Under the pieces are notes generated by a model, which was not told the DNA's origin, ran no database searches, and worked only from the letters and a program-made list of their open reading frames with translations. From the NCBI GenBank assembly GCA_958296065.1, contig CATQHX010000006.1, positions 23,531 to 87,530 of the forward strand: 64,000 nucleotides of DNA. Reading direction: 5' to 3'. This stretch comes from Vicinamibacterales bacterium (GTDB lineage: Bacteria; Acidobacteriota; Vicinamibacteria; Vicinamibacterales; UBA8438). A program made the position numbers and the translations under genes. Shown in pieces: positions 1 through 64,000 of this stretch. Within the stretch, counting starts at the first letter, position 1. Each line of letters begins with the position of its first letter.

Positions 1-1185
1 TAGCAAATGTTGGCGCGCTGCGCGCGAATCCCCAACCCAATGGTAATAAAGAGCCCGTCGGGTGGCCGTCATTTGCGGGAGGACCTTCTGCAGTACGGGC
101 TCGTTCAAGGCCGAGACGGTCAAGCCGCTTCTCCGGAGGTCGCTAGTATCGACAAACCCGTCGCGATCGGCCCGGAACGACCAAGTGAGCCGTGGGTAAC
201 CCAAGGCATTCCATCTCGGATGACCATCCCAAACTAGCAAGGTATCCCCCTCAAGCGAGGCATATTCATAGCTGTCGAGGACGGCTCGCCAAGTGCCCAT
301 AACAAACAGAATCGCAAGGAATACACCGCCCAAAGCGCGCTTCACGAGTCGCCGCACGTAACGGCCCGAATAGCGAAACGTCTGGATTGGCTTGCGCTCA
401 TTCAGTCCATGGTGAACGAATAGCAGAGGCTCCCGGGGATAGACACCCACGAATACGGGCTCCTGCATTCGCAGTTGAGGTAGTTCGCGTTCTATGTCTT
501 CGTTTATGCCGTCACGCAGAGCTCGAAGTAGGTCGGCCAGATATATCTGGCCAGGCGTGGAGCCTGCAATTATCCGACCGTTTAGAATGGCTATGAGGTT
601 TTTCGTGAAAAGTGTACCAACACCGTCACATTCAAGGGATGGCTGGTCAGCTTGAGACGCGCTGATTAGAATCCGATAATCGCTACCGTCAAGTCGTGCA
701 AACAAGGCTGGCGCCGTTTCGGCAAAACTGGCGCCCTCACAACAGTCAAGTATGACAAGAACGCCACGCGCGGCCGAGGCGCCCAAAATCTGTTGGAGGT
801 CGAGGGACGATACAGCTGTCGCGTCTAGATCCTGCGGGTCGGTATCGCAAGAACACAGATAGAAGCGATCGGACGCTGTAACGCCGTGGCCGGCAAAGAA
901 AAACAGCAACGTATCGCGCAGACTTTCTGCTGTCTGCTCCGCCATGGCTGCCATGCTGCGCAAGGACGTGAGAACGTTCGCACGAGTTGCGTCCTTATCT
1001 AGCAAGACTGTTATGTTCTCAGGCGAAATGGCGCAGCCGTGCGGATTGCAGAGGGCTGCCTTGAGCTCTGCGGCTTGGCGCGCCGGATACCTGAGGTCTG
1101 CCAATGCCGGCGATTGGTAGGGTCCCACGGCCACGAGTAAACAACGCGTTGTCCGCGAGATCGCGGTGCGGTCAGTAGGTTGCAT
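1..1185 (-). CDS. caspase-family (peptidase C14-like) protein followed by a TM segment; 3' end runs off the window
   Basis: Own translation of the minus strand from ATG at 1185-1183 stays open to position 1. It is absent from the ORF track because there is no stop in the window. Sequence: MQPTDRTAISRTTRCLLVAVGPYQS...DTLLFFFAGHGV...GVLVILDCCEGASF, i.e. a His (AGHG) and Cys (DCC) dyad in caspase-like spacing. A hydrophobic ALGGVFLAILFVMGTW segment follows. Confidence 0.7.
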   Translation of the reverse strand, partial: MQPTDRTAISRTTRCLLVAVGPYQSPALADLRYPARQAAELKAALCNPHGCAISPENITVLLDKDATRANVLTSLRSMAAMAEQTAESLRDTLLFFFAGHGVTASDRFYLCSCDTDPQDLDATAVSSLDLQQILGASAARGVLVILDCCEGASFAETAPALFARLDGSDYRILISASQADQPSLECDGVGTLFTKNLIAILNGRIIAGSTPGQIYLADLLRALRDGINEDIERELPQLRMQEPVFVGVYPREPLLFVHHGLNERKPIQTFRYSGRYVRRLVKRALGGVFLAILFVMGTWRAVLDSYEYASLEGDTLLVWDGHPRWNALGYPRLTWSFRADRDGFVDTSDLRRSGLTVSALNEPVLQKVLPQMTATRRALYYHWVGDSRAARQHLL

Positions 1186-1196
1186 GCGGGGAATCC

Positions 1197-1556
1197 TCAG
1201 AACCAAGGTGTCCAGAACGAGCGGCGACCGGATTGGGGCGTATCGGCCTGAGCTAGTGATCGTGGCGTGAGAACGTGGTGGTCACGTGCGCCAACGGCGT
1301 GCGTGCCTCCGGCGGCGGCACAAAATACGAGGAAGCCATTGACTATTGCCACAAAGTAGTGGGAGAACGATGCCGCCTCGCCTGCCGGGAGGGCAGCGAG
1401 AGCACCGGAAATAGTTATCGCCTGTGCGATCAGAAGCCCCAGCCACTTGGGGCCAAAACCGAAAGCGTATTGAACGCCGTTGGCAATAACCAGGGTGGCA
1501 CCCGTGGCACCAGAAAGTGTAAGCATACTCTCGAGGGTAAAGAACTCGTTCGGCAT
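1197..1556 (-). CDS. small multi-pass membrane protein (119 aa), co-oriented with and 11 nt upstream of the caspase-like gene
   Basis: ORF track 1197..1556. About three hydrophobic helices (GATGATLVIANGV, WLGLLIAQAITISGALAAL, FVAIVNGFLVFCAAAGG). GAGGGA Shine-Dalgarno-like motif about 8 nt before the ATG at 1556. Confidence 0.5.
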   Translation of the reverse strand: MPNEFFTLESMLTLSGATGATLVIANGVQYAFGFGPKWLGLLIAQAITISGALAALPAGEAASFSHYFVAIVNGFLVFCAAAGGTHAVGARDHHVLTPRSLAQADTPQSGRRSFWTPWF

Positions 1557-2125
1557 TGGCTGTTCCCTCTAGGATCGAGAAGGCGTGCAATGGTTGTGGC
1601 GCGAATCACGCATAGAGCCGTTTGGCGGCGTCCTCGAAACCGGGCCTTTCCGGCGGGGAGCGCCAGTGGCCGGAGAGGTTGAGGGCGCACCTTGGTCGAC
1701 TGCATGGAGAGCCTTAGCATAGCATAGGACGGTCTGGCGCTGGAGGGTGGCGCCGGCACGGCCGATCCGTTCGAGCGGACCCCGCCTGAAGCCCTCGCCC
1801 ACTTGCCACTGACAAGTGCGTAGAATGCCCCTTCTACACACCTTGACGAGAGGACCTGACGACCAGCGGCACAGCCACCACCGTATCTCGTGCCAGACGG
1901 CGGCCCGGTCGAATGGCGTACCACCGCGGCCAGTCCTCGGTGTCGAGCACAGCGGTCAAGCGGCAGTCGACGACGCAGGCGAGGGCCGCGATCATCCGGC
2001 AGGGCGCACGCGGCGAGATCACGGACCTCTGGAAGCCGACGTTGCGCAGTGTTTCCGGCATGTCTCCGACCGTGACTATGTCACCGCGGACGCTCCCGCA
2101 AACCGGCTCCCAATCGGTCACTTAT

Positions 2126-2461
2126 TCAGCCCAGCGCGCCGATCGCCCGGAGACGCTCGACCGTCGTCTCGCCCGCGGGCTCGCGTCCGTCGACCAGTTC
2201 GGCGGCGAGCCGCACGATCGCCTGCAGCGGCAGCGGTCGGTAGTCGGTGTGCTCCACGCAGATGTTGACGTAGCGGCCGGAGCGCAACGGCTCGTTGTTG
2301 TGGATGTGCCCGTGGACGTTGACGGTCCCCGCCGGTACGTCTCCGAGCGGGATGTGCGTGAACGCCAGCGGCGGGTCAGTGGTGACCAGCAGCGTCATCC
2401 ACGCCTCGTCGAAGCCGGTCTGCGCGACCTTGCCCCGCCTGGTGAAGTCGTGGTTGCCAGG
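2126..2461 (-). pseudogene. truncated metallophosphoesterase paralog (C-terminal half only)
   Basis: ORF 2126..2398 (PLAFTHIPL...VNVHGHIHNN) aligns with the C-terminal half of the intact gene at 2815..3570. The same frame continues upstream without a start codon through PGNHDF (2447-2461). The N-terminal DxH/GD motifs are missing. Confidence 0.55.
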
Positions 2462-2814
2462 ACCTCGAGTTGCGCCTGGTAGATTTCGTTCAGCTCGTTC
2501 GCGGTCATTATCGTCGTCGGGTCTTCAGGCTTCGGACCATCGTTGCGGTCTCGCTCGAGCGCCGCGCGTGTTGCACGGCGCATCCGCTCTTGGTGCCCTT
2601 GGTGCCGTCGCTCCATTGGAGTCCGCTTCCCGGCGTCCCTTGTGCGCCGGCCCGTCGTACAGGCGATCGGCGAGTTCCTCCATGGGCTTTGGCCCGCGCC
2701 CGGCCCGCGCGCCGGGCGGCGCCCGACGCGTAGCGCGATCCACAGGCTCCGATCGGACTCGACAGTGGCGTTCTCAGCGACGCCATTGTCCGCCTTTGCG
2801 GCGTGGCGGCCCGT

Positions 2815-3570
2815 TCACGGCATCGTAGCGGCAACGATGTCCAGCCGCTCCCGGGTGTTCCGTCCCGGCACGTCCCGTCCCTCCAGCAGCCGCCGCGCCA
2901 GGCGGCGGATGTCACTCAGCCTCGCCGGCCGGTAGCGCAGGTGTTCGACGGTGACGTTGATGTGACGGTGCCTGGTCGGCGACGCCTGGTTGTGGATGTG
3001 ACCGTGGACGTTCACGCACCCGTGGGGCACCTGCATCAGGGGCACGTGCGTGAGCGCCAGCGGTGGGTCGCCCGGTGCGAACACGGTTACCGCGGTCCGC
3101 TGAACCGCTACCTGCCGCTGCTCGTTGACCGGGTCGACGTCGTGGTTTCCGAGCACCAGCCACTTGGCGCCGGGCGCCTGTTCCCACCACTCCTGGTGGT
3201 GCTCCTGCAGGCAGCCATCGACGCTCACGTCTCCCAGGCAGATGGTGGTGTCGTCTGCCTCGGCCTCCTTGCGCCAAGCCTCGAGCAGCACGTGGTCCAT
3301 CTCGTACGGCTTCTCGAACGGCCGGTCGAAGGCCCTGATGGTGCCCATGTCGCCCAAGTGCAGGTCCGACCAGATCCAGATTGTCTCATCCGGTACTTCG
3401 CAGACGATCGGGCTGCGTTCACGGGCGTGCCGGATCAGTGATCGAACCTGCCGCTCGTCCACGGATGGGGTCTCGTCCATCGACGCGTACACCTCCGGTC
3501 GGAGCAGCAGCAGCAGCTCCTCGGCGTACAGCCTCTGCAGCCGCGCCGCAGCTGCCTCGTGCCCTCTCAT
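2815..3570 (-). CDS. metallophosphoesterase (calcineurin-like phosphoesterase), 251 aa
   Basis: The full motif set is present: WIWSDLHLGD, CLGDV, LGNHD, NVHGHIHN. Confidence 0.85.
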   Translation of the reverse strand: MRGHEAAAARLQRLYAEELLLLLRPEVYASMDETPSVDERQVRSLIRHARERSPIVCEVPDETIWIWSDLHLGDMGTIRAFDRPFEKPYEMDHVLLEAWRKEAEADDTTICLGDVSVDGCLQEHHQEWWEQAPGAKWLVLGNHDVDPVNEQRQVAVQRTAVTVFAPGDPPLALTHVPLMQVPHGCVNVHGHIHNQASPTRHRHINVTVEHLRYRPARLSDIRRLARRLLEGRDVPGRNTRERLDIVAATMP

Positions 3571-3675
3571 TGGTTCTCAGCGGTCGCCCGGTCCGTTCTC
3601 CGTGCCAGCGTTGCCATACAGTACCCTGCCGTTGTGCAAGGCCGTTTGATCACGTCGTACGGCGTGGCGCGGTTA

Positions 3676-4312
3676 CCGCTTGATGTCCTCGTTCGTCGCG
3701 ACGACGACGTCGACGACCCGAGCCTCGGCTGACAGGTGCATGTCGATCGTCCGCGCGACGGTCCCGTAGTGCTCTCCACCCTCGACGACGAACATTCGAA
3801 GTCGCAGCGCGGGGCGGCTGGATCCGACGGCCGCGCGACCTCGACCGGCTGTGGGTCGAGGCCTCAGCCGCCGACGAGGCGATGCCCGGCGCCGACGTCG
3901 GCGACCTGTCGCCGGCAGCGCGTCGGCGGTGACCTCAGGTCGTAGGCGAGATTGCTGAGCGCCTTGTAGTGCTCGGCGGTGCCGTCGGCCGCGATGACCA
4001 GCACGTCGATGTCGCTGTCGTTGTTCCAGTCGCCGCGCGCCTTCGAGCCGTAGACGATGGCGTCCTGCAGGACATCGGCGTGGCTCTCAGCGCGCGATAG
4101 ACCGTGGCCTTCAGCGCCTCCCATTTCTCCTCGGCGAGGGTTCCCGCACCTGCCCTTCGCCAACTCCTCTGGGCGCGCTCGAACCATTCGCCTGGCAGCT
4201 CCGGTTCGCCGCCGCGGACGGTCCTTCGGTCGTCGAGTCCAGCAGGCGGTGGCCCCGTGCCTGGAGCCTGCGGAACGGTTCGCCGTATTCGTGGCGTTCG
4301 TGCGGACACCAC
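3676..4312 (-). pseudogene. MNT-type nucleotidyltransferase (possibly with an N-terminal HEPN-like helix) split over several frames
   Basis: The NTase core IVYGSKARGDWNNDSDIDVLVIA lies in ORF 3864..4187. The expected preceding helix (LAEEKWEALKATVYRAL) is in a different frame (ORF 3935..4312). A typical NTase C-terminal tail (ARVVDVVVATNEDIKR, own translation, stop about 3676) is in a third frame. Confidence 0.4.
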
Positions 4313-5117
4313 TCCTCGTCGCTGCGCCGGGTTCTCGTCAGGTGGTCGGTCGGTGCTGTTCGATCTGTCGGATCAACGTTCGCGCCCACGCGGGCGTTGG
4401 CGTCGCCGGTAACCTGATTTCGCCCCTCGTGATGCGTGCGACGTGTCTGGTCACGCCGTGGCTGTTGTCGAGGTGCCTCCGGATGGCGGCGTTCACAATC
4501 CGGCCGGCTTCGAGCTGATTCCCGGCGTTGTTCCAGTCGCCGAGGTCCTGCGCGATCCGGTAGGTAGTCGACCGCGCGGACCGTCGCGTCGGTCTCCGCA
4601 TTCACGGTCGTGAAGGCATTGACAATCGCCACCACGGTGCCATTGCCGACGTGCAGCGTGTCGCCGATGCGGGCCTGCGTCAGGCGGAGCAGCCGCGGTC
4701 TTGCGGCGGTTTCCATGCTCACGCCGCGGACAGTAGCACGTCGCTCGCAAAAATGAACGCCTCTCGATCGAGCCTGCCGTTGACGACTGCCGCGACCAAC
4801 GCAGCGCGCCGAGGTCTCGCTGTCACGACTCGCTGGCGGTAACGGCGCCCGGTGAACGTGACAGACGACGATCGAGCGCCGCTGAACTTCCTCGAGACGA
4901 TTGAGCAGGAACCGCGGTTGGTGGCGGCGAGCACCCGCTCGCCGGTGCATACGTCGTCATTGGCAAGACATCGACCTCTCGCACCGCTCTGCTATGGTCT
5001 CCGGCCCGGCCCCGCGTTTCCGACCCGCGTGCGCGGGGAAGCCCGCGCATTCCGGAATGCCTCACGCGCCGCGTCGGGTCCATCCCCGCGCGTGCGGGGG
5101 GCGTGGTCATGGCGTCA

Positions 5118-5579
5118 TCAGAGCGGCGGTTTCTCGTCCGTCTCGCCCCCGGTGAAGTCGAGGATGGCCGATCGCCAGCACCAGAAGTCTCCGGCCTGCT
5201 GGCTCAGCTCCTTGAGCTCCGCGGTCGACATCCACATGAGCAGCCCGCGGCGGACCTGTTCGCCGAACTTCGGCCGCCCGTAGTTCAGCCGGCGGCAGAA
5301 CGTGCGGAACCCTTCCGGCCAAGCGCCCGGCTCGACCAGCTGCACCGGGCCGGCGACGGCCTCGCCGGCGAGCCGCCCGAGCAGCGACGGTGTCGACGCC
5401 TCGTCGTCGGCCCCGATGCGCACGGTCTCGCCGCCCATCAGGCTGGCGATGCGCGCCCCGATCCGCTCGCGCTCGGCGTTCTCGTCTGCGACCAGGAAGA
5501 CGAGCGTGAACGTCGTCCGCCCGTCGAGCAGCCGCCCGAGCCGCCGCGGGTGGTGTTCCTCGGTCTGTCTCCTCGTCAT
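5118..5579 (-). CDS. hypothetical protein (153 aa)
   Basis: ORF track. The composition is not shadow-like (balanced residues, e.g. FTLVFLVADENAERERIGARIASL, AELKELSQQAGDFWCWRSAILDF). No family recognised. Confidence 0.45.
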   Translation of the reverse strand: MTRRQTEEHHPRRLGRLLDGRTTFTLVFLVADENAERERIGARIASLMGGETVRIGADDEASTPSLLGRLAGEAVAGPVQLVEPGAWPEGFRTFCRRLNYGRPKFGEQVRRGLLMWMSTAELKELSQQAGDFWCWRSAILDFTGGETDEKPPL

Positions 5580-5779
5580 CGTCGGCTCCCGCTGCTTCCC
5601 GCCGGATCGTGGGGTGTCAACGTGAAGGAACCGTGACGAAAACTACGCCCTCCGGTGCTGATCGCCAGTGCTCCGCGCAGCTTGCCGCAACCCGCGAGGA
5701 GTGCCCCCATCCCATCGTTCTTGCACCTCCCGAACCTGACCGGGCGGAAGGCATTCTCGACATCCACCCGCCCTCCGGT

Positions 5780-6472
5780 TCAGAACCTCACCCCGAGCCC
5801 GACTGTCGCCTGAAACAGCATCCTGTACCCCACGCGGAAGTAGGCCCTCTCGCCGAGCGGCACGTCGAGGGTGACGCCGGCGCTGGGCCAGATTCCAGTG
5901 CTGCCCCAGATCGAGCCCCCGCGCCTCTCCCGGCACTTGACCCGGTCGCTTTCGGTCAGGCGCCACGCGTACACGATGCGGTCCGGATCGTAGGAGTATT
6001 CCTCCGGTGTCGGGATGACCTGCTCGATCGGGCCTTCCCGCGCCAGGCAGTCGCTGACGTGGGAGTTCCAGTAGGACACCCCGGCCAGCACGTTCAACGT
6101 GTACTCGGGGCGCTGGCGGGCTGTCCAGGCCAGCATCGCGCCGGCCTCGTGGCGTCGTGCTACCCGGAGGCTGTGCGAAAGGAGGCTCGCGTTCTGCGGG
6201 CCGCCGAGTCCGAACGGGTCGGCGTTCCCGTTGTCTCCATCGAGCGAGTACCCTCCGCGGCCCTCCGACTCGCGATAGCTGTAAAGGTAGTCGAGATGGA
6301 GTCGGAAGCGTCCCGAGCCGAACTCCACCCACGTCCAGGGCGGGCAACACTGCATGGGAACGTCGAGGTACTGGCGGTAGCCGATGGTCGCGCTGGTCCC
6401 GACGGAGACATTGGGCTGCGCAGCAGCAGCGACCGGCAGCAGAGCGAGCAGCAGACCAAGGGGTCGAATCAC
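5780..6472 (-). CDS. outer-membrane beta-barrel protein (putative)
   Basis: Signal peptide MIRPLGLLLALLPVAAAAQP. Alternating beta-strand-like pattern, Tyr/Gly-rich. Ends in ...TVGLGVRF with the terminal aromatic typical of OMPs. Confidence 0.6.
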   Translation of the reverse strand: MIRPLGLLLALLPVAAAAQPNVSVGTSATIGYRQYLDVPMQCCPPWTWVEFGSGRFRLHLDYLYSYRESEGRGGYSLDGDNGNADPFGLGGPQNASLLSHSLRVARRHEAGAMLAWTARQRPEYTLNVLAGVSYWNSHVSDCLAREGPIEQVIPTPEEYSYDPDRIVYAWRLTESDRVKCRERRGGSIWGSTGIWPSAGVTLDVPLGERAYFRVGYRMLFQATVGLGVRF

Positions 6473-6800
6473 TGTGAGCCTCCTTCACTCGGGAGTGCGC
6501 AAAGCACTTGGAGATCGGCTCATGGCGCAACCTGGCGACTGGGCGGTTCCTGACGGCCCCGGCCTTCGCACGTCGGGCACGTCGGGGACAGCGGGCACTC
6601 CCCGGCGTCTCGTCGCCATCCCAGTGCCTCCCAAGAGGAACCGCCGCGTCAAATTTCGACAGCTACTGGGACATTCCCAATTCCGGGATGGATCCCGCTT
6701 GGTCTTCGCATAGTCCGGAATATTCGGCTTCAGGACTTCTTGTGTTGCGGCGGCCGAGCCCAGGTCGTCGTCACCCCGCGAGATCCCCGCGCTGCCGACA

Positions 6801-8159
6801 ATGCTCGCCCGGGCGGGTTCGAGTCGACCGGCTGCCACTGGCGGCATCCGAACTTCGCCGCTGGTGGCCGGGCGGGAGCTCGTTCCCGGCTACACTGGCG
6901 TCGTGCGACCGTGGACCGGCGTCCGCGTCACTGCGCTGACGCTGGCGGTCCTCGTCGGTGGCCTTCCCGATACGGCCGCAACACCCGCCCAGCAAGCGCG
7001 TGTCGCGTTGGTCGGCGCCACCATCTACCCCAGCCCCACCGAGCCGCCGATCCCTGACGGCGTCGTCGTCATCGAGAACGGTCGGATCTCCGCGGTCGGG
7101 CAGAGGGATACGATGCGGGTACCGGATAGGATCGCCACGCTGGAGTGTGCTGGATCGACGATCACCGCCGGCTTCTGGAACAGCCATGTCCACTTCTTCG
7201 AAAACCAGTGGACCGACGCGGCCAACATTCCAGCCCCGCGACTCGCGGATCAGCTGCGCGCGATGCTGATGCGTTACGGCTTCACGAGCGTCTTCGACCT
7301 TTCGTCGCGGTTGGAGAACACGCGGCGCATTCGCGCCCGGATCGAGTCGGGAGAAGTTGCCGGACCACGCATTCTATCTACAGGAGCGGCGATCGTTGGT
7401 GACGGTTGGATCCCGCCGGATGACGTGCTGGTCGCCCTCGGAGTCATGCGGTTCCGGGCGCCGGTCGTTGGCGATGCGGCCGGAGCGCGCGCGGCGGCGA
7501 GGGCTTTGCTCGATGCGGGCGCCGACGGCATCAAGGTCTTTCCGGTCCAACCCTCCGCACCGTTCGCCGCGCTGACCGATGACACGATTCGCGCCGCCGT
7601 GGACGAGGCCCATCGCCACGGCAAGCCGACGTTCGCTCATCCGACGAACGCCGAGGGGTTGCTCGCCGCGGTGCGGGCTGGCATCGATGTCGTCGCCCAC
7701 ACGACGCCGCAGTCCGGTCCGTGGGACGACGCGGTGCTGGCCGCGATCGAGGGGGCAGATGTCACCCTCATCCCGACGCTGAAGGTCTGGCAACACCAAC
7801 TGCGGGATGAGCCAGCATCGGTGCGCGCTCGCTCGGCGTCGACGAGCACAGGCCAGCTCCGGGCTTGGCGCGGCGCCGGCGGCACCGTCGTCTTCGGCAC
7901 GGATGCCGGCGGCATGAACGACTACGACCCGAGCGATGAGTACGCGCTGATGGACGAGGCCGGAATGACGTTTCGAGAGATCCTTGCGGCGCTGACGACG
8001 ACGCCAGCGGCGATCTTCGGCGGGGCAGCGACGACCGGGCGCATCGCTCCGGGCCAACCGGCGGACTTGGTGGTCCTAGACGGCGATCCGTCTCAGAATG
8101 TTCGAGCGTTCGCCGACGTACGCTATACGTTGAGGGGCGGAGCGGTCGTTTACCCGTAG
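6801..8159 (+). CDS. amidohydrolase-family metallohydrolase (secreted?)
   Basis: Motifs GGRISAVG-like (ENGRISAVGQ), NSHVHF (HxH metal site), GKPTFAHP, VVAHTT, FGTDAGG. The true start is probably downstream of 6801, near the signal-like VRVTALTLAVLVGG. Confidence 0.8.
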   Translation: MLARAGSSRPAATGGIRTSPLVAGRELVPGYTGVVRPWTGVRVTALTLAVLVGGLPDTAATPAQQARVALVGATIYPSPTEPPIPDGVVVIENGRISAVGQRDTMRVPDRIATLECAGSTITAGFWNSHVHFFENQWTDAANIPAPRLADQLRAMLMRYGFTSVFDLSSRLENTRRIRARIESGEVAGPRILSTGAAIVGDGWIPPDDVLVALGVMRFRAPVVGDAAGARAAARALLDAGADGIKVFPVQPSAPFAALTDDTIRAAVDEAHRHGKPTFAHPTNAEGLLAAVRAGIDVVAHTTPQSGPWDDAVLAAIEGADVTLIPTLKVWQHQLRDEPASVRARSASTSTGQLRAWRGAGGTVVFGTDAGGMNDYDPSDEYALMDEAGMTFREILAALTTTPAAIFGGAATTGRIAPGQPADLVVLDGDPSQNVRAFADVRYTLRGGAVVYP

Positions 8160-8578
8160 CGCAGTGGGCCTGGCGAGCGGGCCAGACGGACGAGCCGCAT
8201 GAGCGGGACGAAAAGAAGCCGCCCGACGATGACCGACCCGCCCAGGAAGCCGACCGCCTTGAGGACAATCAGCAGGATCGGCCCCACGGAAATCTCGATC
8301 GCGCCCCCGGCGTCGGCCGCGTGCACCAGGCCGAGGACGATCGCCAGCACGATCAGGCCCAGGATGTCGTCCACCACCGCGGCGCCCAGGATGAGGTTCG
8401 ATTCGGGTGCATCCAGCCTGCCGATGTCCTTGAGCACGCGGGCGGTCAGCCCGACGCTGGTCGCCGCCAGCGTGGCGCCCAGAAACAGATGCACGTACCA
8501 CGCCCCGCCGCCCGGCAGGAAGACGGACGACAGCGCGTAGCCGAGCGCGACCGGGGCGATGACGCCCAGCACCGCCAC
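8150..8578 (-). pseudogene. fragment of a cation:proton antiporter (CPA/Kef-NapA type)
   Basis: The 142-aa ORF consists only of TM helices typical of CPA antiporters (LFLGATLAATSVGLTARVL, NLILGAAVVDDILGLIVLAIV). Full-length members are about 400 aa. It overlaps the amidohydrolase stop. Confidence 0.5.
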
Positions 8579-8832
8579 CGCAACCGCGGAGGCGCCAACC
8601 GCCAGGTTTCGTGTCGGAGTGCTGAAGCCTCGAGCGGCGCAGCGGGCTGTGCGAGCACACGGTTGTGGACGGTGCGCCCCCTTTGTGCCGGCCGCGATGG
8701 CTCCGTTCGTTCTGTTCAGCGGCCGTGCACCGCGTGCAGGCGCATTGTCATGCCAAGCGCCTCATCGGCGGGTGCGCCGCTTCTTCGCCATCAACGTGGC
8801 CAGCGCCACGGCCGGGCCGGGTCGCCGTTATG

Positions 8833-9129
8833 TCACGGGAAGAACACGAGCTTTACCAGCAATCCCAGGATGACCGGCCCGTACCCGAACTTGAGCAGCT
8901 TCATGTCGGATTTCAGTTCCGATTCGATGCGACTCATCTGCGTCGACAAGCGCGTGTCGAGGTTGGCGATTTCGGCTCGCACCTCGGCTTGGCCGGCCTT
9001 GAACTGGTCCGCCGTGACGTGATCGCCCTGCTCAGCTGCCGCGCGAAGGGCATCGGTGAGAGCGTCGGCCTGGGCCGGCGTGAAGTCGGCCGCGGTCAGC
9101 GAACGGGCGACGGCATGCGTGTCGAACAT
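8833..9129 (-). CDS. DUF1640 (CCDC90-like) coiled-coil protein with C-terminal TM anchor
   Basis: MFDTHAVARSLTAADFTPAQADALTDAL...EIANLDTRLSTQMSRIESELKSDMKLL then PVILGLLVKLVFF. Start moved to the ATG at 9129 (GGGAG about 12 nt upstream) rather than the ORF-track start at 9147. Confidence 0.7.
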   Translation of the reverse strand: MFDTHAVARSLTAADFTPAQADALTDALRAAAEQGDHVTADQFKAGQAEVRAEIANLDTRLSTQMSRIESELKSDMKLLKFGYGPVILGLLVKLVFFP

Positions 9130-9598
9130 CGAGCAATTCTCCCACACAACGGGGGCCGAATGGAGACCACGGCGGTCGCTACCGTTTCCTTCGCTGATTC
9201 TTGCCCGTCCGGTCCTCGCGCCGCAACACGCCGCGACTACCGCCTCTGTGGTCGTACCACGCTCGGCGATCCGGCCGGATTCTTCTTGCCTCCGACAGTT
9301 CCGGCCGGCGTTCGCGTGTTGCGGCGGTGCGTTTTGGTTTCAGTCCACTCGGCGGCGGCGAATGACCGCCTGCGGCTCTGAATCGATGGCCGACCACACG
9401 GTCCCAGCTCGGTGACAAGCGTCGCCCCTCACGATGTCTTACATCCCAGATCGGTCCGAAGTTGACACCCAAAGTGACACCCTACGGGGCGGACGCCCGT
9501 GCGATTCCTGGACACCCCTGGAAGCGAACGTCCGCGAATTCCTCAGCAAAATGCACCGTTGGACGCCACCGGACGCGGCTGGATCGGCGGAAACCGAC

Positions 9599-9643
9599 CT
9601 TTTAATCAGGGTGTCGCTGGTTCGATCCCAGCGCGGCCCACCA
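9599..9643 (+). tRNA. partial tRNA-Lys(UUU): anticodon loop to CCA end only (3' fragment, att-site-like scar)
   Basis: cttttaa|tcagg|gtgtc|gctgg ttcgatc ccagc|gcggccc a cca gives anticodon loop CU-UUU-AA, variable loop, a perfect T-arm, the acceptor 3' strand and CCA. It is nearly collinear with E. coli tRNA-Lys from the anticodon loop onward. The upstream sequence lacks the complementary acceptor strand (gggccgc), a D-arm and the 5' anticodon stem. Confidence 0.65.
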
Positions 9644-9853
9644 ATAGAATCAACAGTTTGCGAGGATCCAGGTCACATTGCGCGCCTCACCAGGGTCCAA
9701 ATAGGGTCCACCATTGACCGATATTCGCCGTCTCCCGTCCCACGGACCGCGTCGACCGGCCCCGCATCGGATTGCGTTGACCTTCGTAGTGCTGGCACGG
9801 CGACCACACGAGTGAGCGCAGCTCCAGCAGGCACCCTACCGACGGATATTCCA

Positions 9854-10141
9854 TGGGTACACGCTGCTGAGTTGCTGATCGGGTTGACCGTGTACTGGCG
9901 TGCCACCGGCTTCGAGCGCACCTTGGCGAACATAATCGAAGCCGGCGGCGACACGGATACGAACGGGGCGGTTGCCGGCGCTCTGCTCGGCGCACGGTTC
10001 GGACTCGAAGCGATTCCCCGTCGGTGGCGTGACCGGATCACGGACATCCGCGCTGGGCGAACACCGATGGAGTCGTTCGCGGATCGCCTGATGCAGGCTG
10101 ACCAGACTACGGCCTCCCCAGACCGGGAGCGCAACGGTTGA
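9854..10141 (+). pseudogene. C-terminal fragment of an ADP-ribosylglycohydrolase (DraG/ARH family)
   Basis: Only the last ~95 aa of ORF 9434..10141 are family-like: IIEAGGDTDTNGAVAGALLGARFGLEAIPRRWRD (GGDTDT metal-binding motif). The upstream part of the ORF reads across the tRNA fragment and is not protein-like. Confidence 0.55.
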
Positions 10142-10142
10142 C

Positions 10143-10835
10143 ATGCCGCACACATGGAAGCGCGCGCTTGATGAATACCGATACCCGGTCGACCTGCGGA
10201 AGTTCGCCGGGGCTCCCGAACACGACGGTTGGTTCGAACTGAACATCTGCCCTGGCGATCCCCTTCAGACGATGGGATTCGAGACCCGATTCCGAGGGCA
10301 GGCATGCCAGCATCCGGAGGCATGGGCTGAGGTTCTGTTCTGGAAGCTCTACTCTGGTCGCCTCGGAATCGCCGACAAGCACACTCACGCGATGTTCAGG
10401 CAAAATGTCCCCGTGGCTGAACTCTGGTCGACGTGCGCGAACTACATTGAGAACCCGAGCCGAGACACGTTCAGGACGTTCAGGAAAAAGCTGTTCAGGA
10501 GTCCCGTGGTGGCGACGGCAGCCACGTTCCCGGCGTTCATTTGCCCTGCGAGGTTCCCGATGGTGGATGTCCACGTTGCGAGGTGGGCCCGCACGTCCGG
10601 CACATCGCACGCGTCTTCGGGCGGCCGCGCCCAGCTCATCTGCCCTCCCGAATTGAGGCCCGGACAGGTTCTCAGCGAAAGCCACTGGCCGTTTGTTGAG
10701 TCATGGATCGATTGGTGCCGGTCGACCGCGTGCGAGCTGAGCCGGCGCACCGACGTCGTGTGGCGCGCCCGGGACGTAGAGATGGCGGTCTTCACGGCAC
10801 AGCGGTGTAGCTTGACGCTGAATCCACTGGCGTAG
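10143..10835 (+). CDS. hypothetical protein (230 aa)
   Basis: ORF track. The ATG lies 1 nt after the preceding stop and 11 nt before the Abi_C gene. Composition is non-shadow. No family recognised with confidence. Confidence 0.45.
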   Translation: MPHTWKRALDEYRYPVDLRKFAGAPEHDGWFELNICPGDPLQTMGFETRFRGQACQHPEAWAEVLFWKLYSGRLGIADKHTHAMFRQNVPVAELWSTCANYIENPSRDTFRTFRKKLFRSPVVATAATFPAFICPARFPMVDVHVARWARTSGTSHASSGGRAQLICPPELRPGQVLSESHWPFVESWIDWCRSTACELSRRTDVVWRARDVEMAVFTAQRCSLTLNPLA

Positions 10836-10846
10836 CAGGAAGAGCA

Positions 10847-11605
10847 ATGGTAAACGAAGAAGACCTTCCTGAATCCATCGCCGAACGAGCCAAGGTAGTG
10901 GAGAATATTTTGGTCGACGCGGCAACTGGAGGCCCCCTGGACGAAGACACGTATGGGCATCTGCGTACGGAGCTCATGCGCGATCAACAAATCAAGAGTC
11001 TGCTACCAGAGTTTGTCCGCACCTGTCGAAGACTCTCGACGTTCTGGCCGCTTATCAAGAAGCAGGCGTCAACCTACGCCGAGCGCCGCCAGATTATCGG
11101 TGAGGCCTTTACTCCACTTCTCGACTATTTGGAGGGCCTTGATAGGGCGCCCAGCGACCTGACTACGTCAGACACGCTGGAGGTATTTGACGCCGAGCAC
11201 GTATACGCGACGTGGTCAAGAGCGCTATCGCGCAGAACCAATGACCCAGAGGGTGCGATCACTCTCGCCAGGACCTTGTTGGAAGCCGTAGCCAAACGTA
11301 TTCTCGACGAGCATTCGTTGGAATATGGTGACGATGACGACCTGCCGAAGCTGTACGGGAAGGCAGCAAGTGCACTGAATCTTGCCCCAAACCAGCATGC
11401 GGAGGAACCGATCAAACGGATCCTGGGTGGCGTGATGACGCTCGTAAACGGCATCGGAACGTTGCGCAATCGTCTGTCTGATTCGCACGGGAGAGGAGGA
11501 GCGTTGCGGGTGCGTCCGTCCCAACGACATGCGAATCTTGCGGTGAACGCGGCCGGAGCCGTAGCGACTTTTCTCGTGGAGACTCACCGCGAGAGAACGA
11601 AATAG
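10847..11605 (+). CDS. Abi_C / AbiJ-like HEPN-domain abortive-infection protein
   Basis: The C-terminal region LVNGIGTLRNRLSDSHGRG...RHANLAVNAAGAVATFLV matches the Abi_C signature (Rx4-6H HEPN motif). Local GC is lower than the surroundings. AGGAAG lies before the ATG. Confidence 0.7.
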   Translation: MVNEEDLPESIAERAKVVENILVDAATGGPLDEDTYGHLRTELMRDQQIKSLLPEFVRTCRRLSTFWPLIKKQASTYAERRQIIGEAFTPLLDYLEGLDRAPSDLTTSDTLEVFDAEHVYATWSRALSRRTNDPEGAITLARTLLEAVAKRILDEHSLEYGDDDDLPKLYGKAASALNLAPNQHAEEPIKRILGGVMTLVNGIGTLRNRLSDSHGRGGALRVRPSQRHANLAVNAAGAVATFLVETHRERTK

Positions 11606-13388
11606 TGCCAGCCAGAAAACCCCCGTTTCGAGCGGAATTCTGAGACGAGTTCATTGATCGTGGACATGTTTTCGGGGGGCGAATCCGATCGCGAGGGAGG
11701 CAGTCCGGCGAGCTGCGGGCAGCGAAGAGCAGAAGATCAGCCCGGACGCCCTATTCCAAGGACACTAACACCCTGCCGTCTTGCGACGGCTCGCGACCCG
11801 GTGGTCTTGCAAGAACCGGCTGAGTCAGGCGACGCGTTGTCGTCGTTTGCGCTCCTGCTTCTGCAGAAGCAACCCGATGCGATGCAGGTTGGCCGCCAGC
11901 ACCGACAAGGCAACCGTGCGCGCAAACCCATCCGCGCCATGGCTTCGAACACGGTCGAGTCCGCGATGCTCCAATCCATTGATGGCAGACTCGACCGCCG
12001 GGTGCGCACGCCGCGCCGCCACAAAAGATTCTTCGGCTTCCCGCTCCTGGTTGGCCTTCGAAAGATATCCTTTGCCCGGCAACGCGTTGACATCAAGCAG
12101 CCCATCGAGCCGGACCCGGTTGGCAGGACTGTGAAAGCCCCGGTCGAAACTGCACGCCCGCAACTCCGGATACAGTGCCTGCGCTTCCTGCACCATCGGC
12201 ACCGCCACGTCCACGTCCTCGCCCTCCCATAGAATCTTGTGGTGAAGGATGAATTGATACTGATCCTCGATAAGAGCGACAGGAACTCCGAGTTCAACCG
12301 GCGTGCCCGCCTTGCCTTTCGAAATCCACCGCGTGTGCTCCTCGAAGATCGAAAAGACCTTCTCCTCGTGAGGAATCGTCTCGTCACGCAGAAGCCGCCG
12401 CTCCACCTGGTCAATCTGGCGCCGGGCGTGAGCGACAAAGCCGGCGATGGAGCGACAGGTGAATTCGGCCGCGCCCTGCTCCCGCAACGCGTCCAGCGTC
12501 GAATCTGCCCGCTCCACCAGCGCCCGGCAGCGCTCCACATACGCCTCCACCCGCTCCGGATGCCGCTTCGCCCGCCGTGTCGAGCGCACCTTGTTGAACA
12601 GCTTCCTGACCTCTCGGGTCAGATGGCGCCACTGACGCCAACCATGCATCCCGTATTTTTCAGCCGCCCGCCCAGTCTCCCGCACCAGACAACGCACGGC
12701 GTCCCACAACAGGTTGACGTCCGTCGGATAATGCGCGTCGGTTTCGACCACGAACGAATCACACCGCCCGCGCAATGGCTCGCCAGGCTTTTTTTTAGCG
12801 ACCTTGTGACCGCTCTCCACCACCAGGCGCCCCACCGCTGACAACAACTCCGGCGTCAACAACGACACGTTGTCCACCACGGTCTGGTACTCGTAGTGCG
12901 TCTTGTCGCCGAAGTCACTGTGGCCCAGGAACGCGCGTATCGTATCGTGATGGTTCGTCAATTCATGAAGACGGTCGAAGTCGCAGCCCAGCCCCTGCTT
13001 CAAGACTCCCAGCACCAGGACCTGCCACAGGTCCATTCCCGGCCGCCCGACCGTGCGGTCCGCCTCCGGCAGAATATGCTCGTCCAGCAGCGCATACAAC
13101 TGCTCGCGCGACACCTCGTCACACCAGATGTGTTGAAGCCCCTTCAACACCGCGGGAATATCGTCCCGCGACTTCGGGTTGATCCAGACCTTGTCGATGG
13201 CTACCTCACCGAGCTGGAGCTGCGACCTGTGAACTTCTCTCATGATGTCAATGCCGCGAAGATGTGCCCGAAGTGGACCGATTCTCGGAAAACTACTCCC
13301 AAGAATACGACATCCCGACGATCTCCGCCACTTGAAATCCGACAGAGATCCCGTAGAATCAATCACTTACGGGGTTTTCTGGCGGACA
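11606..13388 (-). mobile_element. ISNCY-like (IS4/IS5-superfamily DDE) insertion sequence, 1783 bp, intact
   Basis: Imperfect terminal inverted repeats: tgccagccagaaaacccccgt (11606-11626) versus the reverse complement of acggggttttctggcggaca (13369-13388), about 18/21 matches. Flanked by a perfect 8-bp direct repeat cgaaatag (11598-11605 and 13389-13396). Confidence 0.8.
11825..13366 (-). CDS. ISNCY-family DDE transposase
   Basis: 513-aa ORF. N-terminus SQLQLGEVAIDKVWINPKSRDDIPAVLKGLQHIW is as recalled for ISNCY/ISDol1-type transposases. An alternative start MREVH lies at 13243. Confidence 0.75.
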   Translation of the reverse strand: MIDSTGSLSDFKWRRSSGCRILGSSFPRIGPLRAHLRGIDIMREVHRSQLQLGEVAIDKVWINPKSRDDIPAVLKGLQHIWCDEVSREQLYALLDEHILPEADRTVGRPGMDLWQVLVLGVLKQGLGCDFDRLHELTNHHDTIRAFLGHSDFGDKTHYEYQTVVDNVSLLTPELLSAVGRLVVESGHKVAKKKPGEPLRGRCDSFVVETDAHYPTDVNLLWDAVRCLVRETGRAAEKYGMHGWRQWRHLTREVRKLFNKVRSTRRAKRHPERVEAYVERCRALVERADSTLDALREQGAAEFTCRSIAGFVAHARRQIDQVERRLLRDETIPHEEKVFSIFEEHTRWISKGKAGTPVELGVPVALIEDQYQFILHHKILWEGEDVDVAVPMVQEAQALYPELRACSFDRGFHSPANRVRLDGLLDVNALPGKGYLSKANQEREAEESFVAARRAHPAVESAINGLEHRGLDRVRSHGADGFARTVALSVLAANLHRIGLLLQKQERKRRQRVA

Positions 13389-13780
13389 CGAAATAGGTCG
13401 CCGCGATTACCGCTGGCTTGACGCCCACCTTTTCAGATCGCGGCCTGCATGGGCGCTGGATGCGGGAAGCCCGCGACCCGCCCGGTTCGTCCGCGCTAAC
13501 GGCCGGACAAGTTGCGGATCTGCTCTCTCATGTCCTCCCCACCGAGCCGGCCGGCGTGGTAGTCACGCAGTACGCGCGCCGCGTTCGCTCCCGGCAGCCT
13601 CGTCGACCACGATGTTTGCGACGAATGAACGTCTGAGCGAATTGCCGCCGACCGTGGCCCGGATCAGCGTCGTGAAGACCCCGGGCTCTGCCGGTCCGAT
13701 TGCGTTATCCTCCCCGCGAGCCAAGCGCCACGCAACGTGAACCGCGTGGCGGGATCTGGCCCGGAGACGCGAAGCGAGGG

Positions 13781-16700
13781 ATGGCCCCGATTAGCTCACC
13801 GAGTTCGAGTTCAGTCCGCGCACGGGTAGACGGCACCCCGGTGCTGGATGTCTTTTCCCTCCGCGACAGCGTCGTCGACGAGTACAAGCGCTTCGCGACG
13901 TCGTTCACGACGATCCACGCTCAGGACATCCGCGAGCAAATCGAGGCCATCTACGCCGAGCAGCGCTACTGGCCCGAGCCGCTCATCCAGATTAACCCGA
14001 GCTACAAGCGCTCGACGGACGTCGGCGCTCTGGCGGAAAGCGGCGTCGTCGACCCCGGCTCCGTCGACATCTTCCGCGCAGACGGTCGGCCGCTGTCCCT
14101 GTACAAGCACCAGGAGCAGGCCATCGCGCTCGCCGCAGACGGCGAGAGCTTCGTGGTGACGACCGGCACTGGGTCCGGAAAGTCGCTCTGCTTCTTCATC
14201 CCAATCGTCAGCCACGTGCTGAGAGCACGGCGGACGAGTGGGAAACCGCGCACGCACGCCGTTGTCGTCTACCCGATGAACGCGCTCGCGAACTCTCAAA
14301 TGGAGGAGCTCGACAAGTTCATCGGCCAGGTGCCTGGAGACCAGCCGATCACGTTCGCCCGCTATACAGGACAGGAGAAGAGTGACGAGCGGAGGCGGGT
14401 TGCAGACGACCCCCCGGATATCCTCCTCACCAACTTCATGATGCTCGAGCTCCTCATGACGCGGCAGGAGGAGATCGACCGCCGGGTCATCGGCAACTGC
14501 GCGGGCCTTCGATTCCTCGTTCTGGACGAGCTCCACACGTACCGTGGCCGCCAGGGTGCCGACGTCGCGCTGCTGGTACGCCGTGTCCGTGAGCGTCTCC
14601 AGCCCGAGAACCTGCTGTGCATCGGCACCTCGGCCACGATGGCGAGCGAAGGCTCGCTCGACGACAGGAGCCGCGTGGTCGCAGGCGTGGTCTCGAAGCT
14701 GTTCGGGAGCGGGATCGCCGAAAGCAACGTCATCACCGAGACCCTCGAGCGCATCACCGTTTCGAACGCCACCGCGGATTCGGTGCGGCCCCACCTCGGC
14801 AGGGCCATCGACGCCGGCGTACCCCCGGACATCTCCGATGCGGCGCTCCGGGAGCACCCGCTCGCGGTGTGGGTGGAGACACGTCTCGGCATCTCGTTCT
14901 CCGAGGCCGACCAGCGCTGGATCCGGGCGAGACCCATGAAGGTGACCGAGGCGGTGGCCAGGCTTGCTGAGGAATCCGGTCGAACCGTGGCCGCCTGCCG
15001 CGACGCGTTGCGAGACCTTCTTCTGGTGTCAAGCGTCCCTGAGCGTGCACGGACATCGAACCCTCGTGCAAACGACAAGAGCTTCTTCGCGTTCAAGCTC
15101 CACCAGTTCATCTCGGGCGCCGGGCACGCCTACGGAACGATCGAGCCGCCTGGCACCCGAACAGTGACCGTCGATGGTCAGCAGTTTCTGCCGGGCCACG
15201 CGGAGAAGCGCCTCTACGCGGTGCACTTCTGTCGCGAATGCGGGCACGAGTACCACCCGGTGCGGTTGGTGCAGCAGGAAGGGACCATAGTCTTCCTCGC
15301 GCGTGACATCGACGACGCGCCACCGACCAGGGAAAACGATGCCGAACGAGACGGGCACGAGAACGAGATCTTCGGCTTCCTGACCCCGCACCCGCCCAAC
15401 GATTCGGATTTCACGTTCGCCGACCGCGACGAAGACTACCCGGAGACGTGGCTCGATTTCGACGCCGGCGGCAACCCGCGGCTCAAGTCGTACTACCGCG
15501 ACGCGCGCGCCAGGCGCTTCGCTGTCGCGCCCGACGGGCGCGTCGGTTCGGGAACGACGGTGTGGCTCTTGCCCGGCAAGTTCCGACTCTGCCTCCGCTG
15601 CGGAAACACGCAGGGGGGCGCGGCGCGCGATCGCACTCGTCTCGCCTCTCTTTCGGCAGAGGGCCGTAGCTCGGCGACCACGGTTCTCGTCGCCAGCGCG
15701 TTACGCTGGATGCACGGCGCCAAGTCGGGTTTGGGCCCCTACACGCGAAAGCTCCTCGGCTTCACCGACAACCGTCAGGACGCCGCGCTCCAGGCCGGGC
15801 ATTTCAACGACTTCCTCTTCGTCAGCCTCGTCCGCTCGGGCTTTCTCGGTGCGCTGCAGCATGCCGGCTCGAAGGGACTCCGCAGCGACGAGCTGGGCGT
15901 TGCTCCGCAGCACGCGCTCGGCTTCGACCGGCCGGATCCCGAGATCCGAGCCGAGTGGCTGCTCGAGCCCACGCTGCGCGGGTTCAACCTGCAGGAGGCC
16001 GAGGGCACGCTGCGGCAGGTGCTCGCCTACCGCGTCTGGTTCGACCAACGCCGCGGCTGGCGGTACACGAACCCCAACCTCGAGCAGCTCGGCATGGTCC
16101 GAGTGGAGTACCTCGGCCTCGATGAGCTCGCCGCGGACGACGAGTTGTTCGCCGGCTCGCACCCCCTGCTGAAGCAGGCCGACCCCGCTGTCCGGAGAGA
16201 GGTCTATAGCGAGCTCCTCCACCACATGCGGAAGTGGATGGCAATCCGCAGCCAGGTCCTCGACGCCGCCGTCCTGGAGCAGTTGGTCGCGAAGTCCCAC
16301 AGCCGGCTCCGACTGCCCTGGGGATTCGGCAGCGACGAGAAGCCCAGAGGTGCGCGCTGGCTCATGATCGTCGCACCCACTCGCCGGGCAAGCACGCTCC
16401 GCGACATGGACCTGATCGTGCGCGGCGGCTCGCGCAGCGGTCTGGGACGAACGCTGCGCCCGACGCGCCTCTGGGGCGGCGACCCGACCATTCGAAGCCT
16501 GAGCTCGAAAGAGTTCGACCGGCTCGTCAACGATCTCCTGCGTGCGGCGGCGACGCACGGCCTCGTGTCGGAGGAGAACACGCCGTTCGACCAGCACGGT
16601 TGGCGCCTCAACGACGCCTGTGTCGTCTTCCGGTTGGGCGATGCGCCGAAAGACGGGAGCGGGTCCACGCAGAACGCGTTCTTCCGCGACCTGTACGAGA

Positions 16701-19144
16701 ACCTCGCGAGGATGCTCCGCACCTCGACGCACCCGCTCTTCGGGTTCGAGGCGCGCGAGCACACCGCCCAGGTCGATCCCGACAACCGGGAGATCCGCGA
16801 GAAGCGCTTCCGCTTCGGAGATCGAGAGCGCGGTGAGCTCACCAAGAACGAGAAGGGGCTCCGCGAGGTCGGCGAGAGCAATCGGTTCCTGCCGGTCCTC
16901 TTCTGCTCCCCGACGATGGAGCTCGGCGTCGACATCTCGGCACTCAACGCCGTCCACATGCGCAACGTGCCGCCCACGCCCGCGAACTACGCCCAGCGCG
17001 GCGGACGCGCGGGACGCAGCGGACAGGCAGCCCTGGTCGTCACCTATGCGTCTTCGCAGAGCCCGCACGACCAGTACTTCTTCCGCGACCCCAGAGCGAT
17101 GGTCTATGGCGAGGTGCGTGCGCCGGTCCTCGAACTCGCGAACCGCGACCTGATAGACAGCCATCTCCAGGCGGTCTGGCTCTCGTGCGTCGAACTACCG
17201 CTCGACCCATGCATCGCCGAGCTGCTCGTCCTCAATGACGCCAGGCGTCCGCTCACGCCGGATATCACGGCCGCGCTGAAGGACAGGCGCGTCGCTGAGG
17301 GTGCAGGTAAACGGATTCGGCGTGTCCTCGACCTGGTCGCAGACGATCTCACGCCAGAGCTCGCACCCTGGTACACAGGCCGCGACGCCTATTCGGATGC
17401 TCTCGTGGCGGCGGCGGCGGCGCGCTTCGAAGCGGCGTTCGATCGTTGGCGTGACCTGTTTGCCGCCGCCGAGGAGCAGCGGGACGCCGCGCGGAGGACC
17501 ATGGACGACTACTCCACCCCCTACCGGGAGAAGCGGGCGGCGCAGTCCAGGCACGCGCAGGCGGTGGACCAGCTCAATTTGCTCCAGCGGGGGACGAGCG
17601 CGCTCTCGAGCGACTTCTATACGTACCGCTACCTGGCGACGGAGGGCTTCCTGCCCGGATACAACTTCCCCAGGTTGCCGCTCTTCGCGTACATCCCGGC
17701 GAGTCGGGACGGTCGCGGGCGGCAGACTTACCTTCAGCGTCCGCGCTTCCTCGCGCTTGCCGAGTTCGGCCCTCGCAGCCTCGTCTATCACGAGGGGCGC
17801 GCCTACCGGGTCGTGCGCGCACTCCTTGCACTGGGTCACCGGGAGTCGGCGACACCTGACGCGCAACTGCCCACGAAGGCCGTGCGAATCTGCGCGGGCT
17901 GCGGCGCAGGACACTTCGCCGACGACCTGTCGATGTGCCACGCCTGCGGAACGTCGCTCGGTAGCGCCGACGTCGTGGGCAACACGTTTCGGATCGAGAA
18001 CGTGGCGACGCAGCCGGCCGAACAGATCACCGCGAACGACGAGGAACGCCAGCGCCAGGGCTTCGAGCTGCAGACGACGTTCGAATGGGCGATACGCGAC
18101 CAGGAGCTCGACGTACGGGGCGCGTCAGTCTCCGACGAGGAGGGCGAGATCGTGCGCATGGCATACGGTGCCGGCGCGACGATCACCCGCCTCAACAAGG
18201 GCCTGCGCCGAAGAGCCGACAAGAAGATCCTCGGCTTTCGCATCGATCCGGTATCGGGGTACTGGGCCAAGAGCGAGGATGAAGATGCGGAAAGGGCCGC
18301 ACTCGATCCGACCGCCTCGCCTCGACAGTGGATCGTCCCCAGCGTTCAGGACCGCAAGAACGCGCTCCTCTTCCGGCCTGCCGGTGACCCTCCTTCGGAA
18401 GTTACGCTGGCTACGGTGCAGCATGCGATGCTGCGCGGCATCGAGGCGGTGTTCCAACTTGAGGAAGGCGAGGTGCTTGCTGAGCCGATGCCCACGCGTG
18501 ACGTCCGCAACGGGTTCCTCCTGTACGAAGCCACCGAGGGCGGCGCCGGCGTTCTCACGCGGCTCGTGAGTCAGGAGACGAGCCTCGCCACCGTCGCAAG
18601 AACGGCGCTACGGATCATGCATCTCGGCGTCGGCGACGGTCCCCTGCCCGACTCCACGTCGGGGCTTTCGGACGAGCCTGAAACAGCCTGCGTCGCAGCC
18701 TGCTATCGCTGCCTGATGTCGTACTACAACCAGCCGGACCACGAGAGTCTCGATCGTCGCGACGAGGACGCTCGCACGATGTTGCTTCGGCTGGCGCGTG
18801 CGCGCACGGCCCAGACGGCGCGGACGCAGCCGATCGCCGCTACTTTCACCGGGGCCCCGGGGGCGGTTTCTGTCGCCGTCACCGTATCGCGTGAGGATCG
18901 GTGGCTCGCGGAAGCGGCCCGCCGCGGCTTTCCCGCGCCGGATTCGGAGCCATTCGTGGCAGGCGCCCGGTCCGTGCACTGCGTCTGGCGCAAGCACTAC
19001 GTGGCCGCAGTCATCAACGATGCGGACCGTACCGCTCTCCAGGCGCTGGAAGACCTCGGCTTTGAGGTGATTCGGTTCGAGGATCCCGTGGGCTGGAACG
19101 CGGCCTTCGCACGGCTGGCTTCCGCCCTGGGGCAGACGCCATGA
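13781..19144 (+). CDS. large DEAD/DEAH-box (DExH) helicase fused to a DUF1998/MrfA-type Zn-binding domain (DrmA+DrmB-like or DruE-like)
   Basis: Motif I TGTGSGKS (14165-14185), motif II VLDELHTY, motif III GTSATM, motifs V-VI MELGVDIS...QRGGRAGR. DUF1998 part: ATEGFLPGYNFPRLPL, CAGCG...CHACG, EATEGGAGVL, ACVAACYRCLMSYYNQPDH. Start set at ATG 13781 (GAGGG upstream) instead of TTG 13700. Confidence 0.85.
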   Translation: MAPISSPSSSSVRARVDGTPVLDVFSLRDSVVDEYKRFATSFTTIHAQDIREQIEAIYAEQRYWPEPLIQINPSYKRSTDVGALAESGVVDPGSVDIFRADGRPLSLYKHQEQAIALAADGESFVVTTGTGSGKSLCFFIPIVSHVLRARRTSGKPRTHAVVVYPMNALANSQMEELDKFIGQVPGDQPITFARYTGQEKSDERRRVADDPPDILLTNFMMLELLMTRQEEIDRRVIGNCAGLRFLVLDELHTYRGRQGADVALLVRRVRERLQPENLLCIGTSATMASEGSLDDRSRVVAGVVSKLFGSGIAESNVITETLERITVSNATADSVRPHLGRAIDAGVPPDISDAALREHPLAVWVETRLGISFSEADQRWIRARPMKVTEAVARLAEESGRTVAACRDALRDLLLVSSVPERARTSNPRANDKSFFAFKLHQFISGAGHAYGTIEPPGTRTVTVDGQQFLPGHAEKRLYAVHFCRECGHEYHPVRLVQQEGTIVFLARDIDDAPPTRENDAERDGHENEIFGFLTPHPPNDSDFTFADRDEDYPETWLDFDAGGNPRLKSYYRDARARRFAVAPDGRVGSGTTVWLLPGKFRLCLRCGNTQGGAARDRTRLASLSAEGRSSATTVLVASALRWMHGAKSGLGPYTRKLLGFTDNRQDAALQAGHFNDFLFVSLVRSGFLGALQHAGSKGLRSDELGVAPQHALGFDRPDPEIRAEWLLEPTLRGFNLQEAEGTLRQVLAYRVWFDQRRGWRYTNPNLEQLGMVRVEYLGLDELAADDELFAGSHPLLKQADPAVRREVYSELLHHMRKWMAIRSQVLDAAVLEQLVAKSHSRLRLPWGFGSDEKPRGARWLMIVAPTRRASTLRDMDLIVRGGSRSGLGRTLRPTRLWGGDPTIRSLSSKEFDRLVNDLLRAAATHGLVSEENTPFDQHGWRLNDACVVFRLGDAPKDGSGSTQNAFFRDLYENLARMLRTSTHPLFGFEAREHTAQVDPDNREIREKRFRFGDRERGELTKNEKGLREVGESNRFLPVLFCSPTMELGVDISALNAVHMRNVPPTPANYAQRGGRAGRSGQAALVVTYASSQSPHDQYFFRDPRAMVYGEVRAPVLELANRDLIDSHLQAVWLSCVELPLDPCIAELLVLNDARRPLTPDITAALKDRRVAEGAGKRIRRVLDLVADDLTPELAPWYTGRDAYSDALVAAAAARFEAAFDRWRDLFAAAEEQRDAARRTMDDYSTPYREKRAAQSRHAQAVDQLNLLQRGTSALSSDFYTYRYLATEGFLPGYNFPRLPLFAYIPASRDGRGRQTYLQRPRFLALAEFGPRSLVYHEGRAYRVVRALLALGHRESATPDAQLPTKAVRICAGCGAGHFADDLSMCHACGTSLGSADVVGNTFRIENVATQPAEQITANDEERQRQGFELQTTFEWAIRDQELDVRGASVSDEEGEIVRMAYGAGATITRLNKGLRRRADKKILGFRIDPVSGYWAKSEDEDAERAALDPTASPRQWIVPSVQDRKNALLFRPAGDPPSEVTLATVQHAMLRGIEAVFQLEEGEVLAEPMPTRDVRNGFLLYEATEGGAGVLTRLVSQETSLATVARTALRIMHLGVGDGPLPDSTSGLSDEPETACVAACYRCLMSYYNQPDHESLDRRDEDARTMLLRLARARTAQTARTQPIAATFTGAPGAVSVAVTVSREDRWLAEAARRGFPAPDSEPFVAGARSVHCVWRKHYVAAVINDADRTALQALEDLGFEVIRFEDPVGWNAAFARLASALGQTP

Positions 19145-21924
19145 GCGACGTCGCTTACGCGCCCGGAAGCCTCGTCAGCGCCCGCGGGCGGGAGTGGGTC
19201 GTCCTCACCGGAAGCTCGGCGGAGACACTCTGCGTCCGTCCTGTCACGGGATCGGATGAGGATCGGACGCTCATCCACCTGCCGCTCGAGAACGAGCCGG
19301 TTCGCGAGGCGCGGTTCCCGCTGCCCGGCGCGCATCAACTCGGCGGGCACGACTCTGCTCTCTTGCTTCGCGACGCGCTGCTGCTTTCGCTGCGGCGGGG
19401 AGCCGGCCCCTTTCGGAGCTTCGGCCAGATCTCCGTCGAGCCGCGAGCCTACCAGCTCGTGCCGCTACTTATGGCGCTCAAGCTCAACCCCGTACGCCTG
19501 CTCATCGCCGACGACGTCGGTGTCGGCAAGACGATCGAGGCCCTGCTCATCGCGCGCGAGCTGCTCGACCGGGGCGACATCGATCGCTCCGTCGTCCTCT
19601 GCCCGCCGCATCTCGTAGACCAGTGGGTCACCGAGCTCGACGTTCGTTTCAACATCCGCGCGGCGGCTGTCACCGCCCGGAGCGCGCGTCGCCTGGAACG
19701 GGGCATTCCACCGGGCGTAAGCATCTTCTCGGTTTACCCGCATACCGTCGTCAGTCTCGACTACATCAAGACCCGGGAGAGGCGCGACCACTTCCTCCAG
19801 GCGTGTCCCGACTTCGTCATCGTCGACGAGGCGCACACCTGCGCCTCGTCCGGCCGGGGCCGGCATCAGCGGTACGAGCTGCTCCAGGCTCTGGCCGACA
19901 CCGCGTCGCGGCACCTCGTCATGCTCACCGCCACTCCGCACAGCGGCGATGACGCGGCCTTCTATCGCCTGCTCGGCCTGCTCGCCCCGGACTTCGAGCG
20001 CCTGGCCGAGGTCACGGGCGCCGAACGCACGCGTCTCCGTGAGCGCCTCGCGAACCACTTCGTCCAGAGACGGCGTCCAGACATCGCCGAGTGGCGCGAC
20101 GGCAACATCTTCCCGCGACGCGAGACGAAGGAACTGACGTACAACCTCAGCGGCGCCTGGGAGGCGTTCCTCGACGACGTGCTCGACTACTGCGCCGAAG
20201 TTGTCGAGTCGGGTAAGGGTGACGAGCAACGGCAGCGTCTCAACTTCTGGGGCACGCTGGCGCTTCTTCGATGCGCCGGGTCGAGCCCCGTCGCGGCCGT
20301 GCTCGCCCTGCGCACCCGCGCCGGCGAGGATCTCGACGACGAGGCCCGCGAGGATCTTCTCGATCGCATCTTCGACGGCGACGTCGACGCGCTCGTAGCG
20401 GACGACGTCGAGCCCCCGGCCGGCGGCGACAGCCCGGCGTTGGCGCGGCTCATCGACCAGGCGAAGAGGCTCGCGGGCCAGAGCGGTGACCCGAAGCTCA
20501 GGATCGCCTCGAGACACGTCAAGGAGCTGGTCGTTTCCGGGTTCAACGTGGTGGTCTTCTGTCGCTTCATCGCGACGGCGCGCTACGTGGCCCGCCACCT
20601 GGAAGACAGCGTGAAGGGCGCCGCCGTCGACGCCGTGACCGGCGAGATGGCCCCGGAAGAGCGCGAGGAGCGCGTGGCGGGTATCGGCGCAGCCGAGAAC
20701 GGCAGGGTCCTGGTCGCCACCGACTGCCTGTCGGAAGGCGTCAACCTGCAGGAGCATTTCGATGCCGTCGTCCATTACGACCTCTCGTGGAACCCGACAC
20801 GCCACGAGCAGCGGGAGGGTCGCGTCGACCGCTTCGGTCAGCCGAGCGAAACCGTGCGCGCCACGCTCCTCTACGGGAGCAACAACCCGGTGGACGGCGC
20901 CGTGCTCCAGGTCATCTTGCGCAAGGCGGCGCGCATCCGGGAGGAGCTCGGCGTTCCCGTACCGGTGCCCGACGAGGGACACTCGCTCACGCAGGCGCTG
21001 TTGAAGGCCGTGCTCCTGCGGCGGCGGGGCGGCAGCGCCATCCATGAGGGCCGGCAGCTCGAGCTGTTCGAGAGTCATTGGGAGGACGTGAAGGCGAAGG
21101 CCAGGAAGAACCGGACCGTCTTCGCCCAGCGGCGCATCAAGCCCGACGAGGTGCTGCCCGAGTGGCGCAAAAGCCTCGCCGCGGTCGGCGGCCGCGACGA
21201 CGTGCAGCGCTTCGCGGGCCGCGCCCTCGCGAGGCTCGGTTCCGGGCTCGAACCGTTCAGGCGGGGCTTCAAGGTCCCGACCGCACCACTGCCGGATGAG
21301 GTCCGCGAGCGTCTGGCTGCCGAGCACATCGCGGGCACGGTCGCCATCGACTTCGCGTACCCGTCGGCGCCCGGCTGCCGTCCCGTGCAGCGCAGCCATC
21401 CGCTCGTCGCGGTGCTCGCCGAGACGCTCCTCGGGCGGACCCTCTCGGTCGACGACGGCGACGCGGCGGCCGGCGACCCGTCGGTCCTCGGGCGCGCCGG
21501 CTGCTGGATCTCCGAGGGCGTGCGAGCCCGCGCCACTATCGTGCTGCTGCGGCTGCGCCACCAGCTTCTATCGAGCCGGCGGGGCCGGCAACCTTTGATG
21601 GTCGAGGAGGCGACCGCCCTGGCCTGGGCCGGCCAGCGGGCGGCAGCGCCGATCACCGGACCCGAGGCGCTGGCTCTGCTCGCGCTCCCGCCCGCCGACG
21701 ATCCCCCGCGGCACGTCCGAGAGCGGGAGGTTGCGCGAGCCCTCGCCACGCTCTCCGAGCGCGCGGCGGACATCGAAGCCTTCTCGACTGCCCGCGCAGA
21801 CGCCCTGCTCGCCGATCACGTGCGTGTCCGCGAAGCCAGCCGGGCAACCGGGAGCACCGCCGTACAAGCCGTTCCGCGCCCCGACGTGATCGGCGTCTAC
21901 GTGCTCCTGCCGAAGGTGGCGTGA
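19141..21924 (+). CDS. SNF2-family helicase (DISARM DrmD-like)
   Basis: LIADDVGVGKTIEA (motif I), FVIVDEAHTCA (DEAH), MLTATPHSG, VLVATDCLSEGVNLQ...DLSWNPTRHEQREGRVDRFGQ. The ATG overlaps the upstream stop (ATGA at 19141-19144). Confidence 0.85.
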   Translation: MSDVAYAPGSLVSARGREWVVLTGSSAETLCVRPVTGSDEDRTLIHLPLENEPVREARFPLPGAHQLGGHDSALLLRDALLLSLRRGAGPFRSFGQISVEPRAYQLVPLLMALKLNPVRLLIADDVGVGKTIEALLIARELLDRGDIDRSVVLCPPHLVDQWVTELDVRFNIRAAAVTARSARRLERGIPPGVSIFSVYPHTVVSLDYIKTRERRDHFLQACPDFVIVDEAHTCASSGRGRHQRYELLQALADTASRHLVMLTATPHSGDDAAFYRLLGLLAPDFERLAEVTGAERTRLRERLANHFVQRRRPDIAEWRDGNIFPRRETKELTYNLSGAWEAFLDDVLDYCAEVVESGKGDEQRQRLNFWGTLALLRCAGSSPVAAVLALRTRAGEDLDDEAREDLLDRIFDGDVDALVADDVEPPAGGDSPALARLIDQAKRLAGQSGDPKLRIASRHVKELVVSGFNVVVFCRFIATARYVARHLEDSVKGAAVDAVTGEMAPEEREERVAGIGAAENGRVLVATDCLSEGVNLQEHFDAVVHYDLSWNPTRHEQREGRVDRFGQPSETVRATLLYGSNNPVDGAVLQVILRKAARIREELGVPVPVPDEGHSLTQALLKAVLLRRRGGSAIHEGRQLELFESHWEDVKAKARKNRTVFAQRRIKPDEVLPEWRKSLAAVGGRDDVQRFAGRALARLGSGLEPFRRGFKVPTAPLPDEVRERLAAEHIAGTVAIDFAYPSAPGCRPVQRSHPLVAVLAETLLGRTLSVDDGDAAAGDPSVLGRAGCWISEGVRARATIVLLRLRHQLLSSRRGRQPLMVEEATALAWAGQRAAAPITGPEALALLALPPADDPPRHVREREVARALATLSERAADIEAFSTARADALLADHVRVREASRATGSTAVQAVPRPDVIGVYVLLPKVA

Positions 21925-24900
21925 CCATGGCGCCTCGCGGAAGCCGCACGGCCGAGGTTCAACTGGCCTTCAACGCCCTCTCGATCGAGGGCGGTCTTCT
22001 GGGGGCGGAGTGGCTCGGTCGGGTGGCGCAGCGCCGGGCCGATTCGCAGGAGCCCGCCGACTATCGCATTCCGAAGGGGCTCGACGTCCGCGACGAGATC
22101 GCCCGGAGCTGGCGCATCGGCCAGGCGTGCTTTCGCGAGCTCGAGGCGGGTCGCGCCGCGGGAGGCGACCCCCGCGCGCTCGCCGAGCGCTTCGTCGAGC
22201 CGTTGCTGCGCGACGCGTTCGGTTTCGCGTCCCTCGCGGGCGTGGAGCCGAGGGCGGTCGACGACCGCGTGTATCCGGTCCGGTTCTTCGCTCTCGGCGG
22301 CCGGGTTCCCGTCGTCGTCGCGCGCGCGGGAGCGGGCCTCGACACCCTCCTGCCCGAGCTCGGCGACGACCAGCGCCGCCGGAGCGCGTTCGGGCTACTG
22401 CAGGAGACGCTGAACGCGTCCGGCAAGAGGCTCTGGGGCCTCGCCACCGACGGGCTTTCGCTGCGCATCGCGCGCGACAACGCGAGCCTCACGCGGCCGG
22501 CGTGGATCGAAGCCGACCTCGGCCGGATCTTCACGGAGGACCTGTATCCCGACTTCGCCGCGCTCTGGCTGCTCGCGCACGAGTCGCGCTTCGGCCGTGG
22601 CGACGACGCGGCCGCGACGTGCCCGCTGGAGGCGTGGCGGGAGGCGGGCCGTGAGGAGGGGACGCGGGCGCGCGAGAAGCTGAGCGCCGGCTTCCGGAAG
22701 GCGCTCCAGGTTCTGGGGGAGGGGTTCCTTTCGCATCCCGCGAACAGGAAGCTCCGGGCTGCACTGCACGCGGGAGATCTCAAGAAGGACAGCTACTTCG
22801 AACAGCTCCTCCGGCTGGTCTACCGGCTCGTCTTCCTGCTGACCGTCGAGGAACGGGAGCTGCTGCACCCGAGGGACGCGTCCGAGTCGGCCCGCCGCCT
22901 CTATGCCGAGGGCTACGGTCTGCGCCGCCTCCGCGACCGGGCGGTGCGCCGGAGCGCGCACGACCGGCAGGGCGATCTCTGGGAGGCTGTCAGGATCGTC
23001 TTCCGCAGCCTCGCCGGCGGGGAGCCGCGTCTCGGGCTGCCCGCCCTCGCCGGCCTGTTCGCGCCCGACGAGTGTCCCGACCTCGACGCGGCGAAGCTGG
23101 AGAACCGCGCGCTCCTCCGGGCCCTCTTCGGTCTCGCATGGCTTCGCGAGCCTTCCGGGCTCGTCCGCGTGAACTGGCGCGACATGGGCGCCGACGAGCT
23201 GGGCTACGTCTACGAGGGGCTTCTGGAGCTGGTTCCGCAGATCACCGGCGCCGGCCGGTCCTTTTCGTTCGCGGGCGCCGACGAGAGCCGGGGCCACGCG
23301 CGGAAGACGACCGGCAGCTTCTACACGCCGGACGAGCTCGTGCAGGTCCTCCTCGACAGCGCCCTCGACCCCGTGGTCGAACGCACCGTCGGCGCGCATC
23401 CCGAGCGTCCCGTCGACGCTCTTCTCGATCTCGCGATCGTCGACCCCGCCTGCGGGTCGGGGCACTTCCTGCTCGCGGCGGCGCGCCGCCTCGCCGACCG
23501 AGTCGCGCGCATCCGGGAGGGGGGAACGCCCGCGCCGGACGACTACCAGCGTGCGCTCCGCGACGTCGTGCGGCGGTGCCTCTACGGCGTCGACAGGAAC
23601 CCGCTGGCCGTCGAGCTCTGCAAGGTGAGCTTGTGGATGGAGTCGATCGACCCGGGCCTGCCCCTCACGTTCCTGGAGAGCCACGTCCGTTGCGGCAACT
23701 CCCTCATCGGCGCGACCCGTGCGCTCATGGGTGATCAGGTGCCCGAAGCCGCGTGGACGGGCCTGGAGGGAGACGTCAGGAAGATCGCCACGTCGCTCAA
23801 GAAGCGCAACCGGGACGAAATCGCCGGTCAGCGACGGCTGCCGTTCGAGCCTCGCAGCGAGTCGGTCACCCTGCGCGACGCCATTCGCGCCGTCGAGCAG
23901 GCCCCGGACGCGGACGCCGCCGCCCTGGCCGCGAAGCAGCGGGAGTGGAACGCGCTCCTGACCTCGGAGGCCTACGGGCACGAGAAGCTCGTGGCCGACG
24001 CGTGGTGCGCCGCCTTCCTCTGGCCCAAGAACGAACCCGGCCCCGTCGTCGAGGCGGCGCCGACGACGGCGTCCTGGCTCGCGCTCCGCGACGGGGAGGG
24101 ACCGCCGCCCCCCGTGCTCGTCGAGACCACGCGGCGAATCGTCGAGGACTACGGCGTTTTCCACTGGGAGCTGGCGTTTCCCGACGTCTTTGCACGCGGC
24201 GGCTTCGACGTCGTGCTCGGCAACCCGCCTTGGGAGCGGGTCAAGCTGCAGGAGCAGGAGTTCTTCGCCAGGCGCGAGCCCTCGATCGCGGCGGCGCGGA
24301 ACGCCGCCGAGCGCAAGAAGTTGATCGCGGCACTTCCGGCCACGGACCCGGATCTCTGGAAGGAGTGGACCAGCGCGACGCGCATCGCGCAAGGGCAGAG
24401 CCATTTCGTGCGGCAATCCGGGCGCTACCCGCTGTGCGGGAAGGGCGACGTGAACACGTACGCGCTTTTCGCCGAGCACAACTGGACGGTGCTGGCGCCT
24501 CGCGGGCGCGCAGGCTTCATAGCGCCTAGCGGGATCGTCACCGACGATACCACCAAGGAGTACTTCCAGGCTCTTCTCGACGGTAGCACCCTTGCCAGTG
24601 TCCATCACTTCGAGAACGAGAGTCTCGTCTTCAGGGGGCTCGACCACAGATATCGGTTCGCGCTCTTCACGATCGGGGAGTCCCGTCAGGCCGACCTCGT
24701 CTTCTATGCGAGGCGCGCGGTCGATCTCGACGACCGGTGGCGGCACTTCGCTCTGACGCCCGGCGACTTCGCCACGCTGAATCCGAATACGCGGACCTGT
24801 CCCACGTTCAGGTCTCAGCGCGACGCCGACATCAACTTGGCGATGTACCGTCGTGCCGGCGTCCTGTGGCGGGAGAACGACCCGGACGGGAATCCGTGGG

Positions 24901-25892
24901 GCCTCAGATTTCTGCGCATGTTCGACATGGCCAACGACTCCGGGCTGTTTCGCACGCGGGCGGAGCTGGCGTCGGCCGGGTGGAGGCTGGACGGAGATCG
25001 GTTCGAGTGGGACGGCGACCGGTTCCGGGAAGGCGGAGGGGTCATGCTGCCTCTGTACGAGGCCAAGATGGTCCACCGGTTCGACCACCGATTCGGAACC
25101 TACGAGGGGCAGAGCGAGGCCCAGGCGAACCAGGGCAAGCTGCCCGAGCTCGACCACATTGCCCATGCCGATCCGGAGCGGGCAACGCTACCGAGGTACT
25201 GGGTCCACGGGGATGAGGTGGCAACGAAGCTGGATGACATCTGGGACAGACGCTGGATGCTCGGATGGCGGGACATCACCCGTGCGAGTGATACGCGAAC
25301 CGTCATCGCGGGCATCATTCCGAGAGCTGCCGTGAACGACAAGTTCCTGGTGATGATGCCGTCTCATCAAGCGCAACTCGTGGCCGGCCTCTACGCGAAC
25401 TTGTCGAGCATTCCGTTCGACTATTGCGCAAGGCAGAAGGTCGGTGGAGTCAGCCTGAAGTACTTCACCATGCGGCAGCTTCCCGCGTTTGCCCCGCCGA
25501 CCTATGCGATGCCCGCACCCTGGGTGCCCGCGACGCCGGTTCGCGATTGGCTTCTCCCGCGTGTTCTCGAGCTCACCTATACCGCGTGGAACCTGAAGTC
25601 GTTCGCCGAGGATTGCGGCGACGACGGTCCGCCCTTCATCTGGGATCCCGAGCGCCGCTTCCGGCTCCGGTGCGAGATCGACGCCGCCTTCTTCCACTTG
25701 TACGGCATCTCGCGCGACGATGCCGGCTACATCCTCGACACGTTCCCGGTGATCGCACGGTCGGAAACGCGCGAGCACGGCGAGTACCGGACGAAACGCA
25801 CGGTGCTGGAGACCTACGACGCACTGGCGGCGGCCGCCGCGAGGGGCGTACCCTACGACTCGCCGCTCGGACCACCGAGGAGGGCGACATGA
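21921..25892 (+). CDS. Eco57I-like N6-adenine DNA methyltransferase, 1323 aa (DISARM DrmMI-like)
   Basis: FYTPDELV, SAM motif VDPACGSGHFLL, catalytic NPPW (24222-24233), and a typical tail FHLYGISRDDAGYILDTFPV. The GTG at 21921 overlaps the upstream TGA; an alternative ATG lies at 21927. Confidence 0.85.
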   Translation: MTMAPRGSRTAEVQLAFNALSIEGGLLGAEWLGRVAQRRADSQEPADYRIPKGLDVRDEIARSWRIGQACFRELEAGRAAGGDPRALAERFVEPLLRDAFGFASLAGVEPRAVDDRVYPVRFFALGGRVPVVVARAGAGLDTLLPELGDDQRRRSAFGLLQETLNASGKRLWGLATDGLSLRIARDNASLTRPAWIEADLGRIFTEDLYPDFAALWLLAHESRFGRGDDAAATCPLEAWREAGREEGTRAREKLSAGFRKALQVLGEGFLSHPANRKLRAALHAGDLKKDSYFEQLLRLVYRLVFLLTVEERELLHPRDASESARRLYAEGYGLRRLRDRAVRRSAHDRQGDLWEAVRIVFRSLAGGEPRLGLPALAGLFAPDECPDLDAAKLENRALLRALFGLAWLREPSGLVRVNWRDMGADELGYVYEGLLELVPQITGAGRSFSFAGADESRGHARKTTGSFYTPDELVQVLLDSALDPVVERTVGAHPERPVDALLDLAIVDPACGSGHFLLAAARRLADRVARIREGGTPAPDDYQRALRDVVRRCLYGVDRNPLAVELCKVSLWMESIDPGLPLTFLESHVRCGNSLIGATRALMGDQVPEAAWTGLEGDVRKIATSLKKRNRDEIAGQRRLPFEPRSESVTLRDAIRAVEQAPDADAAALAAKQREWNALLTSEAYGHEKLVADAWCAAFLWPKNEPGPVVEAAPTTASWLALRDGEGPPPPVLVETTRRIVEDYGVFHWELAFPDVFARGGFDVVLGNPPWERVKLQEQEFFARREPSIAAARNAAERKKLIAALPATDPDLWKEWTSATRIAQGQSHFVRQSGRYPLCGKGDVNTYALFAEHNWTVLAPRGRAGFIAPSGIVTDDTTKEYFQALLDGSTLASVHHFENESLVFRGLDHRYRFALFTIGESRQADLVFYARRAVDLDDRWRHFALTPGDFATLNPNTRTCPTFRSQRDADINLAMYRRAGVLWRENDPDGNPWGLRFLRMFDMANDSGLFRTRAELASAGWRLDGDRFEWDGDRFREGGGVMLPLYEAKMVHRFDHRFGTYEGQSEAQANQGKLPELDHIAHADPERATLPRYWVHGDEVATKLDDIWDRRWMLGWRDITRASDTRTVIAGIIPRAAVNDKFLVMMPSHQAQLVAGLYANLSSIPFDYCARQKVGGVSLKYFTMRQLPAFAPPTYAMPAPWVPATPVRDWLLPRVLELTYTAWNLKSFAEDCGDDGPPFIWDPERRFRLRCEIDAAFFHLYGISRDDAGYILDTFPVIARSETREHGEYRTKRTVLETYDALAAAAARGVPYDSPLGPPRRAT

Positions 25893-27124
25893 GCCGATTC
25901 CGCCTCCGCGAGATCCGCGCTCGCAACTACCGCTGCTTCGAAGAGTTGGCGCTGCCGATCGAGGAAGACACAACCGTCCTCTTCGCCGAGAACGGCGGGG
26001 GAAAGACCGCGTTGCTCACGGCTCTCGCCATGGGCCTCGGCGTGTTCCAGAGAGCGTCGCCGAAGACCGCACGGCTCAGCCCGACGCGCGACATCAGGCT
26101 GCGAACGCTCGGTGAGAGGGGGCGAAGGGAGCCGGTTGGCCCGTGCGAGCTTGCGTGGACCGCGGACGTGGGGACAACCGAATCCGTGACGTGGTCGATG
26201 GCGGCTCAGGCACGCGTGGGGATCACGAAGGGACATCGACGGATTCTTGCGGCGCTGGAGCGGGTTCGGGCGCCCGGCGAACGGTGGCCATTGTTCGCAT
26301 GGTACGGCGTCGACCGGTTGGGACGGCAGCGGGACCGCCGACGCAGAGTAGAGCGGGTCGGGGACCGCTGGGAGGCCTACGACTCTTCACTCGACCCGGA
26401 TCTCGACACGGCGCCGCTGCTGCAGTGGCTCCAGGACGAGATGCTCGGAGACGTGAGCCGGAGGGACCGGGGAGAACCGGAGCGTTTCTTCCACAAGGCC
26501 GTGCTGGAAGCGGCGGTCCGGGCAACTCCCGGTGTCGAGGACGCCTGGTACGACGCAACGGCACAGAGTCCCGTGGTGCGCTTTGAGGATGGGCACGCGG
26601 CCCCGTGGTCGGAGCTGTCCGACGGTTACCACGTGTTCATCGCCCTGGTCGCCGACATCGCCCGTCGCGCGGTCATGCTTAACGAGTTCGACGGTGCCGA
26701 GGCGCCAGCGCGCGTGGAGGGCGTGGTGCTCGTCGACGAGCTCGACCTGCACCTCCATCCGCGCTGGCAGCGCGTGGCGCTTCCGAGCCTCCGCAGCGCG
26801 TTTCCAAGACTGCAGTTCGTCGTCACCACGCATTCACCGCAGGTGCTGAGCAGTTCCGCGAACCGTCAGGTGCGGCGGCTGGTTGACAGGCAGCTTCAGG
26901 AGCGGGACGTGTTCGTGTCGGGTCGGGACACCAACGCGATCCTCCGCGATCTCATGCGAACCGACGACCGTGACGAGGAAGGCAAGCTCGCACTGCGCCG
27001 TCTGCACGACGCGATCGATCGAGGCGACGCCGAGCAGGCGGATCGGATCTATCGGGAACTGCGGGACCGATGGGGAGACGGCGACCCCGCGCTCATCCGA
27101 GCCAAGGGCTTCATGGAGGAGTAG
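25889..27124 (+). CDS. ptuA: AAA_15/21-type ATPase, Septu PtuA-like
   Basis: MSRFRLREIRARNYRCFEEL...LFAENGGGKTALL (Walker A), VVLVDELDLHLHP (Walker B), VVTTHSPQVL. Start ATG at 25889 overlaps the methyltransferase stop (ATGA). The ORF-track start at 25424 lies inside the methyltransferase gene. Confidence 0.75.
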   Translation: MSRFRLREIRARNYRCFEELALPIEEDTTVLFAENGGGKTALLTALAMGLGVFQRASPKTARLSPTRDIRLRTLGERGRREPVGPCELAWTADVGTTESVTWSMAAQARVGITKGHRRILAALERVRAPGERWPLFAWYGVDRLGRQRDRRRRVERVGDRWEAYDSSLDPDLDTAPLLQWLQDEMLGDVSRRDRGEPERFFHKAVLEAAVRATPGVEDAWYDATAQSPVVRFEDGHAAPWSELSDGYHVFIALVADIARRAVMLNEFDGAEAPARVEGVVLVDELDLHLHPRWQRVALPSLRSAFPRLQFVVTTHSPQVLSSSANRQVRRLVDRQLQERDVFVSGRDTNAILRDLMRTDDRDEEGKLALRRLHDAIDRGDAEQADRIYRELRDRWGDGDPALIRAKGFMEE

Positions 27125-27886
27125 ATGCGGCGATTGGCGAAGGCCCGGCCGCCCGCGAACGTGAGTCCCGATGGCCAGACGCCGCGGTCATTCGCGGATG
27201 CGGAGCGAGCGTACCTTGCAGCTTTACCCAGCAGGCCCGAGACGGTAAGGTTCGCCCGATCGGAATACGGGCGGCTGGAGAAGCGCAGGCTGCGCCAAGT
27301 CATGTACAGCGAGCAGGGATCACTGTGCGTCTACTGCGAACGGGAGCTGTGTGAAAACAACGGCCCGCCTCACGTCGAGCACTGGCGCCCGCTGAGCAGA
27401 GATCCCCAACACGCCCTGCACTGGAACAACCTGTACCTCTCCTGCCCAACGATGGATACGTGCGATGGCGCCAAGCGCGACCGGCCACTCAAGGGCGACG
27501 ATACAGATCCGGATCTCCCATGGCCAATTGAACTCGATTACGAGAACCTGGTCGGTTTCACCAGCCAGGGCGTGATGTGCGTCCGCGACGACGCACACAT
27601 GGACGAGGCGACCCGGAGAACTCTGGAACTGGCCATCGACGACCGTCAGCACGACGGCATGCCGCAGCGGGCCATCCTCAATCTCAATCACCCGACGCTC
27701 GTGGCGGCCCGAAGCGCGGCGCTGGACAGCGAGCGGACGCGGCACCAGCGGGATTTCGAGAACAGGACCGCGACTAGGGATGAGCGCGAGCAGCGGGCCA
27801 CCCAACTCCTCCGCAGGGAACAGCTTCCCGCCTTCGTGAGCATCCGCGTCTCATGGCTGCGAGGGATGCTGGGCCGAGGTCGGTGA
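27125..27886 (+). CDS. ptuB: HNH nuclease of the TIGR02646 type, Septu PtuB-like
   Basis: GSLCVYCERELCENNGPPHVEHWRPLS...HWNNLYLSCPTMDTCDGAK (C-x2-C ... H-x-E-H ... N-x-x-x-x-C pattern). The ATG directly abuts the PtuA stop. Confidence 0.75.
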   Translation: MRRLAKARPPANVSPDGQTPRSFADAERAYLAALPSRPETVRFARSEYGRLEKRRLRQVMYSEQGSLCVYCERELCENNGPPHVEHWRPLSRDPQHALHWNNLYLSCPTMDTCDGAKRDRPLKGDDTDPDLPWPIELDYENLVGFTSQGVMCVRDDAHMDEATRRTLELAIDDRQHDGMPQRAILNLNHPTLVAARSAALDSERTRHQRDFENRTATRDEREQRATQLLRREQLPAFVSIRVSWLRGMLGRGR

Positions 27887-28665
27887 TGCTAACGGCCGTC
27901 ACGGTCACCCGTCTGGAGAAGGCCGCTACCGACAACGGCTTCGATCTCGATCTGGAACGCACGGCCGACTGGCTTTGCTTCGGCAGCAGCCAAACGTCGA
28001 TGCGCATCTGGCTCACGGCCATCGGAGAATCTCGGTTTCTCGCGGCCGCTTCACGGGCCGACGTCCTCGAGGGATTGCCGGGGTTCGGCATGGCGTTCAC
28101 GGATCTCCTCCCGAATGGCGCCGCCGGTGCACTGCGCGTCAGCGATATCGCCGCACTCCATCGCCTGTTGCGCCGCGCCTTCCAACTCTCACGGTCGCTG
28201 CCGGACGCTCTGCTTCATGTCTTCGAGGACGAAACCCGGAACTTGCCGCGCGCGACGGAAATGGAACGCCTAGTCGTGCAGCGAGTCGGGCAGGACATCT
28301 TCCGCCGCGGTTTGTTCGAGTACTGGGATGGCCGCTGCGCGCTCACCGGCCTCGACGTTGCCGAACTCCTGCGGGCCAGCCACATCAAGCCCTGGGCCGA
28401 CTGCGACACGGACGCCGAGCGCCTCGACGTCTTCAATGGCTTGCTGCTGGCCGCGCATCTCGATGCCGCTTTCGACGCCGGCTTCATCACGATCGCAGGG
28501 GACGGATCGGTGCTCCCTTCGAACCTCTTCCCCACCGACGCCCGGTCGGCGCTTGGCCTCAACGAGTTGCCGAAAATCCGTGGACTGCGCCGCGCTCACG
28601 AGCGCTACCTGCCATGGCACAGGGCCAAGGTCTTCCGTACAGGTGCGGAGAGGTACGAGGTATAG
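27886..28665 (+). CDS. HNH_2-type endonuclease (COG3440-like putative restriction endonuclease)
   Basis: GQDIFRRGLFEYWDGRCALTGLDVAELLRASHIKPW...FNGLLLAAHLDAAFDAGFITI is the PF13391-like HNH core. The in-frame ATG at 27886 overlaps the PtuB stop by 1 nt (TGATG). Confidence 0.75.
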   Translation: MLTAVTVTRLEKAATDNGFDLDLERTADWLCFGSSQTSMRIWLTAIGESRFLAAASRADVLEGLPGFGMAFTDLLPNGAAGALRVSDIAALHRLLRRAFQLSRSLPDALLHVFEDETRNLPRATEMERLVVQRVGQDIFRRGLFEYWDGRCALTGLDVAELLRASHIKPWADCDTDAERLDVFNGLLLAAHLDAAFDAGFITIAGDGSVLPSNLFPTDARSALGLNELPKIRGLRRAHERYLPWHRAKVFRTGAERYEV

Positions 28666-28704
28666 AGCCCATCGAATCACAGCTGCATTCGAGGTACCCA
28701 AATC

Positions 28705-29871
28705 ATGTGGCCGCAGGACGACGAGCACGACGCACTCTTGATTGACCGGGCCGCGGCGGCAGCAGTGCCCTCCGACGGTGCCATTGGTGAGTGGGCCCGC
28801 GGCAGGCGAGTGTTCATCTCAAGCGTGATGGCTGGGCTCGGCGAAGAGCGGGCGGCCGCAGCCGAAGCGGCCGTAGCGTCGGGTGCTCGGCCGATAATGT
28901 TCGAGAACTTCGGCGGACGTGATGCGGACCCATTGAACGCCTACCTGGGAGAGGTCGAGACCAGCGAGATCTACGTCGGCATTCTCGGCCAGCGCTACGG
29001 CAGACCTCTGCCCACTCGCTTCTCTGCGACCCACACGGAGTTCCGGCACGCTGAGCAGCAAGGACTGCGGGTAGCAGTTTGGGCGCTGGACACTCAAGAG
29101 CGCGAGGGCCCACAGCAAGCATTCCTGGATGAGGTCCGCGTGTTTCACGTCGTTCCCTCCTTCCACTCCCCCGCAGATCTGCGCGGCCAAATGAGCGCGC
29201 GCCTTCGCGACATCGCGGCCGAGGATCTCGCCCCGTGGACGAAGCTGGGCTTCATCGTGTTCCGAGCCAGCGAGGTCACACATGCCGGGGCGGAGATTGC
29301 CGTGACGGCGCGCGTGCACAGCGACGACGTGGCACACGCTCTCGAGGCCATGGCCTCCAATAATTTCAGTACCGGAGAACATCTGTTTACGTGGGCCGGC
29401 CGCTGCCGGACGGTTCGAGTGGCCGACGTCCAGAGCACCACGACCTCGGCACGTTCCACGTCGGTCCGCCTGCAGTTGGACGTCCTCGAGGAACAGCGCA
29501 ACCCCTTGTACGAGGTCACGGTAAACGGGTACACACCGGATGATCTGACCGATGCGGCGCTTCGCGTCGCGTTGTATGGCGAGCCCCACCCACTGGCCGG
29601 AGAAGACATGGGATTCATGGCCGAGATGCAGGATCCCCTTCAGCCTCTACGCGATGCCCAAGTACCGGACGAGATCGTACGATCTCTGGCCGAACTGATG
29701 CTCGTCGACCAGTTGGTCGGCTCGGGCCGGGCTGCAAGAGTGACGCACTTTCGGCTCGGCACCTCGGTGGGAGGCCGGCGCAGGCTGCAACTAACCTGGG
29801 AACCGCCGCAGAGGTACGTGAACGAACGGAATAGATCAAGACACTCGGTAGACGGACAGGTTCGACTGTAG
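28705..29871 (+). CDS. DUF4062 (TIR-like) domain protein with an unassigned ~250-aa C-terminal region
   Basis: RRVFISSVMAGLGEERAAAAEAAVASGARPIMFENFGG...EIYVGILGQRYG matches the DUF4062 consensus pattern (vFISS..DL.eER...i...g..p..fE.f..........D.yvgi.G.rYG). Confidence 0.65.
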   Translation: MWPQDDEHDALLIDRAAAAAVPSDGAIGEWARGRRVFISSVMAGLGEERAAAAEAAVASGARPIMFENFGGRDADPLNAYLGEVETSEIYVGILGQRYGRPLPTRFSATHTEFRHAEQQGLRVAVWALDTQEREGPQQAFLDEVRVFHVVPSFHSPADLRGQMSARLRDIAAEDLAPWTKLGFIVFRASEVTHAGAEIAVTARVHSDDVAHALEAMASNNFSTGEHLFTWAGRCRTVRVADVQSTTTSARSTSVRLQLDVLEEQRNPLYEVTVNGYTPDDLTDAALRVALYGEPHPLAGEDMGFMAEMQDPLQPLRDAQVPDEIVRSLAELMLVDQLVGSGRAARVTHFRLGTSVGGRRRLQLTWEPPQRYVNERNRSRHSVDGQVRL

Positions 29872-30013
29872 ATAGCGAACCGGCTCGGGTCTCAGAGGAC
29901 GGTGCCCTCCGACGATTCCGCCTCAGGTCCACGGACTGCAACGAAGTCCACGAGCAGCTTCCTTCCTTGGCCCCGCGCCAGTGCGGCAAACGAGATACAT
30001 CGCCGGTCCGCCA

Positions 30014-30769
30014 TCAACTACGCCCGTAGAGCGTAGAGTGACGTGTTGTCCGCAATGGGCGCCGCGGCAGGGGCTCATGGCTCGGGTAGCGGAGATGCCC
30101 CCAAGTCTCTGAGCCCGGATCCTCTCCAATATCCGCTTTCATAATTTTCAACATCACCGGTACAATTTTCTCCATAACCCGGCTTCCGGACCTCAACTGT
30201 CTACCTCCCACCCCATTCCGGACGGTAACCCCTCCGTGAACGATTTGATTGCGCAAGACACACAACCGCTCAAAGACTCCACGAAGCGCATCAAGGAAGA
30301 CCCAAGAGCCCGAAGTTACGGCACTCTTCACTTTTTCATTCTGGTTCTCGAATATTTCCCGCTTTTCGAAACGCCTTTTCTTGCCTCTCACGCAGTCCCA
30401 ATAACCTTCATATATGAATTCGTTGTTCATTACGTCATCAACGGTCTTCGCCCATTCTTTGTCCAAGAAAACCTTTCGGAGCCACTTGGTAGATTTTTTC
30501 TGCTTACAGATATTCTTAAAGAACTTCTCTCGCTGTTCTTTCTCAGTGAGGCCTTGACCGCCCTCATCCGACACTCCCCTCGCCACATAACCATACGCGG
30601 CGTTAAGCGCAATCCAGAGACACAGAAATCTCTCAATGTCAGAGCGTGCTCTCTTACCCTTTCTCAGCCAACTGGTTGCACGACGTACCCGGTCCTCATT
30701 CTCGGTTATTATCGACCACTTTTTGGGCAGCTTTCTTTTCACCAGCACACCTCGCATTCTGTTACGCAT
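30014..30769 (-). CDS. HEPN-like protein (Rx4H), low-GC gene
   Basis: The helical protein carries LCVLRNQIVHGG (R-x4-H). Lys/Glu/Phe-rich. Local GC is about 45% versus about 67% in the flanks (e.g. 30361-30420). Confidence 0.6.
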   Translation of the reverse strand: MRNRMRGVLVKRKLPKKWSIITENEDRVRRATSWLRKGKRARSDIERFLCLWIALNAAYGYVARGVSDEGGQGLTEKEQREKFFKNICKQKKSTKWLRKVFLDKEWAKTVDDVMNNEFIYEGYWDCVRGKKRRFEKREIFENQNEKVKSAVTSGSWVFLDALRGVFERLCVLRNQIVHGGVTVRNGVGGRQLRSGSRVMEKIVPVMLKIMKADIGEDPGSETWGHLRYPSHEPLPRRPLRTTRHSTLYGRS

Positions 30770-30865
30770 ACATCTTGCGACTCGCTGAACCCGGCTTGCT
30801 CCAACGATCGGTTACTCTCTCCGCTTGGCTCCACCCGACGAAGTCCCCGCGCGCATTCACCCCGG

Positions 30866-32310
30866 GGGAATGTCCCGGAGGCTGTTGAACTTGAGGTGAA
30901 GCGGGTGGCGACTCCTCGCCCCTGTTCTGTGGTAGGACAGGGGTGCATTCAAGAAGGAGGAGAGCCACCCATGGCGAAGCATGACAGGCGGAAGAAGTCC
31001 GGCCAACCCCCCAGCTCGCAACCCGTCACGATTCAGGTGCCGCTGCCGGTGCTCGGCGTGATCAACGGTGTCCGGGAAGCGTTCCATAGCTTGTGCATCG
31101 CGACCGGTCTGCAGGTCCTGGAGGCGATGATGGAGGCGGATCGGGAAGCCCTGTGTGGCGCGAAGGGGCGCCACCAGGTCGAGCGGCCCGCGTGGCGCGG
31201 CGGGAGTGTCGACAGCCAGGTGACGCTCGGCGGCCGGCAGGTCGAGGTGCCGCGGCTGCGTGTGCGCAGCGCCGAGGGTGAAGTCCCGCTGGCGAGCTTC
31301 CAGTGGGCGGCATCGACGGACCCGCTGGACGAGCACACGCTGGCCGCGGTCGCCGCTGGGGTGTCGACGCGGCGTTACGCGGGCACGTTGGACCCGGTAC
31401 CGGCCGAGGTGAACGAGCGGGCGACGTCGAGCAGCGCGGTGTCGCGGCGGTTCGTGGCGCTGTCGACCAAGCGCCTGCATGCGTTTCTCTCCCGTGCGTT
31501 GGGCGAGCTGGATCTGCGAGTGGTCTGCATCGACGGCAAGGTGTTCCGGGACCATTGCATGGTGATCGCGTTGGGCTTCGACACCCAGGGCCGGAAACAC
31601 GTGCTGGGCCTGCGCGAAGGCGCCACCGAGACGGCTGCCGTCACGACCGGTCTGCTCAGCGACCTGGTGACGCGCGGACTGCCGACCGACCGGACGTTGC
31701 TGTTCGTCGTCGATGGTGCGGCGGGGCTGCGCCGGGCCATCACCGACGTGTTCGGTTCTCGGGGCGTGGTGCAACGTTGCCAAGTGCACAAGTGCAGGAA
31801 CGTGCTCGGCCATCTGCCCGAGCGGCTGCACGCGTCTGTCCGCAAGGCGTTGCGGGATGCGTGGGATCTCGATTCGGCGGACCGCGCGACGCGGGTGCTG
31901 AAGCGGCTGGCCGGGTCTCTGGAACGCGACCATCCCGGCGCCGCAGCGTCCATCCGGGAGGGTCTCGAGGAGACGCTGACCGTGCAGCGCCTCGGCCTGA
32001 CGGGGGCGTTGCAGCGTACGCTGCGCACGACGAACATCATCGAGAACCTCAACGGCAGCGTCGAGCGCTACACACGCAACGTCAAGCGGTGGCGTGGCGG
32101 TCAGATGATTCAACGCTGGGTGGCGAGCGCGCTGGTGGAGGCGGAACCGCGCTTCCGGCGGGTCCGGGGCTACCGCGACCTGCAGTACCTGGTGGGCGCC
32201 CTCGACGCGCTGGCCCCGCCCGACGACGTAGTTGCTGAAGTGGCGTAACATTGGCGGAGGAAACAGGGAGTCTGCCACTCGCAAAGTTCAACAGCGAACG
32301 GGACAACCCC
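30866..32310 (+). mobile_element. IS256-family insertion sequence, about 1445 bp, intact
   Basis: Left end gggaatgtcccggaggctgttgaactt versus the reverse complement of the right end ggggttgtcccgttcgctgttgaactt (shared GTCCCG...GCTGTTGAACTT). Flanked by the 8-bp direct repeat caccccgg (30858-30865 and 32311-32318). Confidence 0.8.
30971..32248 (+). CDS. IS256-family (Mutator-like) transposase
   Basis: MAKHDRRKK...VCIDGKVFRDHCMVIALGFDTQGRKHVLGL...LFVVDGAAGLRRAI...QRCQVHKCRNV...RTTNIIENLN is a typical IS256 DDE layout. The upstream part of ORF 30236..32248 is antisense to the HEPN gene and was excluded. Confidence 0.85.
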   Translation: MAKHDRRKKSGQPPSSQPVTIQVPLPVLGVINGVREAFHSLCIATGLQVLEAMMEADREALCGAKGRHQVERPAWRGGSVDSQVTLGGRQVEVPRLRVRSAEGEVPLASFQWAASTDPLDEHTLAAVAAGVSTRRYAGTLDPVPAEVNERATSSSAVSRRFVALSTKRLHAFLSRALGELDLRVVCIDGKVFRDHCMVIALGFDTQGRKHVLGLREGATETAAVTTGLLSDLVTRGLPTDRTLLFVVDGAAGLRRAITDVFGSRGVVQRCQVHKCRNVLGHLPERLHASVRKALRDAWDLDSADRATRVLKRLAGSLERDHPGAAASIREGLEETLTVQRLGLTGALQRTLRTTNIIENLNGSVERYTRNVKRWRGGQMIQRWVASALVEAEPRFRRVRGYRDLQYLVGALDALAPPDDVVAEVA

Positions 32311-32380
32311 CACCCCGGAGTCGGAGAGAACCCGGCCGGCCGCCGAACGAGCGTCCGATAGCCCCATCCTGACCGAACGA

Positions 32381-35300
32381 TCAGTCCAGCGAGTGCAGCC
32401 TGACGGGCGAGGGCCGTTGCTTTCCCTCGCAGAAGTAGAGCGCCCTGAACCGATCCATTTGCTTGATCTTGTCGATCAGACTGCGTTCCTGCCGCGCCGT
32501 AGAGACATTGCGGACGAGCGCCTTCGCGTCTGTTTCGGTCAGGCGCAGCACCAGGTAGTTGGCGACCGCTGAGAACACCGACGCGTCGAAGTCCCTGGCT
32601 TCCTGGGACGCCAGCACCAGCGAGATGCCGTACTTTCGACACTCCTTTGCCATCGTCGGGATCAACTTCAGCCCGGCTGCTCGGTGGGCCTCATCGAAGA
32701 TCAGCGCATGTGTGATCCCTTCTTGAATGCCTCGCCGAAACATGTCCTTGTAGAGGCCGTAGAACACGAGCGAGGCGAAGGCTCGCTGCAACGCGTCGTT
32801 TTGGGTCGTGTGGATGCGAACGACAGTGGGCCGGTCACTCGTCCATAGACTGTCGCGCGTCTCTCCGAGGTCGAAGAAACCGTAGTCCTCGAGTTCAGTC
32901 AGACGCGCCAGCAACGTACGCAATCCACGGTCCGGCTTCGGTTCGGCGCGCAGAATCTCCACGAAACGACCGAACTCCGGTTCCCGCGCCCCTACCTCCG
33001 ACCCCGTCCATCCCGCTTCGCCGAAGCTCTCCTTGATCGCACGGCGGATGCTCTCGCATTGCAGATCGCCAAGCTCGGGGAAGATCGCACCGAAGATGTC
33101 CCGCAACGACCCGGCCACATCGAGATACGCCCGCGCCGACTCGGGGTTCGTCACCCTCAGCGGATTGAATCCCAGTCCATCGAAGTCGATGAACCGCACG
33201 GACTTGACCAGGTCAACAAGCCGCTCGTCGATGTCCTGGTGATAGGAAAAAATGATCGGGTGGACGCCCGCGGTCACCATCTGCCGGCACAGGTTCAGCA
33301 GGCAGGTCGTCTTTCCCATACCGGGCAGTCCAGCGATGAGCAGATGCGGGTTGCCCTTTATGGTCAAGGGCCACTGCACGTCGCCGCCGGTGAGGCTGTC
33401 CACGCCCAGCGCGATAGCAGGCACTGGCGTCGGGATGTCAGCGGTCGCGTTGCGGTCCGGAACAGTCTCGCCGCCCGTCCGCTTCGTGGGCTCTTCGGGA
33501 TCCGTCGTTCCGGCGCCGGGGGCTCCATTGCTGCCGGACACCTCCCGGTCAACCCTGCCCGGATCTGTCGTCGTCGCGCCGGACTTGCTTCCGTCTGCAC
33601 CCTGCCCTTCTTCGTCAGGGCTCGGTACGGCCCCGACGGAGGCCCGGTCCCCTCCATCCACCGCCGGCGACACGCTACGGGAGGGCCGACTCTCCTCCCA
33701 CCCGTTCTCCCCGGACGCCCCGGTTCCGGGCGGGCTTCCTCCCGCCGCAGGGTCCGGCTGGAAGCGGAAATCGGCATCGGGCAACCGACCGGGACCGAAC
33801 AGGAAGATCCGCGCACCCCATCCCGGGGGCGAAATCTCCAGCGGCTCCAGCCCCGCGTACTCCGGACAGAACACCCAGCCACGGTGGCTGTCCGGCTCGG
33901 GCTGGATGGCATAGTATCCGCCCCGCTCGACCATGCGATCCAGCTCGGCGACGATCTCCCGGTAGCGTTCCGTCGACAACCCATGCCGGTGCGCCTTGTC
34001 CGCGTAGAAGCGCAGCACCCGGGCCAGCTTGGCGCGCCGCACCGCACGGAAAGCGGAGTACACACTCTCGTGGCCGTACCACTCGTGCCAGCGCGAGCGG
34101 AGTGCGACGGTCTGTTCTTGTACCCTGCGCAGCAGGTCCGGCGCGCGGGCCTGGCGCAGATGCCGACGGTGCTTCACTTCGATGAACCGGAAGGCGAGTC
34201 CCCGGCGCGGCGTCGTCGAGACGTGGATCAGGTCCGGACGCGTCAGCCGCTCCTCGCCATCGGCACCGTTGTTCCCTTCGTCCCGTAGCGGAGGCAGCAG
34301 GTCCCGCACGTCGTCCACCGGCACGAGGAAGCCGCGGTCGAGTGGCGCCCAACAGGCGTCGTCTTCCGCCGCCCGTCGGCAGTTGGCGTGCGCGATCGCC
34401 AGCGCTATCAACTCCGAGGTCGGGGCGACGTTGCCGGTGAGACGGATGGCGAGCCGCCCGCTCAGCGACTTGAGGTGCTCCAGGAGGAACTCGGCGTTCC
34501 GTCGCGTGCGGCTGAGTCCCATTCGCACCAGCGCGTTGTCAAGCAGGTCGTGCACCTCATCCAGATTGCTGGTCGACGTGATCAGTTGCAGGCAGCCGAG
34601 GTCCTCGCGCTCCGGCACGCAGTCGATGACGTACGCATCGTAGATGTCGCGGTTGTCTCGCGGCGAGTCGAAGTACTCGATGCCGGCATTGCGGTCGAGG
34701 GTGACCACCCAGTCGCACAGTCGGTGCAGCTCCCGGATGTTGTCGGCCTTCTCGGCCAGGATCGACGTGCGCAACACCGGCGAGCCGTGGCCCGCGTTGT
34801 CAGTCGCCTGCGGCATGGCCCAGGGCCAACGCCATCCCGCGCGCTGCGTCGGCGCGACTTCGCGCATGGCGATATGCCGGGCAACCGCGTCCTCGATCTT
34901 TTCGCCCAAGCGGTCCAGCCGCTCGGTGTGCCCCCGCTCCGACGGGTGTTTCTCCCCGCCGCCGGACCGGGGCACGACGCTGCGCCAGGAAGGGGTCGGT
35001 ACGGCCGCGAAGTTGCGCTCGAAGAACGACAGCAGGCCAAATGCCCGGAACGGGGCGGTCTGTGCTGCATCGGTGTCGATCTCCACCCGGGACTCGAAGG
35101 TGTCGAACGCGACGGCAAGGTGGGCCGCGGTCTTCGGGTTGCCGGACTCTTTGCGCGCCCACCGCAACCGGGGCAGAGCGACGCCGCCCGGCAGGCCGAT
35201 AGATTCCAACATCCACCGGTCGTCGGTCGCCAGAACGCCCGCGCCGCTGCGGCGTTTCTCCCGCGCTTCCGCGATGAACCGCCCGGCGATGCCGCGTTGT

Positions 35301-37627
35301 TCCGGCGATGGATACAGCTCGAGGGAGAAGGCCGGCGGCGGCGCCGCTTCGACGTCCGGGCCTTCGGCCGCCTGGCTATCCGAGTCGTCGTCGGCGCCTC
35401 CGTAATGCCGGTGGACACGGCCCAGCGCGCGGGCGATGGTCAGACCGTCGCCGGCTCGAAGAGCGTGCATCCGCAACAGCCGGGACGACTCGTGGCACTC
35501 GACGTACTTGACGATCTCGTTGCCGAGAACCGCCGCGCTCTGCCCGCCGACGGTTGGCGTGGTCTCCGTCGATTCGCTCTCGCCGAGGGCGCAGGCGAGC
35601 ACCGCCACCGCCGCTTTCGGCTCCCGATCGTCATCGGGCACCATGCCCACCGCGTGGAACCCCAACGTGTCCGCGAAGACGAACGCCCCGCCGGCCGGGT
35701 TGGGAAGGAACGCAGGAAACATCGCGCCGTCCAGCCCCCGCAGCTCATCCTGTACCTGCTTGGGCGCTTGCCCCTCGTCGAAGACGGCGTGGAGGAGCAG
35801 ATTGTCGTAGGCCGCCAGCCAGGCGACACGCAGCGGATGGGCCGGCAGCACGATCAGGCCGGTCGTTCGGCCGGACAGCGACTGCACTTCGACCGTGTTG
35901 CAGATTGCGTGTGAGGGGTCGCCGTCGTCGAGCAGCGCCGTCCACGCGAGCAGGTAATCCTTCACGACATCGAAGGACTTCGACTTGTCGTCGTGGACCT
36001 GGCTGACTCCGCCCCCGCCGGCCCGGAACCGTTCCGCCAGCCGCCGGCTGGCCGCGACGGCACGGACCCACCCCGGTCCGTCACCGCTCTCCGCCGGGAC
36101 GAACTCGACAGCCGCCGCCCTTTCTCCCGACGCCCGGACGCGTAGCCGCCAGCGCCCGAGCGCGCCTTGTCGGCTCGTCCAATCGTTCTCCACGTCGCGG
36201 AGCAACGGCGGGCGGAATACCCGGAAGCTCTTGCGCAACCTAGAATCAGGCGGGCGCATCACGACGAAGCCCCTCGCGTCGGCGGTAACACAGGTCGGGT
36301 TCTCCGCGGCCCCGGCCGCGGTCTCTCTACCCGGGAACTCGATGAGCCCTTCGCTGAACGTGCGGACCTTCCGGCCTGCGCCACCAGCCGTCGTCTCCTG
36401 CGGCTCGCCGAAACGGATGACGATCTCCTCGCTCTGCTGCCGCTCGATCTCATCGCGGCCGACGACGGACACCACCACGCGGGCGGTCAGGAGGGCGTCT
36501 TCGCTCAGCGCCGAGAAGTCGTCGTTGCTGAACCGGCACTTCTCCTGCTGGGTGGCGGAGTGGCGGACGTCGCGCGCGGCCAGTTCTTCATCGAGGTCTG
36601 TCAGCACGGCCACGCGGTAGTCGACGGCGTTCTTCTCCAGATCGTCCGGACGGGCCTTCCACCGAACCTCCAGATTCGAGTACTCCTTCGCGGATTGGGG
36701 GTCGGGTTTGAGGACCAGCTCCGGCACCCCCGCTTCGGGCGGTTCCTTCAGTCCCGACCACGCGGCGATCTTCCCGTTCTTGTTGCGCCAGGACGTGAGT
36801 TCGATGGCCTGGATGTCGTCGCTCGGGTGCATCGGGAGGGCTCCGACCCACAGCCGCCGCTGCTCGGCCAGCGCCTGAAGGGCGTCGCGCAACGGTCGGG
36901 TTGCCGCTTCCACGAGAAAGCGCTCGAGTTCACGGCGCTGCTCGCCGGTCGCCGCGATCCGTAGCGACGCAATGCGGGCGGGGACGGTGAGGCCCGCGGC
37001 GGCGACACCGAGCAGGCGATCGACGAACCGGCGCGACGCGGCCAGTTCCGCACCGACGTCTCGGTCGGCCGACGCCGCGACCGGCCATAGACCGAGCAGG
37101 TGCAGGTACTCGCCGGGGTGACGCTGGTACGCGGCGGCGCGGCAGAGAAAGTCGAACTCGGCCCACGGCGAGACGCTGTCGTGCCGCCCCACGCCCTGCG
37201 CCCGGCGGATCGCGCGTTCGGCGTACGCGCGGTGCGCGCTCGACAACCGGCTCGTCACCTCAGCGCCCGCGAGCCGGCCCGCCTCGGTGAACAGTTCGGC
37301 CTCGCCGACTTCGCGCGCGGCGCTGTAGATGCCGTCCATGCCGGCTCCGGCGCGCCCGGTGTCGACCAACAGCAGCGTCGGTTCGCCCTTGATCTCGCGC
37401 AACTCGACGGCGGTGTCTGCGTCGGTAGTTCTTCCGGCCTCGTCCTCCGTGTCCGCAACCCTCAGCACCTGCCACCCCTCCGGCGTGAAGGTCTCATCGG
37501 CGGCCAGGGCCGCCACCACGTCTGGGGTCAGGCACCGCACGAACGCCATCGCGCCCCGCTCGGGCCGGCCGAGCAGGCGCCCGAACGCACGGCCGAGCAG
37601 GGTCCCGTGCAGCGCCGTCCACTCCAC
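32381..37627 (-). CDS. 1748-aa protein with a C-terminal FtsK/HerA/VirB4-type P-loop ATPase; DptH (DndH)-like by architecture
   Basis: Walker A GLPGMGKT (33308-33331), Walker B-like HALIFDEAHR, GISLVLASQ in the last 330 aa. A ~120-aa Gly/Pro/Ser/Asp low-complexity linker precedes them. No motif was recognised in the N-terminal ~1300 aa. The GTG start lies 1 nt after the upstream stop. Confidence 0.8.
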   Translation of the reverse strand: MEWTALHGTLLGRAFGRLLGRPERGAMAFVRCLTPDVVAALAADETFTPEGWQVLRVADTEDEAGRTTDADTAVELREIKGEPTLLLVDTGRAGAGMDGIYSAAREVGEAELFTEAGRLAGAEVTSRLSSAHRAYAERAIRRAQGVGRHDSVSPWAEFDFLCRAAAYQRHPGEYLHLLGLWPVAASADRDVGAELAASRRFVDRLLGVAAAGLTVPARIASLRIAATGEQRRELERFLVEAATRPLRDALQALAEQRRLWVGALPMHPSDDIQAIELTSWRNKNGKIAAWSGLKEPPEAGVPELVLKPDPQSAKEYSNLEVRWKARPDDLEKNAVDYRVAVLTDLDEELAARDVRHSATQQEKCRFSNDDFSALSEDALLTARVVVSVVGRDEIERQQSEEIVIRFGEPQETTAGGAGRKVRTFSEGLIEFPGRETAAGAAENPTCVTADARGFVVMRPPDSRLRKSFRVFRPPLLRDVENDWTSRQGALGRWRLRVRASGERAAAVEFVPAESGDGPGWVRAVAASRRLAERFRAGGGGVSQVHDDKSKSFDVVKDYLLAWTALLDDGDPSHAICNTVEVQSLSGRTTGLIVLPAHPLRVAWLAAYDNLLLHAVFDEGQAPKQVQDELRGLDGAMFPAFLPNPAGGAFVFADTLGFHAVGMVPDDDREPKAAVAVLACALGESESTETTPTVGGQSAAVLGNEIVKYVECHESSRLLRMHALRAGDGLTIARALGRVHRHYGGADDDSDSQAAEGPDVEAAPPPAFSLELYPSPEQRGIAGRFIAEAREKRRSGAGVLATDDRWMLESIGLPGGVALPRLRWARKESGNPKTAAHLAVAFDTFESRVEIDTDAAQTAPFRAFGLLSFFERNFAAVPTPSWRSVVPRSGGGEKHPSERGHTERLDRLGEKIEDAVARHIAMREVAPTQRAGWRWPWAMPQATDNAGHGSPVLRTSILAEKADNIRELHRLCDWVVTLDRNAGIEYFDSPRDNRDIYDAYVIDCVPEREDLGCLQLITSTSNLDEVHDLLDNALVRMGLSRTRRNAEFLLEHLKSLSGRLAIRLTGNVAPTSELIALAIAHANCRRAAEDDACWAPLDRGFLVPVDDVRDLLPPLRDEGNNGADGEERLTRPDLIHVSTTPRRGLAFRFIEVKHRRHLRQARAPDLLRRVQEQTVALRSRWHEWYGHESVYSAFRAVRRAKLARVLRFYADKAHRHGLSTERYREIVAELDRMVERGGYYAIQPEPDSHRGWVFCPEYAGLEPLEISPPGWGARIFLFGPGRLPDADFRFQPDPAAGGSPPGTGASGENGWEESRPSRSVSPAVDGGDRASVGAVPSPDEEGQGADGSKSGATTTDPGRVDREVSGSNGAPGAGTTDPEEPTKRTGGETVPDRNATADIPTPVPAIALGVDSLTGGDVQWPLTIKGNPHLLIAGLPGMGKTTCLLNLCRQMVTAGVHPIIFSYHQDIDERLVDLVKSVRFIDFDGLGFNPLRVTNPESARAYLDVAGSLRDIFGAIFPELGDLQCESIRRAIKESFGEAGWTGSEVGAREPEFGRFVEILRAEPKPDRGLRTLLARLTELEDYGFFDLGETRDSLWTSDRPTVVRIHTTQNDALQRAFASLVFYGLYKDMFRRGIQEGITHALIFDEAHRAAGLKLIPTMAKECRKYGISLVLASQEARDFDASVFSAVANYLVLRLTETDAKALVRNVSTARQERSLIDKIKQMDRFRALYFCEGKQRPSPVRLHSLD

Positions 37628-37628
37628 G

Positions 37629-39449
37629 TCACATCCCTCCTGCGGCTTCGAATCGCCCGGTGAGCCGTTTCATCCGTTCTGCGTCATTGACGCCGACGAG
37701 CAGACCGAGATCGCGCAGGCGCCGCTCCAACGCCGCCCGGTTCCGGCCCAGAACCTCGTTGGAGATAGTCATGCCCGGCGGTGCAGTATCGACGTGGAAC
37801 CCGTAGTCTTCGCGGAGAAAGCCGAGGAACGACACGATGTTGGCGTCGGTACCGCCCGTAGGGCCGGGCAGCAGGTGCAAGTGCACGAGGTAATCGAGCA
37901 CGGAATCGGTGAAGACAATGGCGCGCACGTCGCGGCGCCTGCGTGCTCTCGAGCCCGTGCCGCGGGTCGTCGTGCGCTTGACGGCCAGCCCGTTCGGACG
38001 CCCGACGGCCAGGATGGAATCGACCATCCCGATGAAATTCTTCTGGAAATCGTTCGCTCCCTTCAAGGCCATCAATCCGCTTGCGAGTCGCCAGACAGAG
38101 TGTCGTTGGTCGTCAGCGTCGTCGAGAAGGGTACGGGCCACATCGTCATGGTCCCCCGCCACCTTTTCGGCCAACTTCTCCGCCTTGTCCTCAATGGCGA
38201 AGGCGACGCGCTGCGCCTCGGGGTGTCGGCGGTGGGCGAGATCGCCGAGCAGGTTCAGCCACTCCGTCGCGTATGGCCGCTTCGCGACCTTCTGCAACTT
38301 GATTCGCACACGGGGGCGCGCCTCGTAGTCCAGCAGGCGCAGTCCCATCAGTATGACGGGCACACGTTCCAAGCGCCGCATCAGGTCGTCCATCGACTGC
38401 TCGGCCCGCAGTCGGAGTCTCCGGTCTGCGCCGTTGGAGCAGTCCACGAACAGCGGCGCTGCGCGCTGCGCGTCAAGGTCCGTCACCCTCCCGGTCGCTT
38501 CCCAATGGAACAGCACCTCGACGGTGCTCGTGACGATGGCGGTCAAGCCGAGAGAGATGCACGACTCCAACATGTCCACGAGGGCGTGCCTCGGCGCGGA
38601 ATCGGCGTAGGACCTCACGAAGCGGCGGATGTCATCCGAAAAACGGCGCCCCGCGGCTTCAGCGATGGGACGCTGGTTCGAAATCCGATCCGCGTCTGCT
38701 CCTTGCTTCGGAGTGGGCTTGGGCTTTCTGGGAGCCGTCCGTAGTTGCTGGGCCAGACGAATGGTCAGGAGCTGATCCAGGCCGACAGCATCGTCCTCCT
38801 CGTCGAAGCGATCGGACGCATGATCCGCCAACCATTCGCCGCGGCGCGCAATCCCTTGGCTGAACGCGCGCAAGAGAGGATTGTCCTCGTAGCGGTTGAC
38901 CACCGGGAAGCGCGTCCTGTCTGTCTCCTCAGTCGGCGTGACGTGGTCGCCCGTACGCCGATTCGCGAGCATGGCGACGATCATCTCGGGGACGAAACGC
39001 AAGTTCGCCACACTATAGGGAAGGTCTATCCAGCTCGCCATGTAGTGGGTCGGCGCGACGCGCTGCACCTGCTTGTCCCGGCCGAGCCCGTGCCGGACGT
39101 TCTCCAAGCAGAAGCAGAGCAGGAGGTCGCCGAGAATGGCTTGCTCGACCTCGCCGTCGAACCCGGTCAACTCGTCGGTCTCGGCTAGCTTCCCCGCGAT
39201 CCGCTGCACGGTCGTCCGCCGGCGCTTCTGGGCCGGCGTCCCGGCCGCGGGACCGTACGTGCGGAGGAAGTTCCCGGCTCCCCGCCGGTGCCCGTAGCGG
39301 AACATGTAGAAGACCGCCGGCAATACCGCCGAGAGCTCGAAATCGAGAAGCGTCATCGGCAGAACCTTGTCGTAGCTGCCGGTCCAGATCTCCTCCACCA
39401 AGTCGGGTGACAGTGCGTCTTCGACGATCTTGCGATCGGCATGCGCCAT
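37629..39449 (-). CDS. 606-aa protein of unknown function; DptG (DndG)-like by position and size only
   Basis: Clean ORF with non-shadow composition. It starts 11 nt after the upstream stop and ends 1 nt before the downstream GTG. No catalytic motif recognised. Confidence 0.7.
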   Translation of the reverse strand: MAHADRKIVEDALSPDLVEEIWTGSYDKVLPMTLLDFELSAVLPAVFYMFRYGHRRGAGNFLRTYGPAAGTPAQKRRRTTVQRIAGKLAETDELTGFDGEVEQAILGDLLLCFCLENVRHGLGRDKQVQRVAPTHYMASWIDLPYSVANLRFVPEMIVAMLANRRTGDHVTPTEETDRTRFPVVNRYEDNPLLRAFSQGIARRGEWLADHASDRFDEEDDAVGLDQLLTIRLAQQLRTAPRKPKPTPKQGADADRISNQRPIAEAAGRRFSDDIRRFVRSYADSAPRHALVDMLESCISLGLTAIVTSTVEVLFHWEATGRVTDLDAQRAAPLFVDCSNGADRRLRLRAEQSMDDLMRRLERVPVILMGLRLLDYEARPRVRIKLQKVAKRPYATEWLNLLGDLAHRRHPEAQRVAFAIEDKAEKLAEKVAGDHDDVARTLLDDADDQRHSVWRLASGLMALKGANDFQKNFIGMVDSILAVGRPNGLAVKRTTTRGTGSRARRRRDVRAIVFTDSVLDYLVHLHLLPGPTGGTDANIVSFLGFLREDYGFHVDTAPPGMTISNEVLGRNRAALERRLRDLGLLVGVNDAERMKRLTGRFEAAGGM

Positions 39450-39460
39450 GCGTGTTCACC

Positions 39461-42400
39461 TCAGGCGAGCAGTCGAATGACGAGCCGCTGCGGTCCATCG
39501 CCTAAACCGCTCTCCGCGGCGATCTCGTGAATGGCGTCTTCACGCATCGGGTTCCAGGCCAGCAATCGCCGGTCGTCCTCGCGCTCGAGGCGCTGCACGA
39601 AGATCGACAGGTGCGCGAATGTGTCATCGGTCGAGGCGTCGCCCAACTGGTATCCCTCGCTCAGTTCCAGCAGCAGGTGGAACAGATCCGCACCGAGGCG
39701 AAGGCGCTCCTCGCCGCGTCCGTCCGCATAGCGGTAGACGAGAGTCGCCTGTCGGTGCAGCCGGTCAACGCCGGCGGGTGCGGACGGAAGGTCCGCTTCG
39801 AGATGGAAGCGATCCACGGGCTTCTCGATCCAGAACGCCGTCTCCGTCGGGGTCCGGGGCGTGATCCGCAGAGGAACGACGCCAAGCCGGCCGTACGCAT
39901 TCGGTGGCAGCGACGCCAAGCGCGCGATGCCGGCACAGAGGGCCCGGCACGCCGCTTCCCGCTCCCCATCGTCTATCGGCAATCTGCGGAAACGGCGGAG
40001 ATGACGGCCGTGGGCCAGTTCGAGCGCATTCGGATCCCCGGTAAGCGACTCGATGTCCCGTTCGAGCCACTCGAAGTACGCGCGTCGGCGCGCCGAGGGG
40101 AGGTTCAATTCCGGATATCCTGCCACGCCCCGGCGGGTGCCGGCCCGCGTCGGGCGCACCAAGTGTCGATCGATCCGCGGATGGGCGTCGAGCGCCGGGT
40201 CGAAGCGCGCCAAGTCCCCGAGCACGGCCCCCTGGCGCCCAGGGGACTGCGGGTCGAATGCCCGGTCCCAGTAGGGCAGCGGTGCCGGCCCGGCCTCGGA
40301 CGCCGCATCGGGTGCGGGATACGGACCGAAGTCCGGATCCCAGTAGGCTGGCGCTGGGTGCCGGTGCGCCGCGACGGCACCCTCGTGGTAATCGTCGCAG
40401 AAGTGGACCCCGAACAGGATATAGACGAGCGCGGCGCGCAACCCGCGCACGGTGACGTGCGTCTCGCCGCGCAAGTGGACTGCCTGGAGCGCTTCGAACA
40501 GGCGCCCGCGGGCGCGCGACCGCGCCTCGGTGGTGGCGCTACCGGGAAGGCCGGCGGGGCCGAACAAACGATTGGCTTTGAACACGTCGCAGCGATCCTG
40601 GGCCGAACAGGTCGCGCACAGCTCCCAGATCTTCGATGCTCGGGTGCCGCCGTACAGGTGGTTCACCAGACGTTCCAGGAAATCGGTCTCAATGCCGGTC
40701 CCGTTGGCGGTCACGCCGCCGACGAGCGACCGCTGATTGAGGTTGACGAACCGGATGTGCGCATCGGGAACCGACCGCGGGGCGGCGCCTTCGGCAACGT
40801 CGGCGACGTCTTCAGCAACGCCGGCCGCGTCACCGCCGACCCCGCCTGCGCTCTCGTCGTCCTCGTCCCTCGCGGCGGCCGGGGCACGACAGGTCCACCG
40901 ATCCTGCTGAACCCTCTGAAGTGCCTCGTACAGCGCCCGCGTGAGCGCGGTTTCGCGTTCGCGCCCTTCGACCCGCTCGATCCACTCCAGCAGACGTCCG
41001 TCGTTGATGGCCAACAGATGCGCAATGTCTTCTGCCGGCGGCCCGTCCCGGAACGGCGCCAGAAACTCGTCGAGCAGGTCGTCGGCCGAACGCCCCCGCC
41101 AGGACGCCGAACCGTCCAGGTTCAGCCGCACGCGCAACCCGTCGTCGGTCTTCCCCTCCAGCACCCGCTCGGACGACGCGAGCCGTTCCAGGCCGAACTC
41201 TCTGGCGAGATGCTGGAGCAGAGCCGTCTTGCCGTCGCCGGCGTTGCCGCATAGGACGACGAGCCGAACGCGCCGCGCCCGCACGTCGTCGTGCAGCGCC
41301 GCCTCCAGGGCCGTCTTGACGTACGTCTCCATGGCGAAGGCGCTGTCGAGCCCCCGCGTTTCCTGGTTCCCCCACCGCGAGCCCGGATACGACTGCAGCA
41401 GTCCCCTCAACCACTCCACCCGCTGCTCGCGGCGTACGACCGGCGCATCGGGCGCCTCGACCGTCGCGGGTTCTTCTGCAGACGAAGGGGGGACGGGCAC
41501 TGGCGACGGCTCCGGAAGCGGCCGGGGTTCCGTTACCGACGGAGCGGATACAGGCTCCGGTCCTGCTGCCGACGACTCGGGCCCCAATGGGGTCGGCGGC
41601 GAGCCCCCCGGAACGGGCGCCACGGTCGGGGGCGAGACGATCGGGGGAACCGCCAGCGCCTTCAGCGCCTCGGCTGCCGACTGGAACCGCTGGGCCGGGA
41701 GTGGGTGGGTGGCATGGTCGAGGAACGCCGCCACCGTTGGATACTCCGCGCGCTGCTCGGCGTCTACAGCTTCCCAGTTCAGACCGCGGTCCTTCGCCAG
41801 CACGCCATCGTGGCGAAACGGCTCGTGCTCGAACATCACGTGAAAAAAACTAGCCGCCAGCGCATACAGATCGTCCGAGGGCGACGCCGCCGCACCCGCC
41901 CGGTGAGACGGCGCGCTGTAGAGCTCGGTGCCCGGCGCGGCGACCGGTTCGTCGATCCGTCCGACGAAGTCGTAATCGGTGAGCACGAGGTCGCGCCCGG
42001 ACACGATCAGGTTGCCGGGGCTGACGTCGCCGTGGATGAGACCGTTGCGGTGAAGCACGTCGAGGGCCTCGCACATCGACCGCAGCCAGAAGAGCGTCAG
42101 CGCACCGGCGGAGGTCTCGTCAAGGTCGTCCACAAGCAGCGGAAGGATCCCCACAAAATCGCGAAGCGGTGACCCTTCAACCCAGGTCATGAGCGCCGTG
42201 AACTCGTTCTCACGCCACTCCGACGCCACTTCGAAGATCCCGGAAACGGCCTGATGCTGCAGATGTGATCGTGCCAGCCGGTAGGCGCCCACGGCGCGGC
42301 GTCCCGCCTCCTCGTCATGACACACCTTGGCGACGTAGGTCCCCAGCTCCTCGTTCCTGGTACGGTCGAGTTGCACCACCTTGAACGTCGTGCCAACCCC

Positions 42401-43858
42401 GCCACAGCCGAGGCGTTCGACCACCCGGTAGTGGCCGCCACGGAACGGGACGATCTGATCTTCGGTCCAGAACCGTGCCGGCGGAGGCGGCGGCGCGGGC
42501 GGAGACTCCCCCAGCAGTACAGACAGGCGCGCATCGAGCACGGACGGCTCGCTGCGCTGCACCGGATCGTCGGCCATGGCCGAAGCCAGTACTTCGAGAG
42601 CTTGGCGGCTCGTCTCATCGTCCCGGTCTTCGAACAGAACGCGCAAGCTCGCACACAGCGCGTAGGTGTCCGAGCGGGCGTCGGCCGCGTGCAGTCCTTG
42701 GTCGCGCACTTCCGGCGCCGTCGACGATGGCCACTCCCCTGACGACGGCCGCGCCGACCCCACGCTCCGTTCCGACGGGATCCTGGACAGCTCGAAGCCG
42801 GTGAAGATCGGCGTGTTGTCGTGTCGGACGAGAACCGTCCCCGGGGTGAGTTTGCGGTGCAGGATCGGCGCGCCGTCCACGGTCGCCTCATGCAACTCCC
42901 CCAACGCGCCCAGCGCAGCCCTGGCGAAGGCCAGCCGCGCCGAGGTGTCCCACGTCGAATCCGACTTACGCCTCTCGATGGAAGGAGCCAGCGGGTCGGT
43001 GACAGTGAAGAAGTACATCTCGCCCGCGTAGCTGGGCGCCGGCTGCCAAGAATCGAGTACGCGGGGCGCCCAAGCGTGCAATTGCAGCCTGTGCAACGTC
43101 TCGAACTCTCGCATCGCTCGGGTTTCAGCGTGCCCCTCGTCGCTCGCCGACAGGTCGTAGAGGTGCAGGAGCACCTTGTCATGCCGGGTCGCGTGGACAC
43201 CCTGGTATACGCGGTGGAACCGCTCCGACGGGGGCGTGCGGCGCTCGAGGTTGACGTAACCGGCGAACCGCCGCAGGGAACCGTCGAGGGCGACCGCGCT
43301 CTTCGGTTCAAGAAGGCGTCCGAGCCGGGCGACCTGTTGTGGGCGGAGCACCGGCGCCGCGTCAAGATCGACGGCCTCGCGCCACTCCTTCAACGAGCAG
43401 AAGCGCACCCCCCTGACGACTCGGCCGGCCAGTTCCCTTTCGCCCGGCGATTCGCGCGTCAGCAGGATCACGCCGTCCACGCGACCGAGATCCGGTACCG
43501 ACCTGCGGGAAGTGGTTCCGATCTTGCGCGCCTTGTTCGTGACCCGATCCGCCTCCTCGTCCACGCGGTCCGGATGCTCATCGATCCATCGCCGTGACCA
43601 ATGCTTGACCTCGATGACACGTACGCCCGGCGGACCGATGGCGATCATGTCGATCTCGTCCGCCTTGAACTGGTGCGTGACCGACCAAGTGAGGTTGGTC
43701 AGCAGTATCCATTGGTCGTCGCTCGCCCCGAGCGACGACTCTATGCGGCTTCGGAGATGTTCGAACGCCGTGCGTTCGCTCTCGTTGGCGAAGGGCCCGC
43801 AGGCAAAGGAGGTCACGTTCACGTCGCTGTTCCAGCCATGAGAATCGTGGCAGAGCAT
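39461..43858 (-). CDS. fusion protein: NERD domain + degenerate kinase-like domain + Ser/Thr-kinase-like domain + Pro-rich linker + P-loop NTPase region (DptF/DndF-like)
   Basis: NERD: ADEIDMIAIGPPGVRVIEVKHW. Kinase-like 1: ILHRKLTPGTVLV and FTGFE (HRD Asp and DFG lost). Kinase 2: LGCGGVGTTF, YVAKV, LIHGDVSPGNLIV, LTDYDF. P-loop CGNAGDGKT (41224-41250). Start moved to ATG 43858 (AGAGGA upstream). The ORF-track N-terminal 179 aa are Arg/Cys-rich and overlap gene 44070..44630. Confidence 0.8.
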   Translation of the reverse strand: MLCHDSHGWNSDVNVTSFACGPFANESERTAFEHLRSRIESSLGASDDQWILLTNLTWSVTHQFKADEIDMIAIGPPGVRVIEVKHWSRRWIDEHPDRVDEEADRVTNKARKIGTTSRRSVPDLGRVDGVILLTRESPGERELAGRVVRGVRFCSLKEWREAVDLDAAPVLRPQQVARLGRLLEPKSAVALDGSLRRFAGYVNLERRTPPSERFHRVYQGVHATRHDKVLLHLYDLSASDEGHAETRAMREFETLHRLQLHAWAPRVLDSWQPAPSYAGEMYFFTVTDPLAPSIERRKSDSTWDTSARLAFARAALGALGELHEATVDGAPILHRKLTPGTVLVRHDNTPIFTGFELSRIPSERSVGSARPSSGEWPSSTAPEVRDQGLHAADARSDTYALCASLRVLFEDRDDETSRQALEVLASAMADDPVQRSEPSVLDARLSVLLGESPPAPPPPPARFWTEDQIVPFRGGHYRVVERLGCGGVGTTFKVVQLDRTRNEELGTYVAKVCHDEEAGRRAVGAYRLARSHLQHQAVSGIFEVASEWRENEFTALMTWVEGSPLRDFVGILPLLVDDLDETSAGALTLFWLRSMCEALDVLHRNGLIHGDVSPGNLIVSGRDLVLTDYDFVGRIDEPVAAPGTELYSAPSHRAGAAASPSDDLYALAASFFHVMFEHEPFRHDGVLAKDRGLNWEAVDAEQRAEYPTVAAFLDHATHPLPAQRFQSAAEALKALAVPPIVSPPTVAPVPGGSPPTPLGPESSAAGPEPVSAPSVTEPRPLPEPSPVPVPPSSAEEPATVEAPDAPVVRREQRVEWLRGLLQSYPGSRWGNQETRGLDSAFAMETYVKTALEAALHDDVRARRVRLVVLCGNAGDGKTALLQHLAREFGLERLASSERVLEGKTDDGLRVRLNLDGSASWRGRSADDLLDEFLAPFRDGPPAEDIAHLLAINDGRLLEWIERVEGRERETALTRALYEALQRVQQDRWTCRAPAAARDEDDESAGGVGGDAAGVAEDVADVAEGAAPRSVPDAHIRFVNLNQRSLVGGVTANGTGIETDFLERLVNHLYGGTRASKIWELCATCSAQDRCDVFKANRLFGPAGLPGSATTEARSRARGRLFEALQAVHLRGETHVTVRGLRAALVYILFGVHFCDDYHEGAVAAHRHPAPAYWDPDFGPYPAPDAASEAGPAPLPYWDRAFDPQSPGRQGAVLGDLARFDPALDAHPRIDRHLVRPTRAGTRRGVAGYPELNLPSARRRAYFEWLERDIESLTGDPNALELAHGRHLRRFRRLPIDDGEREAACRALCAGIARLASLPPNAYGRLGVVPLRITPRTPTETAFWIEKPVDRFHLEADLPSAPAGVDRLHRQATLVYRYADGRGEERLRLGADLFHLLLELSEGYQLGDASTDDTFAHLSIFVQRLEREDDRRLLAWNPMREDAIHEIAAESGLGDGPQRLVIRLLA

Positions 43859-44069
43859 ACAACGTCCTCTGCGTCCGGCAGAGCCGACTGTCAGATCTCG
43901 TTGAACATCGTGTACCGCGGGCGTTCCCGTCCAGGAGCCCATTGAGGACCGTCGTCGGCACGCTGCGCCGCCCAGATGCCCGGCCGAGCGAGCCCCGGAC
44001 GAAGAAGACCGCCAGAACCGCTGCTGGCTGACACCGCCGGCGAACCGCGTCAACGGCAGCGAGCTCGGT

Positions 44070-44630
44070 TCACCAAGCGACCGATACCTGGGCGCCAAGA
44101 CTCCCGTGCGACACAATCGGTGACACCGATGCCTGCATCGGCCCGACCGCACGGTAGACCGTCCTATGCCTGAGAGCGTCGAAAACAGCGCCCACCGCGC
44201 CGCCGAGCGCCACCACCGGAAACGCGTACAACAACACGTATGCGCATTCGCCCGGCCGACTTTCACCGGCAAAGCAGACCGCCGAGATCGAGCCTGCCAC
44301 CGTCGCCATTCCATAGCCGATGCCGTTCGACAACGGATCCTGGAGATCGATCCGCCGCACGTCGGCGACGGCCACGGTCCACGCCTGGCCGCCATGCCTG
44401 ACCACCAGCCCGGCGGACGACACGTCGCTGAGCGTGCCTTTCAGGCGGCGACCGGCGGCATCCGTGACATAGACCCCCTCGCCGGGCTGCAGGCTGCCGG
44501 CGTGCAGCAACTCCTCCAGGGATAACGCCCTGTCCTGCGCCACCGCCACGTCCGGCGCCATCACCATGCTCATCAGCGTCAGTACTCCGATCAGCTCCCG
44601 CTGGGTGTGACCCACGATGCAGCGCAACAT
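44070..44630 (-). CDS. hypothetical secreted/membrane protein (186 aa)
   Basis: ORF track. Signal-like LIGVLTLMSMVMAPDVAVAQ and a C-terminal hydrophobic segment (YVLLYAFPVVALGGAVGAVF). Confidence 0.5.
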   Translation of the reverse strand: MLRCIVGHTQRELIGVLTLMSMVMAPDVAVAQDRALSLEELLHAGSLQPGEGVYVTDAAGRRLKGTLSDVSSAGLVVRHGGQAWTVAVADVRRIDLQDPLSNGIGYGMATVAGSISAVCFAGESRPGECAYVLLYAFPVVALGGAVGAVFDALRHRTVYRAVGPMQASVSPIVSHGSLGAQVSVAW

Positions 44631-45129
44631 GATCGCTCCGTCCTTCCAGAGCCGTACACGTTAGCATCCGCACCCAGGAAGGAGCGCGCCTTCGATAACG
44701 CCCAGTCCGGTCTGCTCACACGAATGCACGGCCCGACGGGATCCGGCCAAGCTGCTGCGCCGCGGATGCGTGGTGTCCGGTGCGGAAGCCTCGGGTATTG
44801 CCTGAGGCCACGTAGATTTTGATGTATTGCATCCACGATGGTGCGGGTTGTGCACAATTCCATATGCAATCGGCGCTCGGATTGAACTGGACTGCATAGG
44901 ACGACCGTTGTACCGTTGTCGGGTCCACGGAAACAGCCGCACTGACTTGGATAGCGGCCGGGCGACTCCGGCGACGAGAAGCGGTCGTGTTCGTCGGCCG
45001 CAGCACAGCGGTGGGTCGCCACGAAGTTACTGGGCAGCCCGTAGCCGACCCTCGCTCGACCGGACTCCTGACTGTCCGTGTGCATGCCGGCGGACGGCTG
45101 CTTCTCGAGGGTCGGCTGGCGAGCCACGG

Positions 45130-47847
45130 TCACTCGACGCGCAACGCCGACATGGGCTGGACGCGCGTGGCCCGGCGCGCCGGCAGCCAGCTCGCCAACA
45201 GGCAGATCGAGACCAGCAACGCCGACACGCCGCCGAAGACGGCCGGGTCGAGCGGGCTCGTCTCGAACAGGATCGCCTGAAGGTGCCGGGTCAGGGCCAG
45301 CGCCGCTCCGATGCCCAAGGCGGAACCGATTCCCGCGAGACCGCCCGCTTCCAGAAGCACCAGTCGGCGCACATCGCTGACCTGCGCTCCAACGGCCATG
45401 CGGATGGCGATCTCGCGGTGCCGGCGCGCCACCGTGTAGGAAACGACGCCGTAGAGGCCGACGGTTCCGAGCAGCAGTGCGAGCACGGCCGCGACCACGA
45501 TCAGGACCATGACGAACGCTCGTTGCTGGCGGGCGCGCGCGACCACGGTCTCCAGCGTGTCGACGTCGGAGACGGGGAGCGTAGGGTCGAGTTCTCGCAC
45601 GGCCTCTCGCACGGCGCCGGAGAGCCCGGGGGCGTTGGAAGCGCGCACCACATATCTCATCGCCGGCATGATGCTCGTGCTCGCCTCGTCGTCGCGCGTA
45701 GTGCGCACCACCTGCGGGTAGTACGCCATCGGCGGCGGATCGATGTGGAGTCCAATCTCGTGGACGTCGTCCACGACCCCGATGACGCGGAACCAGCCGT
45801 CACCGTCCACGCGCGGCATCCCGCCCGATCGGATTCCCTGTCCGAGAGCGTTCCCTCCCGGCCACGCTTGCCGCGCGAACGAACGTGACACGATGACGGC
45901 GCGCTCTCCGCGTTCCTCGTCGAGCGGGTCGAAGTCTCGGCCGTCGACAAGATCGATGCGCATGGCGTCGAAGTAGCCCGGTGCGATCTGCTTCCATCGG
46001 AGCACCCGCGGCACGTCGACCTCGGCCAGCGCTCCGCGCTCGAAACGATGATCCGAGGCGCGGGGGAAGAACGCCAGTGGAATCCCGTTCGTTGCCGCTG
46101 CTCCCACGACCCCGGGCAGGCCGCGCAGGCGCTCGAGCAGGGCGCGCTGGAAGTTGAGCTGCGCAGCCGGCTCGTAGGCGCGCTCGGGGAGCGCCACCGA
46201 AAAGGTCAGCGCATCGACGGGGTCGAATCCGGGGTCGACGGCCACCAGCTTCTGGAAAGACCGCGCCGCCAGCCCGGCGCCGATCAGTAGCACGAGGGCG
46301 AGCGCAATCTGTGCCGTGACCAGCCCGCGTCGCGCACTCAGCCGCTTGCGTCCGTCGGTGGCGCCGCGCGCGCCCGCGGTCAGGCCGGCGGATGCCGCGA
46401 CCGCCGTCGTGCGCCACGCGGGAAGCAATCCGAGCAGCAACCCAGCAAGAACCGAGACTGCCACGCCGAAGGCCAACACCGAGCTGTCAACCGAGACCTC
46501 CTGCAGGCGCGGCAGTTCCTGAGGGCCCCAGCGCACCAGCAGCCGCACGGCCAGCAGCGAGATTGGAACCGAGACGAGCCCGCCCGCCAGACCGAGCGCC
46601 ATGCTCTCGAGGAAGACCGATCCCGCCAGATGCCCGCGCCGTGCGCCGAGCGCGAACCGGATCGCGAACTCGTTGTGGCGCGCATCGGACTTGACCAGGA
46701 ACAGGTTGGCCACGTTGGCGCACGCGATCAGCAACAGAAACCCAACGGCGGCGAGCAGGATCCACAACGTCGCACCGATGTCGCCGACCAGGTGCTCGCG
46801 AGCAGGAACGATGACCGGCCTGAAGCCGGCTACCGCCAGCGTCGGCGCGGCGTTCTGGTCCGGAAAGACGGTACGCAGGTCCGACGTCATGGCGCCGAAC
46901 TCCGCCTCGGCCTGCTCCAGCGTGAACCCGTCCGCGACGCGGGCTACCCCCATGTGAAAGAAGTTGCCGAGTTGCACGGTCTCGCGGTCGAGCCGCAGCG
47001 GTCGCCAGAGATCGATGTTCGGCCACAGGAAGGTGAAACTTGGCGGCATCACCCCCACGACCTCCGTTCGGGAGCCGTCGACATCGACGAGGCGGCCGAC
47101 CACGTCCGGATCGGCCCCGAACCGGGTTCTCCACAGCGCGTCGCTGAGCAGGACCACTGGCTCTGCGCCCTCTCTCGCGTCTCGCTGGCTGAAGGCCCGA
47201 CCGATACGCGGCGGCGTCCGGAGCATGTCGAAGAACGACGCCGTGACATCCGAGGTCAGCACGCGTTGCGGGTTCTCCGCGTCGGTGAAGCTCGCGCTGC
47301 CCATCTGAATCGCCGTCACGCCGTCGAGCGCACGGCTCTCATCGGCGTAGAGGAAATAGAGCGGGCCGGAGATTCTCTCGCTGATGCCACCCCGGCTCCC
47401 GCCGAACCCCGGGGCGGCGTACTTGAGCACCACCAGCCGATCGGCGTCGGGGAACGGCAGCGGACGCAGCAGCACCGCGTTGACGATGGTGAAGACGGTG
47501 ACGCTGGCGCCGATGCCGAGAGCGACGGTCAGCACGGCGGCCCCCGTGAAGAGCGGATTGCGCACCAGCGATCGGAAGCACCGTCTGGACTCACGGGCCA
47601 CCGATCCGACCCATGCGCTGAGCCTGACGTCCCGCACCTGCTCGGTCACCTGGTCGATCCCGCCCAGCTGCAGGCGGGCGGCGCGCCGCGCCGCATGCGG
47701 CGACATCCCCTCCGCGATCTTCTGCGCGGCCAGCATGTTCAGGTGGTCGTCGAGTTCCTCTCTGAGCTCCTGCTCGACTTGGTCGCGACGGAACAGACCG
47801 CGCAGAAAGTGGCGGCATCGGGTCCACAGCGTGGCGAAGAAAGGCAT
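45130..47847 (-). CDS. ADOP-family duplicated FtsX/MacB-type permease (1 of 5)
   Basis: 905 aa. N-terminal helix extension, FTGAAVLTVALGIGASV, two FtsX-like TM blocks (ACANVANLFLVKS...; RRHREIAIRMAVGAQ...), C-terminal ARRATRVQPMSALRVE. Confidence 0.85.
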   Translation of the reverse strand: MPFFATLWTRCRHFLRGLFRRDQVEQELREELDDHLNMLAAQKIAEGMSPHAARRAARLQLGGIDQVTEQVRDVRLSAWVGSVARESRRCFRSLVRNPLFTGAAVLTVALGIGASVTVFTIVNAVLLRPLPFPDADRLVVLKYAAPGFGGSRGGISERISGPLYFLYADESRALDGVTAIQMGSASFTDAENPQRVLTSDVTASFFDMLRTPPRIGRAFSQRDAREGAEPVVLLSDALWRTRFGADPDVVGRLVDVDGSRTEVVGVMPPSFTFLWPNIDLWRPLRLDRETVQLGNFFHMGVARVADGFTLEQAEAEFGAMTSDLRTVFPDQNAAPTLAVAGFRPVIVPAREHLVGDIGATLWILLAAVGFLLLIACANVANLFLVKSDARHNEFAIRFALGARRGHLAGSVFLESMALGLAGGLVSVPISLLAVRLLVRWGPQELPRLQEVSVDSSVLAFGVAVSVLAGLLLGLLPAWRTTAVAASAGLTAGARGATDGRKRLSARRGLVTAQIALALVLLIGAGLAARSFQKLVAVDPGFDPVDALTFSVALPERAYEPAAQLNFQRALLERLRGLPGVVGAAATNGIPLAFFPRASDHRFERGALAEVDVPRVLRWKQIAPGYFDAMRIDLVDGRDFDPLDEERGERAVIVSRSFARQAWPGGNALGQGIRSGGMPRVDGDGWFRVIGVVDDVHEIGLHIDPPPMAYYPQVVRTTRDDEASTSIMPAMRYVVRASNAPGLSGAVREAVRELDPTLPVSDVDTLETVVARARQQRAFVMVLIVVAAVLALLLGTVGLYGVVSYTVARRHREIAIRMAVGAQVSDVRRLVLLEAGGLAGIGSALGIGAALALTRHLQAILFETSPLDPAVFGGVSALLVSICLLASWLPARRATRVQPMSALRVE

Positions 47848-47856
47848 CTCGACCTC

Positions 47857-49584
47857 CTATCTGCTCCATCCACCGCCCGATCCCGAGGCCGTGGTCGGGC
47901 CCACAGGTCCCTCGCCCATCGCGCCGCTGACGACGGCGATGCCGGCGGCGCCGAGAGAAGCGCGCTGCGTCCGGTCGAACTCGATCAGCGCCCGCTGGTA
48001 GTCGAGGATCGCGCGCTGCTCGGCATCCTGCGCCGTGGCCAGATCGCGTTGCGACTGCAGGACGAAGAAGTTCGTCGACAGCCCAACCTCGAACTTGCTC
48101 TCCTCCGCCTGGAGCTGTTCTTCCGCCAGCTCCCGCGATGCCGTCGCGGCCTGGATGCGCTCGCGGATCGACTCGATGCGCAGCGCCGCGTTGGTGACCT
48201 CGCTGGCGATCCGCAGCTCGATGCGGCGAATCTGCGTGCGGTTCTGCTGCAGCTCCAGCCGGGCCCGTTCGTACGCGGCCCGGTCCGCGCTCCGGCCGAG
48301 CGGCCAGGTCATCTGCAACTGGACGTTCCAGATCGGGTAGTCGGCGTTGGCGATGCTCTGCAGTGCATCCCGGTAGCCCCCCGGGAGCACGCCGCCGGCG
48401 CCGCCGAAGATGTCCTCGAAGCTGTTCCCGGCCGGAACCCGCCGGGGACCGCCCTGACCGCTCAGTTGGTAGCTCCCGACCAGGTCGAGCGCGGGCAGGG
48501 TGCTGTTGCGGAGGTTGTCGACGGTCGCCTCGTTGGCGTCGAGCTGGCGCCGCGCGCGGGAGACGTCGGTGCGGCGGTCGAGCGCCGCGCGGATCGCTTC
48601 CTGCAGTTGGATCGGCGCCGCCTCTATCCGCGGCTGGTCCGTCGGGTGGATCTCCGCTTCCCACAGCTCGTCGGACATGCCCCCCACGATGAGCTCCTTC
48701 AGCACAAGCTCGGAGGTGCGCTGCGTCTCGACGGCCAGCGCCAGCAACTGGCGGCGCGCCGCGGCTTCCGACTGCGCCTGCACGACGTCGATCGGCGCCA
48801 TCGTCCCGACCTCGACACGCGCCCGGTTGTCCGCCACGAGCTGCTCGGCCAGCGCCAGCGCCTGCCGCTGCACGCCCACCGCGGCGCGGGCATAGACGAG
48901 ATCCCAGTACGACAGGCTGACGTTGGCCAGCGTGTTGACGATGGTCTCCTCGAGGTCGATGTCGGAGATGTCCCGGTTGATGCGCGAGACGGCCAGTTGC
49001 GTGCGCCGCGAATCGGTCTGGAAGCCGCGCAGCAACGGCTGGGTGTACTGCAGCGTCATGTTCGCGCCGAAGCTCGGGTTGAAGGTCGAGAAGATGTTGG
49101 TCGACTCCCACCGCGAGCTGTCCCAGGCGACGTCGTACCTTCCGCCGCCCCACTTCATCTGCTGGCCGATCCCGGCGTCGTAGACGCCTAGGTCGGTAAC
49201 GATGGACTGGCCGCCGAGCCCGCCGCCGTCGAACACGAAGCGGTTGGGAGCGGTGGTCTGGTCGAAGCGCATGCCGGATGAAGCGAAGGGCAGGAACGCC
49301 GCGTCGGCCGCGGCGATCTGCATGTCCTGCACGAGCGGCTGGATGCGCTGGACGGCGATGTCGAGGTTGCGTTCGAGAGCGCGCTGAACGGCATCGTCGA
49401 GCGTGAGGTCGAAGCGGCGGGCCGGCTGCCCGGCCGGGGTCGCCTGCCAGGCGACGCCGGCAACCCCCGCGCCGGCAACTGCGTCGAGGGTCTGGGCGTG
49501 CGTCGCCGGCGCCGCCGCGGCAAGCAGCAGCCCGGCCATGAGCGGCCCGAATGCGAAAGCACGAAGATGCGTGGACAAGATCAC
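47857..49584 (-). CDS. TolC-family outer-membrane efflux channel
   Basis: Signal peptide ...AAAPATHAQ. Duplicated OEP repeats (LTLDDAVQRALERNLDI, coiled alpha-helical repeats). Confidence 0.8.
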   Translation of the reverse strand: MILSTHLRAFAFGPLMAGLLLAAAAPATHAQTLDAVAGAGVAGVAWQATPAGQPARRFDLTLDDAVQRALERNLDIAVQRIQPLVQDMQIAAADAAFLPFASSGMRFDQTTAPNRFVFDGGGLGGQSIVTDLGVYDAGIGQQMKWGGGRYDVAWDSSRWESTNIFSTFNPSFGANMTLQYTQPLLRGFQTDSRRTQLAVSRINRDISDIDLEETIVNTLANVSLSYWDLVYARAAVGVQRQALALAEQLVADNRARVEVGTMAPIDVVQAQSEAAARRQLLALAVETQRTSELVLKELIVGGMSDELWEAEIHPTDQPRIEAAPIQLQEAIRAALDRRTDVSRARRQLDANEATVDNLRNSTLPALDLVGSYQLSGQGGPRRVPAGNSFEDIFGGAGGVLPGGYRDALQSIANADYPIWNVQLQMTWPLGRSADRAAYERARLELQQNRTQIRRIELRIASEVTNAALRIESIRERIQAATASRELAEEQLQAEESKFEVGLSTNFFVLQSQRDLATAQDAEQRAILDYQRALIEFDRTQRASLGAAGIAVVSGAMGEGPVGPTTASGSGGGWSR

Positions 49585-49623
49585 CCTCCAGTCTGGAAGT
49601 CCAACCTGATAGAGGGGTGGACC

Positions 49624-50340
49624 CTATTCGCGGGCCGCGGCGGTGTAGCACCTCCCATCGAACAGGTGAATCTCCCGCCCGGCGTGCTCCGCATAGCGCG
49701 GGTCGTGGGTCACCATGCAGACGGTCGAGCCCTCGTCGTGCAGCGCCTGCAGCAGCCCGATCACCGCCTCGCCGTTCTTCGAGTCGAGGTTTCCGGTCGG
49801 CTCGTCGGCCAGCAGGATGGACGGCTGGCCGGCGACCGCCCGCGCCACCGCCACGCGCTGCTGCTGCCCCCCGGAGAGCTGGCTCGGCAGGTGCTTCACG
49901 CGGTGGGCGATCTCCACCTTCTCGAGCGCCTCGGTCACCCGTTCGCGGCGTTCGGCCCGCTGCATGCCGCGGTAGGTCAGCGGCAGCTCGACGTTCTCGT
50001 AGACCGTCAGGTCGCCGATCAGGTTGAAGCTCTGGAAGATGAAGCCGACCTCGCGGTTGCGGGTCCGCGCCCGCTCGGCCTGGCTGAGCTGCGCCACCGG
50101 CTGGCCGTTCAGCGTGTAGTCGCCCGCGGTGGGCGAGTCGAGCAGCCCGAGGATCGACAGCAGGGTCGACTTGCCGCAGCCGGACGGACCGGAGATGGCG
50201 ACGTACTCGCCGGGGTAGATGGCGAGATCGATGCCGTCGAGGGCATGCGTCTCCACCTCGTCGGTGTAGAAGATCTTCGAGACGTTCTCCAGGTCGATCA
50301 GCGCCGCCTCGTTCGTCGCTCCGTTCCCGCTCATCGTCAC
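49624..50340 (-). CDS. ABC transporter ATP-binding protein (MacB/LolD-type stand-alone ATPase)
   Basis: GPSGCGKSTLL (Walker A), LSGGQQQRVAVARA (signature), ILLADEPTGNLD (Walker B), MVTHD. Confidence 0.9.
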   Translation of the reverse strand: MTMSGNGATNEAALIDLENVSKIFYTDEVETHALDGIDLAIYPGEYVAISGPSGCGKSTLLSILGLLDSPTAGDYTLNGQPVAQLSQAERARTRNREVGFIFQSFNLIGDLTVYENVELPLTYRGMQRAERRERVTEALEKVEIAHRVKHLPSQLSGGQQQRVAVARAVAGQPSILLADEPTGNLDSKNGEAVIGLLQALHDEGSTVCMVTHDPRYAEHAGREIHLFDGRCYTAAARE

Positions 50341-50397
50341 ACCTCCTTCGGTAGTTCAATCCGCCGGCGCGCCGATGTTCGCGAATCGGTCTCGCCT

Positions 50398-51651
50398 CTA
50401 TTCGATACGCACCCGGTCGAACTGATCCCATGTGGACATGTCCGACAGGACCACCCGGTCGCCCGGCTGCAACCCGTCCAGCACCTCGATGGTGTTCACC
50501 GAGGCACGCCCCAGGCTCACCCGCGTGCGCGCCGCGTGCGTCCCGTCCGCCTCGACCTTGAACAGGCTGACCACTCTCTCCTCCTGACCGAACACCGGCC
50601 GGCCGACGAAGAGGACATCGTCCATCCGCTCCAGCTCGATGGTGCCGTCCACCGTCAGGTCCGGGCGGGCGCCGCGCGGCAGGGCCCCGTCCAACGCCAC
50701 GTCCACCGTCACCGTCCCGTTCTCCACCGCCGGGTCGATGCGCGTGACGTGCCCCGGAATGACGCCGTTGCGGGTGTCGATGGCCGCCGTCTGGCCGTTC
50801 TGGACGTCCTTGGCCTGCGTCTCCGCGATGCGCAGCTCGGCCTTGAGCACCGTCGGGTCGCCCACCCGGGCCAAGTTGGTCCCGGTGGTGATCCGCTGCC
50901 CTTCGTCGAGCGGTACCTGCTGCAGAACGCCGGGCATCCCGGCCCGCACGTGCAGGTCGGCCATCTGCTGCTGCCGCAGCTCGTACAGGGTCCGCAGGCG
51001 GTCCACCTCCGCCTGCTCGACCGCGAGCTGCGCCTCGACGGTGTCGGCGGCCATCTGCAGCCGTTCCTGCTCGAGCGCGTAGCGCGTCTCGTACTCCTGC
51101 TCGGCCGACTGCGACTGCTGGAGCTGGAGCGACGAGACGAGGCCCTGGGTGAAGAGCTGTCCGTCGGCGTCGGCCTGCAGGCGGGCCGTCTTGAGCTGCG
51201 CCTCGGTGGTGGCAAGCGTCGCTCGCTGGTCGAGCAGATCGCGCTCGACCTCGACCTGCCGGTTGCCGTAGCGGGCCTCGGCCGCTTCGAGATTCAGCCG
51301 CGCCTCGAGCGTGGACTGTTCCAGCTCGGGATTGCTCAGCTCGAGGATCACGGTGTCGGGCGCGACGAGGGCGCCGGGGCGAATGACTATCCGCTCGACG
51401 GTGCCGTCGGTGGTGGCCGGGATCCAGCGGATCCGCTCCGGGACCAGGGTGCCGGTGCCGCGCACCTGCCGGACCATCGAACCGCGCTGCACCGTGTCGA
51501 GGTAGATCGTGTCGCGATCGACCCGCGGCGCCGCCGGTTCCAGCCGCGAGACCCCCACCGTGACCAGGGCAACCACGATGAGCGCCGAGACGCTGTAGAG
51601 GCTGTGTCGCAGCCGCTTCTTCCGGGCGAGATCGGGTCGGGCGATGTCCAT
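50398..51651 (-). CDS. HlyD/MacA-type periplasmic adaptor (membrane fusion protein)
   Basis: N-terminal TM (LYSVSALIVVALVTVGV), a long coiled-coil (LEARLNLEAAEARY...QLAVEQAEVDRL) and beta-barrel-like C-terminal regions. Confidence 0.85.
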   Translation of the reverse strand: MDIARPDLARKKRLRHSLYSVSALIVVALVTVGVSRLEPAAPRVDRDTIYLDTVQRGSMVRQVRGTGTLVPERIRWIPATTDGTVERIVIRPGALVAPDTVILELSNPELEQSTLEARLNLEAAEARYGNRQVEVERDLLDQRATLATTEAQLKTARLQADADGQLFTQGLVSSLQLQQSQSAEQEYETRYALEQERLQMAADTVEAQLAVEQAEVDRLRTLYELRQQQMADLHVRAGMPGVLQQVPLDEGQRITTGTNLARVGDPTVLKAELRIAETQAKDVQNGQTAAIDTRNGVIPGHVTRIDPAVENGTVTVDVALDGALPRGARPDLTVDGTIELERMDDVLFVGRPVFGQEERVVSLFKVEADGTHAARTRVSLGRASVNTIEVLDGLQPGDRVVLSDMSTWDQFDRVRIE

Positions 51652-51680
51652 CGGAAGCCCTCCTCTCGGTTACCGTTTGC

Positions 51681-51709
51681 AGACTATCACGACTTATCTC
51701 GGTAAGCAA
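51681..51709 (-). promoter_or_regulatory. putative sigma70-type promoter of the adaptor-ATPase-TolC-ADOP operon
   Basis: The minus strand reads TTGCTT (51709-51704) - 17 nt - TAGTCT (51686-51681), then CGGTAACCGAGAGGAGGG and ATG 51651. A near-identical copy lies at 60366-60394. Confidence 0.4.
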
Positions 51710-51743
51710 GGGGACCAAGTCAGTCCCTCTCGCGTGTACGATG

Positions 51744-54395
51744 TCACTCCGCCCGGAGCGTCGTCGACGGATCGACCTGCGTCGCGCGGACCGCCGGAAC
51801 CACGGTAGCGGCGATGCTGACTGCGCCGAGGACGAACACGACACCGGCGACCGTCCACGAATCGAGCGGCAGCGCGTCGGGCGTCATGCGCCGCAGCGCC
51901 ACTGTGAAGAGTGCCGCGGCGCCTACTCCCAGCACGCTTCCGGTTGCCGAGAGCACGACCCCGTGGAGCGCGAGGCGAGCCGTGACCCGTCCGCGCGAAG
52001 CGCCCAGCGCCAGACGAATGCCGATCTCCTTCGTCCGCTGCGCCACCGTGTAGGCGACGAAGCCGTACAGACCCGCGGCTGCCAGTGTCAGGGCCGCGAC
52101 GGCGAACAGACCCAGCAGGAACGTGCGGGAGCGCGTCGCGGCGATCGCTGCGCCGACCACCTCGTCCATCGTGCGAATCGCGGTGATTGGAAGCAGCGGA
52201 TCGGCCTCGCCGATCACCCGCTCGACAGACCGGACCAGACCGGTCGCGCCCTGTCGAGTACGTAGCACCCAGTTCACCTGGAAGAACCCGTGGGCTTCCG
52301 CGAGCAGGTCATCCGGCACCTGCTCAACCGGCACGAAGACGGTCGGCCGGGTCGCAGTCACGCCGCGCGTTCGTACGTCTCCGAGAATGCCGACGACTTC
52401 GCGCACCTGGTCGCCCACTTCGACGGCAGTCATCTGCAGGCGTGTGCCGAGGACGGCCCGGCCCCCGAACCGGCTGGCGAACATCTCGTTGACCAGCGCC
52501 ACCGGTGGTGCGGCGGCGCGGTGGTCGGCGGCGCTGAACGCCCGGCCGGCCACGAGTGGAATCCGCAGGACATCGAGATAGTCGCCCGCGACGTAGCGCC
52601 AGTCCGCTTCCGCGGGCTCCATCCGGTTGTCGGGTCTCTGCAGCAGCAGCATCTGCAGACCACGCTCGACCGGCAGGTTGTTCGCCATGGCGGCAGCCTC
52701 GACCCCGGGCAGCTGCGCCAGTTCCGTCAACGTGCGCCGATAGAGTGCCGCAACGGCGTCGCGTGACCCGTAGGCGGGTCCTTCCAGCGACGCGCGGGCC
52801 GTGAGCACGTTGGCCGGCTCGAACCCGAGATCCGACGTGCTGAGTCCGGCGAACGTACGCAGAAACACGCCGGCGCTAACCAACAGCATCGTGCAGAGGG
52901 CGACCTGGGCGACTACCAGCGACCGCCGCATCCAGGACGCGTGGGCCGTGGTCACGCTGCGCGACTGGCCGCCGCGAAGTGTGTCCGCAGCCTCGCTGCG
53001 CACTGCCAGCGCGCCCGGCAACAACCCGAAGAGCACGCCGGTCAAGACCGCGATCGCGACCGCCCCGAACAGTACCGGCCCATCGACGGTGATGTCCCAG
53101 ATCGCCAGGCGCGGCCGTAGCGCGACCAACCCGGAAACGCCCGTTGCCGCGGCCAGGGCGCCGACCGCCCCTCCGGCCGTGGCCAGCAACACGCTCTCGG
53201 TCAGGAGCTGCCGAAGCAGCCGCCCGCGAAGCCCGCCGAGCGCCGCCCGGAGGGCCAGCTCCTGCCGGCGTCCCACGGTGCGGGCCACCTGCAGCCCCGC
53301 CGCGTTGGCGCAGACCAGCAAGAGGATGGCGCCGACAGCGGCGGTCAGGGACCAGACGAGGCCGCCGGTCCCGGCCGCAACCGACTCATGATAAGACTGC
53401 ACGTCGAGCCGTGCTTCGTCGCGCGGGTCCCGCAGGTCGGCGTGCAGGTCAGTGCTTGCGGCCCGCAGCTCCGCCTGCGCTTGCGCCGGAGTCCATCCCG
53501 CCCCGAGCCGGCCAATCAGCCGATAGTTCTGGTCGCCCCCGCTGGGATCGGGGCGGAACGGCGTCCAGGCATCCGCCTGTTCGAACGACCAGAAGCCCGA
53601 CGGCATCACCCCGATGACCGTGTGGGGCCGGCCACCGAGCCGTACGACCTGACCGATGATGCCGTGATCGCCTCCGAAATGACCGGCCCAAACGTCGTGG
53701 CTGAGCACCACCGTGGATGGATCGACCTCATCGTCGCGCGAGAAGGCCCGTCCCAGCCGTGGCGCGACCTCGAAGACCTGGAAGTAATCTGCGGTCACCT
53801 CGACTCTGGAAATGAACGTCGACCCGTGTTGGCTGACGAGGTTGATCCCCGGGCTGATGCCGATGCCGGCGAGCGCCTCGAAGGCCTTGCTGCGGTCGCG
53901 AAGAACGGCGACGTTTCGTTGTGGGTGGAACTCGTTCGCTCCCCTGAACCGGGAGTCGTAGCGAACCACGCTCACGATCCGATCCGGCTCCGGGAATGGC
54001 AGCGGGCGAATGAAGACTGCGTTGATCACGCTCACCATCACGGTCGCCCCGCCGAGGCCGAGACCCAGGACGAGGACGGCCGAGATCGCGAACCCGGGGT
54101 TCTTGGCGAGCGTGCGGGCGCCGACCCGAAGGTCCTGCCAGAAATCGGCCAGGAGCCGTTGCCACCGTTGCTGCCGTTCCCACGACTGATCGATGTCCAC
54201 ACATGCCTCCTTGACCTCCGCGTAGTCGCCGAAGCGCCGCTCGGCCTCCGCTCTGGCCTCGGCCGGGCGGTGGCCTTCGCGCACGAGCAGCTCGACAAGC
54301 TCTCCCAGGTGATGGTCGAGCTCCGCATCGACGTCTGCGGAAACGTCGGATCCCCAGAACCGGAGATAGCGCCGCCACATCGGTGTTCGCCCCAT
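51744..54395 (-). CDS. ADOP-family duplicated FtsX/MacB-type permease (2 of 5)
   Basis: 883 aa with the same architecture. It starts 13 nt after the PadR stop. C-terminal AVRATQVDPSTTLRAE. Confidence 0.85.
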   Translation of the reverse strand: MGRTPMWRRYLRFWGSDVSADVDAELDHHLGELVELLVREGHRPAEARAEAERRFGDYAEVKEACVDIDQSWERQQRWQRLLADFWQDLRVGARTLAKNPGFAISAVLVLGLGLGGATVMVSVINAVFIRPLPFPEPDRIVSVVRYDSRFRGANEFHPQRNVAVLRDRSKAFEALAGIGISPGINLVSQHGSTFISRVEVTADYFQVFEVAPRLGRAFSRDDEVDPSTVVLSHDVWAGHFGGDHGIIGQVVRLGGRPHTVIGVMPSGFWSFEQADAWTPFRPDPSGGDQNYRLIGRLGAGWTPAQAQAELRAASTDLHADLRDPRDEARLDVQSYHESVAAGTGGLVWSLTAAVGAILLLVCANAAGLQVARTVGRRQELALRAALGGLRGRLLRQLLTESVLLATAGGAVGALAAATGVSGLVALRPRLAIWDITVDGPVLFGAVAIAVLTGVLFGLLPGALAVRSEAADTLRGGQSRSVTTAHASWMRRSLVVAQVALCTMLLVSAGVFLRTFAGLSTSDLGFEPANVLTARASLEGPAYGSRDAVAALYRRTLTELAQLPGVEAAAMANNLPVERGLQMLLLQRPDNRMEPAEADWRYVAGDYLDVLRIPLVAGRAFSAADHRAAAPPVALVNEMFASRFGGRAVLGTRLQMTAVEVGDQVREVVGILGDVRTRGVTATRPTVFVPVEQVPDDLLAEAHGFFQVNWVLRTRQGATGLVRSVERVIGEADPLLPITAIRTMDEVVGAAIAATRSRTFLLGLFAVAALTLAAAGLYGFVAYTVAQRTKEIGIRLALGASRGRVTARLALHGVVLSATGSVLGVGAAALFTVALRRMTPDALPLDSWTVAGVVFVLGAVSIAATVVPAVRATQVDPSTTLRAE

Positions 54396-54408
54396 CTGCA
54401 GACCTCCG

Positions 54409-54729
54409 CTAGACAGCTTCCGCCGCCCGCAGCACCTTGCCGATGGCCGCCGCGAATGCCGCCCATCCCTCGGTCTCGCTCTGGAGCCGAGCTCGGCCGC
54501 GCGACGTCAGCCGGTAGAGCTTCACCTTCCGGTTGTTGTCCGAAATCCCCCATTCGGACTCCAGCCAACCGCGCCGCTCCATGCGGTGCAGGGCCGGGTA
54601 GAGCGAGCCTTCCTCGAGTTGCAGCTCGTCATCAGACGTCTGCTCCAGCCAGCGCGCGATGCCGAAGCCGTGGCGAGGACCGCCACGCAGCGTCGTCAGG
54701 ATCAGCAACTCGACCGTGCCCCGCAACAT
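54409..54729 (-). CDS. PadR-family transcriptional regulator
   Basis: MLRGTVELLILTTLRGGPRHGFGIARWLE...EGSLYPALHRMERRGWLESEW. Start set at ATG 54729 because the longer ORF overlaps the upstream permease. Confidence 0.85.
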   Translation of the reverse strand: MLRGTVELLILTTLRGGPRHGFGIARWLEQTSDDELQLEEGSLYPALHRMERRGWLESEWGISDNNRKVKLYRLTSRGRARLQSETEGWAAFAAAIGKVLRAAEAV

Positions 54730-54802
54730 CTCCGGATTCAAGGTATAGGGCGCGGCACCCAGCCCGGCGAGGTCAAACGAGGTCGGTGACGACCGAGTCC
54801 GC

Positions 54803-57457
54803 CTAATCCATCCGCAGGGCGGCGAGCGGGTCGACGCGGGCGGCGCGCCGCGCGGGCAGATAGGCGGCGCCGGCAGCCACGAGCAGGAGCAGCGCCGACA
54901 CGGCGGCCAGCGTCGCGGCGTCGAATGGCGCGACATCGACGAGCAGGCTGCCGAGGGAGCGCGAGACGAACAGGGACGCCAGCAGACCGACCGAAACACC
55001 CGTGCCGGCCAGACCGATCGCCCCGCGGACGATCATCCCCACGACCTGGCGGGGTTCGGCTCCCATCGCCAGACGCAGGCCGATCTCGCGGGTCCGTTGC
55101 GCCGTGGCGACCGCGATCACACCGTAGATGCCGAGGGTGGCCAGCACGAGGGCCGCCACGCCGAACAGCGTCAGCAAGGTCGTGGTGAACCGGCGCGCCG
55201 CAAGCGTGTCTGACAATAATTGCTCGACGGTGGCGACGCTGTAGAAGGTCTGCAACGGGTCGGCGTCCCAGACGACATCCTGGATCGCCGCGACGCTGGC
55301 CCCCGGATCCCCGGCTGTCCGCACGACGTAGGTCATCGAGCCGTCCGGGACCTGCGCGTGCGGGACGAACAGCTCCGCGCGCGGGGGAGTGTCGTAGCCC
55401 CCAGGGCGGATCTCGCCCACGACGCCGATGATCTCTGCGTTGATGTCTCCCCTGAACACGACGGACAGGGACACACGCCGGCCAAGCGGGTCCGTATCCG
55501 GCCAGTGCTGCCGCGCCAGCGCCTCGTTGATGACTACCACGGACGGCTGTTCTGCGTCGTCGCGCGCGTCGAACCAGCGGCCCGCCCGCAGAGGGATGCC
55601 CATTGCGTACAGGTACCCGGGCGTCGCGGTGGCAACGGCGGCCGACGGCTCCTCGCCGGGCGGAAACGGCGGCCGGTCATCAAGCTGCAGCAGTCTCTGC
55701 CTGGTGACGTCGGCCAGTCCCAACGGGAAGGCCGATACCGCCCCGGCGGCGGTGACGCCCGGCAGCGCGCGGATGCCGTCGAGGGTCTCGCGAAAGAAGT
55801 TGGCGGTGGCCGACAGCCCGTCGTCGCGGTAATGAAACACCTGCAGCGTCACCGTGTTCGCCGGGGCAAAGCCCAGATCGACGTTCACCAGACGCACGAA
55901 GCTCTGCAGGAGCAGGCCCGCGCCGACCAGCAGCACCAGCGCCAGGGCGACTTCCGTCGCCACCAGTACGCGGCGCAACCGCTGCTGCACCGCGTTGGCG
56001 CCGGTGCGCTGCCCGCGGAGCAGGTCGTGGATGTTCTGCCGGACCACGTGCAGGGCGGGCGCCATCCCGCACGCCAGGGTCGTCACCCCGACGAGGCCAA
56101 CGGCGAACCCGAGAAGCCGCGGGTTCACGGCGACCTGTCCCAGACGCGGAACGTCGGCCGGCATGAACGCCGTGACCGCCTCGAGCGAGGCAGCGGCGAA
56201 GACAAAGCCGCCGACGCCGCCCAGAGCCGTGATCACGGCGTTCTCTGTCAACAGTTGCCGCAGCAGGCGGCCGCGTCCGCCGCCCACCGCCATCCGCACC
56301 GCAAACTCTGGAGCGCGTCGCGTGCAGCGGGCCAGCATCAGGTTCGCGACGTTCACGCACGCGATCAGCAATACGAAGAGCACCGCGCCCTGCAGCAGCA
56401 GCAACATCGGCCGCACTGCTTGGACCTGCCGTGCCTGCAGCGGGATGACCCGCGCGCCGACATCCGCGTTCGTGCGCGGGTGCTCCTGGGCCAGCCGGGC
56501 CGCGACGGCGTCCATCTCCGCCTGTGCTTCGGCGAGCGTCACCTCCGAGCGCAGCCGTCCGATCACGCGCCACCAGCCGGGGCCGCGGCTCGAGGTCTCG
56601 TACTCCGAGAACGTCTTCGGCAGGAAGAAGTCGCGTTCCCCGCGTCGGTAGAGGCCCAGCTCGAAGTCCGGGCCGAGCACGCCGATCACGGTGTAGGGCT
56701 CGCCTTCCAGCACCAACGGGCGCCCGATGATGTCCGCCTCGCCCCCGAAGCGCCGCTGCCACAGACCGTTGGTCAGGACGATGACGCCGCTGCCCGGCAG
56801 GTACTCCTCCGGCAGGAACGTGCGACCGTGGACAGCGTTGACGCCCAGCATCTCGAAGAAGCCTTCCGTGACGAGCGATCCGGTGAAGATCTCCGGCTCG
56901 CCTGCGCCGGTGAAATCGAGCGACCAGGGATCTATTGCCGCCACCCGTTCGAAACTCCGGACCCGATCTCGCCAGTCCAGGAAGTCCGCGGGACCGACCG
57001 GCACAGGGCGGTTCCCGTCGTCCGGATCGGTCTGCCAGAGCGTCACGAGCCGCTCCGGGTCGGAGAAGGAGGGCGGCTGGAGAAGCACGGCGTCGACGAC
57101 GGAAAAGATGGCCGTCGTCGCGCCGACCGACAGCGTCAGGGTCAGCACCGTGGCCGCTGCGAAACCGGGATGCCGGCGCAGCAACCACAAACCGTGGCGG
57201 ACGTCCCGGAGCCCCGCCTCCAGAGATGCTCCGAAACGCGACGCGCGGACGTGGTCCCTGGTCGACGTCAGGCCACCGAGGGCCGCCAGCGCCTGCCGGC
57301 GGGCTTCCGCCGCCGGCAGGCCGTTAGCGCGCCGCACCTCGATCTCCCGCGCGAGGTGATGCTGCAGCTCGTCGTCAAGCTCGCGGTCCGCCCGGTCGCC
57401 GTCGAGAAGCACTCGCAACCGAGCTCGCCACGCGTACAGCCACCGCTCCCAGGACAT
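54803..57457 (-). CDS. ADOP-family duplicated FtsX/MacB-type permease (3 of 5)
   Basis: 884 aa. It starts 3 nt after the PadR stop. About 65-70% identical by eye to permease 4 over long stretches. Confidence 0.85.
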   Translation of the reverse strand: MSWERWLYAWRARLRVLLDGDRADRELDDELQHHLAREIEVRRANGLPAAEARRQALAALGGLTSTRDHVRASRFGASLEAGLRDVRHGLWLLRRHPGFAAATVLTLTLSVGATTAIFSVVDAVLLQPPSFSDPERLVTLWQTDPDDGNRPVPVGPADFLDWRDRVRSFERVAAIDPWSLDFTGAGEPEIFTGSLVTEGFFEMLGVNAVHGRTFLPEEYLPGSGVIVLTNGLWQRRFGGEADIIGRPLVLEGEPYTVIGVLGPDFELGLYRRGERDFFLPKTFSEYETSSRGPGWWRVIGRLRSEVTLAEAQAEMDAVAARLAQEHPRTNADVGARVIPLQARQVQAVRPMLLLLQGAVLFVLLIACVNVANLMLARCTRRAPEFAVRMAVGGGRGRLLRQLLTENAVITALGGVGGFVFAAASLEAVTAFMPADVPRLGQVAVNPRLLGFAVGLVGVTTLACGMAPALHVVRQNIHDLLRGQRTGANAVQQRLRRVLVATEVALALVLLVGAGLLLQSFVRLVNVDLGFAPANTVTLQVFHYRDDGLSATANFFRETLDGIRALPGVTAAGAVSAFPLGLADVTRQRLLQLDDRPPFPPGEEPSAAVATATPGYLYAMGIPLRAGRWFDARDDAEQPSVVVINEALARQHWPDTDPLGRRVSLSVVFRGDINAEIIGVVGEIRPGGYDTPPRAELFVPHAQVPDGSMTYVVRTAGDPGASVAAIQDVVWDADPLQTFYSVATVEQLLSDTLAARRFTTTLLTLFGVAALVLATLGIYGVIAVATAQRTREIGLRLAMGAEPRQVVGMIVRGAIGLAGTGVSVGLLASLFVSRSLGSLLVDVAPFDAATLAAVSALLLLVAAGAAYLPARRAARVDPLAALRMD

Positions 57458-57460
57458 GCC

Positions 57461-57796
57461 TCACACCTCGGTCAGGCGCACGACGTGGGTGATGGCCTGC
57501 GACAGCCGCTCCCAGTTCGCGGCCTCCTGCCTGAGGTAGCGGCGTCCGGGCGGCGTCAGCGAGTAGATCTTCGCGCGCCGGTTGTTCTCGGTGTTCCGCC
57601 ACTCCGCACTGATCCAGCCCTGCTGCTCCAGCTTGTGCAGCGCCGGGTAGAGCGAGCCGTCGCTTACCTGCAGCGCCTCGTTCGAGACCTGCTTCAGGCG
57701 CTGGCCGATGGCCCATCCGCTCCGCGGCTCCAGGTCGAGGATCTTCAGAATCAGAAGATCCAGGGTTCCCTGTACGAGGTTCGATGGCTTGCTCAT
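57461..57796 (-). CDS. PadR-family transcriptional regulator
   Basis: MSKPSNLVQGTLDLLILKILDLEPRSGWAIGQRL...DGSLYPALHKLEQQGWISAEW. Start set at ATG 57796. Confidence 0.85.
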   Translation of the reverse strand: MSKPSNLVQGTLDLLILKILDLEPRSGWAIGQRLKQVSNEALQVSDGSLYPALHKLEQQGWISAEWRNTENNRRAKIYSLTPPGRRYLRQEAANWERLSQAITHVVRLTEV

Positions 57797-57842
57797 CTTG
57801 GCGGTCCTCTCACTCGACTTCCTTGGGTGCAATCTCGACTGC

Positions 57843-60341
57843 CTATTCGGTACGAAGTGCAACGAGCGGATCGACGCGGGCGGCGCGCCGCGCCGGCAGC
57901 CAGGCAGCGGATGCGCCGACGAGCAGCAACAGGACGGAGACCCCGGCCAGTGTAGTGATGTCGGTCGGCGCGATTCCGAACAGCAGGCTCGTCAGAAACC
58001 GCGAGGTCCACAGCGCCGCCACTACGCCGACCACGACGCCGGAGCCGGCGAGCACGATCGCGCCGCGGACGACCATCCGCACCACGTCCAGCGGGCGGGC
58101 GCCCATGGCGAGGCGCAGGCCGATCTCGCGCGTGCGCTGCGCCGTGGCGACCGCGATCACCCCGTAGATGCCGAGGCCGGCGAGCGTCAGGGCCGCCGCG
58201 GCGAACAGCACCAGCAGCGTCGTCGTGAAGCGCCGCGCTGCGAGCGTGTCCGACAGGAGCTGGTCGACGGTGGCGACGCTGTAGAAGCTCTGCAGCGGGT
58301 CGACGTCCCAGACGGCTTCCTGAATCGCCGACAGGCTGTCCGCCGGGTCGCCGGCCGTGCGCACCACGTAGGTCATCGAGCCGCTGGCGCCGCTCTGCGC
58401 GTGCGGCACGAACACCTCCGGGCGCCGACCGCTGTCGAAGCCCTGTGCGCGCGTCGCGCCGACGACGCCGACGACATCCGCCTCGAACGCCTGTCCGAAC
58501 ACCTGCACGGTCAGGCGCTCGGTGAGCGGGTCTGCGTCCGGCCAGTGCCGCCGCGCCAGCGTCTCGTTGATGATGGCCACGCCCGGCCGCTCGGTGTCGT
58601 CCCGTTCGTCGAACCGCCGGCCGGCGCGGAACGGGATCCGCATCGCCTCGAAGTAGCCGGGCGTCACCTGCGAGATCGCCGTCGACGGCTCCTCGCCCGG
58701 CGGCGGCGGCGGCCGATCGTGAATCGTGAACGGCGTCTCGACCGTGATGTCGGCCAGGCCGAGCGGGAACGCCGAGATGGCGCCGGCCGCGCCCACTCGC
58801 GGCAGGGCGCGGATGCCCTGCAGCGTTTCGCGGAAGAAGTTCACGCGGGCCTCGTCCTCGGCCTGCCGGTTCCAGGCGAAGACCTGCAACGCGACCGCGT
58901 TCTCCGGCGCGAAGCCCAGATCTACGTTCACCAGCCGCGAGAAGCTCTGCAACAGCAGACCCGCGCCGACCAGCAGCACCAGCGCCAGGGCGACCTCAGC
59001 CGCCACCAGCGACCGGCGCAGCCGCTGCTGCGCCGCGGTGGCGCCGACGCGCTGCGCGCGAAGCAGGCCGGCGACATCCTGGCGGAACATCTGGAGAGCG
59101 GGAGCGAGTCCGAACGCCGTCGCCGTGGCGAGGACCAGACCGACCGCGAACCCGAGGATGCGCCCGTTCACCGTGACCTCGGCCACGCGCGGCACGCCCG
59201 CGGGCATGAGCGCCACGATCACGTCCAGCCCGTAGACCGTCAGCGCTACGCCGCCGAAGCCTCCCAACGCCGCGATGACAACGCTCTCGGTCAGCAGTTG
59301 GCGCAGCAGCCGGGCGCGCCCGCCGCCCACCGCCGTCCGGACCGTGAACTCCTGCGCCCGCCGCGTGCAGCGCGCCAGCATCAGGTTCGCGACGTTCACG
59401 CAGGCGATCAGCAGGACCAGGGCCACCCCGCCCCACAGCAGCAGCAGCGCCGGCCGCACCGCCGCGACCTGGCGCCTATGGAGCGGAATCACGCGCGCGC
59501 CTACGCCGGTGTTGGTACGGGGGTATTCGGCGGCCAGCCTGGCGGCGACCGCGTCCATCTCCGCCTGGGCTCCCGCCAGCGTGACCTCCGGCCGAACCCG
59601 CGCGACCACGTGCCACCAGCCGTTGGTGCGCATGTAGGTCTCGTACTCGGCGATCGCCTTGGGCGCGTAGACGTCGCGCTCGCCGCGGCCCCCTTCGAGA
59701 GCGAGCTCGAAGTCCGCCGGAAGCACGCCGACCACGGTGTACGGTCGCTTGTCCAGCGTCAGCGACCGGCCGAGGATGCCGGCGTCACCGCCGAAGCGGC
59801 GTTCCCAGAATCCATGCGTCAGCAGCACGACGCCGCTGCCCGGCTGGAACTCCTCCGGAAGGAAGGTCCTGCCGAGCGCGGCGCCGGCCCCCAGCACCTC
59901 GAAGAAGCCCTCCGTGACGATCGATGCGTAGAACACCTCCGGTGCGCCCTCGCCGGTGAAATCGAACGAGAACGGCTCGACCGCCGCCACCTGCTCGAAG
60001 CTCGTCGCCTGCTCGCGCCAGTCGAGGAAGTTCGCCGGTGCGGGTTCCACGGGACGGTTGGCGTTGTTCGGATCGGTCTGCCACAGCGTCACGAGACGGT
60101 CGGGTTCCGGGAACGGCGGCGGCTGCAGGAGGACCGCGTTGACGACGGAGAAGATGGTCGTCGTCGCGCCGATGGCGAGCGTCAGGGTCAGGACCGTGGT
60201 CGCCGCGAAACCCGGCTCCCGCCGCAGCAACCGAAGACCGAAGTGGACATCCTGGAAGAGCTGCTCGAGCGCGGCGCCGAGGTGAACCACCCGTGGGTTG
60301 GGCTCCAACGTGCCTTGCCCCAGAGACGACTTGGTCATCAC
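57843..60341 (-). CDS. ADOP-family duplicated FtsX/MacB-type permease (4 of 5), lacks the N-terminal helix extension
   Basis: 832 aa. GTG at 60341 or ATG at 60338. FQDVHFGLRLLRREPGFAATTVLTLTLAIGATT. Confidence 0.85.
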   Translation of the reverse strand: MMTKSSLGQGTLEPNPRVVHLGAALEQLFQDVHFGLRLLRREPGFAATTVLTLTLAIGATTTIFSVVNAVLLQPPPFPEPDRLVTLWQTDPNNANRPVEPAPANFLDWREQATSFEQVAAVEPFSFDFTGEGAPEVFYASIVTEGFFEVLGAGAALGRTFLPEEFQPGSGVVLLTHGFWERRFGGDAGILGRSLTLDKRPYTVVGVLPADFELALEGGRGERDVYAPKAIAEYETYMRTNGWWHVVARVRPEVTLAGAQAEMDAVAARLAAEYPRTNTGVGARVIPLHRRQVAAVRPALLLLWGGVALVLLIACVNVANLMLARCTRRAQEFTVRTAVGGGRARLLRQLLTESVVIAALGGFGGVALTVYGLDVIVALMPAGVPRVAEVTVNGRILGFAVGLVLATATAFGLAPALQMFRQDVAGLLRAQRVGATAAQQRLRRSLVAAEVALALVLLVGAGLLLQSFSRLVNVDLGFAPENAVALQVFAWNRQAEDEARVNFFRETLQGIRALPRVGAAGAISAFPLGLADITVETPFTIHDRPPPPPGEEPSTAISQVTPGYFEAMRIPFRAGRRFDERDDTERPGVAIINETLARRHWPDADPLTERLTVQVFGQAFEADVVGVVGATRAQGFDSGRRPEVFVPHAQSGASGSMTYVVRTAGDPADSLSAIQEAVWDVDPLQSFYSVATVDQLLSDTLAARRFTTTLLVLFAAAALTLAGLGIYGVIAVATAQRTREIGLRLAMGARPLDVVRMVVRGAIVLAGSGVVVGVVAALWTSRFLTSLLFGIAPTDITTLAGVSVLLLLVGASAAWLPARRAARVDPLVALRTE

Positions 60342-60365
60342 GGACGCTCCTCTCGGTTACCGGGA

Positions 60366-60394
60366 AAGCTAGCACGGCTCATCTCGGTAAGCAA
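60366..60394 (-). promoter_or_regulatory. putative sigma70-type promoter of ADOP permease 4 (twin of 51681-51709)
   Basis: The minus strand reads TTGCTT (60394-60389) - 17 nt - TAGCTT (60371-60366), then CGGTAACCGAGAGGAG before the start codon. Confidence 0.4.
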
Positions 60395-60433
60395 GATGAA
60401 TCTGGTTGTCATGTCCCCCTCGGAGAATCTCAG

Positions 60434-60483
60434 ATACCTTGACAATCTACAATCCCCTGGCCTATTGTCGACCGTCAAGGTAT
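60434..60483 (+). promoter_or_regulatory. putative promoter (TTGACA-18-TATTGT) bracketed by a perfect 10-bp inverted repeat (candidate PadR operator)
   Basis: ATACCTTGAC (60434-60443) and GTCAAGGTAT (60474-60483) are exact reverse complements. -35 TTGACA at 60439-60444, -10 TATTGT at 60463-60468. PadR ATG at 60488. Confidence 0.45.
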
Positions 60484-60487
60484 ACGC

Positions 60488-60817
60488 ATGGGGAAGCCGA
60501 CCGGCCTCGTCCAAGGCACCCTGGATCTGCTGATCCTCCGGACCATCCAGCACGAACCCAAGCACGGCTGGGCCGTCGCCAAACGCATTCAGCAAGTCTC
60601 GAACGACGTGCTCAAGGTGCAACAGGGATCGCTCTATCCGGCCCTCTATCGCCTCGAAAGGGACGGCTGGATCACCGGCCGCTGGGCCGCGACCGAGACC
60701 GGGCGGGAGGCGAAGTTCTATTCGCTGACCAGCGCCGGGCGGGCGCATCTGCAACGGGAGGTTGCCGCGTGGGAGCGGCTCTCCGACGCGATCAACCTCA
60801 TCATCGAGGAGGCGTGA
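60488..60817 (+). CDS. PadR-family transcriptional regulator
   Basis: MGKPTGLVQGTLDLLILRTIQHEPKHGWAVAKRI...QGSLYPALYRLERDGWITGRW. Confidence 0.9.
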   Translation: MGKPTGLVQGTLDLLILRTIQHEPKHGWAVAKRIQQVSNDVLKVQQGSLYPALYRLERDGWITGRWAATETGREAKFYSLTSAGRAHLQREVAAWERLSDAINLIIEEA

Positions 60818-63462
60818 TGCTCATGCCGTATTGGTTCCTGCGCTTGTGGGCTCGGTTGCGTGTTCTCTTTGGAGGACGACGGCTGGAACGCGAGTTCGAC
60901 GCCGAGCTGCAGTTTCACCTCGACCAGCAGGCCTCCGAGTACCGAAGGCAGGGGATGTCGTCGGAGGAGGCTGTACGAGCGGCTCGTGCCGCGCTCGGCA
61001 ACGTGCCGCTGCTCCGGGAGGACGTCCGCGCGGTCTGGAGATGGCGCTGGCTCGATCAACTGTTGCAGGACGTACGATGCGGCACGCGCACCCTGACACG
61101 CAGCCGCGGGTTCACCGCGATGTCGGTGGCGACGATCGCTCTCGCCATTGGGGCCACGACGGCCATCTTTTCCGTTGTCTGGGGTATTCTGCTGCGCCCC
61201 CTGCCCGTTGCCGAACCGGAGCGTCTCGTTCGGATCGTGAACATCGCGTACATCGGGGAACTGGTGGAGTTGCGCGCGCGGTCACGCACGCTCGACGTCG
61301 CGGCCTACCTCCCGCCAGACGACAGGACGCTGACCGGTTTCGACGACCCACTGCGGCTGAGCGTCGTGCCCGTCACCGGCGATCTGCTGACCCGTCTCGG
61401 CAGGGCGCCGGCGCTCGGTCGAGGATTCGGTCTCGACGACGAGCGCCCCGGGGCAGAGCCGTCCGCCATCCTCAGTGACGCCCTGTGGCGTCAACGTTTC
61501 GGCGCGGATCCCGCGACGGTCGGACGAACCCTGCTGCTCGGCGGCGTGGCACACACGGTGCGGGGGGTCATGCCGCCGGACTTCGAGTTCCCTTCCGCGG
61601 GCGTCGACCTGTGGGTGCCGGTGACCGTGGACGTGACGAACCGGGTCGGCCTGTGGGCGCGGACAGGCTATCTGGTCGGCAGGCTGCATCCCGGCGTCAC
61701 GCTGGATGCTGCGACCAGCGAGGTCCGGGCGCTCGGCCCGCAGTTCGGCCAATTGTTCCCGTGGCGGATGCCGGATGGCCACGGCACGGACGTCGGCCTG
61801 CGGACGTGGCGGGAGGACCGGTTGGGTGAGGTGCGCCCCATGCTGCTCCTGCTGCTCGGCGCGGTCGTTGCCGTATGGCTCATCGGCACCGTGAACCTGA
61901 CCAACCTGCAGCAGGTTCGCGCTGCCGCACGCCGGCGGGAATTGGCGCTTCGCGCGGCACTCGGCGCAGGTCGCGGCCGCGTTGTAAGACAACTTCTGAC
62001 CGAGAGCTCGCTCCTCAGCCTGTTCGGGGGCGCGATTGGCGTGGCGATTGCGTACGCCGGCGTGCCCACACTGGTTGCACTCCTTCCAGCGGACGTGCCG
62101 CGCGCCGCGGGGATTCGCGTCAATGGCGTCGTCCTCTGCTTTGCCGCGGCCGTCTCGCTCGTCACGGCGTTGGCCGCCGGCACGCTCCCGGCGCTTCGTG
62201 CGGCGCGGTTGGGCCAGAACGCGGCCCTGGCGGGCTTGCGAGGAACGGTCGGCGGCGCGTCCGGCCGCCGTCTCGGCATCTTCGTGACGGCCGAGATCGC
62301 GGCGGCGGTCATGCTGGTGATCAGTGCCGCTCTGCTGGCCAGGAGCCTGGCCGTGCAGGTCGGTGTCGACGTCGGGTTCAACGCGGATCGTCTTGTCGCG
62401 GCCGAAGTCGCACCGTCGCCCGTACGTCATCCCAACGACGCCGTCCGGCTCGACTTCTACGCGAGCCTGGAGCGGCGTCTTCGCGCACTTTCCTTCGTTG
62501 ACGGGGTAGGGCTGTCGACAGTCTTCCAGCCGTTCGGGGCCGTCGGTGGCGGCAGCGTGTTCAGGATCGAGGGCCGGCCGAATCCGGCCACGGAAGGAGG
62601 AGAGTGGCCCTGGGCGGATCTCCGAACGGCCGTAAACGCCGATTACCTGCGCACCCTCGAGGTATCGATCATTGCCGGTCGTCCCTTCACCGAGGCCGAC
62701 GTGAGCGGCGCGCAGCGGGTGGTGCTCGTCAGCCAGCGTCTTGCCGAGACGTGGTGGCCGGATGGAACCGCGGTCGGGCAGCGCATTGCGTTTCCGGGCA
62801 GTGAACGGGACGCCGATCCCTGGCGCACGGTCGTCGGCGTCGTAGCGGACGTGCGCTGGCAAGGGCCTGCGAGCGAGGGCACGACGCTGTACGTCCCCCT
62901 GGCGCAGCACGTTGGCGCCATCGATGCGATGACGTTGATCGTGCGATCGAGCGGCGACCCGACCCTGGTTGCAGACAGTCTGCAGGCCGTGATTGCGTCG
63001 GTCGATTCCGAGACGCCCGTTAGTCGGATCCGTGCAGTGGATGACGTCATGGCGCAGGCCGTCAGCCGGCCGCGGTTCACGACGAAGCTCGTGCTGGGAT
63101 TCGCCGCCCTCGGTGTCGTCCTGGGGATGCTGGGAGTTTATGGGGTCGTCGCTTACACCGGTGCGCGGCAGCAGCGCGACATCGGCATTCGGCTTGCGCT
63201 CGGCGCAACCCGCGCGAACGTCCGCGCGCACTTCGTTCGGCAAGCCCTTGCGTTCGCCGGTGTCGGAATCGTGCTTGGGGAGATCGGGGCCGCCGTCCTG
63301 ATGTCCTCGTTGTCTTCGCTGCTCTTCGGCGTGGGTCCGTGGGATCCGGTCACCTTCGCGGCGGTACCGGCCCTGCTCGTCGTGCTTGCCACGGTCGCGG
63401 CTTGGTTTCCGGCTCGTCGTGCGACGGCGCTCGATCCGGTAGCAGTCCTGCGGGCGGAGTGA
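60817..63462 (+). CDS. ADOP-family duplicated FtsX/MacB-type permease (5 of 5)
   Basis: ATG at 60817 overlaps the PadR stop (TGATG). MLMPYWFLRLWARLRVLFGG...DVRCGTRTLTRSRGFTAMSVATIALAIGATT. C-terminal ARRATALDPVAVLRAE. Confidence 0.85.
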   Translation: MLMPYWFLRLWARLRVLFGGRRLEREFDAELQFHLDQQASEYRRQGMSSEEAVRAARAALGNVPLLREDVRAVWRWRWLDQLLQDVRCGTRTLTRSRGFTAMSVATIALAIGATTAIFSVVWGILLRPLPVAEPERLVRIVNIAYIGELVELRARSRTLDVAAYLPPDDRTLTGFDDPLRLSVVPVTGDLLTRLGRAPALGRGFGLDDERPGAEPSAILSDALWRQRFGADPATVGRTLLLGGVAHTVRGVMPPDFEFPSAGVDLWVPVTVDVTNRVGLWARTGYLVGRLHPGVTLDAATSEVRALGPQFGQLFPWRMPDGHGTDVGLRTWREDRLGEVRPMLLLLLGAVVAVWLIGTVNLTNLQQVRAAARRRELALRAALGAGRGRVVRQLLTESSLLSLFGGAIGVAIAYAGVPTLVALLPADVPRAAGIRVNGVVLCFAAAVSLVTALAAGTLPALRAARLGQNAALAGLRGTVGGASGRRLGIFVTAEIAAAVMLVISAALLARSLAVQVGVDVGFNADRLVAAEVAPSPVRHPNDAVRLDFYASLERRLRALSFVDGVGLSTVFQPFGAVGGGSVFRIEGRPNPATEGGEWPWADLRTAVNADYLRTLEVSIIAGRPFTEADVSGAQRVVLVSQRLAETWWPDGTAVGQRIAFPGSERDADPWRTVVGVVADVRWQGPASEGTTLYVPLAQHVGAIDAMTLIVRSSGDPTLVADSLQAVIASVDSETPVSRIRAVDDVMAQAVSRPRFTTKLVLGFAALGVVLGMLGVYGVVAYTGARQQRDIGIRLALGATRANVRAHFVRQALAFAGVGIVLGEIGAAVLMSSLSSLLFGVGPWDPVTFAAVPALLVVLATVAAWFPARRATALDPVAVLRAE

Positions 63463-63591
63463 CCTTCGCACCTGCTCGATAGCGCGCCCGCGACCGGGTG
63501 ACGGACCGCCTTCACAGATACCACTCGCCCGGCAGATCCTCTCTCTCCCGACTCGATCCTCTCCGCTCCACCAGTCTGTCGTGTTTGCTGC

Positions 63592-64000
63592 ATGACCGCG
63601 GGAATCTGCGGCACGATTCAGGCCGTAGCCGCACCCGTCCGAGACCTGCTGCTCGTGCGCGCCGGGGCCCGCCAGCGTGAGCTCGCGGTGCGGGCCGCCG
63701 TCGGTGCCTCCCGCGGACGGCTCGTCCGACAGTTGCTGGCGGAGAGCGGGTTGCGGTGCTGCTGACCATCGTGCTCTTCGGATTGCTGCCGGCAGTTGGT
63801 AACAGCCGCACCGCCACGCTTCGTGTCGCCGCAAGTCCGGGGCTATGGTCCCACTGGACGCGCCCTCCTCGTCGTCGAGCTGGCCCTCTCGGTCGTGCTG
63901 CTGGCCGGGGCCGCCCGGCTCGTGCAGTCCCGGTGGAACCTGCAGCGGGTCGAGCCCGGCTTCCGGACCGACCGCCTGCTGACCAAGCAGGTGTGGCTGC
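63592..64000 (+). pseudogene. remnant of a sixth ADOP permease (N-terminal ~250 aa missing, internal deletion/frameshift), runs off the window
   Basis: Own translation gives LLLVRAGARQRELAVRAAVGASRGRLVRQLLAESGL, then a stop. In another frame it gives LFGLLPAV... and RALLVVELALSVVLLAGAARLVQSRWNLQRVEPGFRTDRLLT. These are FtsX-block motifs in the wrong spacing and frames. Confidence 0.5.

Follow-up and report, generated by a model that had tools for sequence, protein, structure and literature searches.

A mobile MAD6-MAD7-MAD8-type gene trio with a PglW-like head and no linked DNA-modification module in a Vicinamibacterales genome

MADS (Maestri et al., bioRxiv 10.1101/2023.03.30.534895; Cell Host Microbe 2024) combines MAD1-5 (HTH, N6 methylase, ATPase, DUF4276, S subunit) with a MAD6-MAD7-MAD8 core. 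Phage resistance requires mad6-8, the signature that is mandatory in the detection model, and Mad7 is related to DndG by HHpred at 99.5% (bioRxiv 10.1101/2023.03.30.534895). In the reference MADS operon from Piscinibacter, which scores above every curated MAD1-8 cut-off, MAD6 is a 1391-aa NERD-kinase protein that matches the NCBIfam PglW model at E 7e-65 and whose C-terminal half aligns to DptF. DndFGH, with reported nickase and translocase activity (PMC11662687), has been argued to be a standalone system; both Dnd modules occur together in only 316 of 5228 taxa (Rakesh, Aravind & Krishnan, NAR 2024; PMC10853773). The same survey lists DndF variants with an N-terminal NERD domain plus an inactive and an active S/T/Y kinase. 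PglW, of BREX type 2/Pgl, begins with a NERD nuclease, a pseudokinase and an active Ser/Thr kinase, in that order (PMC12839542).

The locus described here is a MAD6-8/DndFGH-type trio that lacks a linked modification module. It lies in a window of 64,000 nucleotides, the whole stretch that was analysed, and consists of three co-directional minus-strand genes, A, B and C, with the following features:

32381-43913, minus strand: whole mobile cassette, three genes plus a 5′ leader of ~50-90 nt (blastn)
39461-43858, minus strand: gene A, MAD6-like and PglW-like, NERD + pseudokinase + kinase + DndF-type core (hhalign)
43574-43780, minus strand: predicted NERD (PD-(D/E)xK) nuclease domain of gene A (Pfam PF08378, E 3.4e-8)
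42473-43225, minus strand: pseudokinase, an inactive kinase-like domain of gene A (sequence reading, conservation)
41651-42439, minus strand: predicted active Hanks-type Ser/Thr kinase of gene A (Pfam Pkinase, E 1.6e-17)
41399-41626, minus strand: Pro-rich, weakly conserved linker of gene A
39464-41410, minus strand: DndF/SspF-type core of gene A (PADLOC, BLASTP, hhalign)
37629-39449, minus strand: gene B, 606 aa, MAD7 family, mostly helical, distant DptG homologue (HMM, hhalign)
32381-37627, minus strand: gene C, 1748 aa, DptH/MAD8-like large subunit (hhalign)
34148-34255, minus strand: PD-(D/E)xK restriction-endonuclease motif of gene C (sequence reading)
32384-33418, minus strand: HerA/FtsK-type ATPase of gene C (PADLOC, PDB)

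Three tightly coupled genes had been proposed in the original prediction, and the open reading frames and their junctions lie at exactly those positions; the motifs named for genes A and C are likewise present at verified coordinates. Gene A runs for 1465 aa from an ATG at 43858, with an AGAGGA Shine-Dalgarno-like site 6 nt upstream, to a TGA stop. As its homologues begin with MNVTSF or MKVIHF, the GTG at 43822 (1453 aa) offers an alternative start. An 11-nt gap, GGTGAACACGC (39450-39460), separates gene A from the ATG of gene B at 39449. The TGA of gene B (37631-37629) is followed after one base by the GTG start of gene C at 37627, which reads through to its stop at 32381. The genes are real rather than chance reading frames: more than 1000 homologues exist, over 120 clusters span full-length gene A, and the order of the trio is kept in every fetched locus where the contig allows. 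The locus is an intact three-gene cassette of anti-phage type.

The N-terminal half of gene A follows the PglW order, as had been suspected of its head, and both Pfam models recognise their domains there. The catalytic residues of the NERD domain would be D70, E83 and K85 in the 1465-aa numbering (D..EVK, 43598-43657), 98% conserved in 66 sequences. The pseudokinase has exchanged its VAIK lysine for histidine and HRD for HRK and has no DFG aspartate, and it retains APE; it aligns with positions 6-412 of the NCBIfam MAD6 model. The second kinase keeps the G-loop (42377-42409), K511 in YVAK (42323-42337), H609-G-D611 (HGD, 42011-42034), N616 and D628-Y-D630, motifs that are 95-100% conserved, and it matches PknA/PknB in the PDB at 5e-12. 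Beyond the linker, the DndF-type core carries a Walker A motif (LCGNAGDGKTA, 41222-41254), a Walker B with Asn (AINDGRL, 40991-41011), a CxxCx5C Zn-type insert (CATCSAQDRC, 40589-40618), a lid Arg (VTVRGLR, 40436-40456) and a C-terminal domain; the motifs are 100% conserved. That the C-terminus resembles DptF is borne out by PADLOC (SspF 1.5e-11, DndF 2e-6, on the P-loop region), by BLASTP against Priestia DptF (3e-11) and by hhalign against the DptF family (99.1%, E 1.6e-18).

Gene B had been taken to be devoid of recognisable motifs. It is a member of the MAD7 family, matching NF047733 at E 2.4e-34 and MAD7 by hhalign at 99.2% (E 7e-20), and PF26611 is assigned to all its homologues in precomputed Pfam annotation. 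The link to DptG is weak (hhalign 59-79% local, 95% global). The AF2 model of gene B has a pLDDT of 91, and Foldseek matched it to no PDB chain in a library that held the DptG structure 7EXX.

Gene C aligns with MAD8 (E 2e-29) and with the DptH family (99.6%, E 5.6e-24) by hhalign. The FtsK/HerA motor proposed for its end is supported by PADLOC (mad8 3e-16, DndH 8e-15) and by PDB matches that include DptH (7ES4) and HerA, and the C-terminus also matches HerA. Walker A (GLPGMGKT, 33308-33331), Walker B (FDEAH within IFDEAH, 32684-32701) and the sensor-1 Q in ASQ are 100% conserved. The first ~580 residues give no independent significant match. An intact PD-(D/E)xK nuclease motif is a feature beyond those of the original prediction; its putative catalytic residues, D1132, E1150 and K1152 (RPD...FIEVK, 34169-34240), are 95-97% conserved.

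Profile comparison shows the predicted products of A, B and C to be homologous to MAD6, MAD7 and MAD8; for A and C, homology extends to DptF and DptH. By sequence, the nearest named relatives are MAD6, MAD7 and MAD8 rather than canonical DptFGH. The earlier reading as DptFGH-like with a PglW-like head holds: A and C align to DptF and DptH, and the head of gene A is of the PglW type. In NCBIfam the trio reaches no curated Dpt or MAD cut-off (MAD6 154 vs 460; MAD7 119 vs 410; DptF 14 vs 50), and the search gave no match to MAD8, including its N-terminal model, to DptG or to DptH. The same three proteins occur in MADS in the same order and align end-to-end with A, B and C (gene A against bona fide MAD6, E 3e-59), and MAD6 has the NERD, pseudokinase, kinase and DndF-type core of gene A. 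In contrast to MADS, MAD1-5 are absent beside the trio in the window and in most relatives, and identity to MAD6-8 is only ~23-26%.

The likeness to the DndFGH variant of PMC10853773 lies in the F-G-H order, in the DndF core with its canonical Walker A, Walker B Asn, lid Arg and Zn insert, in a DndH that joins a REase to a HerA/FtsK ATPase with a Q sensor, and in the lack of linkage to dndABCDE, as for most taxa in that survey. DndG, however, has a reported length of 450-500 aa and three wHTH domains, whereas gene B has 606 aa and is mostly helical, and DndF and DndH are described with fast-evolving domains, whereas conservation in the window clade is uniform. PglW has an identical N-terminal grammar but continues with a wHTH triad and an inactive STAND domain where gene A has its P-loop core, and gene A gave no match to NCBIfam PglW at E <= 0.01. 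SspF is the top PADLOC match of the P-loop region of gene A, yet SspG and SspH are unmatched and sspABCD is absent from the window. The locus had been put forward as the best candidate for an undescribed defence system and as a hybrid. The fused head is already listed as a DndF variant (PMC10853773), validated MADS has the identical MAD6 architecture, and the system is neither undescribed nor a one-off. What is unusual about the cassette is solely the absence of a neighbouring DNA-marking gene.

The lack of adjoining modification genes noted earlier is confirmed for the window reading frames scanned against NCBIfam, which include no dnd, ssp, PglX or PglZ gene. PglX-, PglZ- and BrxC-family models gave nothing above cut-off on these frames, BrxD and BrxHI are not among the matches, and a neighbouring N6-methylase has weak PglX-family matches only. 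The cassette adjoins a defence island with genes of DISARM-like, Septu-like and HNH type.

The window clade is present in 199 species genomes that span more than 12 phyla. The order is A-B-C in every fetched locus where the contig allows, and no neighbouring gene is conserved, each flanking family occurring in at most 7 of 78 loci. In blastn against nine other Vicinamibacterales genomes the match is limited to window positions 32381 to ~43865-43913 and the flanks are all different. As the match ends at the cassette edges, the cassette moves alone between genomes.

We consider it probable that these genes make up a self-contained defence cassette that moves horizontally, belongs to the DndFGH superfamily and has a PglW-headed F subunit, that is, a MAD6-MAD7-MAD8 core without a linked DNA-modification module. 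By analogy with DndFGH (nickase, translocase) and MADS (mad6-8 needed for phage resistance), the products of A, B and C would form one complex. Gene B and the central TRD/inactive-methylase-like part of C may bind DNA, the HerA/FtsK ring of C would translocate it, and the PD-(D/E)xK domain of C would nick or cut the invading DNA. Nucleotide binding by the P-loop core of A may gate the complex. The NERD nuclease of A, and its active kinase paired with the pseudokinase, could be effectors with a regulatory or back-up, perhaps abortive, function. Replacement of phosphorothioation coupling by the kinase head, as originally proposed, would be speculative. An active nuclease-translocase without a linked protective modification calls for explanation.

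One explanation is that the trio supplies the restriction half of a system that depends on modification, attacking DNA that lacks the mark, as happens in MADS or Dnd, while a MAD2-like or other orphan methyltransferase, or a phosphorothioation (PT) system, marks self from elsewhere in the genome. Related kinase-fused trios on plasmids are indeed mostly coupled to N6-adenine methylation modules, and an N6 methylase and S subunit lie directly ahead of the trio in Piscinibacter MADS and on Hymenobacter and Chondrinema plasmids. Within the window clade, an HsdM-like methylase or HsdM_N fragment is found just upstream of gene A in a few loci. One Rhizobium plasmid carries a pair of methylases immediately after gene C. 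However, MAD2/HsdM-like or Rhizobium-type methylase frames flank only 7 of the 78 loci and are absent within ~5 kb of the other 71, and no S subunit, MAD4-like or MAD5-like gene occurs at any of them. A cassette that travels alone is hard to square with a need for an unlinked partner, and the rarity of co-occurring Dnd modules (PMC10853773) points the same way. This explanation is rather unlikely.

The trio might instead process DNA for a mobile element, in segregation, transfer or repair, through its motor and nucleases. HerA/FtsK ATPases have roles in DNA pumping and repair, and the C-terminus of gene C weakly matches TraC/VirB4 and CedB. Against such a non-immune role, which appears very improbable, stand the adjoining defence island, the lack of any conserved conjugation, integrase or replication partner in the flanks of 78 loci, and the need for the homologous MAD6-8 in phage resistance (bioRxiv 10.1101/2023.03.30.534895). 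Scarcely credible is a decaying, non-functional relic left by loss of the MADS methylation module, even though one relative has an HsdM_N fragment upstream of gene A, the window has an IS256 element 70 bp from the stop of gene C, and gene C is split by ~2.5 kb in one relative. All three reading frames in the window are intact, as are the predicted catalytic motifs of every enzymatic domain, which are 95-100% conserved in over 60 sequences drawn from many phyla, and conservation across the clade is uniform at 52-96% identity.

The cassette comprises three co-directional genes, here called A, B and C:

39461-43858, minus strand, gene A, 1465 aa counted from the ATG
37629-39449, minus strand, gene B, 606 aa
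32381-37627, minus strand, gene C, 1748 aa, GTG start

An ORF scan recovers the three reading frames and junctions of the original prediction, with 11 nt between genes A and B and a single base between the TGA of gene B and the GTG of gene C, and a coordinate check places every motif quoted there where expected. An AGAGGA site lies 6 nt 5′ of the gene A ATG at 43858; because homologues open with MNVTSF or MKVIHF, gene A has an alternative start in the GTG at 43822. The three genes are real despite the high G+C content of the window (59-73%) and its many long antisense ORFs. Database relatives of gene A number more than 1000, among them more than 120 full-length clusters at identities of at least 57%, and those of gene B number 1298. 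The catalytic residues of the products of genes A and C are 95-100% conserved when 66-83 sequences drawn from many phyla are aligned. Conservation across these sequences is high and uniform, at about 0.5-0.85 per block of 50 aa, lower values being confined to three or four linkers. A promoter and terminator scan found nothing exceeding chance, and the window holds no tRNA genes.

The gene A product is composite. Pfam assigns NERD to residues 27-95, with D70, E83 and K85 as its catalytic residues, and Pkinase to residues 477-685; residues 19-424 align to MAD6, the kinase of the methylation-associated defence system MADS (NCBIfam, E 5e-45). The first kinase-like domain has a His for the VAIK Lys and HRK for HRD, lacks the DFG Asp and keeps APE, which makes it a pseudokinase. 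In the second, the G-loop, K511, HGD with D611, N and DYD are all in place. The P-loop region that follows matches SspF (1.5e-11) and DndF (2e-6) in PADLOC, and gene A aligns with five DptF sequences at 99.1% (hhalign, E 1.6e-18), pairing GNAGDGKT with GsxGdGKS, INDG with aiNxG and TVRGLR with ltxRal. The Walker A Lys is K877. The DndF core has been defined as a derived P-loop kinase whose Walker A is canonical and whose Walker B bears an Asn, followed by a C-terminal domain and having an enlarged helical lid that carries a conserved Arg and, in some proteins, a Zn insert (PMC10853773); the predicted P-loop part of gene A fits this definition. The NERD, pseudokinase and kinase head is also a likeness to PglW of BREX type 2, whose head is the identical tripartite set (2026 BREX survey, PMC12839542). 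The NCBIfam PglW model finds no match in gene A. Gene A is ruled out as PglW proper, since a DndF core makes up its C-terminal half, whereas that of PglW consists of a wHTH triad and an inactive STAND domain, and since BREX-specific genes (PglX, PglZ, BrxC, BrxD, BrxHI) are absent from the window ORFs scanned.

Gene B, originally described as lacking any recognisable motif, belongs to the MAD7 family (NF047733, E 2.4e-34, nearly full length), and PF26611 (MAD7) is assigned to all gene B homologues listed. Any relation to DptG would be distant. The DptG HMM has no match in gene B or in 35 of its relatives, and comparison with six DptG sequences is weak (hhalign local 59-79%, E 1e-4 to 1.6e-5; global 95%), the shared blocks being FReD and a C-terminal LVH...G.yVD...SDSG/NDAE. 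The DptG homologue DndG is described as a triple winged-helix fold (PMC10853773), and the MADS authors report that HHpred pairs Mad7 with the DndG structure 7EXX at 99.5%. An AlphaFold2 model from a shallow alignment (61-88% identity) reached a pLDDT of 49.7 and was discarded; a diverse alignment gave a predicted, mostly helical structure with a pLDDT of 91 and a pTM of 0.93. Foldseek found nothing significant for the latter model in the PDB (best E 0.85), although this includes full-length DptG (7EXX), or in BFVD (0.82), so that a triple-wHTH or FokI/SspB-like fold is unconfirmed for gene B. A family profile HMM of gene B likewise finds no match among PDB sequences at E <= 10.

The last 340 residues of gene C match mad8 (3e-16), DndH (8e-15), the crystallised DptH fragment 7ES4 and models of HerA. 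Here Walker A with K1439, Walker B with D1645 and E1646, and ASQ are 100% conserved. The protein also carries a PD-(D/E)xK motif, RPD...FIEVK, with D1132, E1150 and K1152, in which PD...EVK is 95-97% conserved. Residues 947-1731 align with the DptH family (hhalign 99.6%, E 5.6e-24), and residues 581-1217 match MAD8 (E 3e-23), which itself matches DptH across that region; residues 1 to about 580 align only by low-stringency extension. In DndH the N-terminus is described as an inactive SNF2 C-domain, an HTH, two beta-sandwiches, TRDs and an inactive Dam-type methylase (PMC10853773). A sequence scan finds no [SDN]PP[FYW] methylase motif in gene C, as expected if it has no active methylase. In its length of about 1700 aa and its putative active REase followed by a HerA/FtsK ATPase with a Q sensor-1, gene C fits DndH.

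The reference families for these alignments were annotated DptF, DptG and DptH proteins from Priestia, Aliivibrio, Levilactobacillus and Natronorubrum, with Pseudoalteromonas for DptF only. A homologue search with Priestia DptG gave 3 proteins and the DptG set was drawn from annotated plasmids. The cassette shares with DndFGH (DptFGH) the F-G-H order on one strand, in which those three genes invariably stay together (PMC10853773), and wherever the contig permits, every fetched locus preserves the A-B-C order and strand. It differs in having no obvious fast-evolving recognition domains, which are described for canonical DndF and DndH, and the NCBIfam cut-offs are missed (DptF, TIGR03238, 14 bits vs 50; DptG, TIGR03236, and DptH, TIGR03237, no match). 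The original interpretation, an undescribed DptFGH-like system with a PglW-like head, holds for ancestry and fails on novelty: Rakesh, Aravind and Krishnan (PMC10853773) already describe DndF variants in which successive wHTH, NERD, inactive and active S/T/Y-kinase domains are fused to the core. From this survey, PMC12839542 and the MADS work it follows that the architecture is already described and that a close functional analogue has been tested.

That analogue is MADS, in which mad6-8 are essential for resistance and form the mandatory signature, mad6 matching PglW, SspF and DndF according to its authors. An eight-gene operon on a Piscinibacter gummiphilus plasmid served as a bona fide reference, all eight products scoring above the curated NCBIfam MAD1-MAD8 cut-offs. 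Its 1391-aa MAD6 matches PglW (E 7e-65), and the C-terminal half of this protein aligns with DptF across the whole core (E 5e-18). The families of genes A and C align end-to-end with Piscinibacter MAD6 (hhalign E 3e-59) and MAD8 (E 2e-29), and that of gene B aligns with MAD7 (99.2%, E 7e-20). In contrast, the window proteins fall under the equivalog cut-offs (MAD6 154 vs 460, MAD7 119 vs 410), the NCBIfam MAD8 model has no match in gene C, and no MAD2 methylase, MAD3, MAD4 or MAD5 specificity subunit adjoins the trio. The NCBIfam MAD6 and MAD8 models span the first 612 and 200 residues of the 1391- and 1858-aa Piscinibacter proteins. Being partial, these models conceal the DndF-like core and the DptH-like body when used for annotation. 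MAD6-8 of MADS and the kinase-fused DndFGH are one machine with two names, which joins two literatures.

Relatives of gene B, scanned in one genome per species, occur in 199 genomes, and the clade spans more than 12 phyla. In the best 80 loci protein identity is 52-96%, the closest (96%) being another Vicinamibacterales genome; they include Acidobacteriota, Latescibacterota, Binatia, Proteobacteria, Thermodesulfobacteriota, Chloroflexota, Spirochaetia, Planctomycetota, Verrucomicrobia, Nitrospirae, Gemmatimonadota and Hydrogenedentota. At the DNA level, homology between the window and nine other Vicinamibacterales genomes is confined exactly to 32381 to about 43900. About 2.5 kb with no window counterpart splits the gene C homologue of one Vicinamibacterales relative (comparison locus L015, 16460-18996). 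The trio is also present on two Rhizobium conjugative plasmids, where RefSeq names the products 'NERD domain-containing protein (kinase family protein)', 'hypothetical protein' and 'ATP-binding protein'. Among cultured carriers is Rhizobium phaseoli R630, with plasmid pRphaR630c.

The homology, synteny, intact motifs and mobility of the trio are established on sequence grounds. Its products would form a three-subunit complex in which gene B and the central part of gene C may bind DNA, the HerA/FtsK ring of gene C would translocate it, and the PD-(D/E)xK domain of gene C would nick or cut it. PMC11662687 reports nickase and translocase activities for DndFGH. The P-loop core of gene A probably binds nucleotide, and its kinase/pseudokinase pair and NERD nuclease could regulate the complex or serve as back-up effectors. 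A tentative reading, possible though rather unlikely, is that the orphan clade provides modification-independent immunity with no epigenetic self mark, the PglW-type head and DndF core sensing infection and licensing the DptH-like nuclease-translocase. DndFGH has been argued to be a standalone counter-invader system, both Dnd modules occurring together in only 316 of 5228 taxa (PMC10853773).

The main rival explanation is an unlinked modification partner, through which self DNA would be spared. Kinase-fused trios that are more distant, on plasmids of Hymenobacter and Chondrinema, sit behind an N6 methylase and an S subunit. In the orphan clade, probes for MAD2, HsdM-like or Rhizobium methylases match a flank ORF in only 7 of 78 loci (MAD2-like in only 5-6), relatives of the S subunit, MAD4 or MAD5 in none of the 78, and no flanking gene family recurs in more than 7. 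As originally predicted, no dnd, ssp, PglX or PglZ gene lies beside the window trio; in a scan of most of the large window ORFs against NCBIfam, none matches a model specific to dnd, ssp or BREX. The clade is large and very well conserved, and it moves with no modification module.

Judged by sequence alone, the cassette is an unsurprising addition to a family already described. What is new is modest, namely the explicit equivalence of MAD6-8 and kinase-fused DndFGH, together with how large and how uniformly conserved the orphan clade is. If modification-independent immunity is correct, the clade would be the first tractable model of self/non-self choice by standalone DndFGH-type systems. Protection of a naive host without self-toxicity would bear on the question, raised in PMC10853773, of how invaders are discriminated without a linked mark, and would also reveal the role of the PglW-type kinase head.

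Some relatives have further genes nearby. A 136-aa HsdM_N-only ORF adjoins gene A in an Anaerolineae relative (L002/L003, 9594-10004), and a MAD2/HsdM-like methylase lies upstream in six further loci (L082, L074, L030, L023, L031 and L064); these could be remnants of the methylase-coupled MADS arrangement or transitions towards it. On the Chondrinema litorale plasmid (L096, 15632-19305) a PP2C protein phosphatase and a helicase come after the trio that sits behind the methylase and S subunit, an arrangement that suggests a kinase/phosphatase switch in some variants.

The window carries other defence-related and mobile genes around the cassette:

11825-13366, ISNCY-family transposase (E 7.5e-136), about 330 bp upstream of the gene for the DISARM-like helicase
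13700-25892, plus strand, DISARM/Dpd-like trio of helicase, DrmD-like helicase and methylase
25424-29871, plus strand, Septu-like PtuA/PtuB pair (E 1.7e-57 and 9.5e-23, under cut-offs), then HNH and DUF4062 proteins
30865-32311, IS256-family element with 28-nt imperfect inverted repeats, its end 70 bp from the gene C stop
45130-60341, minus strand, four paralogous duplicated permeases of the ADOP family and a PadR regulator of acidobacterial type

ORFs at 47857-51651, among the permeases, have no family match. The permeases and the PadR regulator agree with the Vicinamibacterales (Acidobacteriota) origin to which the closest relatives of the cassette point. The DISARM-like helicase (1814 aa) is a DEAD/DEAH protein with a C-terminal MZB domain (DUF1998), the DrmD-like protein is an SNF2 helicase (E 3.7e-87, under cut-off), and the methylase (1323 aa) is of Eco57I/N6 type; no DrmC-like (PLD) or separate DrmB-like match occurs among the window ORFs scanned. 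This methylase is ruled out as a partner of genes A-C, as it lies on the opposite strand with four genes and an IS element between and is missing from the flanks of every relative. The Septu-like, HNH and DUF4062 genes form a defence island with the cassette, and the ISNCY-family transposase sits at the left edge of the island. The HNH protein after the Septu-like pair has weak similarity to a restriction endonuclease that binds phosphorothioated DNA (E 1.7e-5).
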